Part shown: piece after piece, positions 1 through 64,000 of the stretch
Layout of the letters: each line of letters opens with the position of its first letter
Numbering within the stretch: the stretch's first letter is position 1
Assembly (NCBI GenBank): GCA_963716145.1
Contig: OY970292.1
Span: forward strand, 965,404-1,029,403
DNA from: Candidatus Levyibacteriota bacterium
Lineage (GTDB): Bacteria > Patescibacteriota > Microgenomatia > Levybacterales > UBA12049
Length of the DNA stretch: 64,000 nt
Reading direction: 5' to 3'
The notes under the pieces: generated by a model
Seen by the model: the letters and a program-made list of their open reading frames with translations, nothing else
Database searches by the model: none
What the model was told of the DNA's origin: nothing
Translations under genes and position numbers: made by a program

Positions 1-1
1 T

Positions 2-178
2 GCGATTGTAATCGGAGGTTTTTCTGCCCCAGCTATTGGGATTGGCGCTCTTTGGAGTAAATTATTCAAGAAATCTCTCAAAAGAACTGTTTTATCAGTA
101 GTAATTATTCTTTTGGTAATTGGTTTAATTGTTGGAGGTTTTCTTATGATTGAAAACCCAAACAGGCCGATTTTTTAA
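2..178 (+). CDS. 3' fragment of a membrane protein; the window starts inside the gene
   Basis: Open frame from the window edge to TAA at 176-178. The translation (…AIVIGGFSAPAIGIGALWSKLFKK…VIILLVIGLIVGGFLMIENPNRPIF) is hydrophobic and helix-like. Confidence 0.3.
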   Translation, partial: AIVIGGFSAPAIGIGALWSKLFKKSLKRTVLSVVIILLVIGLIVGGFLMIENPNRPIF

Positions 179-1260
179 TCGTGGATATATTCCAGTAGCC
201 CAACTCCTTCTATTGCGCTCCCGTTATTTGTCTGCACAGAGCCTTCGATATTGCCCATGAACCAAGTGTATGATCCATTCGGAGCTTTATTTAGTCCATT
301 GATGCGTGAAATTTTTAGACTCGCGTTAATTGGGTTTGCTATTGAAATAGTGTAGTTTACGGGAGGATTTTTCTGATCTCTCGTAATTGATAGATTAAAA
401 GTTTTTGTAACAGAGCCATTTAAATCCTCCATAACCCCGATTTGATGGGTTTGGTAATTGGGGATTGGTTTTGCAACATCAGTTGAGTCAACATGGTAAA
501 ATCTCCCTTCTTTATCCCAAAACGCAACCCAATCTGTCGTCAGACCCAATGACTGATCGTAATATTGAATATCAGCTGAATTTGAAGAATAAATTCTTGT
601 ATATAAAATATAAACAGGAATATCCTGCCCATCTATTTTAAGAGTTCCGCTTCCCTGGGACATGAATTTGGTATACCCGGGAAGACTTCGCATCCCTATT
701 TCATTTTGTAAAATTCCTGTCGAGAAACTTAAATCCCTGTTGTTGATTATAATTTCTCCTTGAACAGATTCCTTGAGTACTCTGGAAGGATCTAGATCTA
801 TAGTCCAGTTTTTTACTAAATTATTGCTCACGATTGTTGAATCAGGTGTTTCAGAACTATTTATTTCACGAATCCATTTATTCCCGTCATAAAAACTTAC
901 TCTTGTTGTCTGGGAGTAGTTTTTGTCTTGCTCAGCGCGGGTAACCGATGCAACTAGATTTTTTTGAGGTTTGGTTTTGCTAACTATAACTACAGTGTCA
1001 TCGAAGTAGTGCTTTCCGGGTAAAAATTTTGTTGTCGTTTGGGCTACCTGCTGATTGGTTGGTCCAATAATTTGAGGAGTAGGTAAAACTTGAAGATTTT
1101 TTAATTTTGGATTTTTTTCTGATGCAAGCAGAGCAGAGAGAAAATATCCACTCGCAAAAGTTGTTATGAAGCCTAAAATAATAAGAAAAATTACCAGAGA
1201 CTTAGGAAAATTACCGGAAATATTTTTTTCTTCCATGAATTGATTGTAGAGTAAGGACAA
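175..1260 (-). CDS. hypothetical secreted or membrane-anchored protein: N-terminal TM helix, large extracytoplasmic domain
   Basis: 361-aa ORF with an N-terminal hydrophobic segment (LVIFLIILGFITTFASGYFLSALLA). No recognisable catalytic motif. Lies 22 nt downstream of the VanW gene on the same strand. Confidence 0.5.
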   Translation of the reverse strand: MSLLYNQFMEEKNISGNFPKSLVIFLIILGFITTFASGYFLSALLASEKNPKLKNLQVLPTPQIIGPTNQQVAQTTTKFLPGKHYFDDTVVIVSKTKPQKNLVASVTRAEQDKNYSQTTRVSFYDGNKWIREINSSETPDSTIVSNNLVKNWTIDLDPSRVLKESVQGEIIINNRDLSFSTGILQNEIGMRSLPGYTKFMSQGSGTLKIDGQDIPVYILYTRIYSSNSADIQYYDQSLGLTTDWVAFWDKEGRFYHVDSTDVAKPIPNYQTHQIGVMEDLNGSVTKTFNLSITRDQKNPPVNYTISIANPINASLKISRINGLNKAPNGSYTWFMGNIEGSVQTNNGSAIEGVGLLEYIHD

Positions 1261-1282
1261 CTAGAATTCAAACCTTATAGTT

Positions 1283-2743
1283 CTACATTGTCCCTCTTAA
1301 AAAAATTGCTTTCCAGGGGCGGTAGTTGGAGACAAATTTATCATCTGATGTGGTTTTACCATCTTTTTTAACAGTTCTGGTAAAGTAGACGTTCATGCCT
1401 CCTGCCGCAAAATCAATCTGCTTAACTTGTCCTTTTGGAAGATTCGGATCGTCTTGATATTCAGGCTCGGGTGCTGCGGATTGGCTGAGAATTATAGGTG
1501 TATTTATAGTAACTTCGCGGTTATCTTTTGTTCCATAAAGTTGAAAAGACAAGCTGTAGTTGCTCATGTCGGGAAATGCCTGAACGAGAATATGTTTACC
1601 TGTATCGTTTTTGAATTTAAGATCAGTGCCTGGTGAATAAATAGCAGCATCCACTCCAGGTGGGGAATCCTGCTCATAATACCCGACTCTATAAGCATGT
1701 TGATTGCGTTCTACAATTGGTAGTCCTGCTTTGAGGGCTGCCCGGAAAAGAGTAGTTGACACTTGGCAGACTCCGCCTCCATCCCCAAGAATTGTTTTAC
1801 TACCTGAAATTACATATGCCTGCTTGTACCCCGTAAAACTAGTGATATCTCCGACAGCTTTGTTGAATGAAAACACTTCACCCGGTGCAATAAGCACACC
1901 ATTGAGTCTGGAAGACGCAAGATTAATATTAAAAGCTCTATTTTCAATTGAACCTCTGAAAAGCGATGTCCCCTCGGCAATTAATTCCTTGATGCCATAA
2001 TTGTTGATTTTGTCGGTTGAGACTTTTGGCTCCAAAATCTTTATGGGGATTTTTAAAGTAATAGTATGCGGTTTTTCCGATTCAACACTGGTATTCATTG
2101 CTGACACTATTTCGCTTTTTAATTCTTTTACATCAAGTACCTGTCCGTTTTTGGAAAGCTTAAACGCTGAAACACGCCCGCTTTCAAAATTAAAAAGTCC
2201 TTCAACAGGCGGCTTGTCGAGTTTTGCCGATAATGGGGCAATTAATTTATCCAGTTTCTCTTCCTTGTAGTGAGTTGCTGCAGGCAATTGTACTCCGCCA
2301 ATATATGCTTGAAGAACAATGCTCATGTCTGAGAGAAGGTTTTCCGATCTGCCGATAGTATATGCTTGTTGGGCTGAAAGATTTTCATCATAGCCAAAAT
2401 CTATTTGCGCAGCGGAAATAGTAGCAGTTACATCCTGTGAGCTAAGATTAAAAACACTTTTTTGAATGGTTTTGTTTTTTTCGGCAAAATAATTTTTTAC
2501 TTTTTCGCGACTTTCTCCCCCGAAATCAACCCCGTTTACGTAAACCCCTTCATAAACTTTATTTGCGTAACTTGCCCGGTAACTCAGGTAAAGAAAGCTG
2601 ACAAAGAAGAATAAGCCTATGATTGTACCCAAAATAAACCAGAAAGAAACTTTTGCAAAACGCTTAAAGGATTTTTGCTTGTCGATCTCAACAGCTTCTT
2701 TTTTGACAATCAAGTTCTTGGATTTCGCAGAAACACTTTTCAT
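1283..2743 (-). CDS. VanW-family protein (vancomycin-resistance VanW-like) with an N-terminal TM anchor
   Basis: 486 aa. The C-terminal region carries the VanW-like signature …GDGGGVCQVSTTLFRAALKAGLPIVERNQHAYRVGYY… and an N-terminal TM helix. Confidence 0.75.
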   Translation of the reverse strand: MKSVSAKSKNLIVKKEAVEIDKQKSFKRFAKVSFWFILGTIIGLFFFVSFLYLSYRASYANKVYEGVYVNGVDFGGESREKVKNYFAEKNKTIQKSVFNLSSQDVTATISAAQIDFGYDENLSAQQAYTIGRSENLLSDMSIVLQAYIGGVQLPAATHYKEEKLDKLIAPLSAKLDKPPVEGLFNFESGRVSAFKLSKNGQVLDVKELKSEIVSAMNTSVESEKPHTITLKIPIKILEPKVSTDKINNYGIKELIAEGTSLFRGSIENRAFNINLASSRLNGVLIAPGEVFSFNKAVGDITSFTGYKQAYVISGSKTILGDGGGVCQVSTTLFRAALKAGLPIVERNQHAYRVGYYEQDSPPGVDAAIYSPGTDLKFKNDTGKHILVQAFPDMSNYSLSFQLYGTKDNREVTINTPIILSQSAAPEPEYQDDPNLPKGQVKQIDFAAGGMNVYFTRTVKKDGKTTSDDKFVSNYRPWKAIFLRGTM

Positions 2744-2782
2744 ATTTGATGTAAAGGTATTATACTATAAATATCACTTATT

Positions 2783-4345
2783 ATGGACGAGAATGTAGTA
2801 TTTAATCCAAACGAGCCGAACACGCAAAATACAGCTCAAGGCGCGGGTGTGGATCAGCCTGAGACCGTGACTCCTCAAGCGCCTACAGTATCAGAGTCTG
2901 TCACTAGCGTCGATCCGGCTTTGTCATCTACGCCGGATTCGGCTGAGAACGCAGGACAAGTTTCTTCTACAGATTCGTCAGGCTCACTACAGGAAGGCTC
3001 AGAGGAAGCTCAACCAAGCGAACCGCCTCCACCAATCCGCTCAGGTATACTGAGCAGTAGGATTTTTAAAATTATTATAGGCATAGTTATTTTGATTGCT
3101 ATAATTTTTGCTGTTGTCCTTTTTTTGCCGAAAGGAGCGGATAATAAAAAAGCTAAATTGGTTTGGTGGGGATTGTGGGAAGATCAAGCAGTTATGCAAT
3201 CTCTAATTGCTGACTTTCAAAAAGATCATCCGAACATTACTGTCGAGTACGTAAAGCAAGACCCCAAACAATATAGAGAGAAACTTCTTGCCAGGGTAAA
3301 TAATGGAACAGGGCCTGATATTTTCCGCTTTCACAATACCTGGGTTCCTATGCTGTCAAATGTATTGCTGCCTTTCTCCTCAGATGTAATTTCTACAGCT
3401 GAGTTTAAAAAGAATTATTATCCAGTTGTGCAGAGAGATTTGGTTCAAAATGGAGGGATTTACGGAATACCATTGGGCGCTGATTCCTTAGCCCTTTTTG
3501 TTAATACGGATATTTTTAAAGCAGCAGGAAAACAGCCTCCTCAAACTTGGGACGATTTTCTAACTACAGCAGGAGACCTGACAGTAAAAGAGGCGGATAC
3601 AAACAAGATAAAAACTGCGGGCGCAGCATTGGGCACATACGGAAATATTACACACGCTCCTGACATAATTTCTTTGCTTTTTCTTCAACAAGGAGTGGAT
3701 ATGAAAAAATTTCCAACCTCTGCAGATAAAGAAACAGAAGCCATGAATTATTACACTTATTTTGCAAAAGGGGATAAAAACGTATGGGATAATACGCTTG
3801 ATGAGTCAATTCTTTCTTTCTCCCGCGGTAGCCTTGCTATGTATATAGGTTATTCTTGGGACATCTTTAGAATTCAAGCACTAAATAAGGATCTCCCTTT
3901 TAGTACTCATCCCGTACCCCAGCTGGTAGGTCAGCGCGCAAATGTCGCAAGCTATTGGGTAGAGGGCGTTTCCTCAAAAAGTCAAAATCAAAAAGCTGCA
4001 TTACTCTTCATGCAGTATTTAAGCAAAAAAGAGACAGCTCAAAAATTTTACAGCGCAGTTAGCAAAACTCGTGCTTTTGGAGAACCTTATGCTCGAGCCG
4101 ATCTGGCCGGGACTTTGAAGGACAATAAACTTTTATACCCATTTGTAACTCAGCTGGAGAGTGCTTCTTCTTCAATTTTTGCAAGTGATACAAATGATGG
4201 AGAAGGGGGAATCAATTTCCTTAGCAATACTTATCTTAGAGATGCGGTAAACTCAATTATAAACGATGGCAGTTCTGCCCAATCGGCAGTAGAAACGCTC
4301 GATAAAGGAATTGACCAGGTTTTTCAGAAATATGAAATACATTGA
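2783..4345 (+). CDS. extracellular solute-binding protein (ABC transporter SBP, family-1-like), membrane-anchored, with a P/S/T/E-rich N-terminal tail
   Basis: 520 aa: an ~85-aa low-complexity N-terminus, a TM helix (IIIGIVILIAIIFAVVLFL), then an SBP-like domain (KLVWWGLWEDQAVMQSLIADFQKDHPNITVEYV…). No permease or ATPase gene is adjacent. Confidence 0.65.
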   Translation: MDENVVFNPNEPNTQNTAQGAGVDQPETVTPQAPTVSESVTSVDPALSSTPDSAENAGQVSSTDSSGSLQEGSEEAQPSEPPPPIRSGILSSRIFKIIIGIVILIAIIFAVVLFLPKGADNKKAKLVWWGLWEDQAVMQSLIADFQKDHPNITVEYVKQDPKQYREKLLARVNNGTGPDIFRFHNTWVPMLSNVLLPFSSDVISTAEFKKNYYPVVQRDLVQNGGIYGIPLGADSLALFVNTDIFKAAGKQPPQTWDDFLTTAGDLTVKEADTNKIKTAGAALGTYGNITHAPDIISLLFLQQGVDMKKFPTSADKETEAMNYYTYFAKGDKNVWDNTLDESILSFSRGSLAMYIGYSWDIFRIQALNKDLPFSTHPVPQLVGQRANVASYWVEGVSSKSQNQKAALLFMQYLSKKETAQKFYSAVSKTRAFGEPYARADLAGTLKDNKLLYPFVTQLESASSSIFASDTNDGEGGINFLSNTYLRDAVNSIINDGSSAQSAVETLDKGIDQVFQKYEIH

Positions 4346-5258
4346 AAAGATCCGTTTTGACTTGGCAAGAAGAGCAATTATAAAAACACTGACCTACAGT
4401 GATATTTTTGATTTTCCTTTAAGTTTTGAGGAGCTTTGGGAGTATTTAGTATCCGACATAGTGGTGAGTAAAGAGCTCTTTGGGCAAGCTATTGATAAAT
4501 TATTGCAAGAAGGTTATATTAATTATGATAATAAATATTATTGTCTTGAAGGACGAAAAAAAAATATTCAGAAGAGACATGATAATCTTCCGGAAGTTTC
4601 GAAAAAGCTGGAAATAGCTCAAAAAGCCGCGAGTTTACTTTCGTATATTCCGACGATTCAGTTGATTGGAATAAGCGGGGGACTTGCAATGTACGATGCT
4701 GATAAAGACGATGACATCGACTTTTTTGTTATTGCAAAAAATAAAACTCTTTTTATAACCAGAATTTGGATCTTGGGAATTCTTCAAATTTTAAAGCTCA
4801 GAAGAACAAGATTGGATAAAAATCCAGCTAATAAAATTTGTGTCAATTTTATGCTTGACGAAGAAAAGTTAAATTTTCCAAAACACAAACGTGATATTTA
4901 CATAGCTCATGAGATAGCACAAGTGAAACCGCTTTTTGAGCGAGAAGATACATATAGGAAATTTTTAAGAGCTAATTCATGGATAAAGAGGTTTTTTCCA
5001 AACGCTGAGCCTCAAAATAGCAGTGTTTTGCAGAAACAACTTGGGTATGATAGCTTTAAGGCTTTTATTTTTCTGATTAAATTTCATCCCTTGGAAGATT
5101 TATTAAAACGGGCACAGATTAGATATTTACGGCAGCATCAAACAATTGAGAAAGTCTCAGATTACGCAATTGCTTTCCATCCAAATGATTATAGGGTACA
5201 AACCATTAAAAAAATGAACCTAAAACTTCGGCAATTAGGTTTATTGACAAACATCTAA
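4332..5258 (+). CDS. Pol-beta-superfamily nucleotidyltransferase-domain protein
   Basis: Contains the motif GISGGLAMYDADKDDDIDFFVI (G[SG]…DhDh) followed by a further acidic cluster (MLDEE). The start was moved to the MKYIEK Met to avoid overlap with the upstream gene. Confidence 0.4.
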   Translation: MKYIEKIRFDLARRAIIKTLTYSDIFDFPLSFEELWEYLVSDIVVSKELFGQAIDKLLQEGYINYDNKYYCLEGRKKNIQKRHDNLPEVSKKLEIAQKAASLLSYIPTIQLIGISGGLAMYDADKDDDIDFFVIAKNKTLFITRIWILGILQILKLRRTRLDKNPANKICVNFMLDEEKLNFPKHKRDIYIAHEIAQVKPLFEREDTYRKFLRANSWIKRFFPNAEPQNSSVLQKQLGYDSFKAFIFLIKFHPLEDLLKRAQIRYLRQHQTIEKVSDYAIAFHPNDYRVQTIKKMNLKLRQLGLLTNI

Positions 5259-5352
5259 ATATTATTTATACTTTCACAGAATTCGCTTGAATTTCCATGG
5301 CTCCCTCAATTAATTAGTGTTGAGGGATTTGTTTTATAAAGCATTTTATAAT

Positions 5353-5823
5353 ATGAATAGTAAAAAAGTTTACCTAACTCAAAAAGGATTGGACGATCAC
5401 AAGAAAGAATACGATGATCTGGTCAAAACTAGACGGGGCGAAGTGGTTGAGCGACTTTCAGCAGCTCGTGATATGGGAGACCTGTCGGAGAATGCAGAGT
5501 ATACAGCAGCCCGTGAGGAGTTAGCGTTTATTGATGGGAGAATTGAAGAGCTTGAGATGCTTTTAAAACAAGTTGTGCTTATCGAAGACGCGGGACATCA
5601 CAAAAGTAAGACTGTAGACTTAGGATCCAAAGTTACAGTTAAAGTTAAGGGCAAAGAAGAAGTTTTCACTTTGGTAGGAGAATGGGAAGCAGACCCGACT
5701 GAGAAAAAAATTTCCCATGAATCACCGCTAGGCAAAGCTCTGATTGGTAAAATAGTGGGAGATGACATTGAAGTCGAAGCGCCAGTCGGCAAAATGGTCT
5801 ACACAGTCGTTGAGATTAGTTAA
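5353..5823 (+). CDS. greA: transcription elongation factor GreA
   Basis: MNSKKVYLTQKGLDDHKKEYDDL…MGDLSENAEYTAAREELAFIDGRIEELE… is a typical GreA coiled-coil plus FKBP-like C-terminal domain. An internal Met was chosen as the start. Confidence 0.85.
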   Translation: MNSKKVYLTQKGLDDHKKEYDDLVKTRRGEVVERLSAARDMGDLSENAEYTAAREELAFIDGRIEELEMLLKQVVLIEDAGHHKSKTVDLGSKVTVKVKGKEEVFTLVGEWEADPTEKKISHESPLGKALIGKIVGDDIEVEAPVGKMVYTVVEIS

Positions 5824-5865
5824 ATTCAAGATTTTCACGCCCCCCAATCATTTTCGTTTTCAACA

Positions 5866-5894
5866 TTGACCCGTTAACTTTGAACATTTATAAT
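5866..5894 (+). promoter_or_regulatory. sigma70-like promoter (TTGACC-17-TATAAT) upstream of the phosphoketolase gene
   Basis: ttgacc at 5866-5871, a 17-nt spacer, tataat at 5889-5894. The CDS starts at 5911, implying a very short leader. Confidence 0.45.
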
Positions 5895-5910
5895 ACAAGC
5901 ACCAAAACAT

Positions 5911-8685
5911 ATGGACCGCGATATTGAGAAAATAAAAAAATATATCAGGGCCGCAAATTATCTGACAGTCAGTCAGATTTATCTTCAAGACAATTATTTA
6001 CTTGAAAAACCGCTAAAATCAGAGGACATAAAGCCAAGACTTGCAGGCCACTGGGGAACGTGTCCCGGAGTGAGCTTTGTCTACGCTCACCTCAATCATC
6101 TTGTTAAGAAACATAAGCAATCATCAATTTTTGTTCTTGGACCAGGACACGGCATGGGGGGATTACAGGCAAATCTATTTATGGAAGGAACGCTTGAGAA
6201 GTATTACCCGAAAGCAACCAGAGATGCAAAAGGAATTGAATACATTTCCAAAAGGTATACCTGGCCGCGTGGATTTTCAAGCCACGCAAGTCCGGAGTCG
6301 CCTGGTTTAATCCTGGAAGGCGGAGAGTTAGGCTATTCACTAGGGTCAGCTTATGGGGCTATTTTGGATAACCCGGATTTATTGGCAGTATGTTTGATAG
6401 GGGACGGAGAAGCAGAAACAGGTGCGATTGCAGCGGCCTGGCATATTAATAAATTAATTGATCCGGCGACCAATGGCGCGGTGCTCCCCATTCTCCACGT
6501 CAATGGTTATAAAATTTCAGGCCCTACAATTTTTGGCCGGATGAGCAATAAAGAAATGGAAGATTTGTTTAGCGGTTATGGATATGAACCGTTTTTTGTT
6601 GAGGGCGAGAGGCTTGATGAGAAAATGTTAACAACTCTTGAAGCATGCTATCAGCGCATCAAGAAAATTCAGCAAGAAGCAAAAGGAAGCAATCCGCCAT
6701 TTAAACCCCGTTTCCCGATGATCGTAATGCGCACGCCCAAAGGCATGACAACAGTGAAAGAACTTAGGGGACAAAAAATAGAAGGAACGATTCTCTCCCA
6801 CCATGTAGTAATGCCGACAGTTAAAGGGGATGAAGAAGAGCTTAAAGCGCTTGAGGCATGGATGAGGTCGTACAAATTCGATGAGCTGTTTGATAAGGAG
6901 AAAGGTTTTGCACAGGATATATTAGACAATGTTCCGGAGGATGAATTACTAGTTGGTAATAACCATCACGTGTTTGGCAAGACATACAAGCCTCTAATTT
7001 TGCCTGCGAGTAAAAAATTGGAGAAGGCAGTTACAGTTCCGGGCGAAATCCAATCAAACGCTATGCGTATGGCAGGGTTTTTTCTGAAAGAAGTTTTTGA
7101 ATTAAATAAGAAAACCAATAATATCCGCCTTATGTCACCTGATGAGACCTATTCCAACCGGCTTGATAATGTTTTTGAAGTAACAGGACGGGCTTGGGTA
7201 TGGCCGCAGGATCCGGGTGATAAAGACATAGCCAGAGATGGCCGGGTTATGGAAATGCTTTCGGAACACAATATGCAGGGGCTTGCCCAAGGATATGTCC
7301 TGACCGGCAGACATGCTGCGTTTACAACCTATGAAGCATTTGCCCAGATCTTCGCGAGTATGGCCCACATGTATCAAAAGTTTTTAAAGTATGTCCGTAA
7401 AATGCCGTGGAGACAGGATATTCCCTCAATGAATTATTTGATCACCTCAACTGTCTGGCGTCAAGAGCGTAACGGATACTCTCATCAAAACCCCGGTTTT
7501 ATCTCAGGCATGCTTGAGAAGCACAATGATTTTATAAAAGCCTATTTTCCGGTTGATGACAACAGTATGCTGGCGATTCTTGAGGAAACATTTGCCTCAA
7601 AAAATCAGATGAATATTATTACTGCCGGAAAAACACCTGAACCGCGCTGGCTGACTTACCCACAGGCGAAAGAGGCACTAGCGGATGGCATCAGCACGTG
7701 GGAGTTCGCGAGTGATGAAAATCCTCATATTGTGATCGCGGGAGTTGGGGATTATATGACCAAAGAAGCACTTGCAATGATTGAAACAGTAAAAGCAGAT
7801 GCTCCCGAAATACATATCCGGTTTGTAAATATTCTACGTTTACAGGCTGCGTGTTCTTGCGAGGATGAATTCCACCCGCAAATTCCGGACGCGGAAAAAT
7901 ATTTTACTGTTGATAAACCGGTGATTGTTAACTTCCATGGTTATCCTGAAGCGATGCAAAGTATTTTATTTAAGGTCAAAAATCCCCAGCGTTTTTCTGT
8001 GCATGGATATAACGAATGGGGAGGGACAACTACGCCATTTGATCTGCTAGTTCGCAATCAAACAGACCGTTTCCATCTGGCAATTGAGACTGTTGAAATG
8101 ATGAGTAAAAATGGAATAATTACCACGGCGAAAAAAGACAAATTAGTTACAAAATACAAAAAAGCGTTGTCTGATCATTATGCATATATTACAAAAGTAG
8201 GTTGTGATCCTGAAGAGATCGAAAACTGGCAGTGGAAAGGTATTGCGCCTAAAAGCACTGGAGTAGACGATATTGCAAATCTTGATCAATTGAAGAATGC
8301 CCGGACAATTGCGTTTATCGGTCTCTCTGATAATCCCGAGCGCCACAGTAACCGTGTTGCAAAATATTTTCAGAATAAAGGTTATCGGATTATTCCGATA
8401 AACCCAAAAGTTAAAGAAGTTTTGGGCGAGAAGTCTTACCCCGATCTTCTTTCAATTCCTAATGATATTTATATTGATATTGTTGATATTTTTCGTAATC
8501 CGGCTGATGTAATACCTCACATGCAGGAAATTGTTGAGCGAGGTAATATCAAAACTGTCTGGCTTGCCGAAGGAGCAAATAGTCCTGTTGCTGAAGATTT
8601 TGCTGAAGACTACGGTCTTTCAATGGTTACAAATTTTTGTATAATGGACGCATATAAAGATCTGGAAAAACAAAAATCCATATGA
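5911..8685 (+). CDS. xfp: xylulose-5-phosphate/fructose-6-phosphate phosphoketolase fused to a C-terminal CoA-binding (YccU/CoA_binding_2-like) domain
   Basis: N-terminal ~800 aa match phosphoketolase (…GHWGTCPGVSFVYAHLNHLV…, TPP-enzyme architecture). The C-terminal ~130 aa (…TIAFIGLSDNPERHSNRVAKYFQNKGYRIIPINPKVKEVLGEKSYPDL…VWLAEGA…) resemble a Rossmann-like CoA-binding domain. Confidence 0.85.
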   Translation: MDRDIEKIKKYIRAANYLTVSQIYLQDNYLLEKPLKSEDIKPRLAGHWGTCPGVSFVYAHLNHLVKKHKQSSIFVLGPGHGMGGLQANLFMEGTLEKYYPKATRDAKGIEYISKRYTWPRGFSSHASPESPGLILEGGELGYSLGSAYGAILDNPDLLAVCLIGDGEAETGAIAAAWHINKLIDPATNGAVLPILHVNGYKISGPTIFGRMSNKEMEDLFSGYGYEPFFVEGERLDEKMLTTLEACYQRIKKIQQEAKGSNPPFKPRFPMIVMRTPKGMTTVKELRGQKIEGTILSHHVVMPTVKGDEEELKALEAWMRSYKFDELFDKEKGFAQDILDNVPEDELLVGNNHHVFGKTYKPLILPASKKLEKAVTVPGEIQSNAMRMAGFFLKEVFELNKKTNNIRLMSPDETYSNRLDNVFEVTGRAWVWPQDPGDKDIARDGRVMEMLSEHNMQGLAQGYVLTGRHAAFTTYEAFAQIFASMAHMYQKFLKYVRKMPWRQDIPSMNYLITSTVWRQERNGYSHQNPGFISGMLEKHNDFIKAYFPVDDNSMLAILEETFASKNQMNIITAGKTPEPRWLTYPQAKEALADGISTWEFASDENPHIVIAGVGDYMTKEALAMIETVKADAPEIHIRFVNILRLQAACSCEDEFHPQIPDAEKYFTVDKPVIVNFHGYPEAMQSILFKVKNPQRFSVHGYNEWGGTTTPFDLLVRNQTDRFHLAIETVEMMSKNGIITTAKKDKLVTKYKKALSDHYAYITKVGCDPEEIENWQWKGIAPKSTGVDDIANLDQLKNARTIAFIGLSDNPERHSNRVAKYFQNKGYRIIPINPKVKEVLGEKSYPDLLSIPNDIYIDIVDIFRNPADVIPHMQEIVERGNIKTVWLAEGANSPVAEDFAEDYGLSMVTNFCIMDAYKDLEKQKSI

Positions 8686-10436
8686 GCGATAAGGCAAAAA
8701 TTATCCCCAAAGATCTTAGTAAATTTTCCAAAACCCCTAATCTTTTGGATTATGACAAGATTTATAAATCGTTTTCCTGGGACAAAGCCGCTACTGAAGA
8801 AATAGAATTTTTTTCCGACGGGACACTGAATATCGCCTATAACTGCATTGACCGGCACGCGAATGGAAAAAGAAAAGATAAAACAGCATTGCTTTTTGAG
8901 GACGCCAATGGCAAAAAGGAAACATACACATTTTCGGATCTAAAAAAAGAAACAGATAAATTCGCCAATGTTCTTGTTTCTCAAAATATAAAAAAGGGCG
9001 AGCGCGTTTTTATCTTCCTTCCCCCAATTCCTGAACGCTATGTAGCTTTTTTGGGAATTTTGAAAATGGGAGCCATAGCCGGAACAATGTTTTCAGCTTT
9101 TCAGGAAATGGCGCTTTTAGACCGTTTGTCAGACTCGGGTGCGAAAGTTGTTGTCACCAACGCGGTTTTGTATCCCCGGATTGAAAAAATATGGAAAGAT
9201 TTACCCGATTTGGAAAAGGTAATCATTGTTGACCGGGGCTCAGTTGAGATGCCAACCGGTGAAAAAATTATTCACTACAACGAAGAAATGAAAAAAGCAA
9301 AAGCTGAGTTTAATATTGCGCATATGAAAAAAGATGATTATTCCTACATGCTTTATACATCAGGAACTACAGGAAAGCCAAAAGGCGTTATGCACGCTCA
9401 TTACGACATTCTTCAGGCAATTGTAACCACAAAATATGTTCTGGATATTCAGGAGAATGATATCTATTGGTGTACAGCTGACATAGGCTGGGTGACTGGC
9501 GTTGTCTATGCAACTCTTGGGCCTTGGGGTTTGGGAGCAACTCAAGTGCTGTTTGAGGGAAGATTTAGTCCTGAGAGTTGGTACAAAATAATGCAAGATT
9601 ATAAAGTTACTCTTTGGTATACAGCTCCAACCGCGATTCGGATGCTGATGGGATCCCCCGTCCCGCCAAAAGATTATGATCTGTCTTCATTGCGACAAAT
9701 TTTTAGCGTTGGAGAACCGCTGAATCCTGAGGCAATTTGGTGGGGACTTGAGGCATATGGCCTACCGTTTCATGATACTTGGTGGCAGACAGAGCTCGGA
9801 GGAATATCGATTACTAATTATCCTGTTATGGATGTAAGACCCGGTTCAATGGGAAAGCCATTGCCCGGAATAACAGCCGGGATTATTGATGACCAAGGAA
9901 AAGAATTGGCAGATGGAGAAGAAGGGCATTTGGCACTTTTATCATCGACCGTTTCTTCGCTGATGAAAACTATCTGGAACAATGAGGAGAAATTCAAATC
10001 CTATTTTTCAGGCGATTGGTATATTTCAGGAGACAAGGCATTCAGAGACAAAGATGGATATTATTGGTTCATAGGTAGAGCTGATGATGTGATCAAGACA
10101 TCAGGCGAGCGCGTCGGGCCGTTTGAAGTGGAGAGCTCTTTGGTTGAGCATCCGGATATAGTTGAAGCAGGAGTAATTGGAAAGCCGGACGCGGTGCGGG
10201 GTGAGATAATCAAAGCGTTTGTTGTCACCAAGCCCGGAGTTGCCCAGACAGATGAATTGAAAGAGGAGCTAAAACAACACGTTAAAAAGCACCTGGCAGG
10301 GCATGCCTATCCGCGGGAGATTGATTTTATTGATAAACTGCCAAAGACAAGATCAGGCAAAATCATGCGAAGAGTTCTGAAAGCTCAGGAATTAGGCCTA
10401 CCCATTGGCGACACCTCAACACTTGAAGATTATTAA
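8682..10436 (+). CDS. AMP-forming acyl-CoA synthetase (acetyl-CoA synthetase-like)
   Basis: Adenylate-forming signatures are present: YTSGTTGKPKGV, DTWWQTELGG, YISGDKAFRDKDGYYWFIGRADDVIKTSGERVGPFEVE and a C-terminal K (SGKIMRR). Overlaps the xfp stop codon by 4 nt. Confidence 0.8.
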   Translation: MSDKAKIIPKDLSKFSKTPNLLDYDKIYKSFSWDKAATEEIEFFSDGTLNIAYNCIDRHANGKRKDKTALLFEDANGKKETYTFSDLKKETDKFANVLVSQNIKKGERVFIFLPPIPERYVAFLGILKMGAIAGTMFSAFQEMALLDRLSDSGAKVVVTNAVLYPRIEKIWKDLPDLEKVIIVDRGSVEMPTGEKIIHYNEEMKKAKAEFNIAHMKKDDYSYMLYTSGTTGKPKGVMHAHYDILQAIVTTKYVLDIQENDIYWCTADIGWVTGVVYATLGPWGLGATQVLFEGRFSPESWYKIMQDYKVTLWYTAPTAIRMLMGSPVPPKDYDLSSLRQIFSVGEPLNPEAIWWGLEAYGLPFHDTWWQTELGGISITNYPVMDVRPGSMGKPLPGITAGIIDDQGKELADGEEGHLALLSSTVSSLMKTIWNNEEKFKSYFSGDWYISGDKAFRDKDGYYWFIGRADDVIKTSGERVGPFEVESSLVEHPDIVEAGVIGKPDAVRGEIIKAFVVTKPGVAQTDELKEELKQHVKKHLAGHAYPREIDFIDKLPKTRSGKIMRRVLKAQELGLPIGDTSTLEDY

Positions 10437-10442
10437 ATCTTG

Positions 10443-10892
10443 ATGAATTTTATTCACGACAAAAGCAATATCGAAGGCGAAGTTAGTTTAGGTGATAATG
10501 TCAGCGTTTGGTCTTTCGCATCAGTTAGAGGCGATGAAGGACCGATTGTAATCGGGGACAATACCAGCGTTCAGGATAATGTTACAATTCATGGAAAAGT
10601 AAGTATTGGCAAGAACGTAACTATCGGCCACGGCGCTGTAATTCACGGAGCAAAAGTCGGTGATAATGTACTGATTGGCATGAACAGTACGATTCTGGAT
10701 GGAGTGGAAATCGGAGATTGGTGTATTATCGGGGCTGGAAGCTTGCTCTCTCCAAATACAAAGATCGAAACAGAGTCATTGGTAATTGGGTTACCGGGAA
10801 AAGTGATCAGAAAGCTTGAGGAAAAAGACAAAGAGCTTATTGTGTCTTCCTACAAAAACTACCTCGATAAAATAAAAGACAAACAAAAGTAA
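10443..10892 (+). CDS. hexapeptide-repeat (LbH) protein of the gamma-carbonic-anhydrase / YrdA / PaaY family
   Basis: Left-handed beta-helix repeats with conserved His (…DNVTIHGKVSIGKNVTIGHGAVIHGAKVGDNVLIG…). Confidence 0.65.
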   Translation: MNFIHDKSNIEGEVSLGDNVSVWSFASVRGDEGPIVIGDNTSVQDNVTIHGKVSIGKNVTIGHGAVIHGAKVGDNVLIGMNSTILDGVEIGDWCIIGAGSLLSPNTKIETESLVIGLPGKVIRKLEEKDKELIVSSYKNYLDKIKDKQK

Positions 10893-10913
10893 ATGTTGTG
10901 TTAAAATAGCTTC

Positions 10914-11930
10914 ATGACTATTGAGAATGATTTTCCTCTGAAGGACTCTCTCTGGTATAAAATCGGCGGGACAGCCAAGTATTTTATAACTTGCGAGTCC
11001 CCAGAAGATATAAAAGAAGCCTTGGAGTTTATTCAGAAAAATAATATTCAGAAAGTTTTTATTCTTGGCTTAGGGTCAAATCTGATTTTTACCGACGAAT
11101 ACTTTGACGGTGCAGTTATTTGCATCTCTTCGAAACGTCATCCTGAGCAAAGCGAAGGATCTCAATTAGATTCTTCGGTTTCGCCTCAGAATGACAGTAT
11201 AAAAATGACAGAGGATGGCTTGGTTGAAAGTTTTACCGGTGAAGTCTTGGATGACGTCATAAAATTCGCCCTTGATCATAGTTTAATCGGTCTGGAATGG
11301 GCAGGAGGATTGCCGGGAACTGTGGGTGCAGCAGTCCGGGGCAATGTAGGGGCGTTTGGCGGTGAGATAAAAGACAGCCTCACAACAGTCGATGTTTTGG
11401 ATTATTCAGGCGAAGTTCCAGTTTTTAAGACATTAAATAATGAAGAGCTGCAATTTGTTTATCGTGGAAGTATTGTCAAAACACACAAAAAAATGGTTGT
11501 TGTTGGGGCTAGATTTGGTTTAAAAAAGGGAACCAGTGAAGAAGTCGAAAAAGCGTGGGAAGTTTACAACAAAAATAAACAGTTCAGAATAGACCGGCAT
11601 CCGCTTGAATTTGCCAATTGCGGATCAGTATTTAAAAACCTGAGAAACAAAGAAAAAATTGAAAAAGTTTTATCTATTTATCCCGATTTAAAAGACAATG
11701 TTGAAAAAAAATGGTACGGAAAAGTAGCAGTTGCCAGCCTGATTGAAAAATTGGGGTTCAAGGGTTATCGGATAGGAGACGCGCAGGTTTCTGAAAAGCA
11801 CGCATTGTTTATAGTTAACCTGGGTCAGGCCAAAACGAAAGAAGTACTACAGATAATTTCAGACATCCAGCAAAAATTTCAGGAAAAGTTTGGCTTCAGC
11901 CTTGAGGTGGAGGTTGAGATTGTAAATTAA
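10914..11930 (+). CDS. murB: UDP-N-acetylenolpyruvoylglucosamine reductase (MurB)
   Basis: FAD-binding N-terminus (KIGGTAKYFITCESPEDIKEALEFIQKNNIQKVFILGLGSNLIF) and a MurB C-terminal region (…GSVFKN…), with an insertion. Confidence 0.8.
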   Translation: MTIENDFPLKDSLWYKIGGTAKYFITCESPEDIKEALEFIQKNNIQKVFILGLGSNLIFTDEYFDGAVICISSKRHPEQSEGSQLDSSVSPQNDSIKMTEDGLVESFTGEVLDDVIKFALDHSLIGLEWAGGLPGTVGAAVRGNVGAFGGEIKDSLTTVDVLDYSGEVPVFKTLNNEELQFVYRGSIVKTHKKMVVVGARFGLKKGTSEEVEKAWEVYNKNKQFRIDRHPLEFANCGSVFKNLRNKEKIEKVLSIYPDLKDNVEKKWYGKVAVASLIEKLGFKGYRIGDAQVSEKHALFIVNLGQAKTKEVLQIISDIQQKFQEKFGFSLEVEVEIVN

Positions 11931-12059
11931 TTATTGCCAGAATCAAGTTATTCTGATAAAATAGTTATTGTTATGTCCGAAAATTTGTTAATCAACGCAA
12001 AAACAAAGAAGCGCCTGTATTAAGGGTGTTTCTTTGCATGACAAAATCAAAAAGAAATA

Positions 12060-12082
12060 CCCTCTCGTTAGAGGGTTTTTTA
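12060..12082 (+). terminator. intrinsic-terminator-like hairpin (accctct-cgtt-agagggt + TTTTT) ending 10 nt before the dapL ATG; possible leader or attenuator
   Basis: Perfect 7-bp stem followed by a U-tract, 130 nt downstream of the murB stop and directly abutting the dapL start. The AGAGGG in the 3' arm could double as a sequestered Shine-Dalgarno sequence. Confidence 0.4.
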
Positions 12083-12091
12083 ATATAAAAT

Positions 12092-13315
12092 ATGGCAAAA
12101 ATCAATAAAAATTTTCAAAAATTACACGCAGGATATCTTACTGTTCTAATTTCGAATAAAATAAAATCATTTCAGGAAAAATATCCGGGGGCTGAGATAT
12201 ATAAACTCGGTATAGGCAATACCACCGAGCCCCTACCTGAGCATATTATTAAAGGTTTACAAACAGGTGTTAAAAGACTGGCAAACCGTAAAACATATAC
12301 CGGTTACGGGGATGAGATTGGGGACATAAGGCTTAGAAAAGCAATCACCCAATGGTACATGGACAAAGGAGTGCCTTTGGATTTTCAGGAAGTATTTGTA
12401 AGTGACGGCGCAAAGCCGGATACTGCCAATATCCAATCGATCTTTTCTCAAGACAGTATAGTTGCCGTACAGGATCCGGCATATCCGGTGTATGTTGAAA
12501 CAAACGTAATTGCCGGAAGAACAGGTGGATACCTAAATGGTAAATACAAAGGACTTGTCTATCTGCCTTGCACAAAAGAAAATAACTTTGTCCCCCTTCT
12601 GCCAAAAGGCAAAGTTGATCTGATGTATTTGTGCAGTCCCAACAACCCAACTGGTGCGGTAATGAATAAAAAACAATTGAAAAAATTTGTGGATTACGCG
12701 ATTTTGCATAAAGCGGTTATTATTTTTGATACAGCATATGAAGCGTTTATCCGAAGTAATGATTTGCCGCACAGTATTTATGAGATTGAGGGTGCAGAAA
12801 AATGCGCGATAGAAATCGGCAGTTTTTCAAAATCATCAGGCTTTACAGGTGTTCGTCTCGGGTGGACAATCGTACCTATGGTTTTGGTTACAGAAGACGC
12901 AAAAAAAGGAGAAGTAAATGCTTTATGGAGCAGGAGGCAAACCACAATGTTTAACGGAGCATCAAATATCGTACAAGAGGGTGGACTTTCAGTCCTATCG
13001 AAAGAAGGACAAAAAGAAACTCAAAAAATAGTTGATTATTATATGGAAAATGCCCGAATTATAAAAACTTCTTTTTCCAAACTTGGATTTGAAGTTTTTG
13101 GCGGAGAAAACGCTCCCTATATTTGGTTAAAAACGCCGGGAAAACTAACATCATGGGAATTTTTTGATAAATTATTAAGTGAAGCACATGTTGTAGGTAC
13201 ACCCGGGTCTATTTTTGGACCTGAAGGCGAGGGATACTTCAGGCTTTCAGCATTTGGACACAGTGAAGATATCCAAAAAGCTGTAAAAAGTATCCAGGAG
13301 AATTTAAAAATATGA
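12092..13315 (+). CDS. dapL: LL-diaminopimelate aminotransferase (DapL)
   Basis: N-terminus MAKINKNFQKLHAGYL…KLGIGNTTEPLP matches the DapL consensus (MA.IN.NYLKLKAGYLFPEI…). Fold-type-I aminotransferase with a PLP-lysine region (SFSKSSGFTGVRLGW). Confidence 0.8.
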   Translation: MAKINKNFQKLHAGYLTVLISNKIKSFQEKYPGAEIYKLGIGNTTEPLPEHIIKGLQTGVKRLANRKTYTGYGDEIGDIRLRKAITQWYMDKGVPLDFQEVFVSDGAKPDTANIQSIFSQDSIVAVQDPAYPVYVETNVIAGRTGGYLNGKYKGLVYLPCTKENNFVPLLPKGKVDLMYLCSPNNPTGAVMNKKQLKKFVDYAILHKAVIIFDTAYEAFIRSNDLPHSIYEIEGAEKCAIEIGSFSKSSGFTGVRLGWTIVPMVLVTEDAKKGEVNALWSRRQTTMFNGASNIVQEGGLSVLSKEGQKETQKIVDYYMENARIIKTSFSKLGFEVFGGENAPYIWLKTPGKLTSWEFFDKLLSEAHVVGTPGSIFGPEGEGYFRLSAFGHSEDIQKAVKSIQENLKI

Positions 13316-14565
13316 AAAAAACAATACCGTTTACAAAATCAGAAATAGAAAAAATAATAAAAGATCATCCTACGCCATTTCATATCTATGATGAGAAAGC
13401 AATTGTTGAGAATGCGCGAAAGCTTTACAAAGTATTCAATTGGGCGCCTGGTTTTAAAAACTATTTTGCAGTTAAAGCAACGCCAAATCCCTCTATTATT
13501 AAAATTTTTAAAGAGGAAGGAATGGGTGTTGACTGCAGTTCATTGCCGGAGCTTATTTTAGCGGAAAGACTTGGTTTTAGGGGTGAAGAAATTATGTTTT
13601 CATCAAATGATACTGCATATAACGAATTCAAAAAAGCATTCGAAATGGGCGCGATTATTAATCTTGATGATATAACTCATATTGAAGTTTTAGAAAAACA
13701 CGCAGGAATACCTGATGTTATTTGTTTTCGCTATAATCCAGGACGTCTAAGGAAATATAAAGGAAATTTTATTATTGGTAATCCGGAAGACGCAAAATAT
13801 GGATTGATGCGGGACCAATTATTTGAAGCCTACAAAATTATGAAAAACAAAGGAGTTAAAAGATTTGGTTTACATACGATGTTTGCTTCAAATGAGCTCG
13901 ATAAAAATGCTTTTGTTGAGACAGCGGATATTCTTTTTGATAAGGTTGTTGAGATATCAAAAAAACTCGGCATAAGATTTGAGTTCATAAATTTAGGAGG
14001 GGGGATAGGAATTCCATACAAATTAACAGATAAACCGGTTGATCTTGAATACGTTTCAAAAGAAATAAAAAAACTTTATGAACAAAAAATCGTTAAAAAC
14101 AATTTGTCGCCTCTTAAAATAGTAATGGAAAACGGCAGAATGCTGACCGGGCCTTACGGATATTTGGTAACCAGTGTTATACATAAAAAAAATACCTACA
14201 AAAAATATGTTGGCTTAGACGCTTCAATGGCCAATCTTATGCGTCCAGCAATTTACGGAGCCTACCATCACGAAGCAGTAATGGGAAAAGAGAAAAGTCC
14301 GGCAACCGAGACTTACGATGTTGTTGGATCACTTTGCGAGAATAATGATAAGTTCGCAATTGACAGAAAATTACCAAAGATTGACATAGGAGACATAATT
14401 GTTATTCACGATACAGGTGCGCATGGACACGCAATGGGATTTAATTATAACGGTAAATTACGTTCCGCTGAATTATTACTTCGTCCGGATAAATCTGTAA
14501 AGCTGATAAGAAGGACGGAAACAATTGAGGATTATTTCGCAACTCTGGATTTTAATAATTTATAA
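13312..14565 (+). CDS. lysA: diaminopimelate decarboxylase (LysA)
   Basis: Fold-III PLP decarboxylase (PFHIYDEKAIVENARKLYKVF…FAVKATPNP…GGGIGIPY…). Shares an ATGA overlap with dapL. Confidence 0.8.
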   Translation: MKKTIPFTKSEIEKIIKDHPTPFHIYDEKAIVENARKLYKVFNWAPGFKNYFAVKATPNPSIIKIFKEEGMGVDCSSLPELILAERLGFRGEEIMFSSNDTAYNEFKKAFEMGAIINLDDITHIEVLEKHAGIPDVICFRYNPGRLRKYKGNFIIGNPEDAKYGLMRDQLFEAYKIMKNKGVKRFGLHTMFASNELDKNAFVETADILFDKVVEISKKLGIRFEFINLGGGIGIPYKLTDKPVDLEYVSKEIKKLYEQKIVKNNLSPLKIVMENGRMLTGPYGYLVTSVIHKKNTYKKYVGLDASMANLMRPAIYGAYHHEAVMGKEKSPATETYDVVGSLCENNDKFAIDRKLPKIDIGDIIVIHDTGAHGHAMGFNYNGKLRSAELLLRPDKSVKLIRRTETIEDYFATLDFNNL

Positions 14566-14569
14566 AAAT

Positions 14570-15904
14570 ATGATAATTGCAAAATTTGGAGGAAAATCAG
14601 TTGCCTCGAGCAAAAATATTGAAACCATAGCTCGTATAACTAAAGCAGAAATTAAAAAAAATCCTGTGATTGTGGTTTCTGCGGTTAGTCAGGTAACCAA
14701 TATGCTTGTTGCTTTATCTGAAGCAGACTCTGGTAATTTTGACAAGATATTCAACCAAATTAAAGTCGCACATTTTAATTTAACTTCCCAATTATGGGAG
14801 GAAAAAACTCCAGAAGATGTAACTCAATACATAAATAAATGTTTTGACAATATTAAAGCACTCGCCAAAAAAACAAACAAAACCAAAGCTGAAATGGATG
14901 CACTTTTGATGAATGGAGAAATGATGTCCTCGTATATTATAGCTTGCGCACTGTCTATTTCAGGAATAAAAGCTCAGCAAGTAGTCGCAACCGAATTGAT
15001 TGTCACAGATAGGGAGTTCGGGTCAGCAGAATTTATTCCGCAACTAACAGTTAAAAAAACCAAAGACATTATTGACCCATTATTGAAAAATGGAATTGTA
15101 CCTGTGATAACTGGTTTTATCGGCGCGACAGATAAAGGTGAACCGACAACAATCGGACGGGGTGGATCTGATTACACAGCGTCAATAATCGGATTTGCGC
15201 TCAATGCTTCAGAAGTACAGATCTGGTCAGATGTGGACGGAGTATTTACTGCGGATCCCCGGTCTGTTCCTAAAGCGAAGTTAATTAAAAACATCTCTTT
15301 TAAAGAAGCATCGGAGCTCGCATATTTTGGAGCAAAAATACTTCATCCAAGGACTTTGCGTCCTGCCATGAGAGCAGGAATTCCCGTTCGCGTTATGAAC
15401 ACCATGAATCCAAAAAGCCCAGGGACGATTATTCAGCAAGATTCTATTGGAAGAGGTGGAATTAAAGCAATAACTTCAAAAAAACAGACCAGGCTTATCA
15501 ATCTTTATTCAGCAGATATGCTTTTTGGAAAAGGATTTTTAGCACGCATTTTTGCGATTTTCGCAAAATACAATGTTTCAGTTGATTTGGTTAGTGTCTC
15601 AGAAGTTAGTGTTTCTGTTACTTTGGATAATCACGACAATCTAAAACCGGCCCTGAAAGAACTTTCTGAATTTACATCTGTTGCAAATATCTCAGATTTT
15701 GGTATAGTATCGCTAGTTGGGGATGGGATTGTAAAAATTCCGCATGTAATGAAAAAAATATTTACTATTCTGGACACGCATAAAATTGGGGTTGAGATGA
15801 TTTCACTCGGGGCAACAGAGGTAAATATAAGCTTGGTTATAGCTTCTACTGAAATTGAGCGTGCAGTTGAGAGTTTGCATGATGAATTGTTATTAAAATT
15901 ATGA
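14570..15904 (+). CDS. lysC: aspartate kinase (LysC) with C-terminal ACT domains
   Basis: [13 protein letters not shown]… kinase N-terminus, and a …[10 protein letters not shown]… ACT region. An internal Met was chosen to avoid a 40-nt overlap with lysA. Confidence 0.85.
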
Positions 15905-16632
15905 AAATTGCATTAATTGGTTACGGAAAAATGGGTCAAGAAATCGAGCAAGTTGTCGCTGACTCCAAAATACATGAGATTATTTCTGTGAGTTTCCGAA
16001 AAAGCAGTGACAGTCTGGATCTTGCCGGAATTAAGACATCGGACGTGGCGATTGATTTTACGTCACCCGAAATAGTAATGGACAACATAAGAGAGGTTTC
16101 AAATCTTGGGATAAACATGGTTGTCGGGACAACAGGTTGGTACGACCAGATTGAAGAAGTTGAATCTTTGGTGAAAAAATCCGGAACTGGTTTGATTTAT
16201 ACACCCAATTTTGGAATAGGTACCAATATATTTTTTAAGTTGGTAGCGCTCGCTGCAAGACTTACTTCAAAATACGATAATTATGATGTCTATGGATATG
16301 AAGTACATCACAAAGACAAAAAAGACAGCCCATCAGGGACTGCTTTAAAAGCAGCACAAGAGATTATGGATAATTTTCCGAATAAAAAAAGATTGCAAAC
16401 TGGTAGATTGGACCGAAAAATCGAACCAGACGAGCTGCATTTTGCGTCAGTAAGAGGAGGAAGGAATCCGGGAATGCACGAAGTTGTATTTGATAGTGAG
16501 GGCGACTCGATAGATATTTCAGTTCAAAACCACTCACGTAGAGGGTATGCACAGGGAGCTGTTGTAGCAGCAGAGTATATAATAGAAAAAAAAGGATTTT
16601 ATAATTTCAGTGATGTGTTTGAAACAATATGA
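15901..16632 (+). CDS. dapB: 4-hydroxy-tetrahydrodipicolinate reductase (DapB)
   Basis: [13 protein letters not shown] Rossmann N-terminus and a DapB-like C-terminal domain. ATGA overlap with lysC. Confidence 0.85.
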   Translation: MKIALIGYGKMGQEIEQVVADSKIHEIISVSFRKSSDSLDLAGIKTSDVAIDFTSPEIVMDNIREVSNLGINMVVGTTGWYDQIEEVESLVKKSGTGLIYTPNFGIGTNIFFKLVALAARLTSKYDNYDVYGYEVHHKDKKDSPSGTALKAAQEIMDNFPNKKRLQTGRLDRKIEPDELHFASVRGGRNPGMHEVVFDSEGDSIDISVQNHSRRGYAQGAVVAAEYIIEKKGFYNFSDVFETI

Positions 16633-17513
16633 AAAAAATAACCGGCGCGATTACAGCGCTTGTAACACCATTTAAAGAAAACGGAGAAATAGATATTGCG
16701 TCCCTTTCAAATCTGGTTGATTGGCAGATAGAAAACGGCATTAATGGTCTTGTACCATGCGGTTCAACAGGTGAAGCAGCTACTCTGGATGAGGCAGATT
16801 ATAAACTTGTTGTCGAAACTGTAGTTAAAAAAACTGCCAAAAGAGTTCCGGTTATAGCAGGCGCTACAAGTAATGATACAAGAAAAGCAGTTGAGTTTTC
16901 AAGATTAGCAAAAGAGGCAGGAGCTGACGTGCTTCTCCATGCAACTCCGTATTATAATAAGCCAACACTTTCCGGTTTGGTCGCTCATTATAAAGCAATT
17001 GCAGACGCAGTTGATTTACCTATTATTCTTTACAATGTTCCGGGTAGGACTGCTCTAAATCTGACAGCCGCTATGACTTTGGAGATTATTAAAAAAGTTG
17101 ATCAGGTTGTCGGAATCAAAGAAGCATCAGGAAACATCCTGCAAATAATGGAAGTCATTAAAGGCGCGCCTTCATATTTCTCAACACTTTCAGGAGATGA
17201 TGCAATGACACTTCCCGTTATGACGACCGGGGGTCTTGGTATTATTTCTGTTGCATCTAATGAGATTCCGGGTGAGTTTTCGGCATTGGCCAATGCTGCA
17301 CTCGTCGGTGATTATGAAAAAGCAAAAAAAATCCATTATGAGTGGATTGATTTGATGGATGTTAATTTCATAGAATCCAATCCTCAGCCCGTCAAAACTG
17401 CTCTTTTTATGATGGGAAATATAAAGGAAGTTTTTCGTCTGCCACTTGTTAAAATGGAGGAAAAAAATAAATTAATCCTCAAAAAAGTTCTTCAGGAGCA
17501 CAAATTGATATGA
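16629..17513 (+). CDS. dapA: 4-hydroxy-tetrahydrodipicolinate synthase (DapA)
   Basis: TIM-barrel DHDPS signatures (ALVTPF…GINGLVPCGSTGEAATL…, lysine in the …GIKEASG… motif). ATGA overlap with dapB. Confidence 0.85.
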   Translation: MKKITGAITALVTPFKENGEIDIASLSNLVDWQIENGINGLVPCGSTGEAATLDEADYKLVVETVVKKTAKRVPVIAGATSNDTRKAVEFSRLAKEAGADVLLHATPYYNKPTLSGLVAHYKAIADAVDLPIILYNVPGRTALNLTAAMTLEIIKKVDQVVGIKEASGNILQIMEVIKGAPSYFSTLSGDDAMTLPVMTTGGLGIISVASNEIPGEFSALANAALVGDYEKAKKIHYEWIDLMDVNFIESNPQPVKTALFMMGNIKEVFRLPLVKMEEKNKLILKKVLQEHKLI

Positions 17514-18589
17514 AAAAAATACCCGTAGGAATTCTAGGGGCAACCGGTATGGTTGGGCAGAGATTTGTTGAACTTCTCGCTGACCACCCTTGGTTTGAAA
17601 TAGAAGTGCTAGCTGCGTCTCCCCGCTCAAGTGGGAAAACTTACCAACAAGCAGTTTCAGGAAAATGGTTTTCCAAAAAACCAATTCCGCAAAATATTTC
17701 TTCAATGAAAGTTCTTGCAGTTGAGGACGACATGGATACTGTCAGTAAACAAGTCCAACTTGTTTTTTCAGCGCTTGATTTGGACAAAGAAAAAATTAAA
17801 AAAATTGAAGAGAATTATGCATCGAAAGGAAATTTTGTTGTTTCAAATAATTCTGCTCACCGCTGGACACCAGATGTTCCGATGATAATCCCTGAGGTGA
17901 ATCCTGAACATCTGGAAATTATCAAAGCGCAAAGAACAAATAGAGGATGGAAAAATGGAGGAATAATTGTAAAGTCTAATTGCTCAATTCAGTCTTATGT
18001 TCCGGTTCTTCAGGCCTGGGCAGAGTTTGAGCCTGTTGAAATCATTGTCACCTCCGCCCAAGCTATATCAGGTGCCGGAAAAACATTCGAAACATGGCCT
18101 GAGATGATTGATAATGTCATTCCCTATATTGGCGCAGAGGAGGAGAAAAGCGAGCAAGAACCTCTTAAAATTTGGGGGAAAATCAAAAATGGAAAAATTG
18201 AGGCAGCAAAAATGCCTCTCATTTCAGCAACCTGTATTCGGGTTCCGGTTGCGGATGGGCATATGGCATCAGTTAGTGTGAAATTTAAGAAAAAACCAAC
18301 TATTGATCAAATGATCAAAGCTATAAAAAATTATAAAAACCCGGTTGCAGATCTGAATTTGCTATCTAGCCCAAAAGAATTTTTAAAATATTTTGAAGAG
18401 GAGGATAGACCGCAGACCCGCATGGACCGTGACTTGGGAGCGGGAATGACAATCAGCATCGGCAGAATCCGGAAAGATTCAATTCTTGATTATAAATTTG
18501 TTGCTCTATCGCATAACACATTAAGAGGTGCTGCGGGCGGAGCAGTTCTGGCAGCAGAACTATTAAAAGCTAAAGGATACATAAAATAA
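17510..18589 (+). CDS. asd: aspartate-semialdehyde dehydrogenase (Asd)
   Basis: VGILGATGMVGQRF…NCSIQ… (active-site Cys region) …RVPVADGHM…. Confidence 0.9.
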   Translation: MKKIPVGILGATGMVGQRFVELLADHPWFEIEVLAASPRSSGKTYQQAVSGKWFSKKPIPQNISSMKVLAVEDDMDTVSKQVQLVFSALDLDKEKIKKIEENYASKGNFVVSNNSAHRWTPDVPMIIPEVNPEHLEIIKAQRTNRGWKNGGIIVKSNCSIQSYVPVLQAWAEFEPVEIIVTSAQAISGAGKTFETWPEMIDNVIPYIGAEEEKSEQEPLKIWGKIKNGKIEAAKMPLISATCIRVPVADGHMASVSVKFKKKPTIDQMIKAIKNYKNPVADLNLLSSPKEFLKYFEEEDRPQTRMDRDLGAGMTISIGRIRKDSILDYKFVALSHNTLRGAAGGAVLAAELLKAKGYIK

Positions 18590-18591
18590 GC

Positions 18592-19893
18592 ATGAAAAGT
18601 AAAAAGCAAGTTAATATTGGATTAATCGGTTTTGGAAATATCGGGAAAGGTGTTGTAAAGTATTTTCAGGAGGGACGGGGTAAGCCATTTAATATTCATT
18701 TAAAACGTATTGCAGTCCGCGATATAAAAAAATCCCGCGAGATTAAAGTTGATTTAACAGACAAGGTTGATGATATTTTTAACGATCCAGAAATAGATAT
18801 CGTAGTTGAGTTGATTGGAGGATTGGATCCGGCAAAGCAGTATATTATCAAGTCAATAGAAAAAGGAAAAAGTGTTGTTACTGCGAATAAAGCAGTAATG
18901 GCGCGTTTCACAAAAGAACTATTTACAAAATCTCGTGAAAACTCAGTGGATCTTGCTTTTGAGGCAGCTGTCGGTGGTGGAATTCCAATTATCAATACTC
19001 TTAATCGCTACAAGGGAGAAAAGATAGAGAGAGTTCTAGGTGTACTAAATGGAACCACTAATTTTGTTCTTACTCAAATGGAGCAAGGTCTTGATTTTAA
19101 CAGCGCAATAAAAATAGCCCAAGAGAAGGGATTTGCCGAAGCAAATCATATTTTGGATACCGGTGGATTTGACACAAGAGATAAGCTTTCTCTTATTGCT
19201 TCTATCATATTTAACGCGCAAGTGGATCCGGAAAAGATTTCAACGCGTGGCATAACAGATATTACTCCAGTGGATATTGATTTTGCGAATAAATATGGAG
19301 TAGAAGAAGGAGGCCCGGGATACGCGATAAAGCTTCTTGCGGTTGCTGAGAGGATCAATGGATCAGTTGAATTGAGAGTCAATCCAGCGCTTATTCTCAA
19401 AAATCATCCGTTAGCATCAGTGAGGGATGAAGTTAATGCGGTCTACGTTGAGGGTGAACTTGCGGGTCATCAAACATTTTCAGGAAGGGGTGCCGGTACA
19501 AATCCAACATCTAGTGCAGTTGTTTCAGATATTCTTCGTCTTGCAAATAATATACAAAGAGGAGTTGTTGATGATTTGCCTAAACTTGATGCAAAAATGA
19601 ATTATTTATCCGCAGAAAAGTCGGAACAGGAGGGATACCTGAGAGTTAATCTTTTGCACAAACCAGGAAGTATACATAAAGTAACCGGAATTATTGCCCA
19701 TCATGGCTTAAATATTAAAGACTCAGTTCAACGCGTTAAACACGGGTATAAAACAAAAGACGGGACAATAGTGATTCCTGACATAATTACAATAGAGCCA
19801 GCACCGCAAAAAACTATAGAAATGGCTCTCTCCGATCTTTCAAAGTCAGATAGGGTAGACGGAAAGCCCTTCTTCATGAGCATTGAGGAATAG
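18592..19893 (+). CDS. hom: homoserine dehydrogenase (Hom) with a C-terminal ACT domain
   Basis: NIGLIGFGNIGKGVV Rossmann fold, central catalytic domain, C-terminal ACT-like segment. Confidence 0.85.
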   Translation: MKSKKQVNIGLIGFGNIGKGVVKYFQEGRGKPFNIHLKRIAVRDIKKSREIKVDLTDKVDDIFNDPEIDIVVELIGGLDPAKQYIIKSIEKGKSVVTANKAVMARFTKELFTKSRENSVDLAFEAAVGGGIPIINTLNRYKGEKIERVLGVLNGTTNFVLTQMEQGLDFNSAIKIAQEKGFAEANHILDTGGFDTRDKLSLIASIIFNAQVDPEKISTRGITDITPVDIDFANKYGVEEGGPGYAIKLLAVAERINGSVELRVNPALILKNHPLASVRDEVNAVYVEGELAGHQTFSGRGAGTNPTSSAVVSDILRLANNIQRGVVDDLPKLDAKMNYLSAEKSEQEGYLRVNLLHKPGSIHKVTGIIAHHGLNIKDSVQRVKHGYKTKDGTIVIPDIITIEPAPQKTIEMALSDLSKSDRVDGKPFFMSIEE

Positions 19894-19977
19894 ATTACAA
19901 TTCTGAACTCATCAGTTTCTTCAAAATTTTTATAAGCAGACCTTTTTAAAAATAGTAATTTAGAGTAAAATAACAAT

Positions 19978-21468
19978 ATGTTTTGGGCAGATGAATTATT
20001 AAAAAATAGAAATACAAAAGAGTTGATTAATGACTCATGGACTCCATCAGGCATTGTTCATATGGGATCATTAAAAGGTCCTGTTATTCATGATGTCCTA
20101 TACCGTATCCTCAAAGAAAAGAATGCAGACGTAAAATATATTTATGGATTTGATGATGCAGACCCAATTGATGGTCTTTCTCCGGATTTAACTGAGTCTC
20201 ATTCAAAATACTTGGGAGTTCCTATTTCTGTCGCGCCACCGCCTGATGGCAATGGATCATTTAGCGATTACTTCAGCAGTAAAATGAAAAATCTTTTTGA
20301 AGCTTTGGGAATTGATGCTGAGATTTACAAAACAAGCGAACTGTATAAAAACGGAAAATTTAACGAAGCAATAAAGTATGTTTTGGATCATGCAGAAGGG
20401 ATAAGGAAAGTTTATAGTGAAGTTTACCAAAAAGATATCTCCTCTGATTGGTTTCCTCTCCAGATAATTTGTCCCAATTGCGGTAAGTTGGGTACCACGA
20501 AAGTTACGGGGTGGGACGGAAAAGAAGTCAGTTTTGAATGTTCAAAGACTCTTGTAAAATGGGCTATTGGCTGCGGAGAGACAGGAAAAATATCACCATT
20601 TGATGGTAATGGCAAAATGCCTTGGAAAGTAGAATGGGCGGCCAAATGGTGGACATTTGGAGTCACCATTGAAGGTGCGGGTAAAGATCATGCGTCAGCT
20701 GGGGGATCCTATGATGTGGCGATGAAAATTTATAATGATGTATTTAAAAAAGAATTGCCTTTGAAATTTGCATACGAATTTTTCCTTTCAGGCGGAAAAA
20801 AAATGTCTTCCTCAAAAGGGACAGGCTTAACAGGGGAAGATTTATTGGAAGCTTTACCTCCCGAGATTGCAAAATTTCTGATGATACGAACAGAGCCGAA
20901 CCGCGCGGTTGAGTTTACACCAAAAGAAACATTGGTAATTCCTGTTTTATTCGATGAGTATCAAAAAGCCGCTGATGCGTATTTCAATAAAACAGACGAA
21001 GATTTGGCCCGCGTGTTTGAACTATCCCAAATAGACGAAGTTAAAAAACCTCCAGCGGCCCGCTTTTCCGTACTTGCCCAATGGGTGCAAATGCCTAACA
21101 TGGCTGATAAAATAAAAGAAGAAGGTCTTTCCGAATGGGTGGAGTATACAAAAGTTTGGCTTGAGAAATATGCTCCGGAATCGGAAAAGTTTGCAGTAAA
21201 ACAAAGTTTACCTGATTCAGCAAAAAATCTGTCTGAGAAGCAAAAAGATTTATTAAAAAAAATTGCTTCAGAAATTGATAAGGCAAAAGACGCGGAAGAA
21301 TTTCAAACTAAGATTTATGAAATTGGCAAAGAGCTGGGATTAAATGGTAAAGAAGCTTTCGCGGCAATATATTTGTCATTAATCGGAAAAGATCATGGTC
21401 CAAAAGCCGCGTGGTTAATTTTATCTTTGGACAAAGAATTTATAAAAAAAAGATTTCAGGAAGTTTAG
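19978..21468 (+). CDS. lysK: lysine--tRNA ligase, class I (archaeal-type LysRS)
   Basis: Class I fold with a HIGH-like element (SGIVHMGS) and KMSKS-like KMSSSKG. Length of ~500 aa is typical of class I LysRS. Sits directly after the lysine-biosynthesis operon. Confidence 0.85.
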   Translation: MFWADELLKNRNTKELINDSWTPSGIVHMGSLKGPVIHDVLYRILKEKNADVKYIYGFDDADPIDGLSPDLTESHSKYLGVPISVAPPPDGNGSFSDYFSSKMKNLFEALGIDAEIYKTSELYKNGKFNEAIKYVLDHAEGIRKVYSEVYQKDISSDWFPLQIICPNCGKLGTTKVTGWDGKEVSFECSKTLVKWAIGCGETGKISPFDGNGKMPWKVEWAAKWWTFGVTIEGAGKDHASAGGSYDVAMKIYNDVFKKELPLKFAYEFFLSGGKKMSSSKGTGLTGEDLLEALPPEIAKFLMIRTEPNRAVEFTPKETLVIPVLFDEYQKAADAYFNKTDEDLARVFELSQIDEVKKPPAARFSVLAQWVQMPNMADKIKEEGLSEWVEYTKVWLEKYAPESEKFAVKQSLPDSAKNLSEKQKDLLKKIASEIDKAKDAEEFQTKIYEIGKELGLNGKEAFAAIYLSLIGKDHGPKAAWLILSLDKEFIKKRFQEV

Positions 21469-21476
21469 TTTACCTC

Positions 21477-22073
21477 ATGAAAAAGCTACTGATCGCTACT
21501 TTTAACAAGGGAAAACTCGAAGATTATAAATCTTTTCTAAAAGACTTACCGCTTAAATTAATTACCCTTGATAATGTGGGGATTACGAAGGACTTTGAAG
21601 AAGTTCATGAGACATTTGAAGAAAACGCCCGGGCAAAAGCTGAATTTTATGCAAAACTTTCAGGTCTTCCAACTCTTGCAGATGATAGCGGAGTTGAAAT
21701 TGCGTTTTACCAAATGACACCAGGAGTTCATACCAAAAGATGGGATGGAGTTGGAAAAAACGATGAACACTACCAAAAGTTTATCTTAGAAAAAATAAAA
21801 ACTATTCCAAAAGATCAAAGACAAGCTCAGTTGCGTGCTGTATTGGCATTGTCAATTTATAGTAAAACTCATATGAGCGAAGGCATTATTAAAGGAATTT
21901 TGACAGAGAAAATTTATCCTCATTCAGACACTCATGGATATCCCTGGAATCGCGTTTTTATAATACCAAAATTAAACAAGTACTACGAGGAACTTACTGA
22001 TGCGGAAAATTATAAATATAACCACCGCCGAGTAGCTCTGGAAAAACTCAAGCAATCCCTCAGAAAAGTTTAG
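21477..22073 (+). CDS. rdgB: non-canonical purine NTP pyrophosphatase (RdgB/Ham1/ITPase family)
   Basis: MKKLLIATFNKGKLEDY… is a Ham1-family N-terminus. Internal in-frame Met chosen as start. Confidence 0.7.
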   Translation: MKKLLIATFNKGKLEDYKSFLKDLPLKLITLDNVGITKDFEEVHETFEENARAKAEFYAKLSGLPTLADDSGVEIAFYQMTPGVHTKRWDGVGKNDEHYQKFILEKIKTIPKDQRQAQLRAVLALSIYSKTHMSEGIIKGILTEKIYPHSDTHGYPWNRVFIIPKLNKYYEELTDAENYKYNHRRVALEKLKQSLRKV

Positions 22074-22172
22074 CATTTTGTCTATTGCATTAGGCATAGG
22101 TTTATTTGATAATTAGAGTGTATAAAGCCCCGCCTACGCTAGAGTTTCGGCGGGCAAAGGAGGTGATTAATT

Positions 22173-22622
22173 ATGGCAAAAGAATCAAATAATAGTATTA
22201 TCGACACACTGGAGGATTTTTTCAAAAAAGCTCCCGCAATTCCAGCAAATGGACGTGAGGCGATTGTTAATATTACGCCAATTCTCGCAATTATTTTTGG
22301 AATAATTGGTGTTCTGACAGCTCTTTCGGGTTTTGGAATTTTAACTTTTCTTGCACCTTTTGCAGCATTAGGAGGAGCACGGGAATTTGCTTCATACGGA
22401 GGCGTACAGATATCAATGATATTTTATCTGGTTGCATCGGCTATGCTTTTAATGTCTTATCCCGGTGTTAAGGCACGTAAGCTTTCAGGGTGGAATTTAC
22501 TTTTTTGGAGTGAAGTAGTAAATATTGTAAGCTCAGTTATATCAGGTTCAATCTTGAACGGAGTAATAGCAGCGCTTATAGGATTTTATTTATTGTTCCA
22601 GATAAAATCTTACTATAAGTAA
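22173..22622 (+). CDS. small integral membrane protein (about four TM helices), hypothetical
   Basis: 149 aa, highly hydrophobic. Strong Shine-Dalgarno (aaggaggtg) 8 nt upstream. Followed by an intrinsic terminator. Confidence 0.5.
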   Translation: MAKESNNSIIDTLEDFFKKAPAIPANGREAIVNITPILAIIFGIIGVLTALSGFGILTFLAPFAALGGAREFASYGGVQISMIFYLVASAMLLMSYPGVKARKLSGWNLLFWSEVVNIVSSVISGSILNGVIAALIGFYLLFQIKSYYK

Positions 22623-22647
22623 GTCTTATTGAATTTATTTTTGATCA

Positions 22648-22680
22648 AATCCCACCTCGGGACTGGGTGGGATTTTGTTT
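22648..22680 (+). terminator. rho-independent terminator (9-bp stem aatcccacc/ggtgggatt + U-tract)
   Basis: Perfect inverted repeat at 22648-22656 / 22666-22674, followed by ttttgtttg. Confidence 0.65.
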
Positions 22681-22722
22681 GTCAATTTTATAGCTGTTTG
22701 ATAAGATGATATATACCCTTTT

Positions 22723-23571
22723 TTGAAAATGAAAAAAATACTTTTTTTTCTTATTTTGGCAATATTTCTAGGAGTTATTTTTTTTATTCTATTTCAATAT
22801 TTAGTCAGTTCCCGTTCTCAAAAAGGAGCATTGCAAGTAACGTCTAGCCCTGAAAGTAAGGTTTATCTGAACGATAAGTATCTGGGAGACACACCTCTTT
22901 GTAAGTGTGAGTCAGAGGATATGCAAAGGTCAGGCAATTACACAATCCGACTTGTGCCAACCAATAAAAATTTATCGGAGTTTCAGGAAAAAATAAATAT
23001 AACAGATGGAGTATTGACTGTGATTGACCGAAAATTTGGTAAAGGATCTGATTCTTCCGGTAGCGTTATCGCACTGACTCCATTAAATGATAAAAAAGCA
23101 ACCGAGCTTCTTGTTGTGTCAATTCCGTCAAAATCAACAATTTTACTTGATAATAACCCGATTGGGAATACTCCAATACTTTTTAAAAATCCTACGGAAT
23201 CTGACCATGCCCTGCAAATAGTAAAGGAAGGATATGAAGAAAAAACTGTCAGAATAAGAACGCCGCTTGGATACAAGCTTACAGTTACAGTATATTTAAG
23301 TACAAGTAATGCGTTGGATACCGCCACCCAATCAGCGTCTGTTTCTCCATCCGCAACTCCAACTCCTCTGGCAAGTAAAGTTACTATTTTGGATACGCCA
23401 ACAGGATTCTTAAGAGTTCGGGAAAGCGCCTCTATTGGATCAGCAGAGATCGCCAGAGTTGCCTCGCCAGATAGCTATGAAATTTTAAGTGAGCAGCAGG
23501 GATGGTTTGAAATAAAATTGAAAGATGGAAAAATCGGCTGGATCTCAAGCCAATACGCAAGTAAGCAGTAG
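22723..23571 (+). CDS. secreted PEGA-domain protein with a C-terminal bacterial SH3 (SH3b) domain
   Basis: N-terminal TM or signal peptide. Two PEGA-like repeats (ALQVTSSPESKVYLNDKYLGDTP…; LLVVSIPSKSTILLDNNPIGNTP…). C-terminal GFLRVRESASIGSAEIARVASPDSYEILSEQQGWFEIKLKDGKIGWIS is SH3b-like. Confidence 0.6.
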   Translation: MKMKKILFFLILAIFLGVIFFILFQYLVSSRSQKGALQVTSSPESKVYLNDKYLGDTPLCKCESEDMQRSGNYTIRLVPTNKNLSEFQEKINITDGVLTVIDRKFGKGSDSSGSVIALTPLNDKKATELLVVSIPSKSTILLDNNPIGNTPILFKNPTESDHALQIVKEGYEEKTVRIRTPLGYKLTVTVYLSTSNALDTATQSASVSPSATPTPLASKVTILDTPTGFLRVRESASIGSAEIARVASPDSYEILSEQQGWFEIKLKDGKIGWISSQYASKQ

Positions 23572-23621
23572 GCTTAATTTTCTCCTTTAAGAAAACATGC
23601 GTATTTGATATACTACCCGTC

Positions 23622-24152
23622 ATGGGAATTTCTGAAGGCGATCCACAGAGCAGGTTTAGAGGAAGGTTTCGGCGTGGTATTAATCCACTTAAAAAATGGA
23701 GAAAAGACTTTGGTCCTAGACTTGAAGAGCATGAAAGAGAAAAAAGATACGGAATTATGGCTGGAGATTTAACGACAGACGTTTTTATTGGAATAGTTGC
23801 TGTTTACGATAGCGTTGCAGGCACCAACAAAGCAGAATATTACAGAACCCACCCAGCTGAAGTAGAGCTTAAGATAAAACCAGTACTCCAAGGTCTAATA
23901 ATCAGTGGAGACGCAGATTGGAGGTTTAAATCTAGTTTATCAGAAAATTCAAAATTAAGTATAATGCCTGCTGGTCTGACAGAAGGTGGCGATAGGCTAT
24001 TAAAATTTAATTTTGAACCACAAGAAGATACTGAAAACGGGGATAGCGAAGAAGGGAAAGATATGCAGGCAATATTTAGAAGTAGGTTAGAGAAATATCT
24101 TTCTGAGCAGGGACTTGCAGTTGAGTTAAGATATCCCCATACTCTTGGATAG
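23622..24152 (+). CDS. hypothetical protein
   Basis: 176-aa ORF with no recognisable motif; the true start may be the internal Met at ~23757. Confidence 0.3.
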   Translation: MGISEGDPQSRFRGRFRRGINPLKKWRKDFGPRLEEHEREKRYGIMAGDLTTDVFIGIVAVYDSVAGTNKAEYYRTHPAEVELKIKPVLQGLIISGDADWRFKSSLSENSKLSIMPAGLTEGGDRLLKFNFEPQEDTENGDSEEGKDMQAIFRSRLEKYLSEQGLAVELRYPHTLG

Positions 24153-24182
24153 AGATTGCTAAGTGAGTTGAGAATGAATATT

Positions 24183-25133
24183 TCAGGCCTTGATGAAGTA
24201 GATTATAAATACAACCAGCAATGCCCATATGACCACGGCTGTAAGTAGGGCGCGGTCTGAGAATAGGACTCGCTCAGGTGACTCTCCCTCATGTTTTTCA
24301 TAAATCCGCTGCAGATAACGCATAATCCCATATACAACGGGAATTATTGTGATCATCAGCCATTTTCGCTGTAGATAAGTGCCCAAAATATCGGCCGGAA
24401 TTAGATCGGTTGTAAATTGGCGTCCCTTTGGATTCTCAAGAAACGTAAATAACGAATAAAAGACAAAGGCACTCGTTGCAAAAATGGAGAGGTAAACATC
24501 CAAAAGCTTTTCTGTATAATGCGATAGAGTTTTGCGAGTTGTTGAGATTTGTGCTGCGGTAGCTCCGGCAAGAAGCGTTAGCTCTGAACGCCTTTTTCCA
24601 ATAGCCAGAAAAAGCGATAGGGCAATTGTTGTCAAAAGAAGCCATGCTGAGATATGAAAACCGCTTACAGCCTCTCCGGCAAGAACACGCAGAATATAGC
24701 CTCCTGCAAGCGTTAGGATATCTACAATTTCAATTTGTTTGAGAAGCGCCGAATAAGCAACATGCAGCAGGAAGTAAACAACGGTAATTATAAAAAAAGT
24801 AGGAGCAATTAAGAAACTTAAATAAAATGAACTAAGTGTCAATATTAAAGCAATAATTGTAGCTGTTTTTATGGAAATATTTTGATTAGCAAGAGGACGG
24901 AATTTTTTAAATGGATGAAGTCTATCTTTCTTAACATCAAAAATATCATTTATTACATAAATAGCGCTACTCATAGCGCAAAAAACAATAAATCCATAAG
25001 AAACTTCTTGAATCAAGACAGGGTCAAGAAGCTGCCCGCTAAATATTAGTGCTGCAAAAATAGCAAGATTTTTAATCCATTGGCGAGGACGCAAGAGACG
25101 TAAAGTGTCACGAAATTGTTTATTCATTTTCAT
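24183..25133 (-). CDS. UbiA-family prenyltransferase, decaprenyl-phosphate phosphoribosyltransferase (DPPR synthase)-like
   Basis: RPRQWIKNLAIFAALIFSG…NDIFDVKKDRLHPFKKFRPLA matches the NDxxDxxxDRxHPxKxxRP motif of Rv3806c-type enzymes. Multi-TM. Internal Met chosen as start. Confidence 0.7.
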   Translation of the reverse strand: MKMNKQFRDTLRLLRPRQWIKNLAIFAALIFSGQLLDPVLIQEVSYGFIVFCAMSSAIYVINDIFDVKKDRLHPFKKFRPLANQNISIKTATIIALILTLSSFYLSFLIAPTFFIITVVYFLLHVAYSALLKQIEIVDILTLAGGYILRVLAGEAVSGFHISAWLLLTTIALSLFLAIGKRRSELTLLAGATAAQISTTRKTLSHYTEKLLDVYLSIFATSAFVFYSLFTFLENPKGRQFTTDLIPADILGTYLQRKWLMITIIPVVYGIMRYLQRIYEKHEGESPERVLFSDRALLTAVVIWALLVVFIIYFIKA

Positions 25134-26205
25134 TTGGATTTTCAGTAACTTTATGTAAAAAAAACAGTCCTCCTCCAGCAATTACAATTAACATTATCAA
25201 AGCAAAAACTTTACTACGGCTTGTTAAAGTTAATGAAATTAAACCTAATATAGCAGAGACACACCAATAAAACAATGCAACTTGTCTTTGGGAATAACCA
25301 AGCTTCAAAAAAATATGATGCAAATGCTTGTTATCACCTTTAAACGGTGATTTTTTATTAGCAATTCGCCTAATAATCGTAAACACAAAATCGACAAGCG
25401 GTACACCCATAACGAGCACTGCGGTTGCCAATTTGGCACTGGACAAAATTGAAACAATTCCCAAAAGCAGATATATAGTTGTCGCTCCATATCCAGGGAA
25501 AATTTTGGCTGGATAAAAATTGTGGATAAGAAATCCAATTGCTGCGCCTGCAATAATAAAGGATAATTTTACGTCTAAGAATCCAGTCCCGGCACCGGTT
25601 GGATTAAGCCTAAGGCTTAGTAAGCCGATTACAATTGCTGATATCGCAACAATGCCGGGCATTTGTCCGTCAACTCCTTTACTCCAATTTATCATGTTCA
25701 TTACCCAGATAAGCCAGAGAACTGATAATACATCAGAAAGAAGAAAATTAAAGATTGGAAGCCTCATAGCATCAAGATGTAAGATTCCACCCCCAAACGG
25801 ATTGGTGATAAAGTGGATACTTACACCACTCCCGACAACAATGACTGCCGTCGCAATATTTATTAAAAGACGCAGGTATGGTGAAACATCCCGAGATTTA
25901 GAATTTAATTTATCGTCAACCACTCCAATAAGAAGAGCAAGAAAAGAAGCAAAAAAGAGCGCGATTGTAATACTGGTTTTTGGCAGAAAAATAATTCCCG
26001 CAATGAGAATTCCAATAAAAAGTGGAATTCCTCCTCCACGTGGAATGGGTTTGGTGTGTATCATTGCGGGATGTTTATGAAGTTTGGGATCATCAACTAT
26101 CCTAAGTTTTTTAAGAAAAAAAATAGCTATCGGGGTTGCAAGAGCTGTTCCGGTGAGCGCGGTTAAAAAAGGTAAAATAAAGAAATCGTTTGGAAAATTC
26201 ATCAC
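25120..26205 (-). CDS. glycosyltransferase family 4, WecA/MraY-like polyprenyl-phosphate hexose/HexNAc-1-phosphate transferase
   Basis: Polytopic, with a DD motif (VVDDKLNS), NMINWSKGVDGQMPG (≈NxxNxxDGxDGL) and …HNFYPAKIFPGYGATTIYLLG…. Confidence 0.7.
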   Translation of the reverse strand: MMNFPNDFFILPFLTALTGTALATPIAIFFLKKLRIVDDPKLHKHPAMIHTKPIPRGGGIPLFIGILIAGIIFLPKTSITIALFFASFLALLIGVVDDKLNSKSRDVSPYLRLLINIATAVIVVGSGVSIHFITNPFGGGILHLDAMRLPIFNFLLSDVLSVLWLIWVMNMINWSKGVDGQMPGIVAISAIVIGLLSLRLNPTGAGTGFLDVKLSFIIAGAAIGFLIHNFYPAKIFPGYGATTIYLLLGIVSILSSAKLATAVLVMGVPLVDFVFTIIRRIANKKSPFKGDNKHLHHIFLKLGYSQRQVALFYWCVSAILGLISLTLTSRSKVFALIMLIVIAGGGLFFLHKVTENPNENE

Positions 26206-26555
26206 ACTAGCAAATATATAGTTCTTATTATAAAAATAAATGAAAGAATAGACGCCAAAAATGTAGTAATGCTAAGTATACGGGAAAGAAGAGGAGTCTT
26301 TTCATATAAGCGGGTTGATACTAAAAAATTAAAACTTAGAAATACAATTGTGAGAAAAACAGGAAGGAATATTGCGGGTTTAATTCCAAGTCTTTTTTCT
26401 CCCCAAGGCATCTGATTGAAAAGGGGCAATAGAGGGGGAAGAGAAAAGTAGAAAATTCCAATTGATATAATTTCCAGTATTAAAAAAATACCTGAAATAA
26501 TCAAGCACCACCTAGTAATTTTATCTTCAAAAGATAATTTAATAGTTCCGCTCAT
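26202..26555 (-). CDS. small hydrophobic membrane protein, hypothetical
   Basis: ORF in a minus-strand gene string. Start trimmed to an internal Met to limit overlap with the upstream gene. Confidence 0.35.
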   Translation of the reverse strand: MSGTIKLSFEDKITRWCLIISGIFLILEIISIGIFYFSLPPLLPLFNQMPWGEKRLGIKPAIFLPVFLTIVFLSFNFLVSTRLYEKTPLLSRILSITTFLASILSFIFIIRTIYLLV

Positions 26556-28047
26556 AAAAAACAACGTCTTTAAAAACAAATTTAGTACTATACATTGACA
26601 GGTGGAATGGAAAAGGGCGAGATTCCGGTAAGGTAATAACATATTTAGGTTTTGCCAAATTTAGGGCTGTTTGGGTTTGCTCAAGCCCTCCTTTATATTG
26701 TCCTATGTGGTACGAAACAGCATATTTACCGGGAGGAAGCTTTTCAGAAAGCGCATAAATTTGTGCGGTATCGCCCCAGAGGAATACATTGTCTGCGGAG
26801 CTAGTGTGTGTTTTGATGAATGAAGCAATCTCATAGTCCCTAGGGGTTTTTTGGTCAAAAAATGATTGGTAGGAAATTACATCCTTCTTATTCATTAAGA
26901 AAGACAGGGCATTTTCGTAATAACGGAGTGATTTATTTAGGTTAGGTTTAAAAACTGAGCTAAGTAGAATTATTGTACAAACAAGCGTTAGCAAATAAAT
27001 AGATTTATCCCGCTTTTTGTTTGTTGCCGACAGCAGTCCTACCAAAAGGCATAGGCTAGGTACTGTTACAAGGGTATAGTGTGTATAAGGACGTCCTGAG
27101 AAGAAAGTATTGAAAAGGGAAAAAACGAGCCACAGTAGAACAAACATAAAAGCTTTGTTTAGTTGTTTTCTTCTCCAAAAAATAATCAAAACAGCTGTGC
27201 TCAAAAGAGCTAGCTTGAGTATCAAAAGCCCCTGTGGAATAATTAGTTTATTACCATAACCAACATATCCGACGTTTGAGAAAAATACCGCTGTCGTGAA
27301 ATCCGAAAATGCATGATTGAATAGAAAATATAAAAAAGTAATAATAATTGGAAATATAAATCCTAAAAATATTGGGTGGATAGGCTTTATTTCATTTTTT
27401 AAAAATGATTTTAGTTTAGAAAAATTACTTGGTAATTTATCCGGAGCATTAATAATAATTATAAAAATACAAAATGCGGCAAGATCAAATACAGCAACGA
27501 TTTTAAATAAAAATGCAATTCCTAGAAGAAAACCGGCAGCAGGAAGAATTAAGAATTTAGAATTAAGAATTAAGAATTGACGTTTAGAACTTAGAGAATA
27601 TACGAGTAATCCGGCTGTTGTAGTAAGTGGGAGCATAAAGTTCTCAGCGTTTGCAATATTTCCTTCCAGAATTGGAGTAGCAAATAGCAAAACAAAAAAC
27701 AGTGTTGAAATTATACTTGCTTTTAATTGTTTAAAGAGCAGTAGAGTAAGATAGAAAAATGACCATATGGCGAGAACCCCGCTAATTAAGGAAAAAAGCC
27801 TTACCTGAAATTGATCACCGTGAAAAAGGGAATAGACTATGTAAAGAAGTGGTGGTTTATTATCCCAAATTTGAACATACAGTAAACGGCCTTTATTTAT
27901 GGCAATCCCCAAAACCTGATAGATTCCTTCATCGCCATACCAGTTAGGTTCTATAAGGGAGGGAAGTCGAAGGAGGAAGAATATAAATGATAGCCCCAAT
28001 ATATACCAGAATGTTTTGTTTCTTTCTAATTTGGCAAGTATTTTCAT
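26539..28047 (-). CDS. GT39/GT83-like (ArnT/PMT-type) polyprenyl-phosphate-sugar-dependent membrane glycosyltransferase
   Basis: 502 aa with ≥10 TM helices and an N-terminal periplasmic-loop acidic motif (NWYGDEGIYQVLG) typical of GT-C enzymes. Contains the heptanucleotide microsatellite. Confidence 0.55.
   Translation of the reverse strand: MKILAKLERNKTFWYILGLSFIFFLLRLPSLIEPNWYGDEGIYQVLGIAINKGRLLYVQIWDNKPPLLYIVYSLFHGDQFQVRLFSLISGVLAIWSFFYLTLLLFKQLKASIISTLFFVLLFATPILEGNIANAENFMLPLTTTAGLLVYSLSSKRQFLILNSKFLILPAAGFLLGIAFLFKIVAVFDLAAFCIFIIIINAPDKLPSNFSKLKSFLKNEIKPIHPIFLGFIFPIIITFLYFLFNHAFSDFTTAVFFSNVGYVGYGNKLIIPQGLLILKLALLSTAVLIIFWRRKQLNKAFMFVLLWLVFSLFNTFFSGRPYTHYTLVTVPSLCLLVGLLSATNKKRDKSIYLLTLVCTIILLSSVFKPNLNKSLRYYENALSFLMNKKDVISYQSFFDQKTPRDYEIASFIKTHTSSADNVFLWGDTAQIYALSEKLPPGKYAVSYHIGQYKGGLEQTQTALNLAKPKYVITLPESRPFPFHLSMYSTKFVFKDVVFYERNY
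27544..27578. repeat. heptanucleotide microsatellite (AAGAATT)x5, one TAGAATT variant, inside the GT39-like coding sequence
   Basis: Units at 27544-50, 27551-57, 27558-64 (variant), 27565-71 and 27572-78. On the coding strand they encode …LILNSKFLILNSKFLIL…. Confidence 0.85.
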
Positions 28048-28048
28048 T

Positions 28049-29542
28049 TCAGACTTTTTCTGTCACTTTATATTCTAGTCTTTTATTGAACATTAGTTGA
28101 GTATGAGAAATAAGAGCAGGCAAAGAGGATAGGAAAAATCCGACTAAAGGCATAAGAAGAAATTCAAACGGGAAGAGCAATTTTTTGTAGAGTGGTAAAT
28201 TTTCTCCCTCAGGCCTATTCTTGTATTCGAGATACATCATGGCAATAAGTGCAATTAGACAAAAGTTTAGAATGAAACCGGCCATACGGGGAAGACTAAA
28301 ACCTAAAGCAGTACGTGAATACACGGGATTGACAATCGCCATAACATTCGCCGCGATGGTAATTATAAACCAATTGGTGGGCCAAAGAATGTGGTCCAGC
28401 AATACATGGTAAACTATCCCTGTTTTTCGCATAAATGGCATATCCGGTACAGTAAACCACCATTTGATAAAAAGCGGGTTATCAGAAACTCCCCATGACC
28501 AGCGTCTTTCCTGAATATATTTATTTTTGAGACTTTTGATATAGCTTGTTGATTGGGCTGCATCCATAGAAGTTTTCAGAAATATCGGCTCAACCCAAAT
28601 CTGTCCTTTCTTCATGAAAAATGATTTGAAGAATATTCGGTAGTCCTCAGGAATAACATCAGTATCCCAATAACCGACTTCTTTTAGGAGTTTAAACGAA
28701 AGGGAATATGTTGACTGGGTAATAAGTCTATCTCCCTGAACCAGAAGTGCAATACGCCAAAGGCTTCCAAAAAATGAAAGTATACGCGTGGGAGCAGGTA
28801 CCTGCCAAGTATTGGTGTGAAATACAACTGCCGACTGCCAAAATTTGTTATAGCGCTTTTTGTCTCCAAGAAATTTATAAGTGAGATAGGAAAAATATTC
28901 CTTATGGAAAAGCGAATCCGCATCAACTGATGATATAGTCGCGTAGTCAATGTCTAAATTACTTTTTCTAAATAGTTTGTCATAAGCAAGCCGCCCTGCA
29001 TATGCTTCGTTGGATGATTTACCTTTTATTTCTCCCGGAACATCAGGGTGATAGGTCGCAAATATACTCCCAAATATAGGGCTGAATTCCCTGATCAATA
29101 TTGCGGCACGTATTTTGGCTTCCGGCTCTCTTTCTTCCATGGCAAGTACAATATGCAAATTTTTTCTAGGAAAAGATTGTTTTGCCAGTACATTGAGAGT
29201 TATTCTAACTTTTTCCACCTTTTCTTTGTAGTTGGGGATTATAAGTATATGATTTACCTTTGATACATTTTTTAATTTTTTTGATTTGGCAAGCCAATTT
29301 TCTTTTTCAGCAATCTTAATTTTTTTGGATGCCAGATAAGCAGTTCTTACTAAAGAAAATGATTTATAAAACCAATAAACATCAAAAAATAAAATAAAAT
29401 ATGCAAGAAGAGTTGGGATAAAAAAAGATCCCCAAATGGGGAAAAGGATTATTGTCCAAGCCATAAATCCCGGGAAAAGCTCAAGCAATCTTCTTGTCTT
29501 AATTGGGTAACGGCTGAAGACTTTGTTAAAGAAGTTGGTCAT
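28049..29542 (-). CDS. membrane-embedded glycosyltransferase family 2-like protein
   Basis: N-terminal TM helices, central GT-A-like region with acidic motifs (…ISSVDADSLF…), C-terminal TM helices. Confidence 0.5.
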   Translation of the reverse strand: MTNFFNKVFSRYPIKTRRLLELFPGFMAWTIILFPIWGSFFIPTLLAYFILFFDVYWFYKSFSLVRTAYLASKKIKIAEKENWLAKSKKLKNVSKVNHILIIPNYKEKVEKVRITLNVLAKQSFPRKNLHIVLAMEEREPEAKIRAAILIREFSPIFGSIFATYHPDVPGEIKGKSSNEAYAGRLAYDKLFRKSNLDIDYATISSVDADSLFHKEYFSYLTYKFLGDKKRYNKFWQSAVVFHTNTWQVPAPTRILSFFGSLWRIALLVQGDRLITQSTYSLSFKLLKEVGYWDTDVIPEDYRIFFKSFFMKKGQIWVEPIFLKTSMDAAQSTSYIKSLKNKYIQERRWSWGVSDNPLFIKWWFTVPDMPFMRKTGIVYHVLLDHILWPTNWFIITIAANVMAIVNPVYSRTALGFSLPRMAGFILNFCLIALIAMMYLEYKNRPEGENLPLYKKLLFPFEFLLMPLVGFFLSSLPALISHTQLMFNKRLEYKVTEKV

Positions 29543-29556
29543 AGTTTTAAATAAAT

Positions 29557-30366
29557 TTACTTTTCTAATTTAATAAATAATTTATATACATTATCATCCG
29601 TTTGCTGCGCCAATTTTTCCAGTGTTACACCTTTTAATTTAGCTATAAATTCTGCTGTAATTATAGCATGTTTGGGTTCATTTCGCTTGCCTCTGAAAGG
29701 AATGGGAGTTAAATAAGGGCTATCTGTTTCAATTACAATCCGCTCGAGCGGTGTGAGCTGGGCAAGCTCCGTGAGAGTAACTGTTTCACCGGGGGCTAAG
29801 CCTTTGTAAGTAATATTCCCGTCAAACCCGATATAGAAACCCATCTGCAGAGCAGACTTCAGAGTTTCTGTATTGCCTGCGAAACAATGGAACATGCCTG
29901 GGGTGTTTAGCAGCAGATGTTTATGCTCTTTCAAAATTTTTAAAATGTCCGCTCCTGCATGGCGGTTATGAATTTGAAGAGGAAGTTTCAATTTATGTGC
30001 GAGTTCTATTTGCTCAATGAATATCTTTTTTTGAAGGGTAGGATCTACTATACCGTTTGATTGATATGAATAGTAATCCAATCCTATTTCGCCAATTGCA
30101 AGAACTTTTTTATTTACAGCGAGTTTTTCAAGTTGCTCAATCCAATCCGATTTGAGGTCATGCTTGTCGGCATGATGTGGATGAACACCTATAATTGCAA
30201 ATATTTTGTCATATTTTTCCGCAAGTTCTACTGCTTTTTGGCTTGATTCAATTCTGGTCCCGACGTTTATAATTTTGGTTAAACCAGAGGAAAACGCGTC
30301 CTTGATGACTGAATCATAATCACTTTCAAAAGCTTGAAATTGTAAATGGCAATGGACATCTATCAT
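29557..30366 (-). CDS. tatD: TatD-family metal-dependent hydrolase/DNase
   Basis: MIDVHCHLQFQAF… and …GVHPHHA…IGEIGLDY… histidine motifs. Confidence 0.8.
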   Translation of the reverse strand: MIDVHCHLQFQAFESDYDSVIKDAFSSGLTKIINVGTRIESSQKAVELAEKYDKIFAIIGVHPHHADKHDLKSDWIEQLEKLAVNKKVLAIGEIGLDYYSYQSNGIVDPTLQKKIFIEQIELAHKLKLPLQIHNRHAGADILKILKEHKHLLLNTPGMFHCFAGNTETLKSALQMGFYIGFDGNITYKGLAPGETVTLTELAQLTPLERIVIETDSPYLTPIPFRGKRNEPKHAIITAEFIAKLKGVTLEKLAQQTDDNVYKLFIKLEK

Positions 30367-30470
30367 AAATAATTTTCAATTTTCAATTTTCAATTTGAAA
30401 TAAAATCTAAATTTTAAAAATTACGTCATTGAAAATTCAATGAAAATTTCAAATTTCGAATTAAAAATTA
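30367..30470. repeat. AT-rich intergenic motif family member (TTTTCAA x3 … TTGAAAATTCAATGAAAATT)
   Basis: aattttcaattttcaattttcaatttgaaa…cattgaaaattcaatgaaaatttcaaatttcgaattaaaaatt. Shares a 20-mer with 57231-57250. Confidence 0.7.
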
Positions 30471-30499
30471 TAATCGTGGAAACAAAGATTTCTGTGAAA

Positions 30500-31906
30500 C
30501 TATTTTTGGCCCTTAAACTGCTTTGTTATTTTGTTTGAAGTTGCGGGCATGAACGGCTGGAGAAGAATTGCCATTTCCTGTATTTGATCCACGCAATGGG
30601 CAAGAACACTTTTACATCGTCCAGGATCAGTTTTTAGCAATTCCCAAGGCTTCTCCTCATTAATAAATTGATCAACCTTTGTAATTTTCCTCCAAATAAA
30701 AGCCAGCGCGTCATTGAATTTGTATTCAGAAAGTGCCTTGGCGTACGTTTCATCAGTTAAAACGTGTTCTGCAGTTCCGGTTTTTGATCCCATTTCTGTA
30801 AAATCGGTTGTTTCACACAATTTGGCAACTCTGGCAACAAGATTCCCCAAGCCATTGGCAAGATCAGCATTATAAACTTCTTTAAACCTGCTGATTGAAA
30901 AATCTCCGTCATCAAACGGCGGAATTTCTCGGAGTAGATAATATCTGAGAGCATCGGTTCCATATTCTTTAACAAGATCAAAAGGATTTACAACATTTCC
31001 CAGACTTTTACTCATCTTTTGTCCCTCGCTTTGTATGAATCCATGGATCAAAATTTGTCTTGAGGGTTCAACTCCGGCTGACATCAGCATAGCCTGCCAC
31101 ATTGCTGATTGCTGTCTAAGATTGTCTTTTCCTGCCAATTGAATAACAGGCCAGTATGATTTGAACTTTTGCAAATCTTTTGGCCAGCCTATTGCCGAAA
31201 TATAATTTACCAACGCGTCAAACCAAACATACATCACATGGTCGTCATCAGATGGGACTTGTACACCCCAAGGCATTTTGTTTTTAAGACGGGATATGCT
31301 GAAGTCCTCAAGTCCGTTTTTCACAAATGATTTTATTTCATTAAAGCGGAAATCAGGAAGTACAAAGCTTGGTCTTTGTTTGTAGAGATCCAATAGTGGC
31401 TGTTGATATTTTGAAAAGCGGAAAAAGTAATTTTCCTCATCAATAATCTCTACATCAAGATTGGGGTGGACCGGACATTTGCCGTCCGTAAGTTCCGAAT
31501 CGGTTTTCTCAAGCTCGCAACCTACACAGTATTTTATTTTATACGCTTTTTTGTAAATATCTCCGTTTGCTTCGCACCTTTTCCAGAATTCCTGCGCCGC
31601 TTCTTTATGAGCAGGATTTGTGGTTCTGATAAAATTTATGTCATCGACTAGACCCAATACTTCTTTGAGGTCTTTAAATTTTTCCGCGTACTCATCAACA
31701 TATTTTTGCGTATCTTTTTTACTTTCCTGAGCTTTTCTGTGGATTTTCAATCCATGCTCATCTGTGCCCGTGTTGAAAAAAACGTCATGACCCTGAGCTC
31801 TCAAATTACGCACGATAGTATCTGCCTGAACTATTTCAAGAGCAAAACCGATGTGAGGATCAGCGTTAACATAAGGAAGAGTGGTGGTGATATAAAATTT
31901 GGCCAT
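30500..31906 (-). CDS. metG: methionine--tRNA ligase (MetRS), short form without a C-terminal tRNA-binding domain
   Basis: …TTTLPYVNADPHIGFALEIVQADTIVR… (HIGH), Zn-knuckle cysteines (CVGCE…C), KMSKSLGN. Confidence 0.9.
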   Translation of the reverse strand: MAKFYITTTLPYVNADPHIGFALEIVQADTIVRNLRAQGHDVFFNTGTDEHGLKIHRKAQESKKDTQKYVDEYAEKFKDLKEVLGLVDDINFIRTTNPAHKEAAQEFWKRCEANGDIYKKAYKIKYCVGCELEKTDSELTDGKCPVHPNLDVEIIDEENYFFRFSKYQQPLLDLYKQRPSFVLPDFRFNEIKSFVKNGLEDFSISRLKNKMPWGVQVPSDDDHVMYVWFDALVNYISAIGWPKDLQKFKSYWPVIQLAGKDNLRQQSAMWQAMLMSAGVEPSRQILIHGFIQSEGQKMSKSLGNVVNPFDLVKEYGTDALRYYLLREIPPFDDGDFSISRFKEVYNADLANGLGNLVARVAKLCETTDFTEMGSKTGTAEHVLTDETYAKALSEYKFNDALAFIWRKITKVDQFINEEKPWELLKTDPGRCKSVLAHCVDQIQEMAILLQPFMPATSNKITKQFKGQK

Positions 31907-32004
31907 ACTAGCTAGAAAATTGTACCAGAGGCAGGGGACTTAGACAAGGAGTTAAGCATGAGGAGGTTTTTTCTTCAAAAACGAACCATAAGACAAATTT
32001 AAAT

Positions 32005-32175
32005 TCATCTATATTGTCTTGCACTGCGCAATCTCTGTTCCAAATTTTTTCTACGATCAAATAATTCAGTAGGAACAGCTTGCCCCGTCCTTTCAAGATG
32101 TTTTATTCTTCTCAAGACGTTTCTAGCTTCTGCTAGTGCTTGTTTGCTTCTAATTCCTTCTCTAGTATTATTCAT
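32005..32175 (-). CDS. small basic protein (56 aa), possibly ribosomal protein bS21-like
   Basis: Not on the ORF track, which lists a wrong-frame ORF here. Translation: MNNTREGIRSKQALAEARNVLRRIKHLERTGQAVPTELFDRRKNLEQRLRSARQYR, Arg/Lys-rich with an …LRR(I/F)K… core reminiscent of bS21. Lies upstream of and co-oriented with metG. Confidence 0.3.
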   Translation of the reverse strand: MNNTREGIRSKQALAEARNVLRRIKHLERTGQAVPTELFDRRKNLEQRLRSARQYR

Positions 32176-32249
32176 TTATTTACTAATTTAATTCTTCAAT
32201 TAACTTAGGATATATTCTCAAAATTGTTGATTTTGAAATTTTCTAGATA

Positions 32250-32275
32250 CAAAAAAACCTCCCAAGGGAGGTTAG
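32250..32275 (-). terminator. rho-independent terminator on the minus strand (cctccc-aag-ggagg + U7)
   Basis: Minus-strand reading: …aacctcccttgggaggttttttt…. Confidence 0.5.
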
Positions 32276-32453
32276 AAACAAAAAAATTGTTTTCCTTTGA
32301 TTTCTCTCAGGACTAATCCTTCCCGTATGGGTTGGGTTGAGCACCGTTCCAAATTTTAGTCGGTTGCTGGATGGGTCACTGAGCCAAAACTCTCGCCATC
32401 ACTCTTGATTAATTTAATCTTAACATGGGATTAAATTTTCTGCAAGGGTTAAT

Positions 32454-32789
32454 TTATTTTTTATACGCAAAAAGAAGCTCCAGTACCAGGAATAATGCCG
32501 CAAGAAGAAGTATAAAAAATGGATGAGTTAAGTTATTCAAGCAGAAAGAAAGAAAAATAACCGTAAAAACCCCAAGCAATAATCCATGTATGACACTTTT
32601 GGAAAAATATGTCGTTAATGAAAATAAAAAAAGAAAAGTCAGCAGAAAAAACAAACTGACAACAGGTAGCTGATAACCTATCAATGAAAAATTATGACTA
32701 GGAGAGAAGTAATAAATTAAAGCTGAAAGAGATATTAGACTTATTACGCCAATAAATAAAAACTTTAGCTGTCTTTTTCTTTTGTGCAT
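32454..32789 (-). CDS. small polytopic membrane protein (four TM helices), hypothetical
   Basis: 111 aa, hydrophobic. Starts 4 nt after the stop of the Cys-rich pilin-like gene, so is likely co-transcribed. Confidence 0.5.
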   Translation of the reverse strand: MHKRKRQLKFLFIGVISLISLSALIYYFSPSHNFSLIGYQLPVVSLFFLLTFLFLFSLTTYFSKSVIHGLLLGVFTVIFLSFCLNNLTHPFFILLLAALFLVLELLFAYKK

Positions 32790-32792
32790 ACA

Positions 32793-33509
32793 TTATGGGT
32801 TAATTAATGGGATTCGCAGTATGCTAACTCCAATTAGCTCAAGGAAAACGAAAGCGAAGATCAAGAACAGCAGTCCGACAATCGCAGCAATCAACTGGTC
32901 CCGTCCCTCTTTTACCGCTTCAGGTTTGCCTTCTGATGTCATTATCTTAAAACCGGCCCTCATCAATAGGAGTAGCGCTACTGCCCCTGAGCCGGCGAGA
33001 ATTATAGCAAAGACCGATGCAATAAATTCTCCGGGGTTAGTTCTTAGCCCCCCGACTCCAGTATAAAATTGTGGACATTTTCCATCCTTCAAGTCTTGGG
33101 CGCATGGTGGTTTAGGGGGAGGAGGCTGAGGAATGTCTTCATCACCAGGATAAACGCAAATTTTTCCCAGTAATTTTATTTCTTTACATTCAAGTCTCGT
33201 CTTATCCGGGTCCTCACCGCAGTCCGCACCATTGTCACAAGCGTCTCCAGGATTGCCGAGCGGAAGACAGGCATGTTTGTCGAAACCTCGTTTTATTTCT
33301 CTGCAAGAAACTTTGGGATACTTAGAATCTGGAACACAGACTTCGTCTTTGTCGCATCCATCTCCTACTTTTGCAGCGTAGCTTTTGGGTAAATCTATAG
33401 AAGAGAAGAGGAGCAGAGCAATAAAAAAGATAATACCTGTAAAAAAATTCTTTTTCATCTTTTTAGCATTGCAAATTGCAAGAAAAATTGCAATAGGGCT
33501 TGACAACAT
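32793..33509 (-). CDS. secreted Cys-rich ectodomain fused to a C-terminal two-TM 'pilin-like' module (paralog of 37837..38136)
   Basis: Signal peptide, a ~150-aa domain with ≥14 Cys plus a Pro-rich linker (PQPPPPKPP), then a C-terminus (…GAVALLLLMRAGFKIMTSEGKPEAVKEGRDQLIAAIVGLLFLIFAFVFLELIGVSILRIP) clearly alignable with the 99-aa protein. Confidence 0.6.
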   Translation of the reverse strand: MLSSPIAIFLAICNAKKMKKNFFTGIIFFIALLLFSSIDLPKSYAAKVGDGCDKDEVCVPDSKYPKVSCREIKRGFDKHACLPLGNPGDACDNGADCGEDPDKTRLECKEIKLLGKICVYPGDEDIPQPPPPKPPCAQDLKDGKCPQFYTGVGGLRTNPGEFIASVFAIILAGSGAVALLLLMRAGFKIMTSEGKPEAVKEGRDQLIAAIVGLLFLIFAFVFLELIGVSILRIPLINP

Positions 33510-33536
33510 TTGGCACTCGTGCTATATTATTGCTAA
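33500..33536 (+). promoter_or_regulatory. sigma70-like promoter (TTGACA-17-TATATT) overlapped by a degenerate CIRCE-like inverted repeat
   Basis: ttgaca at 33500-05, tatatt at 33524-29. ttggcactc-N9-tattgctaa (33510-33536) versus the CIRCE consensus TTAGCACTC-N9-GAGTGCTAA. The ATG of hrcA lies 12 nt after the -10 element. Confidence 0.45.
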
Positions 33537-33541
33537 TTCAC

Positions 33542-34273
33542 ATGCATAATTTAACCCAAAGACAGATAGAGATACTACGTAGCATTATTGAAGAGTATAT
33601 TGAAACAGCAGAGGCGGTTGGATCTGAAACTATTGAAAAAAAGCACAATTTAAGCGCAAGTCCAGCAACGATCCGTAATGAAATGGTTAAGTTGGCAGAA
33701 TACGGATATATAAAAAAAACTCACTCTTCGGCAGGGCGTGTCCCTACAGGCTCAGGTCTTAAATTTTATGTACGTGAGCTGATGAAGGAAAAAGAACTAT
33801 CAACAGTTGAGGAAGTTGCTCTTAAAGAAAAAGTTTGGGATTATCGTGAGAAAATGCAGCGTTTTTTAAAAGAAACAACCAAGTCGCTTGCTACTAAAAC
33901 CAATGCTCTTGCCATAGCCACAACCAATGATGGAGATATCTTTTGTTCAGGGTACGCAAATATTTTGGAAATGCCGGAATTTTTTGATATTGATGTAACC
34001 AAGAATTTATTGGAAGCACTTGATGAATATGACTGTTTTGAAAATATTTTTGCAAATACTCAGGGCGGATCGGAAATTCATGTTTTGATAGAAGATGAAC
34101 TTGGCGAAAGCCTGCGTGGTCCTTATGGATTTATCTTCACAGAATATGCAACACCTTTGAATATTCATGGGAGAATTGGTGTATTGGGACCAGCACGCCT
34201 TGCTTATACATCAATAATTCCAACTGTCCGTTATTTTGGAGAAATGATAAGGGAAAGCGCGAAGGGATGGTAA
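33542..34273 (+). CDS. hrcA: heat-inducible transcription repressor HrcA (short, ~243 aa)
   Basis: N-terminal wHTH (LTQRQIEILRSIIEEYIETAEAVGSETI…SPATIRNEMVKLAEYGYIKKTHSSAGRVPT). Start moved to MHNLTQ to fit the promoter. Confidence 0.75.
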   Translation: MHNLTQRQIEILRSIIEEYIETAEAVGSETIEKKHNLSASPATIRNEMVKLAEYGYIKKTHSSAGRVPTGSGLKFYVRELMKEKELSTVEEVALKEKVWDYREKMQRFLKETTKSLATKTNALAIATTNDGDIFCSGYANILEMPEFFDIDVTKNLLEALDEYDCFENIFANTQGGSEIHVLIEDELGESLRGPYGFIFTEYATPLNIHGRIGVLGPARLAYTSIIPTVRYFGEMIRESAKGW

Positions 34274-34274
34274 A

Positions 34275-34325
34275 CGAAGTTCAAAATTCAAATTGCAAAA
34301 TTCAAAATTACAATTAAAAATTAAA
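34275..34325. repeat. AT-rich intergenic motif family member (CAAAATTCAAA / AATTAAAAATT)
   Basis: gttcaaaattcaaattgcaaaattcaaaattacaattaaaaattaaaaatg immediately upstream of grpE. Confidence 0.6.
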
Positions 34326-34326
34326 A

Positions 34327-34827
34327 ATGACTAAAAAAGACATAAAAAATGAAGAAGAGAAGCTTGATGAAACAGAAGAAATTGAGGAAAACACAGAAGA
34401 CAGTGAACTTGAACAATTAAAAGTAAAGCTGGAATCAGCAGATGACAGCTACAAAAGAGCGCTTGCTGATTATCAAAATTTGCAGAAAAGAGTAAGTGAT
34501 GAAAGACGAGATCTGATATTGGCGGCCAATAGAGATTTGCTCTTGCGAATTCTTTCTGTTTTGGATACACTGGTTCTTGCAAACAAGCATGACGAGAGCG
34601 AAGGTTTGAAAGTCGCTATTAAGCAATTTGAAGATATACTAAAGTCAGAAGGTGTTACAAAAGTAGAAACTAAAGGATTAGAGTTTGATCCTCAATTTAT
34701 GGAAGCTGTAGCAATTGATTCTGGGGAGGAAAATAAAGTTTTAGAAGAAATGCGTTCAGGATTTATGTTAAACGATAAAGTTCTGAGACCGGCGCAAGTG
34801 AAAGTAGGTTCTGCAAAGCAGAATTAG
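34327..34827 (+). CDS. grpE: nucleotide exchange factor GrpE
   Basis: Acidic N-terminus, coiled coil (…DSYKRALADYQNLQKR…) and a C-terminal beta domain. Confidence 0.85.
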   Translation: MTKKDIKNEEEKLDETEEIEENTEDSELEQLKVKLESADDSYKRALADYQNLQKRVSDERRDLILAANRDLLLRILSVLDTLVLANKHDESEGLKVAIKQFEDILKSEGVTKVETKGLEFDPQFMEAVAIDSGEENKVLEEMRSGFMLNDKVLRPAQVKVGSAKQN

Positions 34828-34839
34828 GAGGAATAAATT

Positions 34840-36759
34840 ATGGGAAAAATAATAGGAATAGATTTAGGAACAACAAATTCAGCAATGGCTGTGATGGAAG
34901 GTGGGTCACCTAAGGTTATCCATTCGGCCGAGGGACGAAACACTGTACCATCTGTTGTTGACCCGATCGCGCATATTGTTGGCGATGTGGCAAAGCGTCA
35001 AATGGCTCTTAAGCCAAAACGCACAATTTTTTCAATAAAAAGATTAATCGGGCGTAAATTTAGCGATAAGACCGTACAGGGGGATATAAAATGGCTTCCG
35101 TATACTGTTAAGGCAGGACGCGACGATATGGCCGTTGTTGAGGTTGAGGGAAAGACTTTTACTCCTCAGGAAATTTCAGCTCAAATTCTGCAGAAGATTA
35201 AAGCGGATGCTGAGGCATATCTTGGGGAAAAGGTAACCCAAGCAGTTATCACAGTTCCTGCATATTTTGATGACAGTGAGCGTCAGGCAACCAAGCAGGC
35301 TGGGGAAATCGCTGGACTTGAAGTTTTGCGTATCATTAATGAGCCAACAGCTGCAGCCCTCGCGTATGGTTTGGATAAAAAGAATGCGCACACCATCGCG
35401 GTTTACGACTTGGGTGGAGGAACTTTTGATATCTCAATTCTTGAATTAGGGGATGGTGTCTATCAAGTTAAATCCACAAACGGTGATACGCATCTTGGCG
35501 GAGACGATTTTGACCAGAAGATTATAAATTACTTGGCAGATGAATTCCAGAAAGAAAACGGAATTGATCTAAGAAAAGACCCTCAAGCCCTACAAAGACT
35601 TAAGGAGTCTGCCGAAAAAGCAAAGATTGAGCTTTCAAGTAGTCAGGAGGCATCCATTAACCAGCCCTTTATAACTCAGGGAAAAGACGGCCCTTTACAT
35701 CTGACTATGAGTTTGTCCAGATCCAAACTTGAGCAAATTGTTGATGACCTGATCCAAAAAACACTAACGCCTCTTGAAAAAGCAATAAAAGACGCAGGGG
35801 TAAAAGTTGCGGATGTTAATGAGGTAATTATGGTAGGCGGTATGACCCGTATGCCAAAGATAGTTGAGGTTGTTGAGAAATTCTTTGGGAAAGAAGCTAA
35901 TCGGTCAGTAAATCCAGATGAAGTTGTGGCAATCGGTGCTGCCGTTCAGGCCGGAGTTTTGGGTGGTGAGGTGAAAGACGTTTTGCTTTTGGACGTCACG
36001 CCATTGACGCTTGGGATTGAAACTCTCGGAAGTGTCTCAACACCATTGATCGAGCGGAACACAACTATCCCAACCAGTAAATCTCAAGTTTTCTCAACAG
36101 CCGCAGATAACCAAACGCAAGTTGAAATTAACGTTCTTCAGGGTGAGCGCCCAATGGCAGCTGACAACAAGTCGCTTGGACGGTTTATCTTAGAGGGAAT
36201 TCCACCCGCCCCAAGAGGTGTACCACAGGTTGAGGTAACATTTGATATTGATGCAAATGGTATTTTAAATGTCTCGGCAAAAGACAAGGCAACCGGTAAA
36301 GAAAACAAAATCCAAATTACAGGAAGCACCGGTCTTTCCAAGGAAGAAGTTGAAAAAATGACCAAAGATGCGGAAATGAACGCAAAAGAAGATGAAGAGA
36401 AGAAAGAAAAGATTGAGGCTCGAAATCACGCTGATTCACTCATATTTACCGCTGAAAAATCTTTGAAGGATGCAGGAGACAAAGTCGCACCTGAAATAAA
36501 AACAGAAGTTGAAGAAAAGATAAAAGCATTGAAAGATATTTTGGATAGCGGATCAAAAGAAGAGCTTGAAGCAAAAACCAATGAACTTTCAGAATCTCTT
36601 CAGAAAATAGGCCAAGCCGCATATCAACAAGGGCAGCAAGCGCAAACTCAGGAGGAAATTGAGAAAGAAGAGAAAGAGGGAAAAACTGACGACGCAACAG
36701 ATTCAGATAAGGACAAGAAAGATAAGGAAGAACCGGTTGAGGGAGAGGTTGTAGAATAA
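34840..36759 (+). CDS. dnaK: molecular chaperone DnaK (Hsp70)
   Basis: GIDLGTTNS…, [16 protein letters not shown], …EVEKM…, acidic C-terminal tail. Confidence 0.95.
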
Positions 36760-36764
36760 ATTTC

Positions 36765-36850
36765 CAATAATTACCAATTTCAAATATCCAATTCCCAAGA
36801 CGTTTATTTGATATTTGCAATTTGAAATTAGAAATTTGTAATTCAAAAGA
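36765..36850. repeat. AT-rich intergenic motif family member (CAATTTCAAAT / GCAATTTGAAATTAGAAATTTG)
   Basis: Low-complexity A/T run with CAA/TTG periodicity between dnaK and dnaJ. Confidence 0.5.
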
Positions 36851-36852
36851 GC

Positions 36853-36876
36853 GCTAAAGGCGCTTTTTTAGTATAA
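36853..36876 (+). terminator. short hairpin + U-tract (agcgc-taaag-gcgct-tttttt) between dnaK and dnaJ
   Basis: 5-bp GC stem followed by six T's, 8 nt before the dnaJ start; a weak or partial terminator. Confidence 0.35.
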
Positions 36877-36883
36877 TTAACCT

Positions 36884-37762
36884 ATGGCAGACAAAAATTA
36901 CTACACAGTTTTAGGCGTTTCCAAAACTGCTTCAGCGGACGAGATTAAAAAAGCTTACCGTAAGCTTGCTTTGGAATTTCATCCAGACCGCAACAAATCA
37001 AAAGAGGCAGATGCTAAGTTTAAAGAAGTCACCAAAGCATATGAAGTGCTATCAGATGAAGGGAAAAGAAAAACTTATGATCAGGTAGGCCACGCGGGAT
37101 TTGAGCAGGGAGGATTCGGCGGAGCCGGAGGTGGGCCATTTGGCGGCGGCCAGGGTGGGCAGCAAGGCGGACAATACGGACCATTCAGTTATACCTATTC
37201 ACAAGGGGGAAATGGGGCAAATTTTGATTTTGGAGGATTCTCCGACCCATTTGAGATATTTGAACAGTTTTTTGGCGGTGCGTCTCCTTTTGGCCAACGT
37301 CAGCGCCGTCCTGCGTATTCAGTAAAAATTAGTTTTGATGAAGCAGTGCATGGAGTTGAAAAACAGGTAAGTATAGACGGAAAATCACAGAAAATAAAAA
37401 TTCCTCCGGGTGTGGACCGCGGACAACGGATGCGTTTTGGGGATTATGATGCGGTGATAGATGTTACACCTGACAAGCGTTTTGCCAGGGAGGGCTATGA
37501 CATTATAACTGAGAAGGAAATTTCATTCCCCCAAGCAGCACTTGGAGGAGAAATATCGGTTGACACAGTTGATGGCGATGTGAAAATTCGTATTCCTGCC
37601 GGGACACAGCCTGAGACATTGATCCGGCTCGCCGGGCGGGGAATAAAACACCTGCAGTCAAATGGACATGGTGATCACTACCTAAAAATAAAAGTTACAG
37701 TCCCTAAAAAATTGAACAAACAACAAAAAGAGCTGCTCGAACAGCTTGAAAACGCTAAATAA
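36884..37762 (+). CDS. dnaJ: DnaJ-family co-chaperone (J domain + G/F-rich region + C-terminal substrate domains; no CxxCxGxG zinc finger)
   Basis: J domain with HPD (…[13 protein letters not shown]…), a G/F-rich linker, and no cysteine repeats, giving type II/CbpA-like architecture. Confidence 0.8.
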
Positions 37763-37783
37763 GAATATCTCCTTATCTTCAAA

Positions 37784-37822
37784 ACCTAAGATTGTTTCTC
37801 CTTGTTTTAGGTATTGTTTTTT
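37784..37822 (+). terminator. terminator-like hairpin (acctaa…ttaggt, 17-nt loop) + T-run downstream of dnaJ
   Basis: Inverted repeat at 37784-89 / 37807-12 followed by attgtttttt. Confidence 0.3.
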
Positions 37823-37836
37823 GCTACTGTTAGATT

Positions 37837-38136
37837 ATGGCATTTTGTCCCAATATTAATGATATAAATACGGATTTTGGGTGCTTTCCCAATGATCCTA
37901 TTGGTTTTGTTTTAGCGTTTTACCGTATTGGGCTTCCGTTTGTGGGAGGTGTTGCTTTAATTATTTTAATGATTGGAGGTTATACGCTCATGACTTCGCA
38001 AGGTGATCCGCAGCGCGTACGTTCTGGAAAAGCGTGGATTTACTACGCGATCGGGGGACTTTTGCTTGCAGTTTTCGGGTACGTCATTATTCAGACAATT
38101 GCCGGAGACATATTGAAGATACCAGGCTTTAGTTAA
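37837..38136 (+). CDS. small two-TM 'pilin-like' membrane protein (VirB2/TrbC-like topology), paralog of the C-terminus of 32793..33509
   Basis: 99 aa: two hydrophobic helices flanking a polar loop (…GGVALIILMIGGYTLMTSQGDPQRVRSGKAWIYYAIGGLLLAVFGYVIIQTIAGDILKIP). Position-by-position similarity to the C-terminus of the Cys-rich protein. Confidence 0.55.
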   Translation: MAFCPNINDINTDFGCFPNDPIGFVLAFYRIGLPFVGGVALIILMIGGYTLMTSQGDPQRVRSGKAWIYYAIGGLLLAVFGYVIIQTIAGDILKIPGFS

Positions 38137-38138
38137 GT

Positions 38139-41100
38139 ATGAAAAAATTTCTGCCCATATTTATAATTGTTTTCTTCGTTGGATTGTTTTTTACAAAAAC
38201 CCCGGTATTTGCTGCTGACCCTCCAGCTCAGCAGATGCAACAGGGAGCAACGGCACCCGATGGATCCTGGGTTTTGGATTCTGAAGTAACCTTTATAGGT
38301 AAAAATGCCGCAAGGTCCGGTAATCTGCTCGATTTTATATTAACAAATTATAATTGGGTTTGTGTTAAGCAGGCAGCAACTGGACAGTGCGACAACAGCG
38401 ATAATCCATTAAGAGGGGTATGGTTGACCACCGCTACATTTATAGTAGCCCCATTGCTCTTGATTGTCATACTTGCTGCCGCAATAGTAATAATGGTTAC
38501 GAGAGGCCGAAGTCTTACGATTACGCGTTTTCTTCCTCGGTTTATAATAGTGATTCTCTTAATTTTCATATCTTTTCCTATATTGCAGTATTTTTACCAA
38601 TTTATAGATAGCATTCAAGGGTTTTTCTTGAGACGGGAAATTATCCTTTTTGGTACGCCGTTTGGAGGCAACCCATGTCCACCTCAGTGTATTTCTCAAA
38701 AAGATCTGCTTTTTGTGGGCTGGGATTATGATAAATTTATTGGGCTTAGGCGAGTAGGCGATCTTTACTCAGAATCTGCATTCATCTCTCTTTTGCTCAC
38801 AAAATTAACAGCGCTTACTTATTATGTAATGGTTGGGATACTAATTCTTCGAAAAATTATTCTCTGGCTTTTTATAATTGTTTCTCCTATTTTTCCGCTT
38901 CTTTTGATGTTTTATCCAGTTCGCAATACCGGGAAGATTTGGATTGGGGAATTTTTTCGTTGGCTCTTGTACGGTCCGCTTTTCGCTATTTTTCTGAATG
39001 GGTTGGTGGCTTTATGGAGGAAGCAGATTCCCTTATCGTTTACCCCATTAGATCCCGCAGTTAAGGTAAACGAAACCATTCTTTATCCAACTGCTATAAA
39101 CATACTATTGGGAGGGCCCAGGCAATTCGTAACGCAGACTAACAGTGTCAACCTTACGGAAACATTTGCTTTATACGTAGTCTCATTACTCATGTTATGG
39201 GGGGTTATCATACTGCCATGGATACTTTTGCAGATATTTCTTGATTATGCTTCCAACTTAGGAGTTAGTGACAGTGCGGTTATGAAAAATCTGGTAAATA
39301 TGGTAAATAGGCAAAATTCTCCATCTCCCACGGGACATCCGCCTGCGACATCGGGATCTGCTCTTAGCTTGCCTTTTGCCAAAAAGTTCAGCATGCCTCT
39401 TCCTGCGGCTCCCGCTGGTATGGCAAAAGAGATACCTATTTCAACAGCAAAGATATCGCAAGCTACTTTTATGCCATCAGCTCAAGTTAAGGCACAGGTA
39501 TTAAGTCTGGCTAGTGTGCCTCTGCCTACAATGCGGGATATTGCCAAATACGATACATCTTTAATTTCAAATGATAATTCTACTCGAAATCAAGTCCAGG
39601 CACTTCAGAAGCATTTACAACAAATTGGAAATCCCGCATCTTCTACTTCAACTACAGAACGTGAAAGGTATACAGAAATACACGAAAAACTTAGTCAAGA
39701 GAGTAAAACTGGAAATACTCTGGCAACATCAATTCTGAATGCAGCGAGTACGGCTTCCAAACGGAGCAGTCAAGTAAGTAGCGCGCAAGTAAAAAATATT
39801 TTAACCCAAATTGCCAACCCTACAACCGCTTCAAGCTCAGTTGTAAACCGAGAGAAACTCTCTAAGATGAATCAGTCGCTTACAAAAGCGAAACAGGAGG
39901 GCAATACTCTTGCAACGGCGATTTTGTCTGTAAATGCAAAGACTCCGGAGTCGGAAGTTGTAAAACTGCAGGAAAAAATAAGAGAAGCCAGAGAAAAAGG
40001 CGAACCTGTTGGAGTTCAGCTGGCTCAACTTACTGAGAAAAAAGAAACAATCCCACTTGTTAATCGTGTTCAGACGGTAAGTAAGGAAGATTATGAAGCC
40101 GTAAAGCAAATGTGGAAAGAAAATTATAAAAATCTCGAAGTGCCGGAAGGTATGGCCGGAACCCGTGAAGAATGGGTTAAGGACGATGTCGCTAAAATAG
40201 ATAACATCATCGTTCAACTGGGCTCACACGACGAAGAACAGATGAATAAAGGCATGGAGGAGGTATCAAGCATTCTACCCTTCCTTTTAGTTGGAGGCTT
40301 TTCACAAACAGAAATTATATCTTATCTAAAAGCTAAGCAAGATGCAGCAAAAGAAGTAACTGCAGAATTGGCCCAGGAAGAGGATGATAAAGTTTCTGTA
40401 ACCGTAAAGAAGACTGCTACGGCTCAGCAAACAATGTCAGCTTCTGTTTCGGAAGATTCAGATGAGGAGTCAGATCTAACCAACTTATCCTCAAGACCAG
40501 CAAATATTATTAATCCCCAAGTGTCAAATGAAATCCTAGAGATGGTTAATCTTAAGCTTCCTAATATGCGTGATATTGCAAAATACGAAACAATGACGTT
40601 ATCAAAAGATAAATCTAAATCGTTAGAAGTCGAGAAAGTACAGGAGGTTCTCCGAAATATTGCTAACCCAACAGGTATAACTAATGCTTCTGATAAGGAG
40701 CGTTATGAAAAACTTAAAGAAAAAATGATTGAGGCAAGTCAACAAGGTAATGTTACCGCAGAGATCATTTTGGCGGCAGCAAATGGGGCAATACCTGTTA
40801 GTAGCACAGTAACTTCCGCTCAGACTAAGACAGTTCTTTCACAAATTGCCAATCCGTCTCTTGCCGCTTCATCAAAAGACAAGCAGCGATTTACTTCACT
40901 TCACGATCAGCTGACAAAAGCAAGTCAACAGGGAAATACTCTGGCAACGTCTCTTCTTTCCGTTAAAGAAACAGCAACCAAAGAGGAAGTGGAAAAGCTT
41001 AATGCTCAATTGGGAGAAGCAAAGGCAAAAGGTGAAAGTCTTGCTAGCTCAGTATTATCAAACATTGCACCTCCTATCTCTCTTCCTGTAACCAATCGTA

Positions 41101-42815
41101 TCCAAACGGTAAGCCAGGAGGATTATCAAGCGGTAAAAGAGATGTGGAAAGAAAATTACCAGAATCTTGAAATCCCCGCTGGTCTGGCAAGCACAAGACC
41201 TGAGTGGATTAACAACGATATTTCAAAGATTGATAGTATCATTACTCAATTGTCATCAACTGATCAGGAACAGGTAGCAAAAGGCATGGAGGAGGTATCA
41301 AGCATTCTACCCTTCCTTTTAGTTGGAGGCTTTTCACAAACAGAAATCACCGCTTATCTAAAAGCAAAACAAGACGCAGCAAGGGAAATACTTACAGTAA
41401 TCTCACAGGAAGAAGATACAAAGATAACGGTTGATAGAAGGCAAACAAACATCAAGCAAACAATGAGAGCAGCTATTCCCCAAGCAGCAGACGAGGAGGC
41501 TATGAGTTTAGCCGGTCCAACAAAAAATATAGTTATTCCGCAAATTTCAGAAAAGACATTAACAATGGCCAATCTTCAGCTTCCCAAGTTGACAGATATT
41601 GTCAAATATGAAGTAAGGAGTTTGACAAAAGACAAAAAAGAGTCAGAACGTATCGAGAAAATGCAATCAGTGCTTGTAAAGATTGGTAATCCGGCAAGTA
41701 TTACAACTCCGCAGGAGCGTGCGCAATATGAAAATCTCCGCCAAAAACTTGGGGAAGAAAGCTTAAAAGGTAATACTACAGCAGATATGATTCTGTCAGC
41801 AGTTTCTAACTTAGAAGGAGCTGTTTCTGAAATTAATGCAACACTGGTAGACATAAGTACAGTACTTCAGCAAATCGCAAATCCCCAGAGCGTTGCATAT
41901 GCAGATGACCGTGATTATTACACACGTTTGCATCAATATCTAGAAAAAGAAAGTAAAGAGAAAAATAACGTACTCGCTGAAAAGATTTTGAGCGTCAATA
42001 AGACAACCAAGACCTCAGACATACAGGATATTAAACAACAATTAATACTTACGAAAGATGGGACAGTATCTCTTCTTCCGCAATTGACGACAGTTATAAA
42101 TGACTTTTCTACTACTAAAAAGTTGAGATCAGTAATAAATCAAATCTTATCACCTGAACCTGTGGGGGGTAAGCCTGCTAGCGCTACAGTTATAAAAATT
42201 CGAAAGTCAATAGATGAGGCAAATAAAAAAGGTGACATTCTTGCAGCATCAATATTGTCGGTTAATGATAAAACATCCGATACAGCCATAAAGCAAATTC
42301 ACGAAAAGCTTACTGAAGCAGGCAAAAAGGGCGATCCCGCTGCACAGGCAATTATTTCGCAAGTCTCTGGACCCTTTGCTTCGTCAAGCGCAAACCGTAT
42401 ACAAGAGGTTACACCGGAAGAGTACGAAGAAGCAAAGGAATTATGGAAAAAAGCCTACCTACAGTATTTTGTCCCTCCTGGTTTTACAGAGGATATTAAG
42501 GGAAGAATTGATTGGATAAGCAAAGACAGTAAGGATATTGAAGAGACAATTGGTCTTTTGCAGTCAACTGACGAGGAAAAGAAAGATACAGGAATCAAAA
42601 AAGTTTCAAGCATTTTGCCATTTTTGCTTCTGGGAGGTTTTTCCTATGATGAGATGATTGAGTATCTTCAAACTAAGCTGGAAGCAGGAAAAGAAGCGTT
42701 AGCTAGTATTAATGATGAAGAGGATAAATCAATTGAAATAAATGTTAAAAAGGAGGAAAAACCTCAAGAAATGCAAGCAAGCGAAGAGATAGAAGGTACA
42801 GATAAGAAAAATTAA
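38139..42815 (+). CDS. giant (1558 aa) polytopic membrane protein: signal peptide, ≥6-TM N-terminal domain, then three ~344-aa super-repeats built from a ~90-aa 'IANP…ASQQGNTLA…ILSV…AKxKG(D/E)' module
   Basis: Signal peptide and TM helices within aa 1-380. Repeated blocks include LPxMRDIAKYE…IGNPA…, …ILTQIANP…LTKA(K/S)QQGNTLATxxLSV… and GMEEVSSILPFLLVGGFSQTEIxxYLKAKQDAA, with 65 nt identical at 40251-40315 versus 41283-41347. Starts 2 nt after the pilin-like gene. Confidence 0.7.
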   Translation: MKKFLPIFIIVFFVGLFFTKTPVFAADPPAQQMQQGATAPDGSWVLDSEVTFIGKNAARSGNLLDFILTNYNWVCVKQAATGQCDNSDNPLRGVWLTTATFIVAPLLLIVILAAAIVIMVTRGRSLTITRFLPRFIIVILLIFISFPILQYFYQFIDSIQGFFLRREIILFGTPFGGNPCPPQCISQKDLLFVGWDYDKFIGLRRVGDLYSESAFISLLLTKLTALTYYVMVGILILRKIILWLFIIVSPIFPLLLMFYPVRNTGKIWIGEFFRWLLYGPLFAIFLNGLVALWRKQIPLSFTPLDPAVKVNETILYPTAINILLGGPRQFVTQTNSVNLTETFALYVVSLLMLWGVIILPWILLQIFLDYASNLGVSDSAVMKNLVNMVNRQNSPSPTGHPPATSGSALSLPFAKKFSMPLPAAPAGMAKEIPISTAKISQATFMPSAQVKAQVLSLASVPLPTMRDIAKYDTSLISNDNSTRNQVQALQKHLQQIGNPASSTSTTERERYTEIHEKLSQESKTGNTLATSILNAASTASKRSSQVSSAQVKNILTQIANPTTASSSVVNREKLSKMNQSLTKAKQEGNTLATAILSVNAKTPESEVVKLQEKIREAREKGEPVGVQLAQLTEKKETIPLVNRVQTVSKEDYEAVKQMWKENYKNLEVPEGMAGTREEWVKDDVAKIDNIIVQLGSHDEEQMNKGMEEVSSILPFLLVGGFSQTEIISYLKAKQDAAKEVTAELAQEEDDKVSVTVKKTATAQQTMSASVSEDSDEESDLTNLSSRPANIINPQVSNEILEMVNLKLPNMRDIAKYETMTLSKDKSKSLEVEKVQEVLRNIANPTGITNASDKERYEKLKEKMIEASQQGNVTAEIILAAANGAIPVSSTVTSAQTKTVLSQIANPSLAASSKDKQRFTSLHDQLTKASQQGNTLATSLLSVKETATKEEVEKLNAQLGEAKAKGESLASSVLSNIAPPISLPVTNRIQTVSQEDYQAVKEMWKENYQNLEIPAGLASTRPEWINNDISKIDSIITQLSSTDQEQVAKGMEEVSSILPFLLVGGFSQTEITAYLKAKQDAAREILTVISQEEDTKITVDRRQTNIKQTMRAAIPQAADEEAMSLAGPTKNIVIPQISEKTLTMANLQLPKLTDIVKYEVRSLTKDKKESERIEKMQSVLVKIGNPASITTPQERAQYENLRQKLGEESLKGNTTADMILSAVSNLEGAVSEINATLVDISTVLQQIANPQSVAYADDRDYYTRLHQYLEKESKEKNNVLAEKILSVNKTTKTSDIQDIKQQLILTKDGTVSLLPQLTTVINDFSTTKKLRSVINQILSPEPVGGKPASATVIKIRKSIDEANKKGDILAASILSVNDKTSDTAIKQIHEKLTEAGKKGDPAAQAIISQVSGPFASSSANRIQEVTPEEYEEAKELWKKAYLQYFVPPGFTEDIKGRIDWISKDSKDIEETIGLLQSTDEEKKDTGIKKVSSILPFLLLGGFSYDEMIEYLQTKLEAGKEALASINDEEDKSIEINVKKEEKPQEMQASEEIEGTDKKN
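39550..42760 (+). repeat. in-frame tandem super-repeat array (period ~1032 nt, three copies) inside the giant membrane protein gene
   Basis: Protein-level three-fold repetition. The 65-nt identical DNA block between copies 1 and 2 indicates recent duplication or gene conversion. Confidence 0.8.
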
Positions 42816-42869
42816 ATTACTTGTTATTTTACGGTAATTAGTATTTAATATAATAGAAGAAAGGATACT

Positions 42870-45800
42870 ATGTTTGGAACATTTTTTAATCAAAAAAAAC
42901 CTGGGGATACTGATTCTAATCAGCAGAATCCTCAAAATACACCTGACCAAACCAATCAATCTTTAGCTCCAAGTAGTCAAACTCCCTCGGGGCAAATTCA
43001 GCAAGCGCAAGATCCGGTAGCGCCTGGACCTATCAGCCCAAACATCTCACAGGATACGTCTTCTCAAGATGTTCAGCAGCAGCCAAATATAAATACTCCT
43101 ATTAAAGATCCAACCGGCAATTTATCACAAAGAGCTGATACTCAAGCATTATCGCACCTTGATCCAAGAGCTGGGCAAGTCCTCACTCACGCGCAAGAAG
43201 AAACAAGACGTATAAAGCAGCAATTTATAGAACCCGCTCAAATCCTTTTTGGCCTATTGTATGATGAGCAGATTTACAAATTATTGGAGGAGTCTCAAGT
43301 TGATGGCGGTGCGTTATCCAAAGAAATTCAGTCAAAAGAAATAATGGGTGTTTTTAGAGGTCAACCAGCTTTAAGTAAGAATGCGCAGGCAGTATTTGAC
43401 CAGGCGTATAAAGACTCAAAAATGCGCGCATCCAACTTTATCTCCGCTGAAGACTTATTGATTGCTTTATTTACTCCTGACTTTGGGGTTTCACAGTCTT
43501 TGGAATCACGAGGGCTTAAAAAAGAGGCCTTAATTGAAAGAATTGCCAAAAATCCTAATTCAAACTACAGCAAAAAAACAATTCTTGAAAGCTACGGAAT
43601 TGATCTCAACGAAGAAGCCAGATCCGGAAAACTTGATCCCATTGCGGGTCGGGATTTGGAAATTGACAGGATGGTTCACATTCTTCTCCGAAGGACTAAA
43701 AACAATCCGATTATTATCGGTGAAACAGGAGTTGGGAAAACAGCAATAGTTGAGGGATTGGCACAGAAAATTGTTGCAGGACAAGTGCCCAAAGATTTAC
43801 AGGACAAAAGAGTTTTTCAGCTTGATGTTGCTTCGCTGGTTGCGGGTGCATCGCACAGGGGAGAATTTGAGGAGCGTCTCCGGGGAGTAATTAATGAAGT
43901 TTTGGGATCAGGAAACAAAATAATTCTTTTTATTGATGAGATTCACGCGCTTTTGGGGACAGGAGACGGAGAAGGGATGAATGCTGCAAATATCATAAAA
44001 CCCCACTTGGCCCGTGGCCATTTGCAGCTGATTGGTGCTACAACCACTATTGAATACAGAAAGAATTTTGAAAAAGATAAAGCATTTGAGAGGCGCTTTC
44101 AGCCTGTAACTGCTGAAGAGCCTTCGGAGGAAAATGCTTTTGAAATGCTCAAAGTCATCCGCCCAAAATATGAGAAGTTCCATAGAGTTACTATTTCTGA
44201 CGACACTCTTATGGAATGTGTCAAACTCTCCAAAAAATATATAGGAGAGCGTTATCTACCTGACAAGGCAGTTGATTTATTGGATGAGGCAGGATCAGAA
44301 GTAAAATTACAAGCGGACGAAGGCAAAAGAGCTGATGCTCAAGTTAAAAAGGCTGATATTGAAAACGTAGTAAGTGGATGGACTGGAATACCTATTACTA
44401 AATTGACAGAGGATGAGTCCGAAAAGCTCTTAAAGCTTGAAGACAGGATCCATCACAGGCTTATTGACCAGATGGAGGCAGTAGTTGCTGTTTCTGAAGC
44501 GGTAAGGCGGGGAAGGATCGGTTTGGCCGCTGCCAATAGGCCGATTGCTTCGTTTGTATTCTTAGGTCCAACAGGAGTTGGAAAAACGGAACTTGCCAAA
44601 ACACTTGCCGAGCTTTTGTTTGGCCGTGATGACGCCATGGCAAGACTTGATATGTCAGAGTATATGGAGAAGCACGAAGTTGCAAAGCTTATAGGTGCAC
44701 CTCCGGGCTATGTTGGTTATGAAGAAGGTGGTCAATTGACAGAAGCAGTTCGAAAGAAACCTTATTCAATTGTACTTCTGGATGAAATAGAAAAAGCACA
44801 CCCTGACGTATTTAACATTCTGCTTCAATTACTTGAAGATGGAAGATTGACTGACAATAAGGGAAATACAATTTCATTCAAAAACACTATTGTAATTTGT
44901 ACATCCAATATCGGAAGTTCTCTCATTCAGGAAAAATTGGCAGAAGATGACCCGCAGCACAAAAAAACACCTGATGAGCAGGCAAAAACATTCAAAGAAC
45001 TGACAGAGGTTGTTAAAGGAGAGCTTATTAAATTTTTTAGGCCAGAACTTCTTAACCGTTTTGATGAGGTTGTAGTATTCAAGCCGCTCGCTCAGGAACA
45101 TATGGCAGGAATTGCAAGATTGGGAATCAAAAAGACAGCAGGCCTTCTTAAAGAGCAGGGCTTTACACTTCAAATTACAGAAAAAGCTATCGCAAAGTTG
45201 GCAAAAGACGGATATGACCCGGTTTATGGCGCAAGGCCTCTACGTCGTTTAATTCAAACAGCGATTGAAAATCCAATAGCCCTTGAGATAATTTCCAAAA
45301 AATTTGAAGCAGGAGATACGATCGTTGTTGATTATAATGATGCAAGTAATGAGTTTACATTCACCAAAGGCCAAAGTGATGTAAATACAGCAGATAGCTT
45401 GAAAAAAATACTGCTTGATATAAATAATGCATCAGGCCTTACTGATCCAGCAAAAAAAGATCAATACACTAGGCTCCACGACAGCATCACTCAGGCTAGT
45501 GCTCAGGGAAATGTGTGGGCTGGTGCAATACTTGTTGTAAATAAGGATAGTAAGAATGAAGAAATTGAAAAAATTGCAAAAGAGTTAAAAGCAGCTCGGG
45601 ACAAAGGTGATCAGCTTGCTCAGGATATAGTGGCACTCTTAAATACAGAAACAGTTAAGGAGGCTGAAATGGAACATGAGAAAGAGCCGGTAACCCAGTT
45701 TAAAAAAATGCTTCAACAAATAATTAATCCTTTGTATTCGGCAACACCAGGTAACAAGGATAGATTTAGTCAATTGTATGAAAAACTTACAGCGGCAAGT

Positions 45801-46553
45801 CAACAAAACAACTCAATTGCCGCCTCAATTCTTGCAATTACAGAACAAGCCCCAGATTCAGATATTCAGCAGTTAAAAACTCAACTTGAAACTGCTAAGG
45901 GTCAAGGTGATCAGTTGGCAATTGATATTCTTTCAACAATAGAAGCTGGTACCAAAACCGAAGCAGTAGCAAGGCTTAAAGAAGTATTGCTTTCCATAGT
46001 TAATCCTATTACTGTTCAGATTCCACTTGAAAAAGAAAAATATGTGGCACTTGCCAAGAAAATTTCCGAAGCGTCTCAAGCTGGGAATGCTTTAGCAAAT
46101 TCGATACTTTCTGTAAACGATGCGACTACTGATGACTCACTTATACAGCTTAAGACTCAATTAGAAACTGCAAAGGATAGTCATGATGAGGTGGCTAGTG
46201 CAGTTTGGGAGATGGTATCCGGGACGGGACTGATTGCAAGCGCTGAACAGCAAGTCTCAGAGCAAAATCCCGCTAAAACATACCCATTTGGTATGGGGCA
46301 GCAGCCTGTTAATAACCCATTGACCCCAGATCCATCTCAGGGAGCGGTCTTGCAGCAGGGGGCGGTTCTTCAAGCACCAATTGCCCAACCAGCTTTTGGT
46401 CAATCAAGTGGCGGGCCGACTACTTTCCAGCCCCCTACAGCTGATCCCCAAAGCGGCATGAGTCCGGGAATGAGTACGTTAAATGAAATTTTGGAAAAAG
46501 ATACAGATTTGGTAAGTAATCCTGTTGAATCAGACGGTCAGGATATAACTTAA
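42870..46553 (+). CDS. ClpC/ClpA-like double-AAA+ unfoldase: N-terminal Q/P/S-rich tail, Clp_N domain, D1 and D2 but no M-domain and no ClpP-docking loop, plus a C-terminal ~380-aa extension carrying the same repeat module as 38139..42815
   Basis: Clp_N (…[34 protein letters not shown]…). D1 Walker [19 protein letters not shown]; D2 Walker [21 protein letters not shown], Walker [11 protein letters not shown], sensor [12 protein letters not shown]. The C-terminus shows three repeats (…[44 protein letters not shown]…[17 protein letters not shown]…; …[43 protein letters not shown]…[14 protein letters not shown]…; …[11 protein letters not shown]…[19 protein letters not shown]…[12 protein letters not shown]), then a Q/P/G-rich tail. 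Confidence 0.85.
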
Positions 46554-46555
46554 GA

Positions 46556-47287
46556 ATGAAATTAGGATTGTTTACCCAACTTATTCTTGCATTCATAATT
46601 CTCCTTCTAATCTCTTTCTTGTTACCAGTAGTACACATAGCAAATATTGAGGCACTTCTTGCGTCATCAACATTTTTATTTGGGGTTCTTTATGGTTTTG
46701 AAATATCAATAGTTCTGGATAATTTTTCTAAACTCAAGGCACTCCTGGCGGTAGAAAATGCAGGTGTATTGTCCATTTATCATTTAAGTAAAATTATCGG
46801 TGGTAGTTTTTCTGAAGATATAGAAAAAAGAATAGAGGTATATCTTAAAAAAGCTATAGATATTCCTCTAGATAGGCATTTGCAGGAAACAAATAAAGAA
46901 TTCTTTGCAATATTTGAACCACTACAGAACGCAAAAGTAAATGGAGATGAAAAAATATCCGCATTAGGCTGTATTAATCAAGGATTATATTATATTCCGC
47001 AGTCAAGAGCCCAAATTGCCCAGGTTGCTCCGAGAGACGTTGATCGGCCCGAATGGTCGATGCTTCTAATGCTCGCATTTATTATTATAGGAACCTTGCT
47101 CCTATCTAGGGAAGCAAGTATAATTTCCCAAGTAGCATCAGCAATTTTCGGTACCACTTTAATAGGGGCATTATTATTGCTTGAAGAGGCTGATAGCAAT
47201 CATTTGCAGGAAGCACGTCTCGAGTATGAAGTCTTCAACGAGACTTTAGAGGCAATGGGTAAACCCCGATATTATCCAAAAATGTGA
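46556..47287 (+). CDS. polytopic membrane protein, hypothetical
   Basis: 243 aa with ≥4 hydrophobic helices. Starts 3 nt after the Clp-like gene, so is probably co-transcribed. Confidence 0.5.
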   Translation: MKLGLFTQLILAFIILLLISFLLPVVHIANIEALLASSTFLFGVLYGFEISIVLDNFSKLKALLAVENAGVLSIYHLSKIIGGSFSEDIEKRIEVYLKKAIDIPLDRHLQETNKEFFAIFEPLQNAKVNGDEKISALGCINQGLYYIPQSRAQIAQVAPRDVDRPEWSMLLMLAFIIIGTLLLSREASIISQVASAIFGTTLIGALLLLEEADSNHLQEARLEYEVFNETLEAMGKPRYYPKM

Positions 47288-47331
47288 TTTAAGTCTGAGG
47301 ATTAGATTGTAAGCCCAATACTTTTTCTATC

Positions 47332-47360
47332 TTGAAAAGCTCTATAAAAGCCTTTATACT
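47332..47360 (+). promoter_or_regulatory. sigma70-like promoter (TTGAAA-17-TATACT)
   Basis: ttgaaa at 47332-37, a 17-nt spacer, tatact at 47355-60. ~95-nt leader with a strong SD (ggaaaggaggtga) before the ATG at 47458. Confidence 0.4.
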
Positions 47361-47457
47361 GTGCAAGAATTGGATTCTTAATAAACCTATGCTATTCTTT
47401 TTAGAAATACAGTATTTGGGTTTAGTCCAAGTAAACCTTGGGGAAAGGAGGTGACAT

Positions 47458-47919
47458 ATGAACAGAAATATTTTAATAGCAATTGTAGTAATTTTGGTTA
47501 TTGGTGGTGTTGTTATGGTTCAAAATAGTTCTAAAACACAAACAACCAATCCCGGTGCTCAGACTCAAACTCCGTCTGAAAAAGATGATTCAAAAATGGA
47601 TAAATCAGAAACAGAGCCATCCGCTAGTGCGATGGAGGATGATGAGAAGAACGCAAATGAGATTACATTGACAAGTAGTGGATTTTCACCAGCAACTATC
47701 ACCATTAAAGCAGGAGAGAAAGTTGTATGGAAGAATGAAAGCGGAGGTCCAGCCACTGTTGATTCTGCACAGCATCCCACTCATCTGGTTTATCCAAAGT
47801 TAAATTTGGGTAGATTTGAAGATGGAGAAGAGCTAAGTTTGGTTTTTGATGAACCTGGCAAATATAACTATCACGACCACCTTAATGCATCAAGATTTGG
47901 AACAGTGGTTGTTGAGTAA
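47458..47919 (+). CDS. membrane-anchored or secreted cupredoxin-like beta-sandwich protein (no Cys copper ligand)
   Basis: N-terminal TM, then …ITLTSSGFSPATITIKAGEKVVWKNESGGPATVDSAQHP…YNYHDHLNASRFGTVVVE, a plastocyanin/EfeO-like pattern lacking a cysteine. Confidence 0.4.
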   Translation: MNRNILIAIVVILVIGGVVMVQNSSKTQTTNPGAQTQTPSEKDDSKMDKSETEPSASAMEDDEKNANEITLTSSGFSPATITIKAGEKVVWKNESGGPATVDSAQHPTHLVYPKLNLGRFEDGEELSLVFDEPGKYNYHDHLNASRFGTVVVE

Positions 47920-47940
47920 AAAGCGTGCTAAAATATCTGC

Positions 47941-50892
47941 ATGGCAGACCTGAAAAATCTGAATGCCGAACAACTTCAGGCGGTAACGCACGGAGAGGGC
48001 CCTCTTCTCATTATTGCTGGAGCGGGAACCGGTAAAACAACCGTTGTCACAACCCGCATTCAGAATCTAATACTTGAGAGAAAAATTCCACCGGGCAATA
48101 TTTTGGCGTTGACTTTTACCGAAAAGGCGGCCTCCGAGATGGAGACAAGAATTGATGAAATAATGCCTTTTGGCTACACGCAGATGTGGATTGAGACTTT
48201 TCATGCATTTGCTGATCGGATTTTGCGAGCGGAAGCAATTCATATTGGTCTTAATCCCGGTTTTGATTTATTGACTGAAGCAGAGTCCTTACTCTTTTTA
48301 AGAAAACATTTATTTGAGTTTAATCTTGAATACTTCAGACCTCTTGGAAATCCCATGAAATTTCTTCAAGGAATGCTAAATCATTTCGCGAGACTTAAGG
48401 ACGATGATATATCACCTGATAATTATCTGGAATATGCAAAAAAAGCTAAAGGTGAGGCTGATGAGATCAAAAAGACTTTGGAACTTGTAAATGCATTTAA
48501 AAAATATGAAGAACTTAAGGCAAAAAAAGGCGTTATGGATTTTTCAGATTTGATCAGTAACACGCTGAAGCTTTTTAGAACCCGCAAGAATATATTGGCA
48601 GAGTATCAAAAATTGTTCCAATATGTTTTGGTTGACGAATTTCAGGATACCAATTACGCACAAAATGAACTTGCAATTCTTTTAAGCGGTAATAAAAAAA
48701 ATATCACAGTTGTAGGTGATGATGACCAAAGTATTTATAGATGGCGGGGGGCTGCAATCTCCAATATGATTCAATTCAGGTCACATTTTCCAAAAGCCAA
48801 AATTGTAGCACTTACCAAAAATTATCGCTCAACCCAAAATATATTGGACGCGTCTTATAAATTAATTCAAAACAATAATCCCGACAGACTTGAGGTTAAG
48901 GAAAAAATTGACAAGAAACTTGTCTCAAAGCGTGAAATTAAAGGAAGCGAGCCTGAGTTTATCTACACGAATAAAGCAGAGGATGAAGCAGAAGAAGTCG
49001 CAAAAAAAATTCTAGAAATCTCCAAAAAATCAAACCTAAAATATAATGATTTTGCATTACTTGTGCGGGCAAATGATCATGCACTGCCTTTTCAAAAAGC
49101 GTTTGAGCGGAAAAGAATACCTTATCAATTTTTGGGCCCCGGACATCTTTTTCAACAGTCGGAAATTAAAGATTTAATCGCGTATCTTCATTCGCTGGCA
49201 AATTTTGAAGATACGGCAGCACTTTACAGAGTAATTACTCTGCCAATTTTTGATATTGAAGCCCGTGATGTTGCAGCTATTCTTAATTTTGCCAAAAAAA
49301 ATAACTACTCACTTTTTGAGGCAATGGAACAAGCAGAAAGTTCGAGTTTGACTCCAAGCGGAAAAGAAAAAATAAATCGGATAATTAAAATGATGAAACG
49401 GCATCTTGCAAGAATTCCGGCGGATTCTGCAGGACAAATTCTTTATTATTTTTTCGAAGACTCAGGTTTACTCGGTCATTATTTAGATCCTAAATCTCAG
49501 AGAACTGAAAAAGAAGCACAAAATGTCGCCAAATTTTTTGAAAAACTTCAGAATTTTGCGGCCAACCGCGAGGATGCTTCAGTTTTTGCTGTTGTTGATT
49601 GGATTGATCTATCAATGGAGCTTGGGGAAAGCCCGCTTGCTGCCGATATCGACTGGACTCAGAATAACGCAGTAAATATATTGACAGTTCACTCAAGCAA
49701 AGGACTTGAGTTTCCGATTGTTTTTGTTGTGAATCTGGTAACACAACGGTTCCCAAGTAGAGACAGAAAAGAGCAAATTCCGGTTCCGGAAAAATTGATT
49801 AAAGAAGTGCTGCCAACGGGAGATGAGTCGCTTCAGGAGGAGAGGCGGCTTTTTTATGTTGCGATGACGCGTGCAAAGGATAATTTATTTCTGACAGCTA
49901 GTAAATTTTATGGAGAAGGAAAAAGAGAAAGGAAACTGTCGCCATTTTTGGCAGAGAGTTTGGGGGAGGAATACATAAAAAGTGTTGTAAAAAAACAATC
50001 AACAGAGCCGCTTGATCAACAGCTCTCGCTCCTTGATATCGCAAATTCTCAAGCCCAAAACTCAAAAGAAGAAAAGTCTGTACCGCTTAATAGGCAGATT
50101 ATTACTCCAATTAACTACATCTCCTACTCTCAAATTGCAACTTTTTTAACATGTCCGCTTCACTACAAACTCCGTTATATTCTCAATTTCCCCTCGATAG
50201 CGGCACCTGCTCTAAGTTACGGAATTAGTGTTCATGCAACGCTTCGCGATATTCTACTTGTCGATAAATCAGCAGGCAAAATTGGGGAAGCGGAAATAAA
50301 AAATATTCTTAAAAAGAATTGGCTGCATGATGGATATAGCAGTAAAATTCATGAACAGCAGTCATATACCCAAGCCGAAAATATGCTGTCTGATTTTTGG
50401 AAAAACTACAAACAGGAAAAACCAAAAACAATTGGTATTGAGACGCCTTTTAGTTTTTGGCTCACCCATTCGGGACATTCGGCTGAGCTCAGTCGAAGCC
50501 CAGGCTCAGGGCAGGATAAATTAAAGATTGCAGGAAGAATTGATAGAGTTGATAAGTTGCCTGATGACAAAATCGAAATAATTGACTATAAAACAGGAAA
50601 AAATATGATTGATGAGAAGAAAGCAAAAGATGATTTGCAGTTGTCATTTTACGCTCTTGCAGCGACGGAAGTGAAGGATGATATTTTTAACAAAACTCCT
50701 GACGATATTGTTTTAACGCTTTATTACTTGGAAGCAAATCAAAAAATCTCAACAACCCGCTCAAAAGAAGAGCTGGAAAGTGCCAAAGAGAGAATATTAA
50801 AAATAGTTTCAGAGATTGAAACCAGTGATTTTAAATGCAGCGGAGGGATGCAGTGCAAAAATTGCGAATACAAAATGCTCTGCCACTCTTAA
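47941..50892 (+). CDS. UvrD/PcrA-type SF1 helicase fused to a C-terminal PD-(D/E)XK nuclease domain with an Fe-S Cys cluster (AddA/AddB-like single-chain helicase-nuclease)
   Basis: LNAEQLQAVTHGEGPLLIIAGAGTGKTTV (motifs Q/I), VDEFQDTN (II), …VGDDDQSIYRWRGA… (III), and the later TVHSSKGLEF… (V/VI). C-terminus: …RIDRVDKL…IEIIDYKTGK (RecB nuclease motif) and …C…CSGGMQCKNCEYKMLC. Confidence 0.8.
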   Translation: MADLKNLNAEQLQAVTHGEGPLLIIAGAGTGKTTVVTTRIQNLILERKIPPGNILALTFTEKAASEMETRIDEIMPFGYTQMWIETFHAFADRILRAEAIHIGLNPGFDLLTEAESLLFLRKHLFEFNLEYFRPLGNPMKFLQGMLNHFARLKDDDISPDNYLEYAKKAKGEADEIKKTLELVNAFKKYEELKAKKGVMDFSDLISNTLKLFRTRKNILAEYQKLFQYVLVDEFQDTNYAQNELAILLSGNKKNITVVGDDDQSIYRWRGAAISNMIQFRSHFPKAKIVALTKNYRSTQNILDASYKLIQNNNPDRLEVKEKIDKKLVSKREIKGSEPEFIYTNKAEDEAEEVAKKILEISKKSNLKYNDFALLVRANDHALPFQKAFERKRIPYQFLGPGHLFQQSEIKDLIAYLHSLANFEDTAALYRVITLPIFDIEARDVAAILNFAKKNNYSLFEAMEQAESSSLTPSGKEKINRIIKMMKRHLARIPADSAGQILYYFFEDSGLLGHYLDPKSQRTEKEAQNVAKFFEKLQNFAANREDASVFAVVDWIDLSMELGESPLAADIDWTQNNAVNILTVHSSKGLEFPIVFVVNLVTQRFPSRDRKEQIPVPEKLIKEVLPTGDESLQEERRLFYVAMTRAKDNLFLTASKFYGEGKRERKLSPFLAESLGEEYIKSVVKKQSTEPLDQQLSLLDIANSQAQNSKEEKSVPLNRQIITPINYISYSQIATFLTCPLHYKLRYILNFPSIAAPALSYGISVHATLRDILLVDKSAGKIGEAEIKNILKKNWLHDGYSSKIHEQQSYTQAENMLSDFWKNYKQEKPKTIGIETPFSFWLTHSGHSAELSRSPGSGQDKLKIAGRIDRVDKLPDDKIEIIDYKTGKNMIDEKKAKDDLQLSFYALAATEVKDDIFNKTPDDIVLTLYYLEANQKISTTRSKEELESAKERILKIVSEIETSDFKCSGGMQCKNCEYKMLCHS

Positions 50893-50932
50893 AACATGCA
50901 ATAAAAATGAAAAGCTGCTTTTAGAGGATAAT

Positions 50933-51466
50933 TCAAGAAGAGCCGCAGTGTATGTCATCAATTAACCATTTTCCGCCAATTTGCGCCATTCTGAATACAT
51001 CATATTGAGCTCTTCCTCCAACATTTCCTGCGCTAATTTTTACCAATGGCTGCCCGATTTCATTATAAGTTACATCCCCCACCATTGACCCGCTACCTGA
51101 ATCATCTGAGCAAAAAACAGGATCATTTCCATTTTTGTAAGACTCCCTAAGAAGATCTTTAAAATCGTTACTCAGGTACATATTGTTACTAAAGCCTCCA
51201 TTTGCCAGTGGATTTGCCGGGCGTGAAAAATACCAGGCGTAAAATTCTTTAGCTACCCCATCAGGAGAAATTGAGGTTGGGCCTTGGGAAGGTTGTCCAA
51301 CGTTTGAAGAATTATCAAAAGGTTTTTCTGAATTCCCAGACGATTGTTGTAGCTCTTTACTTTCTTTATTATTGATAGAACTTTGCATAAAAAGGAGAAT
51401 GCCAAATATCACCAAAAGAAGACCGCCGGTAGCCGCAAGAAGCGTATACTGTTTTTTGATATCCAT
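50933..51466 (-). CDS. hypothetical secreted protein with an N-terminal TM anchor
   Basis: 177 aa: N-terminal hydrophobic helix, S/N/G-rich linker, globular C-terminus with two Cys. Confidence 0.45.
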   Translation of the reverse strand: MDIKKQYTLLAATGGLLLVIFGILLFMQSSINNKESKELQQSSGNSEKPFDNSSNVGQPSQGPTSISPDGVAKEFYAWYFSRPANPLANGGFSNNMYLSNDFKDLLRESYKNGNDPVFCSDDSGSGSMVGDVTYNEIGQPLVKISAGNVGGRAQYDVFRMAQIGGKWLIDDIHCGSS

Positions 51467-51563
51467 AGCTATATATACTATAAAAGATTACATTGACTCG
51501 TGTCAATTGATCTATATAAAACTTGACAAGTTTTTTGAAAAATCTCTATACTGGGATAGATAA

Positions 51564-52439
51564 ATGAAAATCAGTAAGAAAAGCAGGGGAAGCATAGGAG
51601 GGGGAACATTATATGTAGTTCTTATTATGTTAATCCTTGGCGTATTATCGTTTGAGCTGATGGGCGGAAAGTTGCCTTCATCCCAAAGCAACCCCAGCGG
51701 ACAAGAAGTAATAGTTGATCCTTTCGTACCGGATCCTACTAAGGGAAATCTTCAACTATACACGTTTTTAGGGCACACTCCTGTGCCAACGCCCCCGATA
51801 ACGTCTGAACTTTGTAGTAACAGCGGAGGACAGAACGAATTCGGTTCTCTGGTTGGATTTTCTCCTACTCCCGATGGTAGGGTGGTGGATGGAAAGCTGA
51901 GAATTTGGGTAATCGATGAAAAGCCTCCGTTGCTGGCTCCGGGACAAACACTTGATCCCAACGGTGTTCCTCAAGGCGGAGATCTTACTCAAAAAAGGGG
52001 TATTTTCCCTTTGGGTCCAACACTCTATATTTTCCCAAATACAGTTGAAAGGGGCGGTACACCTTATACCCCCAATTTTGTTAAAGGCACTGTAAATAAC
52101 GGGCGCGATCTTAGGGGCCCTACAATCGATTCGGACTATAAGCAGTTTCAGAATGGACCTGATTTTGTAGGTAATCCTTCCCCAATTGACCTACCCAAAC
52201 CTGGTAGAAATGTATTCTTTGGAAAGAGGTACGAAACAGAATATATTGCTGAATTTACCTGGAACATAAGCTCTCTAGGGCTTGGCCCGGTACTCATCAA
52301 GTACAATTTGCGGCATATGATGGTGATGGTGACCGGGCAGCGGGTTGTACCTCTTTTACCATTTAATAAATATCCAGCTCCTTATTTAACCCACCAATCT
52401 ATATTCATTTGTAATTTTAAAATAGACCACATATACTAA
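51564..52439 (+). CDS. hypothetical membrane-anchored extracytoplasmic protein
   Basis: 291 aa: N-terminal TM (LYVVLIMLILGVLSF), a P/G/T-rich region, no recognisable motif. Confidence 0.45.
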   Translation: MKISKKSRGSIGGGTLYVVLIMLILGVLSFELMGGKLPSSQSNPSGQEVIVDPFVPDPTKGNLQLYTFLGHTPVPTPPITSELCSNSGGQNEFGSLVGFSPTPDGRVVDGKLRIWVIDEKPPLLAPGQTLDPNGVPQGGDLTQKRGIFPLGPTLYIFPNTVERGGTPYTPNFVKGTVNNGRDLRGPTIDSDYKQFQNGPDFVGNPSPIDLPKPGRNVFFGKRYETEYIAEFTWNISSLGLGPVLIKYNLRHMMVMVTGQRVVPLLPFNKYPAPYLTHQSIFICNFKIDHIY

Positions 52440-52446
52440 AATAAGC

Positions 52447-52776
52447 ATGAAAAGCTATTTATTTTTACCTTTTGCTTTATTAAAATTCTGGTATATTGAA
52501 AGCCCTAGGGAAATTGTCGGCTTTTTTGGCTCACTGAATAAGTCATTTTTCCAAATATTTGCACTTCCTCTTTTTCTTAGGACATTTTTCAAACCTTTAA
52601 AAAACGAGTACAGGCAAGGTTTAGTTGGTTTCTCAAGAGCTATGGGAATGTTCATCAAATCATTTTTCATCATAGCCGATCTTATCTTATTAATTCCTCT
52701 TTTAGTGGTTGAATTGCTCGTAATAATTTTATTTCTGGGTTTTCCGATTATGACAGTGATGTTATTATTTTTATGA
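52447..52776 (+). CDS. small membrane protein, hypothetical
   Basis: 109 aa, two or three TM helices. Its stop overlaps the start of the next Clp-like gene. Confidence 0.4.
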   Translation: MKSYLFLPFALLKFWYIESPREIVGFFGSLNKSFFQIFALPLFLRTFFKPLKNEYRQGLVGFSRAMGMFIKSFFIIADLILLIPLLVVELLVIILFLGFPIMTVMLLFL

Positions 52777-55181
52777 TTAAATACGCAAAAATATATCATT
52801 TTTACCGCAGCGCTTTGATGCGAAGTTTAAGGCTTGGGGTTGCTGCTATTTTACTTTTTATTATTGTTAATCAATTTTCTCATGGAATAACTTCCAAAGT
52901 TCCGTTATTTCTTTTTAATCTATTTGTAATTTTTGAGGTATTTTTCCATCATCATGTAAGCAAAATTACACCTAAGCTAATTGTTTCAAAGAACCCTGGA
53001 AAAGACGTATATCAATCTTTCACTATGCAGGCTCTTTTACCATTTGTTACTGAGCAAAAGACAAGCGGGATAATTAAAAAATTAATTAAATATTCGTCTG
53101 TTAAACTTTTTATGCAAAAAGCCAATATAGCCAAACAGGACTTGGCATATGTGGATTTGGATAAAGATTTGCTTGCAAAAAGTGCGTTTGACGCGGCAGT
53201 CACCTTCAAAGGTAAGCTTGTAACCACCGTTGACGTACTTGTTGCTTACCTTTTTCTTATTGAGCAGGATAAAAAATTGCTTTTTGCAAAGCAACTGAAA
53301 TCAGAAGATTTATATAATATTTCTTATTGGATAAGGCTGGAAGCTCCACAGGAAGAAAATCCCAAAAAAGTTCGCGTCCATTTTGACGGATCAGGAATAG
53401 GAGAGAGTCTGGTTTCGGGCTGGACTCCTGAAACAAAAAAATACACGTCTCTATTTACATCTACCGCTCTTAAATATACCCCGCTGATACGGGGAAGAGA
53501 AAATGAGTTCAAAACAATGCTTGAAGCTCTGATAAAAGTGGAAAATAACAACGTGCTTCTGGTTGGAGATATTGGGGAGGGTAAGGAGAATCTGGTTAGG
53601 GCGCTTGCCTACTTTAGTTTTGAGGGAGAATTGGGGGGATATCTTAACTACAAACGCGTTTTGGAACTTTTGGTGGGCGCATTGACAGCTGGTGCAACAA
53701 ATAGATCAGATTTAGAGGGAAGGCTTCAGGAAATAATTGCTGAGATTTCTCATGCACAAGACGTTTTAATATATGTTCCGGATTTTCAAAACATACTCGG
53801 AGCATCTTCCTATGGTCTTGATCTTTCAGGAGCACTTCTTCCTTTCCTTAAGACAGGGAATCTGCCTCTTATCGCGACGATGACAACTGGTAGTTACAAG
53901 ACTTACATGGAGAAAAATCCATTAAAAGAAGCATTTACAATCATTATATTAAAAGAACCGGATAAAAATACTGCTATACAGATGATATTGGGGGATTCCT
54001 CAACAATTGAAAAAAAATATAATGTGATTTTAAGCTACAGAAGTATTTCAAGTGCGGTTGAGCTAGCTGATCGTTTTGTTCAGGATCAAGCATTGCCGGG
54101 AGCAGCCATAGCACTTCTTGAGACAGTTGCCAACAAAATTGCTCTCGCGAAAGATGTTCCACGTTTTGAAGGATCGCACCGCAAAATCGTGCTGGAAGAA
54201 CACGTAGTTAAGCAGGTTGAACAGGAGGCTCATGTCGCGATAGGAATGCCCTCAGGCGAGGAAATTAACTTGCTTCTTCACCTGGAAGAAAAGCTCCATG
54301 AGCGGGTAATTGAGCAAAACGAGGCAGTAACCGCGATTTCCGAGGCAATGAGAAGAGTCAGGTCAGGTATGATGACATCTGAAAAGCCTGTGTCTTTTCT
54401 TTTCTTGGGACCCACAGGAGTCGGAAAGACAGAAACAGCCAAAACGCTTGCCGATTTTTATTATGGAGGTGAGAAAAACATGATCAGGCTTGATATGAGT
54501 GAATATACAGGGGAGGACGGGCTTAAGCGGTTGCTGGGAGCCTCTCCCGGGCAGGGGGAGGAGCGGGGGGAATTGACGGATAAGGTTCACGATAATCCGG
54601 CAAGCCTTATTCTTCTTGATGAGTTTGAGAAAGCAAATCCGGCTATTCATAATTTATTCCTACAAGTTTTGGATGACGGGCGGTTAACCGATAACAAAGG
54701 CGTAACTGTTAGTTTTCGTAATGCCATAATTATTGCGACTTCAAACGCAGGTTCTGAATATATTCGCGAAGAAGGAGGGAAAGGAACAAAAATGGACAAG
54801 CAATTTCAGCAAAAATTATTGGATTATTTACAGACCAAAAATCTTTTTAAGCCGGAACTATTGAACCGTTTTGATGGTGTAATTACATTTAAACCTCTTG
54901 GAACAGCGCAGGTTACACAAGTCGTAAATTTACTCTTGAAAAGTCTGACGAAATCACTTGAGGATCAGGATATAAAGCTTGTTTTTGAGCCTGCGGTTAT
55001 AGAAAAGATTTCAAACGAAGGCTTTGATCCGGAATTTGGCGCCAGACCTCTGAAGCGTTACATTCAAGACAATATTGAAGATATGATCGCGCAGAAAAAG
55101 CTGACTAAGGAATTGGATCGGGGTAAAACAGCTACTTTCTCAATCGACGGCACAGGAGCACTCAATCTTACGGTTTCCTAA
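52773..55181 (+). CDS. membrane-anchored Clp-like double-AAA+ protein with a degenerate D1 and an intact D2
   Basis: N-terminal TM helices (LGVAAILLFIIVNQF…, LFLFNLFVIFEVFF) and a Clp_N-like region. D1 Walker A GDIGEGKENLVRALA (Thr→Glu), Walker B region VLIYVPDFQN (no DE). D2 [28 protein letters not shown] and sensor …ATSNAGSEY… are intact. No IGF/LGF loop. Confidence 0.75.
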   Translation: MIKYAKIYHFYRSALMRSLRLGVAAILLFIIVNQFSHGITSKVPLFLFNLFVIFEVFFHHHVSKITPKLIVSKNPGKDVYQSFTMQALLPFVTEQKTSGIIKKLIKYSSVKLFMQKANIAKQDLAYVDLDKDLLAKSAFDAAVTFKGKLVTTVDVLVAYLFLIEQDKKLLFAKQLKSEDLYNISYWIRLEAPQEENPKKVRVHFDGSGIGESLVSGWTPETKKYTSLFTSTALKYTPLIRGRENEFKTMLEALIKVENNNVLLVGDIGEGKENLVRALAYFSFEGELGGYLNYKRVLELLVGALTAGATNRSDLEGRLQEIIAEISHAQDVLIYVPDFQNILGASSYGLDLSGALLPFLKTGNLPLIATMTTGSYKTYMEKNPLKEAFTIIILKEPDKNTAIQMILGDSSTIEKKYNVILSYRSISSAVELADRFVQDQALPGAAIALLETVANKIALAKDVPRFEGSHRKIVLEEHVVKQVEQEAHVAIGMPSGEEINLLLHLEEKLHERVIEQNEAVTAISEAMRRVRSGMMTSEKPVSFLFLGPTGVGKTETAKTLADFYYGGEKNMIRLDMSEYTGEDGLKRLLGASPGQGEERGELTDKVHDNPASLILLDEFEKANPAIHNLFLQVLDDGRLTDNKGVTVSFRNAIIIATSNAGSEYIREEGGKGTKMDKQFQQKLLDYLQTKNLFKPELLNRFDGVITFKPLGTAQVTQVVNLLLKSLTKSLEDQDIKLVFEPAVIEKISNEGFDPEFGARPLKRYIQDNIEDMIAQKKLTKELDRGKTATFSIDGTGALNLTVS

Positions 55182-55473
55182 AGTCTATCTTTCTCAACTC
55201 ACCCTTGACATTATGATTTGGGGCTGCTGATCTAACTGCCAGAACGGTTCGATTTAAGGCAGCTTCGTCTAAACCAAAACTAACCACAGTAACACCGTTT
55301 GGTGATACGTGCAATGCTCCCCTATCTCTTTCGGGACCATTTATGCCCATTAATCTCATATCTCTCACTAAGTCATCAGGACCACGGCCCATACCGGAAA
55401 CAAATAAATCACCTCCGCTTCGGACATAAGGAGCGGATGGTATTCCCACGCATTCTGGACCAAATCTAGGCAT
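55168..55473 (-). CDS. hypothetical small protein; GC-richer than its surroundings; paralogous to 55555..55938
   Basis: 101-aa ORF. Shares a GP…(D)xxFV(S/G)SGxG… core with the neighbouring ORF. No plus-strand ORF of ≥60 aa overlaps it. Confidence 0.3.
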   Translation of the reverse strand: MPRFGPECVGIPSAPYVRSGGDLFVSGMGRGPDDLVRDMRLMGINGPERDRGALHVSPNGVTVVSFGLDEAALNRTVLAVRSAAPNHNVKGELRKIDFRKP

Positions 55474-55554
55474 ATAATTGCATTATATAAATTTAAAATT
55501 TAAAGTCAAGGAGAGATAATGTTAGATTTTTTGACGTAACTAACAATATATAAT

Positions 55555-55938
55555 TTAGCGTCTCATGCCTGCGGGGGTTGGGCGTCTCTCTCCAATTGGG
55601 GTGGGGGGTCTTTCGCCTATTATGCTATAACTGGGTCCTGCTAATTCTCCTATGTGTGCGATAGTCTCTGGTCTTATAATAGATCTGGGTGATCCATCTG
55701 GTGAAGGAACTGGTTCCACAGAAAAAACATCACCACGTCTACTACTCAGAAATCCTTCTTGAATACCTTCATTCCCTATCTCCACGCCGTCTCTCCGCAT
55801 CGCCGCAATTAGGGCAGCATGAGTAGTGTCCTTTGCAATCCCAGCATAAAAAGTAGTACCTGACCCCACAAATATTCTATCTAATCCGTCTTGTTGCGCT
55901 TCTGCAAAGATGCGCGGTCCAAGTGTTGATTTTGCCAT
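55555..55938 (-). CDS. hypothetical small protein with a Pro/Arg-rich C-terminal tail; GC-rich; paralog of 55168..55473
   Basis: MAKSTLGPRIFAEAQQDGLDRIFVGSGTTFYAGIAKDTTHAALIAAMRRDGVEIG…, then a C-terminal GERPPTPIGERRPTPAGMRR repeat. Confidence 0.3.
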   Translation of the reverse strand: MAKSTLGPRIFAEAQQDGLDRIFVGSGTTFYAGIAKDTTHAALIAAMRRDGVEIGNEGIQEGFLSSRRGDVFSVEPVPSPDGSPRSIIRPETIAHIGELAGPSYSIIGERPPTPIGERRPTPAGMRR

Positions 55939-56016
55939 ATATTTTGTATTATATAAATTTTCAGTCAAAAGTCAAGGTTGTGGGATCGAGCTTATTTTGC
56001 TATACTAGGCTTTAAT

Positions 56017-57144
56017 ATGCCGGCAGTACAGAGATCAGAATTTTCACTAGCACTTAATCAAGTCGCCTCAGAAAGAGGAGTCGACGTTGATGTCGTGTTG
56101 GACACAGTCAAGAACGCGATTCTCGCGGCATACCGCAAAGACCACGCGGGAGTTGAGGTTGAAGAATATAGGGCAGAGCTAAACCCCAATACAGGAGAAG
56201 CGAAGATTTTCCATAATGACAAAGACGTAACGCCTCCGGGATTTGGCAGGATTGCAGCCCAGACAGCAAAGCAGGTTATACTTCAGAAAATCCGTGAAAA
56301 AGAAAAAGAGGCGATATTTACAGATTACAGAGTAAAAATCGGGACTGTAATAAATGGCATGGTTTTGCGATTCGCGGGAGTGAATATAATCGTTGATATT
56401 GGAAAAGCTGAGGCTATTATGCCTCTTTCTGAGCAGGTGCCCAATGAAAAATACCATCTCAACCAGCGCCTTGGGTTTTATATGGTTGATATCCGTGAGG
56501 GTATGAAGGGAGACGAGATTATTGTATCCCGCGCGGCAAGCGGATTGGTTGAAGGCTTATTCAAGCGTGAAGTTCCAGAGATTGCATCAGGAAGCGTTGA
56601 GATAAAAGCCATAGTGCGCGAGCCTGGAAATCGTTCAAAAGTAGCGGTTTTTTCTTCACAACCAGGTATTGATCCGGTAGGATCATGTGTCGGACAAAAA
56701 GGGGTGCGGGTTCAATCAATAATTCAGGAATTGGGCGGACTTGAAAAAGTTGATATTATTCAATGGGCTGAGGAGCCAAAGACATATATTGCCCAAGCTC
56801 TGTCTCCTGCCAAAAATGTGCGTGTTGAGATAAATGAGGAAGATAAAGTTGCCCGCGTTTTTGTGCCTACAGAGGAACTATCTCTGGCAATTGGTAAAGA
56901 GGGTCAAAATGTCCGGCTTGCCCATAAGCTTACAGGCTACAGAATCGAAATAGAAGGAAAAGAAGAAGCTCCGGCAGAAGGCGAAGAAGCCTCAGCCGCT
57001 GGCAGTGAAGAGAAGGTCATCGTTGAACCAGGTGAGTCGAAGGAAAAGGGTGTAAAAGCGGCAAAACCAAAAGCAACTGCGAAAAAGACCCTTCGGCAGG
57101 CTCAGGGTAAAGCAAAGGCAACTAAAAAATCAGAAGAGAAATAA
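56017..57144 (+). CDS. nusA: transcription termination/antitermination factor NusA (no C-terminal AR domains) with a Lys/Ala/Glu-rich tail
   Basis: N-terminal domain, S1 (…GTVINGMVLRFAGVNIIVDIGKAEAIMPLSEQVPNEKY…), two KH domains (…GIDPVGSCVGQKGVRVQSIIQELGG…; …LAIGKEGQNVRLAHKLTGYRIEI…). Confidence 0.85.
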   Translation: MPAVQRSEFSLALNQVASERGVDVDVVLDTVKNAILAAYRKDHAGVEVEEYRAELNPNTGEAKIFHNDKDVTPPGFGRIAAQTAKQVILQKIREKEKEAIFTDYRVKIGTVINGMVLRFAGVNIIVDIGKAEAIMPLSEQVPNEKYHLNQRLGFYMVDIREGMKGDEIIVSRAASGLVEGLFKREVPEIASGSVEIKAIVREPGNRSKVAVFSSQPGIDPVGSCVGQKGVRVQSIIQELGGLEKVDIIQWAEEPKTYIAQALSPAKNVRVEINEEDKVARVFVPTEELSLAIGKEGQNVRLAHKLTGYRIEIEGKEEAPAEGEEASAAGSEEKVIVEPGESKEKGVKAAKPKATAKKTLRQAQGKAKATKKSEEK

Positions 57145-57281
57145 TAGAATTTTCAATTTGGAATTTTCAGTTTTCAATGAAACCTGCCTGCCGGCAGGCA
57201 GGTATAAATTTTAAATGTTTAAAAATTAATTTTTGAAAATTCAATGAAAATTAAAAATTGTAAATTAAAAATTAATAGCTT
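57145..57281. repeat. AT-rich intergenic motif family member flanking the palindrome (…TTTTCAATTTGGAATTTTCAGTTTTCAATGAAA[palindrome]…TTGAAAATTCAATGAAAATTAAAAATTGTAAATTAAAAATT)
   Basis: Contains the 20-mer ttgaaaattcaatgaaaatt that also occurs at 30447-30466. Confidence 0.7.
57182..57203. repeat. copy 1 of a 21-nt GC-rich motif containing the 20-nt perfect palindrome cctgcctgccggcaggcagg (acctgcctgccggcaggcaggt)
   Basis: Exact 20-nt self-complementary sequence in an AT-rich spacer; a second copy lies at 60739-60759. Confidence 0.9.
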
Positions 57282-58769
57282 ATGGCAAAAACAAATACAA
57301 AGGCAAGTGCAACTTCTGATAACCATTTCCCCCCAGTAGTCGCCGTATTGGGACACGTAGATCATGGCAAAACCACACTTCTTGATGCAATCCGCAGGAC
57401 TTCAATTGCAGAGGGGGAAAAGGGCGGAATTACACAAAAGATAGGCGCCTCAAGCGTTGAAATTGTCCATGATGGACAGAAAAGAAAAATTACATTTATT
57501 GACACTCCGGGACACGAAGCATTTGGACATATGCGTGGACGCGGCGCTCAAGCTGCTGATTTAGGTTTACTAATAGTATCCCTGGCTGACAGTGTCAAAC
57601 CTCAGACAAAAGAAAGCATTGCTATCCTTCAGGAGTCAAAAACTCCATTTATTGTTGTTCTGACGAAGTCAGACCTTCCTGATCTTATTCCTGAAAAAAG
57701 CAAAAAAGATCTCGCAAAAGAAGGTATTTTGCTTGAGGGATATGGGGGAGATGTGCCTGTTATGGAAGTCTCAGCCAAAACAGGTAGCAATATCAAAGAA
57801 CTTTTGGATTTGATTCTTCTGATGTTTGATTTACATAAAAAGCCGGAATACGCGAAAGAAATTTCAGCTAGCGCTGCCCTTCAGGCCATAGTTATTGAAG
57901 CCAAAATGGATCCAAGAGCGGGTTCAAAAGCAACGGTTATTGTAAAAAATGGAAGCGTTCAGGCGCGGGACATGCTCAAAGTTGACGGGCAGATCTTTAA
58001 AGTCAGGATGCTTATGACCGATCTGGGTAAACCGGTTGAGAAAGCAACAGTTGGAGATGCAGTTGAAGTGTTTGGATTTGCAAAAGTTCCACAGGTTGGA
58101 AGCATTATTGCTCATGAGTCCGCGTCAAACGCGACTGCGGCCGAGCAAGCCTCAGTTCCGGAACAGTTAAGCCGTGAAGTTGTATACAAGAGAGAAGAAG
58201 AGCACGCGGGGCTTTCAGTAATTCTGGTAGCTGATACCCAAGGCTCACTCGAGGCTATTGCCAATTCACTACCTGAGGGAATAAGGACCATGACCAAAAA
58301 AACCGGTGAGGTGACTGATGCTGATATTTTGCTTGCGAAGTCAACCAGCAGCATTATTTTGAGTTTTAATACTAAGCTCAAGCCTGAGATTATAACATTG
58401 GCAATGAGTGAAAAAGTGCTCCTTCGCAACTATGAAGTTATTTATGAGCTGCTGGATGAGATAAAAGATGCTCAGGAAGGTAAGCTGCTTTCCCAGATGG
58501 AGCAGATTTATGGAACCGCAAAAATTTTGGCCAAATTCCCTTTTGAAAAAACATTTGCGTTTGGAGTCTCGGTTAGTGACGGACGGGTGGCCAAAGGAGA
58601 TAAGGTACGGATTACACGCGGAAGCGATACAATCGTTGAAACCACAATTAACTCTCTTCGGATAGGTAAAAACCCAACTTCAAAGGTAGAGAAAGGAAAT
58701 GAGGCAGGATTGGTTTTAACAAACCCCCTTGACATTTTGGTAGGAGATGTGATACTATCCCATAGTTAA
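57282..58769 (+). CDS. infB: translation initiation factor IF-2, short form (G domain + domain II + C-terminal domains; no N-terminal extension)
   Basis: VVAVLGHVDHGKTTLLDAIR (G1), DTPGHEAF (G3), …VVLTKSDL… (G4). Confidence 0.85.
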   Translation: MAKTNTKASATSDNHFPPVVAVLGHVDHGKTTLLDAIRRTSIAEGEKGGITQKIGASSVEIVHDGQKRKITFIDTPGHEAFGHMRGRGAQAADLGLLIVSLADSVKPQTKESIAILQESKTPFIVVLTKSDLPDLIPEKSKKDLAKEGILLEGYGGDVPVMEVSAKTGSNIKELLDLILLMFDLHKKPEYAKEISASAALQAIVIEAKMDPRAGSKATVIVKNGSVQARDMLKVDGQIFKVRMLMTDLGKPVEKATVGDAVEVFGFAKVPQVGSIIAHESASNATAAEQASVPEQLSREVVYKREEEHAGLSVILVADTQGSLEAIANSLPEGIRTMTKKTGEVTDADILLAKSTSSIILSFNTKLKPEIITLAMSEKVLLRNYEVIYELLDEIKDAQEGKLLSQMEQIYGTAKILAKFPFEKTFAFGVSVSDGRVAKGDKVRITRGSDTIVETTINSLRIGKNPTSKVEKGNEAGLVLTNPLDILVGDVILSHS

Positions 58770-58801
58770 TCTTTTCTGTGAGGCAGAATGAAGTTTAAGA
58801 T

Positions 58802-59917
58802 ATGGATAATAATGTAGTTCAACAGATAAAAGATGCTATCGCGCAAAGCCAAAGTATTGGTGTAGTAGCCCCAAAGAATCCTTCAATGGATGAGATGGCA
58901 GCTGCGCTTTCTCTCTATCTTTTACTCAAAAGCACCAACAAAAACGTGTCTATAGCGTCCCCTAGTGACCCCATAGTCGAGATTTCATCCCTGGTTGGAA
59001 TTGACAAAGTCGAAAAAGCCTTAAAAGGATCAGGCGGAGTAGGAGATTTAACAGTGTCATTTCCTTACACTGAAGGTGAGATAGAAAAAGTTTCCTACAC
59101 GCTTGAGGAAGGATACCTTAATATAATCGTTAAAGCTGCTGAGCAGGGGTTAACCTTCGATGAGAAAGACGTAGAATACACACGAGGCGGTGGCAATCTT
59201 GATCTTGTTTTTACCGTGGGTGCGCCAAATCTCGCTGATTTGGATCCTGTTTTTGATACTCAAAATCTTGATATAAAAATAGTTAATATAGACAACAAAG
59301 AGGAAAATGAGCAATTTGGTGATATCGTCTTAATTTCCCAAAAATTGTCTTCACTTAGTGAGGGAGTTGCGGATCTCGCGCTTTCACTGGGACTTCATAT
59401 AGATGAAGATAGCGCTCAGAATTTACTAAATGGTATATCCAGTGAAACAGGTAACTTTCAAGATTCCAAAACAAGCTCACTTGCTTTTGAAATGGCAGCA
59501 CTTTTAATGAAAAAAGGTGCAACCCGCGTGAGTTCAGCAAGCGCAAGGCGCGGAATAAGTATTGATCAGGATCAACAGCGCGGTGTCCGTCCACAAGTTT
59601 CGGCACAACAATCTGCTGGCCAAAGACGTGCCCCCTCCGCCGCTGAGGCTTCCACCGACGCTAAAGCTTTGGCGGACAGGTCGGTAGGCAAGCAGGACAA
59701 GCGGGAGCAAGATAGACAAAAATTTGAAGAAAACTTGCAAAAAAGAGTCCAGGAAGAAAAAGCCAGAGAAGCTTCAGGTCAGCCAAGAAACACCCAGCCA
59801 GTGCGCAATCAGCAAATAGAAAACAAAAACCAACCCACCGATGAAGCAGCAGATGCTGATGAGACTCCGACAGATTGGCTCGCCCCAAAAGTCTACAAAG
59901 GCTCAAGTGAAGTTTAA
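58802..59917 (+). CDS. DHH/DHHA1 (NrnA-like) fold protein with degenerate catalytic motifs and a C-terminal Q/R/A/E-rich low-complexity tail
   Basis: The N-terminus aligns with NrnA (…IKDAIAQSQSIGVVAPKNPSMDEMAAALSLYLLLK… versus …I.IHRH.RPDPDA.GS.LGL…). The DHH motif is replaced (…VNIDNKEEN…) and GGGH is degenerate. Occupies the position usually held by rbfA/truB between infB and rpsO. Confidence 0.35.
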   Translation: MDNNVVQQIKDAIAQSQSIGVVAPKNPSMDEMAAALSLYLLLKSTNKNVSIASPSDPIVEISSLVGIDKVEKALKGSGGVGDLTVSFPYTEGEIEKVSYTLEEGYLNIIVKAAEQGLTFDEKDVEYTRGGGNLDLVFTVGAPNLADLDPVFDTQNLDIKIVNIDNKEENEQFGDIVLISQKLSSLSEGVADLALSLGLHIDEDSAQNLLNGISSETGNFQDSKTSSLAFEMAALLMKKGATRVSSASARRGISIDQDQQRGVRPQVSAQQSAGQRRAPSAAEASTDAKALADRSVGKQDKREQDRQKFEENLQKRVQEEKAREASGQPRNTQPVRNQQIENKNQPTDEAADADETPTDWLAPKVYKGSSEV

Positions 59918-59920
59918 TAT

Positions 59921-60343
59921 ATGACTGAAAGAACACCAAGCAATGAAATCGCTACTGCCTTACATGGGTCTGCTATGAATATTTCAGATGAAGCAGATGC
60001 TGCAATGAGAAGAAAAGATTCAGGGGTAGCAAGGAAGCTTTACTCGACCGCTGCCGTTATTGAAGAAGAAGCTTTTGAACGGGCATCAGCACAAGGACCA
60101 TTAAGCGTTGATGATCCTCAAGGGACTGTCAGTAAAGCAGTTTTGGGTAGAAGCGCTGCATCGCTTTATGAAAATGCTGGTAAACATCGATCTGCTGTGA
60201 GAGTCGCTCAGAGAACTTTGGACAAAATTGCTGGAATGCCAGTTTATAAGGAGTTAGTGGGTGAGCTAGCAGAAGTAGTTACCGAAGCCCGGAGCCACAT
60301 GGGAGTTAATCGAGTAAGGGAATTGGTTAGACGAAAAAAGTAA
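59921..60343 (+). CDS. hypothetical protein (140 aa)
   Basis: ORF with elevated GC content and no recognisable motif. Confidence 0.3.
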   Translation: MTERTPSNEIATALHGSAMNISDEADAAMRRKDSGVARKLYSTAAVIEEEAFERASAQGPLSVDDPQGTVSKAVLGRSAASLYENAGKHRSAVRVAQRTLDKIAGMPVYKELVGELAEVVTEARSHMGVNRVRELVRRKK

Positions 60344-60428
60344 TAAGGCTTCAAATTTTAACAGACCCCTTGTAGTAAATCTTCAAACCTGCTATAATGC
60401 AGACAATAAGAATTAAGAAAGCAAATTT

Positions 60429-60697
60429 ATGCCGCTTAGTACTACACAGAAGCAAGACATTATAAATGAATTTCAGACAGGAAAAGGAGATACCGGATCG
60501 CCTGAGGTGCAAATCGCGCTTCTGACCAAAAGGATCACCAGACTTGCTGAACACCTCAAAGATCACGCGCATGACGTTCATTCCCGCAGGGCCTTCTCTC
60601 AATGATTGCAAAAAGACGAAGACTTATCAACTTTCTTAAAAAAGTTGATGAAGTACGGGTTGGAGACATTCTGAAGAAAATCGGAATGAAAGATTGA
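60429..60697 (+). CDS. rpsO: 30S ribosomal protein S15 (rpsO), interrupted by a -1 frameshift at a GGG run (~60589-60591); probable homopolymer sequencing error
   Basis: Frame 0: [54 protein letters not shown] then AFSQ*. The -1 frame from 60590 reads [35 protein letters not shown]. Joined, these give a canonical 89-aa S15. Confidence 0.8.
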
Positions 60698-60738
60698 CAC
60701 CGACTTCAAAAACTGTCATGCTGGATAAACTTCAGCAT

Positions 60739-60759
60739 CCCTGCCTGCCGGCAGGCAGG
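60739..60759. repeat. copy 2 of the shared 21-nt motif (20-nt palindrome cctgcctgccggcaggcagg + t) in the rpsO-pnp intergenic region
   Basis: Same 21-nt motif cctgcctgccggcaggcaggt as in 57183-57203. Confidence 0.9.
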
Positions 60760-60819
60760 TCCAGACCTCTAACCAGATCAGGATGACAACGAAAGAAGGA
60801 CGAAAGATCAAGAATATAA

Positions 60820-63223
60820 ATGAAAGACAATAAGACCTCAGTTAGTTTTGATTTTGCAGGAAAACAAATGACCTTTGAAACCGGCCAACTTGCCGTACAG
60901 GCAACTGCTGCTGTTTTGGCCAGACTTGGCGATACAGTGGTTCTTGCAACTGTTGTTGGAGGCGGAAAAAGACCTGATATTGATTATTTCCCACTAAGCG
61001 TTGATTACGTTGAAAGACTTTACGCTGGTGGAAAAATAAAAGGCAGTCGTTGGGTAAAAAGAGAAGGACGTCCATCGGACGAAGCAATTCTCGCAGGTAG
61101 ACTTATCGACCGTTCCATTCGACCACTATTCTCAAAGTCATTCAAAAATGAAGTTCAGGTAATTGTTACGGTCCTTTCAGTTGATTCTGAAAACGAAGCT
61201 GATATTCTAGCTCTTAACGCTGTAAGCGCAGCTCTTGCGATGTCAAAAATTCCATGGAATGGTCCTATTGCTGCTGTCAGGATGGGATATATCGAGGAGA
61301 AAGACGGTACTCAGGCTGCATATCTCCCAAACCCTACAACAACAGAAGCAGAGCACTCAATTCTTGATGTAGTTGTCTCACAAAGCCGCGAAAAAACAGT
61401 CATGATTGAGTCTGGAGCGCTTCAAGTTCCTGAAGATGTAGTAGATGAAGCAATTGTGCAAGCCCACACAGAGACAAGAAAAGTTCTGAAGGGAATTGAG
61501 GAACTTGTCAAAAAAGTAGGACAGGAAAAAATAGTGATTGAAGAAGACACCACACTCAATGATGCGGTTGCCCTCTTTGAAAAATCTTACAAGAAAGAAG
61601 TAGATGGTTTGATCAAGTCTCGTGTAAGCAAAGAAGGAGCAGGCGATGAAACAGGAGAGCTTATTAACCGCGTTGCTGATGAGATTAAAGCCAAAGACTC
61701 CAAAGCAGAGGTAGACAAAAAACTTCTCGCCAAAGCGCTTGAATACGTTATGTTCAAAACAATCCGCTCAGAAACAGTCAATAAGAAAAAGCGGGTTGAT
61801 GGAAGAGCACTTGATGAACTGCGTGAAATAAAGGCAAATGTGGGAATCTTGCCAAGAACCCATGGGTCTGCTTTGTTTGAAAGAGGAATTACTCAAGCTC
61901 TTAGTATTGTTACCCTTGGTTCACCAAGACTTGAACAGCTTATTGAATCAGCAGAGGGTGAAGAAATAAAGCGCTATATCCATCATTACTCAGGTCTTCC
62001 ATATTCTTTTGGGCAGGCGGGCAGAATGGGATTCACTTCAAGGCGTGAAATCGGACACGGTGCACTCGCAGAGCGCGCGCTTAAAGCAGTTATCCCTTCA
62101 CAAAAAGATTTTCCATACACCATCAGAGTTGTTTCAGAAGTTCTCTCGCAAAACGGATCATCCTCTATGGCATCAACTTGCGGCTCAACACTTGCTCTTA
62201 TGGACGCGGGAGTTCCAATTACAGCACCTGTTGCCGGAATTTCAATCGGAATGATGTCAGAGGGAGACAAATATGTCTTGTTGACAGATATTATCGGACT
62301 TGAAGATTTTTCAGGCGATATGGATTTTAAGGTCGCGGGAACAGAAAAAGGCATCACTGCAATCCAGCTTGATGTAAAAATAGACGGTTTAACAGACGCG
62401 CAAGTTGTTGAGATATTGGCTCGTGCCCGCACAGCCCGCATGCAGATTCTTGAAAAAATGCTTGCTTCACTTCCTGAGTCACGTAAGGAAGTTTCAGAAT
62501 ACGCTCCAAAGATCGAACAGATTCAAGGTACCAGTTGATAAGATTGGTGAAATAATCGGGCCGGGGGGCAAAAATATTAAAGCAATTATTGCACAAACAG
62601 GAGCAGACGTTGATGTTGATGACGACGGAATTGTGAGTGTTTCTGGGATTTCCGAAGAAGCAGTCAAAAAAGCAGTTGATTGGATAAGCGGTATGACACG
62701 GGATGTTACTGTGGGCGAGGAATTTGAGGGAGAAGTTAAAAGAATTCTTCCATTCGGAGCTTTCGTTGAATATCTACCTGGCCGTGAAGGAATGGTACAT
62801 GTGTCCAAAATGAAAAGAGGAGCTTTTGTAAAGGATCCCTCAGAAGTTGTAAAAATTGGGCAAAAAGTAAAGGTAAAAGTAGAGGAACGCGATCAGCAGG
62901 GTCGAATAAATCTGACAATGCTTCTTGATGGAGATGACAATGGTGCACCTCCCGGGCAGGGATTTGATAGGCCGGCTCAACCTAGAGATGAGGGTCAAAG
63001 CGGACAAGGTGGTTTTCAATCAGGCCCAAGACGTCCTTCTTTCAACCGCGACGCTGCGCCTTTCGGCAATGCCAAACCTAGATCAGGTAGGTCTTTTAAC
63101 CCTGATTCAGGGCCCAAATCAGATCATCCGCTGTCACAGGCATTACGACGCGAAAGTGCTCAGGCCCGCAATCCCCGCGGTGCCGGCAAATTCGGCGGCC
63201 CCAAAAAACGCTTCAGCAGATAA
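60820..63223 (+). CDS. pnp: polynucleotide phosphorylase (PNPase), interrupted by a +1 frameshift (extra G at ~62527) between the second RNase PH domain and KH/S1; C-terminal RG-rich tail
   Basis: ORF 60820..62538 holds the two RNase PH domains and ends …EYAPKIEQIQGTS*. ORF 62405..63223 in the next frame reads …VPVDKIGEIIGPGGKNIKAII… (KH) and …GEEFEGEVKRILPFGAFVEYLPGREGMVHVSKM… (S1). Deleting one G from caaGGtacc restores APKIEQIQVPVDKIGEIIG, which is colinear with E. coli PNPase. Confidence 0.85.
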
Positions 63224-63228
63224 AATCA

Positions 63229-63981
63229 TTATCCGTTTGGTAGCTGTAAATGTTTAGATATTTCTTCACCCATTCTTCTTCCAATTTTTTTCATATCTCT
63301 AACCAATTCCTTGCTATCTTTTGTAGAATTAATTTTAAGGCGTCTATATGGTGTTCCTGATTTTCCAATAGATTTTCTATCCCTTCTAAGGACGGGCCAA
63401 GTCTCGTCTCCCAAAGTATTTGAGCGTGCATATCCCCAAGTCCCATACATAAAATTTATATCTGAAAAACCAACTTGTTCCAATAATTCTTCTACCTGGA
63501 TAATTGTTTGTCCAGAATAAGTAAACTCATCAAAAACGGCTGCATCTTCAAAGGCTTGATACTTATGTCCAATCTGGTTTAGTCTTTCTCTCTCAGCAGC
63601 TTCTATTACTTCTACATCTTCACCATATAATTTATTTAGAGACTCTCTTGTGTATCCATATACTTGGTCGTTTACATCCACAAAAAATATTTTTGGAGGT
63701 TTTTCTTGCGGATATGCGGTCTTCCAGCATTCTTTTATTGCAAAAGTATAGGGAATGGCTGATAGCGCGGTGGCAAATAGAACCTTAGGTGATCTTCCTG
63801 TATCCGGGAGAGGATTGCCGTCTGTATCAATTCTTCCCACCCCATCGTGTAGCTTCATTACGGCATGGGCAAGAGAATCTTCCCAATTTTCTGTTTCTTG
63901 ACCCGCTAGCTTAGCATCAGCAATTTTTGGCCCATAGAAGTTATTTATAAATGTAGATTCGTATTGAGGAGATTCACTCAT
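63229..63981 (-). CDS. hypothetical protein with a phosphoribosyltransferase-like motif
   Basis: 250 aa. …AAVFDEFTYSGQTII… resembles the PRTase PRPP-binding loop (hydrophobic-DD-hydrophobic-TTG-T). Confidence 0.3.
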   Translation of the reverse strand: MSESPQYESTFINNFYGPKIADAKLAGQETENWEDSLAHAVMKLHDGVGRIDTDGNPLPDTGRSPKVLFATALSAIPYTFAIKECWKTAYPQEKPPKIFFVDVNDQVYGYTRESLNKLYGEDVEVIEAAERERLNQIGHKYQAFEDAAVFDEFTYSGQTIIQVEELLEQVGFSDINFMYGTWGYARSNTLGDETWPVLRRDRKSIGKSGTPYRRLKINSTKDSKELVRDMKKIGRRMGEEISKHLQLPNG

Positions 63982-64000
63982 AAAGTAAGTATATCAAATC

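Follow-up and report, generated by a model that had tools for sequence, protein, structure and literature searches.

To our knowledge, almost all known cases of phase variation by repeat slippage come from host-adapted pathogens, in which the process drives immune and phage evasion. The closest parallel to the locus described here is pglE of Neisseria meningitidis and Neisseria gonorrhoeae, which encodes a pilin-glycan galactosyltransferase and is phase-variable under the control of a heptanucleotide repeat within the gene (PMC7157529). In both cases a glycosyltransferase of a lipid-linked-glycan pathway has the 7-nt unit within its coding sequence, a change of one unit leads to the OFF state, and ON and OFF alleles are present among natural isolates (here, in a related species), so that the present tract would represent an added case of a known type of switch. 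Tracts in pglE are longer and have a wide range of unit numbers, whereas the arrays here have 3-5 units and the one in our window (the whole 64-kb stretch of Levyibacteriota DNA that was analyzed) is interrupted. The PglE enzyme, from a host-adapted proteobacterium, is of the GT-B type and soluble or peripheral, in contrast to the 15-helix GT-C membrane protein of a CPR bacterium considered here, and switching rates have been measured in Neisseria, whereas there is no rate for this tract.

Heptanucleotide repeats are also found in the hmw1A and hmw2A promoters of Haemophilus influenzae, and an intragenic (AATTTTG)14 repeat is present in hmw1a of strain PittAA (PMC2651432). The likeness to our locus lies in the A/T-rich heptamers, in the association of the intragenic hmw1a repeat with a frameshift, and in the use of strain comparative genomics as evidence; the H. 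influenzae repeats, however, have 13-38 units, mostly lie in promoters where they modulate transcription, and target adhesins rather than glycosyltransferases. In Campylobacter jejuni, poly-G tracts occur in capsule and LOS glycosyltransferase genes (PMC6321876, PMC8437040). This system resembles ours in that coding simple-sequence repeats switch surface-glycan enzymes and that the locus is conserved as a member of the "phasome" across species of the genus, but the C. jejuni tracts are homopolymers, whereas those here are heptamers, with replacement of the unit, and extend over a deeper divergence (45-70% amino acid identity). Cyanobacterial heptanucleotide tandem repeats known as STRR were reportedly described by Mazel et al. 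in 1990, and STRR families are dispersed, mostly intergenic, multi-copy and fixed in unit sequence. They likewise are 7-nt tandem repeats that characterize a bacterial lineage, but a dispersed, STRR-like family does not fit our data, in which the strong runs are concentrated at a single coding site (20 of 24 in 958 kb) and the unit varies by clade.

The CPR or Patescibacteria are uncultivated bacteria with tiny genomes and few regulators, and depend on surface contact with hosts. Among the matches listed in our full-text searches, we found no literature linking CPR or Patescibacteria with phase variation.

Results

The gene carrying the array and its neighbors

The features of the locus are collected in Table 1. 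An earlier note on this DNA had called the gene that carries the tract GT39/ArnT-like. Its product matched the Pfam family PF13231 (PMT_2) at 29 bits against a cutoff of 26.1 (E=1.5e-6); an NCBIfam search with the protein gave no match, and a PDB sequence search with the family profile returned nothing meaningful. The AlphaFold model (pLDDT 86.7, about 15 helices) was matched by Foldseek, in all cases at probability 1.0, to AglB (7e9s, E=4.5e-7) and ArnT (5f15 and 5ezm, TM about 0.5) as well as to STT3, PglB, Pmt4 and AftA, with an identity to any solved member of only 12-17%. D39/E40 in "WYGDEG" and "EGNIANAENF" are invariant across 30 orthologues, and this acidic motif falls in the first loop that is inferred to be extracytoplasmic. 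Judged by the predicted structure, the protein is of the GT-C fold; the earlier label holds for the fold only, no CAZy family having been assigned. The tract encodes the basic loop at residues 154-163 and the start of the helix at 164-181. The earlier note had put it behind the first periplasmic loop or TM bundle, which was roughly right: five predicted helices precede it.

Table 1. Features of the heptamer locus, in window coordinates
Feature	Position	Strand	Remarks
UbiA-family decaprenyl-phosphate phosphoribosyltransferase-like enzyme	24183..25181	-	PF01040; NF008978 214.9 bits vs cutoff 207
GT4 polyprenyl-phosphate HexNAc-1-phosphate transferase (WecA/MraY-like)	25120..26205	-	same operon; PF00953, E=7e-21
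117-aa small membrane ORF	26202..26555	-	shares 17 nt with the 3' end of the GT-C gene
GT-C-fold membrane glycosyltransferase gene, 502 aa	26539..28047	-	PMT_2 profile, invariant columns, fold match
Heptanucleotide array, proposed slippage tract	27544..27578	-	gene nt 470-504, codons 157-168; QFLILNSKFLIL
Interrupting base	27558	-	T on plus strand, A in gene sense; first base of K164 codon (AAA)
497-aa membrane protein, directly upstream of GT-C gene	28049..29542	-	conserved there in relatives
Second perfect heptamer array, sense AAATTGA x3.7	30371..30396	-	ends 5 nt before TatD start codon (30366)

The surrounding genes support the earlier assignment of the locus to a lipid-linked glycan cluster, since they include a WecA-like GT4 enzyme (ECA_wecA, E=1e-25, below the family cutoff), a UbiA-type enzyme and a neighbor with weak GT2-like similarity. 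This last one, the 497-aa protein, is PgaC-like only at a score far below the cutoff (TIGR03937, E=2.6e-4). The UbiA-like enzyme probably makes a lipid-linked pentose donor; this is an inference, and the presence of such a DPPR-synthase-like neighbor suggests, again by inference, that polyprenyl-phosphate pentose is the donor for the GT-C enzyme. The 117-aa ORF keeps its place downstream of the GT-C gene in relatives (gene calls in L082, L091 and L176) and had no family match in a profile search.

The heptamer tract and its reading frame

Direct reading and Tandem Repeats Finder both confirmed five tandem heptamers with one variant unit, as first described: (AAGAATT)2-TAGAATT-(AAGAATT)2 on the plus strand, or (AATTCTT)2-AATTCTA-(AATTCTT)2 in the sense of the gene. 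The tract extends from positions 2-3 of codon 157 to codon 168 and encodes Q-FLILNSK-FLIL. With period 7, 5.0 copies, 92% matches and a score of 63, it is the top-scoring tandem repeat of the window in Tandem Repeats Finder. Its lag-7 self-match score is 20, compared to a mean maximum of 8.5 and a largest value of 12 in 100 dinucleotide-preserving shuffles of the whole window; only two lag-7 runs in the window score at least 12, and no run reaching this score was found within the window at lags 2-6, 8-13 or 15. The tract is far beyond chance. Resampling of synonymous codons did not reach its observed purity in any of 20,000 trials. The longest uninterrupted run, though there are five units in total, is 20 nt or 2.86 units, which is just under the threshold of at least 3 uninterrupted heptamers that is the most permissive used for H. 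influenzae; the experimentally phase-variable heptamer tracts cited in the same work have 13-38 units (PMC2651432).

A canonical unit at the interrupting base would put a TAA in frame at codon 164, and a perfect (AATTCTT)n with n of at least 3 contains TAA in all three sense frames. The ON frame stays open because the variant base gives AAA in place of TAA; the frame requires this interruption of the tract, without which it would run into a stop. AGA occupies the place of K164 in the L082-L090 orthologue. This role of the variant base had been overlooked in the earlier note.

With five units the gene is in frame. In silico, the loss of one unit or the gain of one or two resulted in a stop at codon 164, where the TAA inside the array is met, and the loss of two units in a stop at codon 159; the frame remained open after the loss of three units, while the gain of three perfect AATTCTT copies brought in an in-frame TAA. 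The product after a one-unit change would be truncated to ~163 aa, without ~10 of the ~15 helices and without the C-terminal domain. The argument that a heptamer, not being a multiple of three, must frameshift the gene when one unit is gained or lost therefore holds, and both neighboring frames close immediately after such a change. The tract also has several of the properties sought in a contingency gene, namely an intragenic non-triplet repeat, preferably in the 5' part (7 nt x5 at codons 157-168 of 502), loss of the full-length product upon gain or loss of a single unit, and a purity beyond the needs of the protein, as determined by the synonymous resampling and by the codon-identity test below.

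Arrays in orthologous loci

The GT-C gene had 370 matches among species-representative genomes, and the orthologous loci were those with the top tblastn scores, namely the best 80 of the 370 genome matches and the best 80 of 350 metagenome matches. Among 151 unique orthologues from Levyibacteriota, 21 of 22 lag-7 runs fell within nt 440-540 of the gene, and the remaining one is in the same loop, moved by an insertion; at lags 4-6, 8-13 and 15 this interval gave 0-1 runs. The 24 strong lag-7 runs (score of at least 12) mentioned above, 20 of which are at this loop, were counted in the orthologous loci including their flanks. A generally heptamer-rich genome was accordingly rejected as the source of the strong arrays, both by this count and by the shuffles.

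The arrays are homogeneous, with 3-5 units, and the unit depends on the clade (AATTCTT, CAAAATA, CTATACG, AAATACT, AAATCAT, CAAATTT or CAATCTT); in L030, L053, L120, L126 and L176-L178 there are 4.1-4.6 uninterrupted units. The closest full-length relative, L091 (71% amino acid identity), has an AAATACT-type array, while L082-L090 (58%) share AATTCTT and the closest relative by its N-terminus, L175 (80%), has a decayed one. The unit has been replaced between close relatives by concerted evolution, which implies repeated length changes and is indirect support only for frequent, reversible switching within a clonal population. The size of the arrays has a ceiling of about 5.3 units in 144 orthologues, in about 110 of which arrays are absent or only remnants are left. 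The loop is nearly fixed in length within clades, but across orthologues it varies from 22 to 60 aa between anchors and is also highly variable in sequence; it accepts in-frame palindromic insertions, and small palindromic elements are located at or inside the array in several orthologues.

We then compared the number of identical codons at identical loop residues with an expectation from the rest of the gene, corrected for each amino acid. Same codons were used at 12 of 14 residues between the window gene and L090 (5.6 expected, P=3e-4), at 13 of 13 between L030 and L147 (5.0 expected, P=9e-7), at 10 of 11 between L030 and L002 (4.0 expected, P=3e-5), and at 13 of 16 between L120 and L126 (7.2 expected, P=2e-3). 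As with the window tract, the purity of the L030 array was reached in 0 of 20,000 synonymous resamplings. The purity of the arrays is kept at the DNA level, beyond what the peptide and codon usage account for. The comparison of related genomes proposed in the earlier note thus revealed arrays at the same loop that are homogeneous within themselves and high in codon identity.

ON and OFF alleles in related species

Alleles in the ON and OFF states were sought and found at the orthologous array in a related species. The comparison rests on four metagenome assemblies, ERZ27237563 with three units and ERZ27237587, ERZ27237541 and ERZ27237538 with four. In L172, which has (CAAAATA)3, the N-terminal frame stops 7 codons after the array and the remaining gene is intact in another frame, whereas L176, L177 and L178 have (CAAAATA)4 and an intact gene of 494 aa. 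Over 6.5 kb, L172 differs from these three by 32-45 SNPs and one 7-nt indel, with no other internal indels, and is about 99.4% identical to them. Adding one unit to L172 in silico restored a 494-aa protein that is 100% identical to P0244 (from three other samples), and the OFF allele has no secondary lesions. P0189 is a probable second OFF allele, as its frameshifted tail starts directly after a CTATACG-type array and a real stop lies inside the contig; this is an inference at the peptide level only, with no DNA at hand.

No frameshift at the tract was found among the 160 top-ranked orthologous loci, all of which are in frame across the loop, the sole frameshifted locus being L167, near aa 70-109. 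This absence carries little weight, because low-scoring frameshifted genes drop out of a set of top tblastn matches. Exact-protein look-ups and 90% clusters were used for the window protein and ten homologues; since such look-ups match identical sequence only, they are unable to reveal variants in unit number. All nine contigs of P0007 were identical, and the window organism is represented in the collections only by this genome and by a Logan assembly (run ERR11593400) with an identical gene.

Several further candidates could not be used as alleles. L173 (P0159) matches L041 into an ACAACAC-type array and then continues into unrelated sequence, with the contig ending 260 nt after the break within the array, which indicates either an insertion or an assembly break. 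L174 (P0154), on a contig of long-read style, has a TAA in frame and changes frame several times, consistent with a pseudogene or read errors. The frameshifted tails near the loop in P0183, P0194, P0207 and P0136 were not counted, as all could be sequencing errors; the shift in P0183 is at a probable A/T homopolymer run, judging from the peptide, and the other three could not be placed in the absence of DNA.

Discussion

Similar repeats at the same spot in many relatives, together with strains that are ON or OFF by a single unit, make an on/off switch by slippage the most likely explanation, and we consider it reasonably probable that the tract is a coding simple-sequence-repeat switch, or contingency locus, in a GT-C glycosyltransferase of the Levyibacteriota. 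The phase variation that the earlier note proposed is supported for the gene family by the alleles of the related species and the conserved site of the array; for the window organism, of which there is no second sequence, it is by inference only. The three checks suggested in that note for which sequence is sufficient (neighboring frames, related genomes, and ON and OFF alleles) all turned out favorable to it. In this organism, slipped-strand mispairing during replication would change the length of the tract reversibly, although neither rate nor reversibility has been tested. The rate is probably lower than in the classical long tracts, because the longest uninterrupted run is so short. The OFF state would be expected to remove one step of an envelope glycan pathway that depends on polyprenyl-phosphate pentose and that may comprise the WecA-like, DPPR-synthase-like UbiA and GT-C enzymes, and could thereby alter surface structures such as a phage receptor or one for attachment to the host.

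Some observations do not sit easily with a switch. Direct evidence from the window organism is lacking, its tract is short and interrupted, and the array of L175 has decayed. The size of the array is nearly constant, whereas classical contingency loci vary widely in length, and most alleles are ON, although the top-scoring set is biased against frameshifted genes. With matches in 370 species representatives the gene has the look of a core gene, so that the OFF state may simply be deleterious, and one OFF allele in four assemblies would be equally expected from recurrent deleterious mutation. There is an alternative that we regard as unlikely but serious: an old array in a tolerant cytoplasmic loop slips occasionally, the deleterious frameshifts are purged and the OFF state brings no benefit, the array surviving by slippage homogenization in a loop that tolerates any peptide that is basic and then hydrophobic. 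Such a mutational hazard is in keeping with the variability of the loop in length and sequence and its acceptance of in-frame palindromic insertions, with the shortness of the arrays and their loss or decay in most orthologues, with the near-universal presence of the gene in the lineage, and with the finding of a single clear OFF allele, next to three ON alleles in the same species and intact genes outside it. A merely tolerant loop, however, should gain repeats in multiples of three no less readily, whereas lags 6, 9, 12 and 15 gave 0-1 runs and lag 7 gave 21. Moreover, arrays have stayed perfect or nearly so between species that are otherwise saturated at synonymous sites; for this, either purity must be under selection or length changes must be frequent and become fixed. 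Fixation in turn implies that OFF intermediates survive, because one-unit changes frameshift the gene and arrays of 7-8 units were never seen. The lack of secondary lesions in the OFF allele of L172 also speaks against this alternative.

It is improbable, in our judgment, that the array is instead a functional nucleic-acid element (a set of sites bound by a protein, an element in the mRNA that acts on its translation or stability, or a target of insertion or recombination) with an incidental effect on the frame. Conservation at the nucleotide level does exceed that of the protein, a second heptamer array is present in a leader of the same operon, and several orthologues have small palindromic elements inserted at the array or within it, one contig breaking inside an array; but only the periodicity is kept from clade to clade, and a sequence-specific binder is unlikely when the unit itself is not conserved. 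A known RNA element and a structured RNA were both rejected for the tract, as its RNA is unstructured (z = +0.86) and no Rfam family reached its gathering score in 24000-32000, and so was an internal promoter, since a scan for promoter-like sequences showed no excess over shuffles. Finally, a chance low-complexity stretch or a mis-assembled repeat, which the G+C content of the window (39%) and its many weak A/T-rich repeats might have suggested, is already refuted by a score far above all shuffles, by the identical gene in the independent Logan assembly and by homologous arrays in dozens of independent assemblies.

If the slippage switch is accepted, it may further be an ancient contingency locus, kept across the Levyibacteriota by selection for switchability, with turnover of the unit and ON/OFF bet-hedging of a glycan. 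We put this joint reading forward tentatively, as somewhat less than an even prospect. Under it, the array would have kept its position from a time before the divergence of species that now share 45-60% protein identity, while the sequence of the unit was presumably turned over by concerted evolution; populations would contain ON and OFF cells, distinguished by an envelope glycan made from polyprenyl-phosphate pentose, and the difference may serve these ultra-small episymbiotic bacteria as bet-hedging against phages or in attachment to hosts. If true, Patescibacteria would have their first documented case of phase variation by simple-sequence repeats, and the depth to which a mutable site is conserved would be unusual, with a bearing on whether selection can act on mutability itself. 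A slippage site in the gene of a core envelope glycosyltransferase, with ON and OFF alleles in nature, also speaks to the question of surface variation in the CPR, as it provides a marker of population heterogeneity that can be tested in reads and, being conserved, a handle on which glycan counts at the cell surface.

The second array lies in the leader of TatD, the first gene of the string that includes the GT-C gene, and has no shown role in the switch; TTTTGAA-like repeats are present in the corresponding leader of L014, L091, L047 and L051. Weaker period-7 tracts were also seen in several leaders of the window, where Tandem Repeats Finder reported many weak A/T-rich repeats.

Sequence and reading frame of the heptamer tract

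The heptamer tract at 27544-27578 is real and not a product of chance. The five heptamers with one variant unit reported in the earlier note, which had proposed a phase-variation switch, were recovered both from the sequence and by Tandem Repeats Finder, for which they were the top tandem repeat of the window (period 7, 5.0 copies, 92% matches, score 63). With a lag-7 self-similarity score (match +1, mismatch -3), the tract scored 20; shuffling the 64-kb window 100 times with dinucleotides preserved gave a mean maximum of 8.5 and a largest value of 12, and runs scoring at least 12 occurred in the real window at lags 7 and 14 only. The identical GT-C gene is present in an independent Logan assembly (run ERR11593400).

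Features of the window discussed in the text
Feature	Position	Strand	Description
UbiA protein	24183-25181	-	
117-aa ORF	26202-26555	-	17-nt overlap with the GT-C gene's 3' end
GT-C gene	26539-28047	-	ORF, 502 aa, contains the tract
Heptamer tract	27544-27578	+	AAGAATT AAGAATT TAGAATT AAGAATT AAGAATT
Heptamer tract, gene sense	gene nt 470-504	-	AATTCTT AATTCTT AATTCTA AATTCTT AATTCTT
Second heptamer array	30371-30396 (and 30426-30462)		perfect (AATTTTC)x3.7, sense AAATTGA x3.7
Weaker period-7 tract	34280-34328		(TTCAAAA)x7.1, A/T-rich, directly upstream of ORF start 34327
Weaker period-7 tract	36769-36843		(AATTTCC)x4.3 + (ATTTGAA)x5.4, A/T-rich, directly upstream of ORF start 36884
Weaker period-7 tract	57205-57275		(TAAATTT)x4.1 + (AAAATTA)x4.1, A/T-rich, directly upstream of ORF start 57282

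The codons of the tract, CAA TTC TTA ATT CTT AAT TCT AAA TTC TTA ATT CTT, encode Q157 FLILNSK FLIL168. With n of at least 3, a perfect (AATTCTT)n has a TAA in each of the three sense frames, and the variant base at 27558 changes the single in-frame TAA to AAA (K164); nothing less than this 'imperfection' would therefore leave an ON frame open, in which the gene is read through the array. The expectation that gain or loss of one unit would frameshift the gene was borne out in silico, both neighbouring frames closing at codon 164 after removal or addition of one unit. Adding two units also gave a stop at codon 164 and removing two a stop at codon 159, while removal of three left the ORF open and addition of three, modelled as perfect AATTCTT copies, introduced an in-frame TAA. 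In an AlphaFold model built with 30 orthologues (mean pLDDT 86.7, pTM 0.87), the tract encodes most of loop 154-163 and the beginning of helix 164-181. This loop is probably cytoplasmic, as inferred from the positive-inside rule, because K, R and N are abundant in it in all orthologues.

Heptamer arrays at the same loop in orthologous genes

The proposed comparison with related genomes revealed heptamer arrays at the same loop. Our set comprised 151 unique orthologous genes with 43-71% amino acid identity, taken from the best 80 of 370 species-representative genome matches, the best 80 of 350 metagenome matches and several look-ups. Among the 22 lag-7 runs scoring at least 9 in these genes, 21 fell in gene nt 440-540, and the remaining one lay in the same loop, displaced by an insertion. 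In this interval there were 0-1 runs at lags 4-6, 8-13 and 15; lag-9 runs were present elsewhere in the gene, and those inspected (first 81 genes) were in the conserved VGYVGY peptide region. With flanks included (958 kb of orthologous loci), 20 of 24 strong lag-7 runs were at the loop. Arrays of 3-5 units were found in about 30 of 144 parsed loops, with a maximum of about 5.3 units and two-unit remnants in many more, and loop length was almost constant inside clades.

Heptamer units at the loop, by orthologous locus
Unit	Loci
AATTCTT	this window; L082-L090
CAAAATA	L053, L120, L126 (perfect, 4.1-4.4 units); L115, L139
CTATACG	L030 (perfect, 4.6 units); L147, L002, L074
AAATACT	L091, L101, L103, L113, L013
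AAATCAT	L107, L110
CAAATTT	L162
CAATCTT	L039

For residues identical between species, we compared same-codon usage in the loop with the expectation from the remainder of the gene pair, corrected per amino acid. The same codon was used at 12/14 such residues between the window and L090 (expected 5.6, P 3e-4), 13/13 between L030 and L147 (expected 5.0, P 9e-7), 10/11 between L030 and L002 (expected 4.0, P 3e-5) and 13/16 between L120 and L126 (expected 7.2, P 2e-3); the excess was not significant in some pairs with degenerate arrays. When synonymous codons were resampled from each gene's own usage, the lag-7 purity of the window tract was reached in 0/20,000 cases, and that of the other orthologous arrays tested was rarely reached.

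The closest full-length relative, L091 (71% amino acid identity), carries an AAATACT-type array, unlike the AATTCTT array of the window, and the more distant L082-L090 (58%) carry AATTCTT and avoid the stop at the equivalent position by AGA where the window has AAA. The closest N-terminal relative, L175 (80%), has a decayed array only. Differences between species that are common to all units of a species are the hallmark of concerted evolution, here repeated gain and loss of units. Since single-unit changes are frameshifts and no 7-8-unit arrays were seen among the orthologues, we infer that the simplest route of turnover passes through transient OFF (frameshifted) alleles.

Small palindromic (MITE-like) elements also occur in-frame in the same loop (about gene nt 450-600) in L113, L016, L097, L079, L131 and L148, whose genes remain open. 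Those of L113, L016 and L097 are of the type GTCATTGCGAG...CTCGCAATGAC, and that of L131, CCTGCCTCGCCGGCAGGCAGG, lies inside the heptamer array.

Natural ON and OFF alleles in a related species

ON/OFF polymorphism in unit number, which had been named beforehand as the test of a switch, was found in a related species, in its orthologue of the gene. When the first 157 residues were used as query, short proteins were retrieved, among them P0129 (169 aa), which ends ...ESKIQNTKYSLLPDFY at a stop codon. Its 60-kb contig, L172 (k141_1720103, ENA analysis ERZ27237563; the name is in short-read-assembler style), has three units (GAAAG CAAAATA CAAAATA CAAAATA CAG). A stop closes the N-terminal frame seven codons past the array, and all of the gene beyond it is undamaged in a different frame, every conserved motif present. 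Addition of one CAAAATA in silico restored a 494-aa ORF, whose product is 100% identical to P0244 (494 aa), a protein present in three further samples from that accession series. The contigs encoding P0244 (L176, L177 and L178) have four CAAAATA units. Over 6.5 kb, L172 differs from them by 32-45 substitutions (about 99.4% identity), and the sole internal indel is one 7-nt unit. The protein of this species is 89% identical to that of L053, which is also in frame with four units.

A second OFF case is probable, at the peptide level only and without DNA: P0189 ends at a real stop within its contig, with an ORF following, and its tail HANSCRFSPLFGFSF, a frameshifted reading of MLILAGFLLFLGFL, starts right after the NYTL of a CTATACG-type array.

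Other irregular loci were also noted. L173 matches L041 exactly as far as a point within an ACAACAC-type heptamer array and is unrelated from about 3465 to the contig end, a junction exactly at the array that could be either an insertion or an assembly break. L174 (2001-3400), a long-read-style contig, has an in-frame TAA and several frame changes, and L167 (1501-3029) a frameshift near aa 70-109; each may be a sequencing error or a pseudogene. In a short-loop clade (P0183, P0180, L050, L057, L152) the loop has shrunk to ...QKKFFLAG..., a peptide that implies, with no DNA inspected, adjoining A and T homopolymer runs. The P0183 fragment is frameshifted exactly there, which may reflect either a sequencing error or a homopolymer counterpart to the heptamer array.

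Gene product and neighbourhood

The 502-aa product is a GT-C-fold glycosyltransferase: it matches Pfam PMT_2 (29 bits, cutoff 26.1), its model matches AglB/STT3/PglB, ArnT, PMT and AftA in Foldseek with probability 1.0 for all, and D39/E40 (WYGDEG) and EGNIANAENF are invariant in 30 orthologues. The earlier designation 'GT39/ArnT-like' thus stands for the GT-C fold, with TM about 0.5 to the ArnT structures 5f15 and 5ezm, and not for a CAZy family, none being assignable because identity to solved members is 12-17% and the protein has no sequence-level PDB match.

The order MetRS, TatD, 497-aa protein, GT-C, 117-aa ORF, GT4, UbiA is kept in relatives. Since the GT4 is WecA/MraY-like and the UbiA protein exceeds the NCBIfam cutoff for decaprenyl-phosphate phosphoribosyltransferase (214.9 versus 207 bits), the description of a lipid-linked glycan cluster holds. 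The UbiA match hints that this CPR bacterium has a donor pathway based on polyprenyl-phosphate ribose or arabinose, and by analogy the cluster resembles the WecA, DPPR synthase and GT-C module of actinobacterial arabinan synthesis. The 497-aa protein has at most weak PgaC-like similarity. The 117-aa ORF, which has no family match, has an equally arranged counterpart among the gene calls of L082, L091 and L176.

Slippage, switching and alternative explanations

Among described systems, Neisseria pglE comes nearest: a heptanucleotide repeat inside this glycosyltransferase gene controls its phase variation (PMC7157529). Next are the H. influenzae hmw heptamers, which include an intragenic (AATTTTG)14 associated with frameshift (PMC2651432); the mechanism proposed here is identical. 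In contrast to these systems, the present case involves a GT-C membrane enzyme adjoining a DPPR-synthase-like gene, short and constrained tracts, a CPR bacterium and a deeply conserved site with unit turnover. No publication linking CPR or Patescibacteria with phase variation was found among the matches listed in full-text literature searches. The mechanism is textbook; what gives the case its value is where it sits phylogenetically, how deep the conservation goes and that metagenomes supply direct ON/OFF evidence.

We regard it as very probable that, in this gene family, slippage is active at the orthologous heptamer site and yields ON/OFF alleles. That the window tract itself switches reversibly, and often enough to matter biologically, is held with only moderate confidence, there being no length-variation data for this organism. 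The longest stretch of the tract without an interruption measures 20 nt (2.86 units), just under the most permissive threshold for H. influenzae, at least 3 uninterrupted heptamers, and far under the 13-38 units of the heptamer tracts considered in the same paper (PMC2651432).

This short, interrupted tract, together with the short arrays and near-constant loop length of the family and the near-universal presence of the GT-C gene in the lineage, which means that OFF may be merely deleterious, makes a self-perpetuating repeat in a tolerant loop, producing harmful frameshifts only, the main rival. However, repeats at the site have period 7 almost to the exclusion of the other lags, though triplet-multiple repeats would be harmless; arrays have stayed pure over divergence that is saturated; one unit has given way to another with the frame preserved; and the OFF allele of L172 carries no secondary damage. 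An RNA element or protein-binding element is unlikely, given that the unit sequence varies from clade to clade, the tract RNA is unstructured (z = +0.86) and no Rfam family reached threshold. Chance or artefact is excluded by the shuffles, the independent assembly and the arrays in orthologues.

Other period-7 repeats in the window

Apart from the GT-C tract, the second heptamer array alone gives a strong lag-7 run in the window; it ends 5 nt ahead of the start codon of TatD, the first gene of the string containing the GT-C gene. This array could be a further element of variable length or a motif of the leader; TTTTGAA-like heptamer repeats are present in the same leader in L014, L091, L047, L051, L021 and L079. 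Period 7 accounted for 10 of the 43 Tandem Repeats Finder rows of the window.

Follow-up and report, generated by a model that had tools for sequence, protein, structure and literature searches.

The window analysed here is a stretch of 64,000 nucleotides. Its host lineage is of the Levybacteria/Microgenomatia type (candidate phyla radiation). The part described contains a heat-shock gene cluster, hrcA-grpE-dnaK-dnaJ, flanked by two genes for small membrane proteins, an arrangement pointed out in an earlier note on this DNA and confirmed by the positions of the window ORFs. The features are the following:

32454..32789, minus strand: four-TM protein, 111 aa (TM prediction), directly downstream of the Cys-rich pilin
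32793..33458, minus strand: probable Cys-rich pilin, 221 aa from its most likely start (PF18895 match; exact 221-aa match to P0121)
32796..33062, minus strand: PF18895 pilin core of this protein
33063..33134, minus strand: its Pro-rich stalk and conserved Cys pair
33135..33374, minus strand: its two-repeat 8-Cys domain
33375..33458, minus strand: its signal peptide
33500..33536, plus strand: promoter-like TTGACA-17-TATATT overlapping a CIRCE-like HrcA operator (promoter scan, motif match)
33542..34273, plus strand: hrcA (window ORF, named via orthologs)
34327..34827, plus strand: grpE (as for hrcA)
34840..36759, plus strand: dnaK (as for hrcA)
36884..37762, plus strand: dnaJ (as for hrcA)
37837..38136, plus strand: probable leaderless VirB2-like pilin, 99 aa (PF18895, 25.8 bits; NF045849, E = 3.7e-6), paralog of the Cys-rich pilin
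38139..42815, plus strand: extended VirB6/TrbL-like protein, 1558 aa (TrbL-matching homologs, Foldseek, internal repeats)
38139..39263, plus strand: signal peptide and 5-helix membrane domain of this protein
39507..40538, 40542..41561 and 41679..42803, plus strand: its three tandem tail modules of ~345 aa
42870..46553, plus strand: ClpB-like double-ring AAA+ ATPase, 1227 aa (Pfam, NCBIfam)
about 45387..46136, plus strand: three INP repeats in the Clp C-terminal extension (INP HMM, i-E 4e-15 to 2e-14), followed by a P/Q-rich tail

The names of the chaperone genes come from Pfam matches of orthologs in three related loci (L001, L002 and L005), which are 54–96% identical to the window (tblastn). 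The Cys-rich pilin and hrcA are divergent genes separated by ~84 bp, and this spacer holds the promoter and CIRCE-like site. The match to CIRCE includes 3 mismatches, with a by-chance expectation of 0, and 11 related loci have the same element upstream of their hrcA.

The two pilins

Both ORFs proposed as paralogs are present, and the aligned strings quoted for them are correct: The 99-aa protein matches the C-terminal ~85 aa of the long one with 32/85 identities (38%) and no gaps (BLASTP, E = 6e-17). A pilin-core HMM, run on the six-frame ORFs of the window with 40 aa or more, matches these two and no others. The long paralog scores 28.0 bits with Pfam PF18895 (T4SS_pilin), whose cutoff is 26.6, and the short pilin falls slightly below it. 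Both match NCBIfam NF045849 over ~62–65 aa, the long one with E = 9.6e-5, with scores of 26.5 and 22 bits against an equivalog cutoff of 40. Homologs P0122–P0148 all belong to PF18895 and share the layout of the Cys-rich pilin; some sources label them 'pilin' or 'Type IV secretion system pilin'. [quoted passage not shown] The family is known, what is new is the arrangement of its members.

The VirB2/TrbC-type fold suggested earlier agrees with PF18895 and with the helical hairpin predicted by AlphaFold for the short pilin (pLDDT 82); homology to classical VirB2/TrbC (MPF_T) is undetectable at the sequence level (hhalign probability 0.5%), so the assignment of a VirB2 fold draws on family, topology and gene context. 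The short pilin has an N-terminal Cys4/Cys16 beta-hairpin, a helix (21–53), a basic loop and a second helix (58–93). An in-frame TAG two codons upstream rules out a longer ORF. Its lack of a signal peptide is unusual among VirB2 proteins. A Daviesbacteria ortholog has one, and its predicted cleavage, read by eye, would give the same N-terminus as the short pilin. As to topology, the loop between the helices is net-positive and Cys residues are confined to predicted outside segments.

The long paralog had been taken as a 238-aa protein (32793..33509) with a domain of at least 14 Cys. Its C-terminal paralogy stands, but the start is most likely Met18, since the recorded protein P0121 is exactly the resulting 221-aa sequence. 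The N-terminus resembles a signal peptide (MKKNFFTGIIFFIALLLFSSIDLPKSYA/AK), and the stalk (PQPPPPKPP) and the Cys-rich region were correctly recognised. The mature protein has 10 Cys, which form two 4-Cys repeats, C52–C81 and C91–C118, and the pair C136/C145; an 11th, C13, lies upstream of the likely start (238-aa numbering). Median identity among orthologs is 12% in the Cys-rich N-domain versus 56% in the pilin core, where Gly, Pro and Ser are invariant at many positions. This hypervariability of the N-domain, which fits surface display, appears to be undescribed: In the literature, we have found no description of a pilin with such a Cys-rich N-domain and a proline stalk.

The 111-aa four-TM protein has no match in Pfam, NCBIfam or PHROGs. 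Its orthologs adjoin metG in many loci, including L087 and others without the Cys-rich pilin. Although conserved as a neighbour, it is an uncertain member of the system.

Genes downstream of the short pilin

The 1558-aa ORF which begins 2 bp past the short pilin had been passed over, it is recognised here as VirB6-like. We have found 173 homologs, mostly of ~705–730 aa and mostly from Levybacteria. Pfam TrbL (PF04610) matches 17 of 33 aligned homologs (best E 8e-7), the copy in the window having no such match. The AlphaFold model (pLDDT 80.5) has as its top 7 Foldseek matches in the PDB only R388 stalk-complex chains (TrwJ/VirB5-TrwI/VirB6 entries, probability 0.82–1.00), and the sizes of the matched chains fit VirB6. 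The tail is Cys-free, and each module opens with ~60-aa 'INP...GNxLAxxIL' repeats. The module is lineage-specific, with 1 to about 11 copies per protein; 1.84 billion proteins yield 346 representative clusters. Since a published survey reported VirB6 as 'scarce' in Microgenomatia, it probably missed this family (PMC12102498).

The Clp ATPase has a low-complexity N-terminus of 100 aa and lacks both the M-domain and the ClpP-binding loop. Its PDB alignments omit ClpB residues ~405–525 and ClpC residues 389–465, while ClpA aligns in one stretch. The C-terminal extension is related to the VirB6-like tail (BLASTP, E = 7e-22). A repeat HMM built from this tail, run on every ORF of 100 aa or more from about 117 loci, matches 86 VirB6-like proteins, 13 Clp C-termini, 3 tail fragments and nothing else; within the window, only the VirB6-like and Clp genes are matched. 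A Clp without M-domain which shares the INP repeat with a VirB6-like tail, as in these 13 loci, appears to be undescribed.

About 100 related loci have the gene order hrcA-grpE-dnaK-(dnaJ)-pilin-VirB6-like-Clp ATPase. Among 99 VirB6-like loci, a pilin lies immediately upstream in 91/93, dnaK upstream in 49/54 and Clp downstream in 47/48, always on the same strand in these 47 and with gaps of 4–107 bp; since these loci belong to one lineage (45–75% VirB6-like identity), they cannot be counted as independent events. Seven loci have the order dnaK-pilin-VirB6-like-Clp-dnaJ, where the triad is intact while dnaJ switches side. The pilin-VirB6-like pair of Daviesbacteria adjoins groES-groEL instead. 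This conserved arrangement of a pilin, a giant VirB6-like channel protein and a ClpB-like ATPase beside the dnaK cluster also appears to be undescribed.

VirB4 and the proposed secretion system

A Pfam scan of window ORFs of at least 90 aa agrees with the earlier note: No VirB4/VirD4-type ATPase is found, and the nearby ATPases are Clp-like. No VirB4 lies within 8–10 kb of any of the 99 VirB6-like loci. Of 1,948 Patescibacteria assemblies with PF18895 pilins, only 1,135 have them near virB4 (PMC12102498). The VirB4 protein P0164 comes from a contig of 1,142,061 bp (NCBI, ENA). The pilins of the window, P0121 and P0150, are recorded on a contig of identical size, the link being drawn from identical sizes and sources rather than from reading the contig. 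VirB4 is likewise recorded on contigs of matching length (463,514, 1,318,932 and 549,591 bp) for three relatives with the same synteny. Close relatives of the Cys-rich pilin occur within canonical VirB4 clusters: In L020, one is part of the order pilin-PrgI-220-aa protein-VirB4, and L034 has three pilins-PrgI-TraC-like-VirB4-peptidase, adjoining dnaN and dnaA. The VirB4/PrgI/TraC-like clusters of the same genomes have their own pilin arrays and no recognisable VirB6.

Because of the contig shared in size and sources with P0164, we infer that the T4SS is of the VirB4 type and that the window holds a distal portion of it, rather than a machine devoid of VirB4. The non-canonical assembly proposed earlier in place of a T4SS does not agree with the VirB6-like neighbour, with the pilin relatives inside VirB4 clusters or with P0164; by way of the latter, a T4SS which explains the pilins appears to lie elsewhere in the genome.

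In the proposed system, the short pilin opens a conserved triad of genes (pilin, extended VirB6-like inner-membrane protein, Clp ATPase), which is placed after, and in some relatives inside, a putatively HrcA/CIRCE-controlled hrcA-grpE-dnaK-dnaJ operon. The long pilin, transcribed divergently from hrcA, adds to the same core its signal peptide, hypervariable disulfide-type domain and proline stalk. The T4SS core (pilin array, PrgI/VirB3-like, TraC/TrsD-like, VirB4 and peptidase) would lie elsewhere on the same chromosome, beside dnaA in relatives. Each pilin may insert as a helical hairpin with a cytoplasmic basic loop and both ends outside, to be extracted by a VirB4/VirB6 platform which would build a pilus or stalk. 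The long paralog would then expose its Cys-rich domain at the surface, where this domain would serve as a variable adhesin or tip, a role equal to that of VirB5 in Gram-negative (diderm) T4SSs. We know of no pilus seen in Levybacteria.

It could also be that the pilin fold is a mere two-helix membrane anchor. In that case, the long paralog would be a surface protein tethered to the membrane, the short one would be a small membrane subunit, and neither would polymerise. A ~100-aa globular domain per subunit is hard to accommodate in a VirB2-type filament, and some homologs have extra domains beyond the core (Cys-rich tails, PG_binding_1) typical of anchored surface proteins. MPF_FATA (Gram-positive-type) T4SSs, kin of Patescibacteria VirB4, are also normally without pili (PMC12102498). 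Nevertheless, we consider this unlikely: The core is far more conserved than an anchor needs, its linkage to VirB6-like or VirB4 genes is near-invariable, and in S. epibionticum, both the T4SS and the pilin array have proved essential (PMC10633639, PMC12857230).

A sharpened form of the non-canonical assembly is that pilin, VirB6-like protein and Clp make up a partly autonomous chaperone-coupled machine, with or without VirB4. The unfoldase would dock on a cytoplasmic VirB6-like tail via the INP repeats, and power pilin extraction or substrate unfolding. The constant position of Clp behind the VirB6-like gene, the cohesion of the triad when dnaJ moves, the restricted distribution of the repeat, the absence of the DnaK-coupling M-domain and of the ClpP loop, the distance to VirB4 and the groES-groEL neighbourhood in Daviesbacteria all agree with it. 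On the other hand, a single split T4SS is the simplest account of VirB4, PrgI and TraC-like genes which have pilins and no VirB6 in the same genomes. Clp lacks the INP extension in more distant relatives, and recombination between neighbouring genes could spread repeats. Moreover, dnaK and clpB are ordinary heat-shock genes, whose adjacency may be inherited order, and the docking is purely putative. Such a machine seems rather improbable to us.

That these are unrelated two-TM proteins (holins, toxin-like peptides) with a superficial resemblance to pilins is hardly credible: Hairpins are structurally non-specific, Foldseek gives nothing at E <= 0.001 in PDB or BFVD and the sole pilin match in the PDB is the A. 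pernix conjugation pilus (E = 1.0), but Pfam and NCBIfam give specific pilin-family matches, PHROGs gives no family at E <= 0.1, no named holins appear among viral fold matches, and the gene context is that of a T4SS, not of lysis.

Comparison with known systems

A VirB4-type T4SS with a distal triad resembles in several respects the VirB2-like pilin arrays of Patescibacteria (S. epibionticum ML1, N. lyticus TM7x), whose members also belong to PF18895 and form two-helix hairpins. There, too, a genome encodes several divergent paralogs, often away from virB4, and the host is monoderm (Quinonero-Coronel et al. 2025, PMC12102498). In contrast, the two paralogs of the window are split around the dnaK operon, not in tandem beside virB4; one is leaderless and the other carries the Cys-rich N-domain on its stalk. 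The Mbov_0395 family pilin-like conjugal transfer protein of Mycoplasma ICEs (NF045849) is also a small two-TM protein, of monoderm MPF_FATA-type conjugation, but the window pilins score well below its cutoff, so the relationship is distant at best.

VirB6/TrbL (R388 TrwI) shares with the window protein an N-out polytopic membrane domain of about 5 long helices. Extended VirB6 proteins are known, for example, in Rickettsiales. Their class has a large hydrophilic C-terminal extension, as found here (PMC12857230), whereas the tail in the window consists of lineage-specific modules and the gene is not near virB4. The surface contact role proposed for the Cys-rich paralog would be like that of the VirB5 tip adhesin of the T-pilus; there is no relation in sequence or fold, and here the putative adhesin is part of the same protein as the pilin core instead of being a protein of its own.

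The Clp ATPase shares Clp_N and two AAA+ rings with ClpB/Hsp104, and is closest to ClpB by sequence. It differs in its N-terminus, in its INP extension (13 loci) and in the absence of the M-domain, which couples ClpB to DnaK. ClpV (TssH) is a secretion-dedicated ClpB derivative; the Clp of the window is likewise encoded with a secretion apparatus, and may have a role in secretion.

Two pilins flanking the chaperone operon

Two ORFs lie on either side of the hrcA, grpE, dnaK and dnaJ genes (33542..37762), and both are confirmed at the coordinates reported in the earlier note. They are listed here together with the two genes that follow the short one.

Genes of the locus
32793..33509, minus strand: long pilin paralog as read in the earlier note, 238 aa
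37837..38136, plus strand: short pilin, 99 aa
38139..42815, plus strand: VirB6-like gene, 1558 aa, starting 2 bp past the short pilin
42870..46553, plus strand: 'ClpB', 1227 aa, with Clp_N and two AAA+ modules

The paralogy proposed for the two proteins is upheld: residues 12–96 of the short pilin align by BLASTP, without gaps, with residues 150–234 of the 238 aa ORF (38% identity, E=6e-17). A profile of the shared core, searched against every six-frame ORF of 40 aa or more in the window, matches these two pilins only. The start of the long ORF is most likely Met18 (MKKNFF...), which gives a protein of 221 aa with the sequence of database record P0121. At least 14 cysteines had been attributed to the long paralog; the mature protein has 10, which form two four-cysteine repeats and a conserved pair beyond a PQPPPPKPP stalk. 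Its N-terminus is predicted to be signal-peptide-like. The short pilin has no signal peptide, and an upstream extension of its ORF is impossible.

Both proteins belong to Pfam family PF18895 (T4SS_pilin, 'Type IV secretion system pilin'), the VirB2-like pilins of Patescibacteria, which has a gathering cutoff of 26.6 bits. The long paralog is above this cutoff (28.0 bits, E=2.3e-6) and the short pilin slightly below it (25.8 bits, E=1.1e-5); precomputed weak matches to PF18895 are also found for orthologs of the latter. Both pilins (37837..38136 and 32793..33458) match, weakly and below cutoff, NCBIfam model NF045849, the 'Mbov_0395 pilin-like conjugal transfer protein' of Mycoplasma ICEs. The VirB4 of Patescibacteria is related to the MPF_FATA class, Tenericutes included (PMC12102498). 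There are hints that the pilin may have arrived together with an MPF_FATA-type system, a point which is unsettled in the same 2025 survey (PMC12102498).

Each pilin has two hydrophobic helices with a short polar basic loop between them (hydropathy segments 31–49 and 67–93 in the short pilin, 163–181 and 210–228 in the long paralog). In the AlphaFold model of the short pilin (overall pLDDT 82), a small beta-hairpin at the N-terminus, with Cys4 and Cys16 at its ends, is followed by two long helices, 21–53 and 58–93, with pLDDT above 90. Since the N-terminal tail is net-negative and the loop positive, the topology would be N-out/C-out, with a cytoplasmic loop. The earlier description of these proteins as pilin-like, with a two-helix hairpin, is correct.

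Kinship to classical VirB2 is not demonstrable by sequence; the arguments for it are topology and gene context. PF04956 (classical VirB2/TrbC, MPF_T) has no match in the pilins at E<=0.01. An hhalign comparison of our pilin alignment with six VirB2/TrbC proteins of Ti, Ri and related plasmids gives a probability of 0.5% (E=0.12), but both alignments are shallow and may miss a remote homology. A sequence search of the PDB with the pilin profile gives no meaningful match. The PDB fold search with the short-pilin monomer, so small a hairpin being a non-specific query, has no match at E<=0.001, and the conjugation pilus of Aeropyrum pernix comes second in the ranking (E=1.0). The reading as a holin or small lysis protein is rejected: there is no PHROGs match (E<=0.1) and no named holin among the BFVD fold matches, and the surrounding genes are those of chaperones and a T4SS.

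PF18895 pilins are found in 1,948 Patescibacteria assemblies, often in divergent arrays, with virB4 nearby in only 1,135 (PMC12102498). In S. epibionticum they are essential (PMC10633639, PMC12857230), and the T4SS is one of a small number of machines that Patescibacteria have been shown to need for their epibiotic life. As a separate observation, the best BFVD fold match of the short pilin is A0A481Z4E0, an 86 aa 'Pithovirus LCPAC201' protein (27% identity, E=0.075), possibly the product of a PF18895-like gene that was binned with a metagenomic giant virus.

All homologs of the long paralog (n=27) share one plan. A signal peptide is followed by a Cys-rich N-domain, very variable in length and sequence, then by a PPPPxPPC motif, a second Cys 6–10 residues on and a highly conserved core; some of them end in Cys-rich tails or in a PG_binding_1 domain. 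Among six syntenic orthologs, the N-domain has a median identity of 12%, against 56% for the core. The N-domain has no match in PDB or Pfam. From these sequences it is reasonable to regard it as a putative displayed adhesin or tip, evolving fast on a pilin scaffold. We have found no published description of such an architecture (signal peptide, Cys-rich domain, Pro stalk and pilin core). The Cys-rich pilin fills the gap between metG and hrcA only in the closer relatives, at times in two copies. A 111 aa transmembrane neighbour was considered as a VirB3/PrgI-like component; this is unsupported, and the gene is present also where the Cys-rich pilin is absent. In nanopore contig L001 (1249..2747), the Cys-rich pilin appears as two ORFs of 131 and 187 aa in different frames, and the VirB6-like gene (10001..13865) is broken into ORFs of 381 and 911 aa. 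In both cases the break is probably a frameshift of the assembly rather than a real split.

The N-terminus of the short pilin falls exactly at the conserved Cys of the long-paralog homologs. Its Daviesbacteria ortholog (contig L037, 5993..6424) has a 45 aa signal peptide, whose cleavage at a site predicted by eye would leave 'ACNPDTETETDFGC...', the same N-terminus as in Levybacteria. The Levybacteria short pilin is therefore a leaderless version of a form which carries a signal peptide. In the Daviesbacteria contig, three pilins and a VirB6-like gene are found directly upstream of groES-groEL, instead of dnaK/clpB.

Gene order and the VirB6-like neighbour

We have compared 99 loci with a VirB6-like gene, taken from species-representative genomes (27 loci), metagenomes (80 loci) and individual look-ups.

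Gene order around the VirB6-like gene in loci of a single lineage (45–75% VirB6-like identity); the counts therefore reflect a stable synteny rather than independent events
Short-type pilin immediately upstream: 91/93 loci
dnaK at most 6 kb upstream, same strand: 49/54 loci
Clp ATPase downstream, same strand: 47/48 loci

The spacing between the VirB6-like gene and Clp is 4–107 bp. In seven loci dnaJ is found beyond Clp, so that the triad of pilin, VirB6-like gene and Clp is inside the operon, with dnaK and dnaJ on either side. Some relatives have an extra gene separating dnaJ from the pilin. A CIRCE-like operator overlaps a strong promoter-like site in the 84 bp divergent spacer between the Cys-rich pilin and hrcA, and is kept in 11 loci. 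The only terminator candidate between dnaJ and the pilin is a weak AU hairpin with a U-run, and shuffled sequences do as well (z=-0.38).

In the VirB6-like protein a signal peptide precedes a polytopic N-domain, and a long tail follows. We have detected 173 homologs of the N-domain, mostly Levybacteria proteins of about 705–730 aa. The Pfam family TrbL/VirB6 (PF04610) is matched by 17 of the 33 aligned homologs, which are 45–68% identical (best E=8.1e-7), and several homologs have precomputed matches to PF19590; the copy in the window has no TrbL/VirB6 Pfam match at E<=0.1. A sequence search of the PDB with the VirB6-like profile finds no meaningful match. The AlphaFold model (pLDDT 80.5) shows five long helices behind the signal peptide, and its Foldseek matches in the PDB at ranks 1–7 are all chains of the R388 stalk complex (TrwJ/VirB5-TrwI/VirB6), the remainder being noise. 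These matches are modest in E value (8e-3 to 0.28), with probabilities of 0.82–1.00 and TM-scores (target) of 0.45–0.50. The four Cys residues are all in segments predicted outside, and the 1,180 aa tail has none. This fits the N-out/C-in topology of VirB6, to which charge distribution also points.

The tail is formed by three tandem modules of about 345 aa, with 49% and 31–33% identity. They have nothing credible in Pfam and belong to a small family: 1.84 billion proteins contain 346 representative clusters of it, and a protein carries from 1 to about 11 copies. The VirB6-like protein falls into the class of 'extended VirB6' proteins (PMC12857230). VirB6 has been described as 'scarce' in Microgenomatia, where divergence was suspected (2025 survey, PMC12102498). 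For the missing component, the VirB6-like family is a good candidate, and this locus supplies a strong one.

The window resembles a Patescibacteria genome of the Levybacteria type; its nearest homologs with a source name bear the labels Levybacteria, Levyibacteriota or Microgenomates. Several records with related loci (among L008, L009, L011, L012, L014, L018, L022 and L026) come from MAGs with the titles 'uncultured Gammaproteobacteria', 'Lysobacterales', 'Acidiferrales' or 'Limnocylindrales', including a 1.61-Mb 'chromosome', OZ246394.1, which carries a Levybacteria-type locus. The bins concerned have probably been mislabelled or are contaminated.

Other regions of the window also deserve mention. 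A phosphoketolase (XFP) with a C-terminal CoA_binding_2 fusion (924 aa) is followed by an acetyl-CoA-synthetase-like AMP-binding enzyme (5911..10436). At 12092..19893, biosynthesis genes for lysine and the aspartate family stand in a row: an aminotransferase, a lysA-like decarboxylase, aspartokinase, dapB, dapA, asd and homoserine dehydrogenase. Patescibacteria are generally described as lacking amino acid biosynthesis, and such a gene run is unusual among them. It is followed by a class I LysRS (19978..21468). Polynucleotide phosphorylase appears as two overlapping ORFs, 60820..62538 (two RNase_PH domains, 572 aa) and 62405..63223 (KH and S1, 272 aa); in L002 and similar relatives it is a single 741 aa gene. 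The break may be genuine, or it may come from a frameshift or an error of sequencing.

The VirB4 cluster

Pfam scans of the window's ORFs of at least 90 aa find no VirB4/VirD4-type ATPase; the earlier note, too, had stated that a VirB4-type ATPase is absent from the window. No VirB4 is found within 8–10 kb in the 99 related loci either. A link to VirB4 is provided by other records. In L020, a relative of the Cys-rich pilin is part of a canonical cluster: Cys-rich pilin, pilin, PrgI, a 220 aa protein and a VirB4 with P-loop_TraG/AAA_10 domains. Among the top matches to this VirB4 is P0164 (715 aa), for which NCBI and ENA record just one contig, 1,142,061 bp long. The window pilins (P0121 and P0150) are also recorded on a contig of 1,142,061 bp from the same pair of sources, and from this coincidence we infer that P0164 shares their genome. 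Three more VirB4 matches are on contigs of 463,514, 1,318,932 and 549,591 bp, which are the contigs of P0122, L018 and L010, all with the same pilin arrangement flanking dnaK.

The surroundings of one of these VirB4 proteins, P0248 (locus L034), are ordered as follows: a regulator, three pilins, PrgI, a TraC-like protein, VirB4, an M15 peptidase, four small genes, dnaN and dnaA. There is no recognisable VirB6 in this neighbourhood. The simplest reading is that one T4SS is encoded at two sites, its parts being divided between a VirB4 cluster near the origin and a cluster embedded among chaperone genes. The suggestion that the pilins might not belong to a type IV secretion system is unsupported, considering the VirB6-like gene 2 bp downstream, the relatives which adjoin PrgI, TraC-like and VirB4 genes, and P0164.

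The Clp ATPase and its shared repeats

The Pfam domains of the Clp protein are Clp_N, AAA, AAA_lid_9, AAA_2 and ClpB_D2-small, with Walker A motifs at residues 284 and 566. Its score with the NCBIfam ClpB model is 870, the cutoff being 1232. The M-domain, a coiled coil inserted in NBD1 which ClpB needs for its coupling to DnaK, is missing: in PDB alignments, residues 382–386 span positions 389–465 of ClpC and about 405–525 of ClpB, whereas the ClpA structure aligns in one stretch. The IGF/IGL ClpP loop is absent from NBD2. An N-terminal extension of about 100 aa is rich in Q, P and S; at the C-terminus, an extension with repeats is followed by a P/Q-rich tail. A second Clp/Hsp100 paralog (52773..55181, 802 aa) has a good NBD2 (AAA_2, D2-small), a weak NBD1 and no Clp_N; in L010 its counterpart is found about 4 kb past the first Clp.

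The C-terminal extension of Clp has nothing credible in Pfam, and matches the tail of the VirB6-like protein (E=7e-22). The match runs through units of about 60 aa with the motif L..I.NP...(R/K).(Y/F)..L...GN.LA..IL, which we call INP repeats. In the window, an HMM built solely from six VirB6-like units finds three units in the Clp extension besides the VirB6-like protein itself (i-E about 1e-14 to 1e-16), and nothing else. When ORFs of at least 100 aa from about 117 loci are searched, the matches are 86 VirB6-like proteins, 13 Clp C-termini and three tail fragments. In relatives the extension may be fused (ORFs of 1225–1509 aa), absent (826–892 aa) or, in L001, a separate ORF. A repeat private to two adjacent genes in 13 loci suggests either physical coupling or local repeat exchange. 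Such coupling is not universal, because the Clp of more distant relatives has no extension.

The pilin family is known. As far as we have found, no description exists of the division of the locus, of the Cys-rich fusion, of the extended and divergent VirB6 or of the link between Clp and the INP repeats. The hypervariable Cys-rich pilin fusion could set host specificity, and a ClpB-like ATPase with a repeat private to the VirB6 tail could link protein unfolding to secretion. If both leads fail, what is left is one more ordinary pilin of a known family, in a gene order specific to the lineage.

The boldest interpretation, which we consider rather unlikely, is that the leaderless pilin, the extended VirB6 and the M-domain-less unfoldase derived from ClpB form a dedicated, chaperone- or unfoldase-coupled branch of T4SS inside an HrcA-regulated operon of Levybacteria-type Patescibacteria. 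The unfoldase would be tethered to the cytoplasmic VirB6 tail by the shared INP repeats, and would either supply the T4SS channel with unfolded substrates or extract pilins from it. If this were true, an obligate epibiont would have its secretion tied to its stress regulon, and the Clp protein would be a specialisation for a type IV system comparable to ClpV.

Follow-up and report, generated by a model that had tools for sequence, protein, structure and literature searches.

Substrates of the Hsp100 unfoldases leave at the D2 face, and in ClpA, ClpC and ClpX this is also where ClpP docks. ClpA and ClpC dock ClpP through an IGF/IGL loop, and ClpS, MecA and McsB act on these unfoldases as separate proteins bound on the N- or M-domain. 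In ClpB the M-domain is the DnaK-docking element. Contacts with membrane-associated partners are also described: the ClpV N-domain binds VipB, while HSP101 binds EXP2/PTEX150, and in PTEX the D2 face rests on the membrane pore. A ClpB-type unfoldase can be tied to one membrane apparatus by a dedicated contact rather than serving as a general disaggregase (PMC7182274).

Extended VirB6 proteins carry a large hydrophilic C-terminal extension, the role of which is not understood (PMC12857230). In the solved R388 system, VirB6 spans the membrane with just two helices near its N-terminus and lies mostly in the periplasm (PMC12857230). The virB6 genes of Gram-positive bacteria are adjoined by a small two-helix VirB2-like gene (bioRxiv 10.64898/2025.12.18.695078).

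Here we describe a locus of a Levyibacteriota bacterium, located in a window (the whole stretch of DNA analysed) of 64,000 nucleotides, in which a VirB6-like gene and a Clp ATPase gene lie side by side. A promoter-like site overlaps a CIRCE-like inverted repeat (33510-33536; 3 mismatches to the consensus, matched by 0/100 shuffles), and both head the hrcA gene string (Table 1). No convincing + strand terminator was found from 33500 to 46553. The coordinates of the membrane protein and Clp ORFs, with 54 nt between them, are all as first stated in an earlier note on this DNA. That note also placed a flanking DnaK system near the pair; the system is indeed close by, but the pilin, VirB6-like and Clp genes sit within the hrcA-grpE-dnaK-dnaJ string. 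Only 2 nt separate the end of the pilin gene from the VirB6-like gene, and the pilin scored below the cut-offs of both Pfam T4SS_pilin (PF18895; E 1.1e-5, 25.8 bits, cut-off 26.6) and the NCBIfam Mbov_0395 pilin-like family (26.5 bits, cut-off 40). Genes for VirB4, a coupling protein or other T4SS components were not identified among the window ORFs scanned with Pfam, and no VirB4 or coupling-protein domain was present in related loci either.

Table 1. Features of the gene string, in window coordinates and, where applicable, protein residues (AF2, AlphaFold2 model)
Feature	Window position	Residues (aa)	Strand	Basis or detail
Promoter-like site	33500..33536		+	TTGACA-17-TATATT, with TG; promoter scan 11/12
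hrcA	33500-34273 as listed		+	Pfam HrcA
grpE	34327-34827		+	Pfam GrpE
dnaK	34840-36759		+	Pfam HSP70, E 1.9e-255
dnaJ	36884-37762		+	Pfam DnaJ plus DnaJ_C
VirB2-like pilin	37837..38136	99 aa	+	two-helix hairpin with charged loop
VirB6-like membrane protein	38139-42815	1558 aa	+	
TrbL/VirB6-like part	38139..39263	1-375	+	hydropathy, AF2, conserved columns
Pro/Ser/Gly-rich linker	39264..39521	376-461	+	LPFxKKF motif conserved; predicted disordered
Supermodule 1	39522..40388		+	LPTMRDIAKYD 39522-39554, M1 39600-39785, M2 39786-40034, memX1 40056-40388
Supermodule 2	40557..41423		+	LPNMRDIAKYE 40557-40589, M3 40635-40820, M4 40821-41069, memX2 41091-41423
Supermodule 3	41580..42743		+	LPKLTDIVKYE 41580-41612, M5 41658-41849, M6 41850-42098, M7 42120-42368, memX3 42396-42743
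Short repeats M1, M3, M5		488-549, 833-894, 1174-1237		
Long repeats M2, M4, M6, M7		550-632, 895-977, 1238-1320, 1328-1410		
Clp ATPase	42870-46553	1227 aa	+	
Clp up to D2-small	42870..45359	1-830	+	Gln/Pro-rich tail (1-100), Clp_N, D1, D2, D2-small; Pfam
Clp repeat block	45396..46220		+	C1 45396-45644, C2 45696-45944, C3 45972-46220
Clp repeats C1, C2, C3		843-925, 943-1025, 1035-1117		all long form
Clp C-terminal tail	46248..46553		+	Pro/Gln/Gly-rich, through stop codon

The earlier claim that one repeat is common to the membrane protein and the C-terminus of Clp was borne out by BLASTP and by reciprocal HMM searches. BLASTP of Clp against the membrane protein aligned only the Clp region ~806-1134, in six HSPs (E 1e-20 to 2e-9). 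An HMM built from the membrane copies alone scored 178 bits against Clp, in three domains of 60-65 bits each, and an HMM of the three Clp copies alone scored 285 bits against the membrane protein, in seven domains; the concern that the similarity might drop to insignificance on profile comparison did not hold. Among the remaining 394 six-frame ORFs in the window, none was scored by either single-protein HMM. The count of three copies in Clp stands as first given, but the approximately six assigned to the membrane protein become seven, comprising 4 long (~82 aa) and 3 short (~62 aa) repeats.

The long unit is internally duplicated and consists of a cap helix (..vL.QIaNP) followed by two ~30-aa helix-turn-helix sub-repeats with the pattern L..L..A...G[ND].LA..IL. 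Alignment of one half with the other by hhalign gave a probability of 96.7% (E 3e-10). Conservation is position-specific, with I9, A42 and L46 invariant and with NP and GN motifs; the composition is that of a helical segment rich in Lys, Glu, Gln and Ser. The AF2 model of Clp residues 735-1140 (pLDDT 82.6, pTM 0.69) is all-helical past the D2-small domain, with five helices per unit and the final helix continuing into the next unit, and the Clp repeat block is accordingly predicted to fold as a helical array. Of the C-terminal tail, this model covers just the initial 14 residues, and its pLDDT falls below 50 from model residue 386 (aa 1120). In the membrane protein, pLDDT was 80-95 across the repeats and memX of supermodule 1. 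Both AF2 predictions were of single chains.

Pfam, NCBIfam and PDB sequence searches returned no credible match for the repeat, in keeping with the earlier view that it has no family name. Nothing recurrent or significant was found for it in Pfam. NCBIfam holds no family for the membrane protein, and its matches to Clp stop no more than ~20 residues past the D2-small domain. The best PDB profile match, to a protein named THR2 by its depositors, reached 24 bits over 27 residues and is not credible. Fold searches with the repeat returned generic helical matches only. The sub-repeat spacing A-x3-G-x3-A-x3-L presumably resembles that of Sel1-like repeats, which we take as a lead only; no Sel1 or TPR profile match and no solenoid fold match was obtained. 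A search of 1.84 billion representative proteins gave 153 repeat matches, all but two marginal ones of which are VirB6-like family members, Clp proteins or fragments of either. Matches to the module in a wide protein set are thus essentially limited to two adjacent gene products, and the suggestion that it could prove to be a widespread named domain unlinked to AAA+ genes did not hold. On these searches, the repeat is a predicted helical module restricted in lineage to the Levybacteria and related Microgenomatia, each unit being composed of a cap helix and, after it, one or two sub-repeats of the helix-turn-helix type. Its copy number in the membrane proteins of the family ranges from about 1 to 20; such variability is a pattern typical of surface proteins and counts against a docking role.

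The larger of the repeat-bearing proteins, described in the earlier note as a giant polytopic membrane protein, is polytopic, and its identity can be sharpened to a TrbL/VirB6-like protein of extended, divergent type that is paired with a pilin resembling VirB2. Residues 1-375 comprise a signal peptide, an outward-facing segment with conserved Cys75 and Cys84, six hydrophobic helices and a CPPxC loop; the helices in the AF2 model span residues 90-121, 128-164, 208-248, 251-257, 264-294 and 340-374. The five or six hydrophobic helices recognised by hydropathy and AF2 are a feature of TrbL/VirB6 proteins. The window protein itself reached no Pfam threshold and did not match PF04610 (TrbL). Among 23 more distant family members, 14 matched PF04610 (E up to 0.01), the best being P0120 with 27.8 bits against a Pfam cut-off of 25.9, and this was the only family matched repeatedly. 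VirB6 structures were absent from the fold-search matches listed. Beyond residue 375 lie ~1180 hydrophilic residues, as in the definition of extended VirB6 proteins, whose large C-terminal extension has its likeness here (PMC12857230). On these sequence features, the membrane protein is an extended TrbL/VirB6-like protein.

The linker that follows the hydrophobic part has invariant columns at P412, F413, K415, K416 and F417, and its residues 393-446 have AF2 pLDDT values below 50. The repeats of the membrane protein belong to a larger module that occurs in three copies. Each copy has the LPxMRDIAKYE motif, then one short and one or two long repeats, and finally memX, our name for an acidic helical domain of ~110 aa. 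Clp contains neither the LPxMRDIAKYE motif nor memX.

Clp had been described as ClpC/ClpA-like, which is not so: it is ClpB-like, with the M-domain deleted and with no ClpP-binding loop. Its Pfam domains are Clp_N, AAA, AAA_lid_9, AAA_2 and ClpB_D2-small, and its best PDB sequence match is E. coli ClpB (E 6e-206). The alignment with E. coli ClpB falls into two blocks, in which query residues 105-485 correspond to ClpB 14-408 and residues 489-824 to ClpB 528-850. ClpB residues 409-527 are therefore skipped over only three query residues, which indicates that the M-domain coiled coil is absent. The ClpP-docking tripeptide [ILVM]G[FL] does not occur in Clp residues 681-740. Clp retains intact Walker A and B motifs as well as an intact D2 pore loop (GYVGYEEGG), and the D1 pore-loop Tyr is replaced by His. 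Clp scored below the cut-offs of NCBIfam ClpB (TIGR03346; 869.9 bits, cut-off 1232.1), ClpA (701.4 bits, cut-off 993.15) and TssH (657.5 bits, cut-off 885).

Examination of eight related loci showed the order VirB6-like then Clp in seven; in the eighth (L009) the contig ends before the Clp position. In all seven loci that reach Clp, the pilin, VirB6-like and Clp genes come directly after dnaJ, which is present in 7/8 loci and absent from L009. The hrcA, grpE and dnaK genes lie upstream of the pilin/VirB6-like pair in six (L001, L002, L003, L007, L008 and L009), and the L006 contig ends ahead of their positions. A small gene occupies the pilin position at every related locus examined and is annotated T4SS_pilin in relatives. 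Minimal family members of 742-790 aa take this position too, following dnaJ in L008 and immediately following dnaK in L009. In a further 49 membrane/Clp pairs both genes were on contigs of equal size. Sister lineages keep the same gene order with a Clp of 874-953 aa that lacks repeats, so the linkage of the genes predates the sharing of the repeat, and the repeats are not needed for whatever links the genes. Of the dedicated pair proposed in the earlier note, the conserved order stands, but the repeat is not the root of the linkage.

One to six long units were found directly after D2-small in ~97 Clp clusters (90% identity) from independent assemblies. The Clp units pair up by position across genomes with a mean identity of 73%, and share about 35% identity with membrane units of the same genome; a membrane unit from its own genome was the best membrane match for only 2/178 Clp units. 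The position-wise match across genomes suggests that the Clp units were probably acquired in a single, old event. In 18 close orthologs the repeats align without indels at 60-71% identity, and the disordered tails are gapped and have the lowest identity (37-48%). Across 43 genomes the mean identity was 49% for the Clp repeats and 83% for the core, making the repeats the fastest-evolving folded part of Clp; the block has been retained even though the cores of repeat-bearing clusters have diverged to ~57-60% identity. In a mirror-tree analysis, the Clp repeats and the membrane protein were only weakly correlated (partial correlation 0.22-0.23), a point against docking.

The shared repeat is an unusual clue: where a domain is limited to two proteins with neighbouring genes, a specific contact between them is predicted, and this suggests that the ATPase may be physically tied to the VirB6-like membrane protein. 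We tentatively favour, at somewhat less than an even chance, a reading in which the repeat block serves to dock the unfoldase on the VirB6-like protein. The lack of an M-domain and of an IGF-type loop, together with unimpaired ATPase motifs, gives Clp the look of a specialised enzyme and favours this reading. The original home of the repeat would be the long hydrophilic C-terminal arm of the extended VirB6/TrbL-like protein, from which, in one subclade, a copy of a long-form block would have been added, a single time, to the C-terminus of the ClpB-type ATPase encoded downstream and kept since. Like would then bind like: the Clp repeats would leave D2-small at the hexamer face where threaded substrate exits, attach to the repeat/memX arms of the VirB6-like partner and keep the unfoldase at the membrane complex. 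There, Clp could act locally, extracting VirB2-like pilins or other clients from the complex or delivering them to it, much as ClpV serves the type VI system and HSP101 the PTEX export pore. In this scheme we infer the mutual binding of the two proteins, the cytoplasm-facing arm and the substrate of the ATPase. Hydropathy analysis gives six hydrophobic segments after the signal peptide, which would place the arm outside the cell; AF2 merges two of these segments into the helix 208-248, which would give five crossings and a cytoplasmic arm. With a topology like that of R388 VirB6, the arm would be extracellular and would not meet the cytoplasmic Clp once exported. In that event the repeat would still define a new domain family, with coupling far less well supported.

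Alternatively, the arm and the Clp repeats may separately recruit a shared third partner (DnaK, DnaJ, the VirB2-like pilin or a lipid headgroup) with no mutual contact, which we judge rather unlikely. The Clp repeats could, in one variant, connect Clp to the DnaK system in place of the absent M-domain; Clp indeed lacks this DnaK-docking element of ClpB, both genes lie in the dnaK string at every locus examined, and the repeat is predicted to form a surface-rich helical array of a kind that often binds peptides or proteins. However, the closest Clp orthologs lack both the M-domain and the repeats, yet have unchanged neighbours, the repeat does not detectably resemble the ClpB M-domain or any known chaperone-binding domain, and an extracellular arm could share no cytoplasmic ligand.

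It is also conceivable, though unlikely, that the shared repeat reflects substrate recognition, the VirB6-like arm being the client and the Clp repeats recognising client repeats by helix complementation. The arm could be kept or made unfolded by Clp with DnaK and DnaJ before export, or be remodelled or extracted from the membrane. The C-domain of F-plasmid TraG is periplasmic. An extracellular final topology, as for R388 VirB6, fits this reading (PMC12857230), as do the need for a ~1200-aa arm to cross the membrane if it is finally outside and the presence of chaperone genes within the same gene string. Against it, Hsp100 substrates enter at the N-domain/D1 face and the repeats are at the opposite, D2 end; moreover, Sec normally exports large external domains that follow membrane helices with no unfoldase, and repeat-less Clp orthologs serve membrane proteins with equally many repeats.

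That the two proteins are not functionally coupled at all seems very unlikely. Here, local rearrangement would have added a duplicate of part of the adjacent gene to the 3' end of clp, where it would persist as an appendage, neutral or generic, for example a spacer, a solubility tag or a self-association element. Adjacency makes such a capture mechanically easy, sister lineages manage with no repeats, and the rapid evolution of the repeats relative to the core across the 43 genomes would be as expected. The retention of the block in ~97 clusters despite core divergence, the position-matched Clp units free of indels and the confident AF2 fold argue otherwise, and the truly unconstrained tails of Clp behave differently. 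An artefact of low-complexity or coiled-coil composition, of mis-assembly or of a missed stop codon joining two genes has a negligible chance of being correct: although the module is helical and Lys/Glu/Gln/Ser-rich and an initial word-indexed search that used only the Clp C-terminus gave no match, it is refuted by the position-specific conservation, by the per-domain scores in the cross-HMM test and by an ORF that is continuous in the window and has the same architecture in ~97 independent clusters.

For life attached to a host, Patescibacteria are thought to rely on devices for secretion and at the cell surface; the single T4SS tested in this group is essential, and VirB2-like pilin arrays are abundant. 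VirB6 homologs have been reported to be scarce in Microgenomatia (PMC12102498). The locus adds to Microgenomatia a widespread, divergent VirB6-like family, and places it and its pilin inside the main chaperone gene string and not beside virB4. The docking reading, if true, would represent a new mode of Hsp100 targeting, in which a covalent C-terminal docking domain takes the place of the M-domain, and would provide a first way into the function of the C-terminal extensions that extended VirB6 proteins carry. A bolder proposal, which we regard as distinctly unlikely, unites the Clp that lacks an M-domain with the extended VirB6-like protein and the pilin in a hitherto unknown, VirB4-free minimal machine. 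An Hsp100 hexamer, docked by its C-terminal repeats under a VirB6 pentamer, would drive the extraction of pilins or the translocation of proteins, with heat-shock control through HrcA. A VirB6-based conduit in the ultra-small Patescibacteria would then be energised in a new manner.

Compared with known systems, the membrane protein shares the N-terminal hydrophobic helix block of extended VirB6/TrbL proteins (F-plasmid TraG, Rickettsia RvhB6, the 700-900 aa MPF-FA VirB6 homologs and TcpH). It differs from the extended VirB6 proteins of T4SS in that the pair is embedded in a heat-shock dnaK string and in that the extension consists of repeat and memX domains found nowhere else. Like the FIVAR/GA repeats of Ebh and repeats of the Sel1/TPR type, the repeat described here consists of helical units in series. 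The ATPase has in common with ClpB/Hsp104 an N-domain, two AAA+ modules, Walker motifs, a D2 pore loop, D2-small and no ClpP loop, but has lost the M-domain and gained a ~285-aa C-terminal repeat block and disordered tails; its gene, as that of ClpB, is encoded alongside dnaK. As for ClpA/ClpC with ClpS, MecA and McsB, an accessory module would steer a double-ring Clp to clients or places, but here the module is covalent and at the C-terminus, and there is no IGF/IGL loop. With ClpV/TssH, Francisella ClpB (type VI) and Plasmodium HSP101 in PTEX the likeness is one of concept only, and the candidate contact would differ from those of ClpV and HSP101 in being a C-terminal repeat with homologs in the partner itself.

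The earlier note had proposed a common repeat in two adjacent genes, and both ORFs are present as it described them, with 54 nt between them. One encodes a membrane protein of 1558 aa, read here as VirB6-like, and the next an ATPase of 1227 aa (Clp), read here as ClpB-like. Residues ~806-1134 were the sole part of Clp to match the membrane protein in BLASTP comparisons, at three regions (E 1e-20 to 2e-9). The shared repeat also held up in formal profile comparison: an HMM trained on only the membrane copies scored 178 bits against Clp, with three domains of 60-65 bits, and in the reverse direction one trained on only the Clp copies scored 285 bits against the membrane protein, with seven domains. 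The repeat HMMs had no match among the window's 394 other six-frame ORFs, and an artefact reading of the shared repeat is excluded. Anchoring on I-x-N-P followed by alignment gave ten units in total, seven in the membrane protein and three in Clp. The repeat is thus common to both proteins as first read, but the count of about six membrane copies has to be corrected to seven, in two length classes.

Repeat units and other features, in window coordinates and protein residues
Feature	Window position	Strand	Residues
Short repeat units (~62 aa), membrane protein			488-549, 833-894, 1174-1237
Long repeat units (~82 aa), membrane protein			550-632, 895-977, 1238-1320, 1328-1410
Long repeat units, Clp			843-925, 943-1025, 1035-1117
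Membrane protein ORF	38139-42815	+
Conserved motif in linker, membrane protein	~39366-39428		410-430
Clp ORF	42870-46553	+
D1 pore loop, Clp	43839-43868		324-333
Near-consensus sigma-70-type promoter overlapping CIRCE-like operator (3 mismatches)	33500-33536	+
Second VirB2-like gene	32793-33509	-
Bestrophin-like, cupredoxin-like and AddA-type helicase-nuclease genes	46556-50892	+
Small membrane protein gene	52447-52776	+
Second Clp-like ATPase gene	52773-55181	+
Phosphoketolase ORF	5911-8685	+

The long unit has the consensus K.vL.QIaNP.....p.dKekftkLHdkL.kASq.GN.LA.sILsVnd.Tsd.eIekL.eqL..AK.kGDplA.eiL (356 units from 49 genomes). Behind the cap helix it consists of two mutually homologous halves (hhalign probability 96.7%, E 3e-10), and the long unit is therefore a cap followed by two helix-turn-helix sub-repeats, the short unit a cap followed by one. 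An AF2 model of Clp residues 735-1140 (80 homologs; pLDDT 82.6, pTM 0.69) has five helices in each repeat unit, the last helix of one unit continuing into the first of the next. The membrane protein carries its repeats inside a larger module, of which it has three copies. Each copy combines an LPxMRDIAKYE motif with one short and one or two long repeats, plus an acidic helical domain (~110 aa) here named memX, with the conserved core ILPFLLVGGFS and pLDDT 80-95. From this larger module Clp holds the repeats alone. Net charges are -8 to -12 for memX, -1 to +4 for the membrane repeats and 0 to -4 for the Clp repeats, and charge complementarity among the three proved uninformative.

That the module has no name was borne out, as no known domain was matched in Pfam, NCBIfam or PDB sequence profiles. 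Pfam at E values up to 10 gave only scattered single matches for the repeat, NCBIfam gave nothing for the membrane protein and matches to Clp that end within ~20 residues beyond the D2-small domain, and PDB sequence-profile searches with the repeat returned no credible match. Identity with Sel1/TPR, an idea arising from the A-x3-G-x3-A-x3-L spacing, or with FIVAR was unsupported in the searches. Literature searches found no description of the repeat or of this Clp architecture, nor of a pilin/VirB6-like pair inside a dnaK gene string.

Among 1.84 billion representative proteins the repeat profile had 153 matches, almost all in the membrane-protein family, together with two Clp entries and ~20 short proteins; 19 of the short proteins are pieces of Clp C-termini or membrane proteins, and the other two are marginal. 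The repeat is therefore limited to two protein families. Searching with full-length Clp, combined with a local HMM scan, gave ~97 Clp clusters with one to six long units after D2-small, usually four, and three in the subclade of the window. Complete repeat-bearing Clp proteins have ~1150-1660 aa (a few shorter entries look truncated), and the next-closest Clp proteins (834-984 aa) have zero repeats. By source names the repeat-bearing proteins belong to Levybacteria/Levyibacteriota; a locus search with a single protein matched only two genomes, one Levyibacteriota and one Saccharimonadales. A word-indexed search with the 310-aa Clp C-terminus alone returned zero matches, though the database contains the identical protein and the ~97 clusters. 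This is a sensitivity limit of that search and hence no sign of absence; for fast-evolving repeat regions a null from a word-indexed search is not readable as absence.

Across genomes, Clp units match one another by position (mean best identity 73%); with membrane units from the same genome they share ~35% identity. The best membrane matches of Clp units are long-form units, and this pattern argues for what would be one old capture of a long-unit block onto Clp. Ongoing gene conversion between clp and its neighbour is rejected, as the closest membrane unit came from the same genome for just 2 of 178 Clp units. A comparison of 18 close orthologs gave 94-95% identity for D1 and D2, 60-71% with zero indels for the repeats, and 37-48% with gaps for the disordered tails. 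Judged from these alignments, the Clp repeat block is apparently fixed in length and fold yet fast-evolving, as interaction domains often are. A mirror-tree co-evolution test of the Clp repeats against the membrane protein gave a weak partial r of ~0.22.

All eight related loci retrieved have a pilin-like gene and, after it, the VirB6-like gene. Clp comes next in all seven loci that extend far enough, the contig of the eighth (L009) ending before the Clp position. hrcA-grpE-dnaK lies upstream in six of the eight, the contig of L006 ending before these genes, and dnaJ was found in seven, L009 being the one without it. Minimal members of the membrane family (742-790 aa) occupy the same gene position, and 49 further pairs of membrane and Clp proteins were matched by the length of their contigs. 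Clp has 1217 aa in locus L001, where its protein (P0270) has three repeats; in L002, L003, L006, L007 and L008 it has 874-953 aa, the size of repeat-free orthologs, and scans of the L002 (P0368) and L003 (P0362) proteins found no repeats. From the conserved order it follows that the chaperone-gene association is ancestral in a broad clade and that the Clp repeats came later, in one subclade. In the window the intergenic gaps of the string are 74, 2 and 54 nt, and no convincing terminator was found before the end of clp. As the listed start of the hrcA ORF (TTG, 33500) falls within the promoter/CIRCE-like site, translation probably begins further downstream. Around the beginning of the repeat block, clp has promoter-like sites no more often than shuffled sequence does. 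Elsewhere in the window, one 924-aa ORF joins the phosphoketolase domains XFP_N, XFP and XFP_C to a C-terminal CoA_binding_2 domain, and may be an unusual fusion; an AMP-forming ligase gene comes next after it.

The membrane protein begins with a signal peptide and an outward-facing segment with conserved cysteines, and has a strongly positive first loop, a CPPxC loop and six hydrophobic segments. The window protein itself has no Pfam match; of 23 family members at a greater distance, 14 matched TrbL/VirB6 (PF04610), one with a score exceeding the Pfam cut-off, and this was the only recurrent family. The gene ending 2 nt before that of the membrane protein encodes a two-helix VirB2-like pilin of 99 aa, which scored 25.8 bits against PF18895 (cut-off 26.6) and had a likewise sub-threshold NCBIfam pilin-like match. 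In Gram-positive systems VirB2-like genes are reported to adjoin virB6, and models of their products show assembly on a pentamer of VirB6 (bioRxiv 10.64898/2025.12.18.695078). Extended VirB6 proteins whose C-terminal parts are large and hydrophilic have been described, their function has not (PMC12857230), and VirB6 is reported to be scarce in Microgenomatia (PMC12102498). The VirB6-like assignment rests on sequence signal and gene context; the protein is not called a proven member, as virB4 is not nearby and no fold match was obtained. A strictly conserved LPFxKKFxxP...G stands in the otherwise disordered, variable linker after the last hydrophobic helix and is a candidate short linear binding motif. 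A second VirB2-like protein (238 aa), encoded divergently from hrcA, has an outward-facing domain rich in Cys behind its signal peptide and a linker rich in Pro; its C-terminus is a T4SS_pilin hairpin that scored 28.0 bits against PF18895, above the cut-off; L002 and L003 have small minus-strand genes at its position.

Clp aligns best with E. coli ClpB, in two blocks without ClpB 409-527, which is the whole M-domain, but does not reach the NCBIfam cut-off of ClpB, ClpA or TssH. The Walker motifs and the D2 pore loop (GYVGYEEGG) are intact, and the IGF-type ClpP loop is absent. The D1 pore-loop Tyr of ClpB (AGAKYRGEFE) is replaced by His, which is nearly invariant in an 81-sequence family alignment. 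Further downstream in the window, a 109-aa small membrane protein is followed by an 802-aa Clp-like ATPase that has hydrophobic helices at its N-terminus; its D1 Walker A is degenerate (GDIGEGKEN), its D2 intact. In L002, L003 and L006 the two genes come after the first Clp, directly or with one gene between, and are themselves followed by a VWA-domain gene, of which none was seen after the ATPase in the window; L007 has the ATPase and the VWA gene with no small gene called, and L001 ends within the ATPase. The Bestrophin-like, cupredoxin-like and helicase-nuclease genes between the first Clp and this pair are missing in most repeat-free relatives (L002, L006, L007). L003 has one unannotated 246-aa gene at their position, and L001, of the repeat-bearing clade, has the cupredoxin and helicase genes.

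The function that genomics and single-chain models suggest for the repeat-sharing pair is one of docking: the Clp repeats, leaving D2-small, would dock the M-domain-less unfoldase on the arms, the hydrophilic C-terminal parts of the VirB6-like protein. D2-small lies at the substrate-exit face of Hsp100 rings, where ClpP docks in ClpA, ClpC and ClpX, and HSP101 meets the PTEX pore at its D2 substrate-exit face. Docking is preferred because of this exit-face position and because the repeat is known only from two proteins of adjacent genes and was long retained by one of them, a restriction that would most simply reflect direct contact. The proposal that the repeats are a docking domain stays tentative, somewhat short of an even chance, because it needs the arm to be cytoplasmic, and that placement is putative. 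With six hydrophobic segments following the signal peptide, the arm would lie outside the cell; AF2 joins two of these segments into one helix, so that there would be five crossings and the arm would be cytoplasmic. VirB6 of the solved R388 system spans the membrane with only two helices (PMC12857230). The number of repeat copies per membrane protein, ~1 to 20, looks like that of a surface protein. Cys content is 0.034% and 0.016% in the repeats against 0.41% in housekeeping proteins of the window; Cys depletion was rejected as a sign of an extracellular arm, since the cytoplasmic Clp repeats are equally Cys-poor.

Binding of a shared third partner, for example DnaK, by the repeats of both proteins is an unlikely though not negligible explanation. 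Recognition of the arm by Clp as a client, for export or remodelling, is slightly less probable still, and neutral capture of the repeats by clp is improbable. Docking of Clp on the VirB6-like arms remains the preferred reading and makes a clean, testable prediction in an important, uncultivated group. Hsp100 unfoldases and extended VirB6 proteins are known kinds; what is new here is the repeat domain and the pairing of a Clp with a VirB6-like protein.
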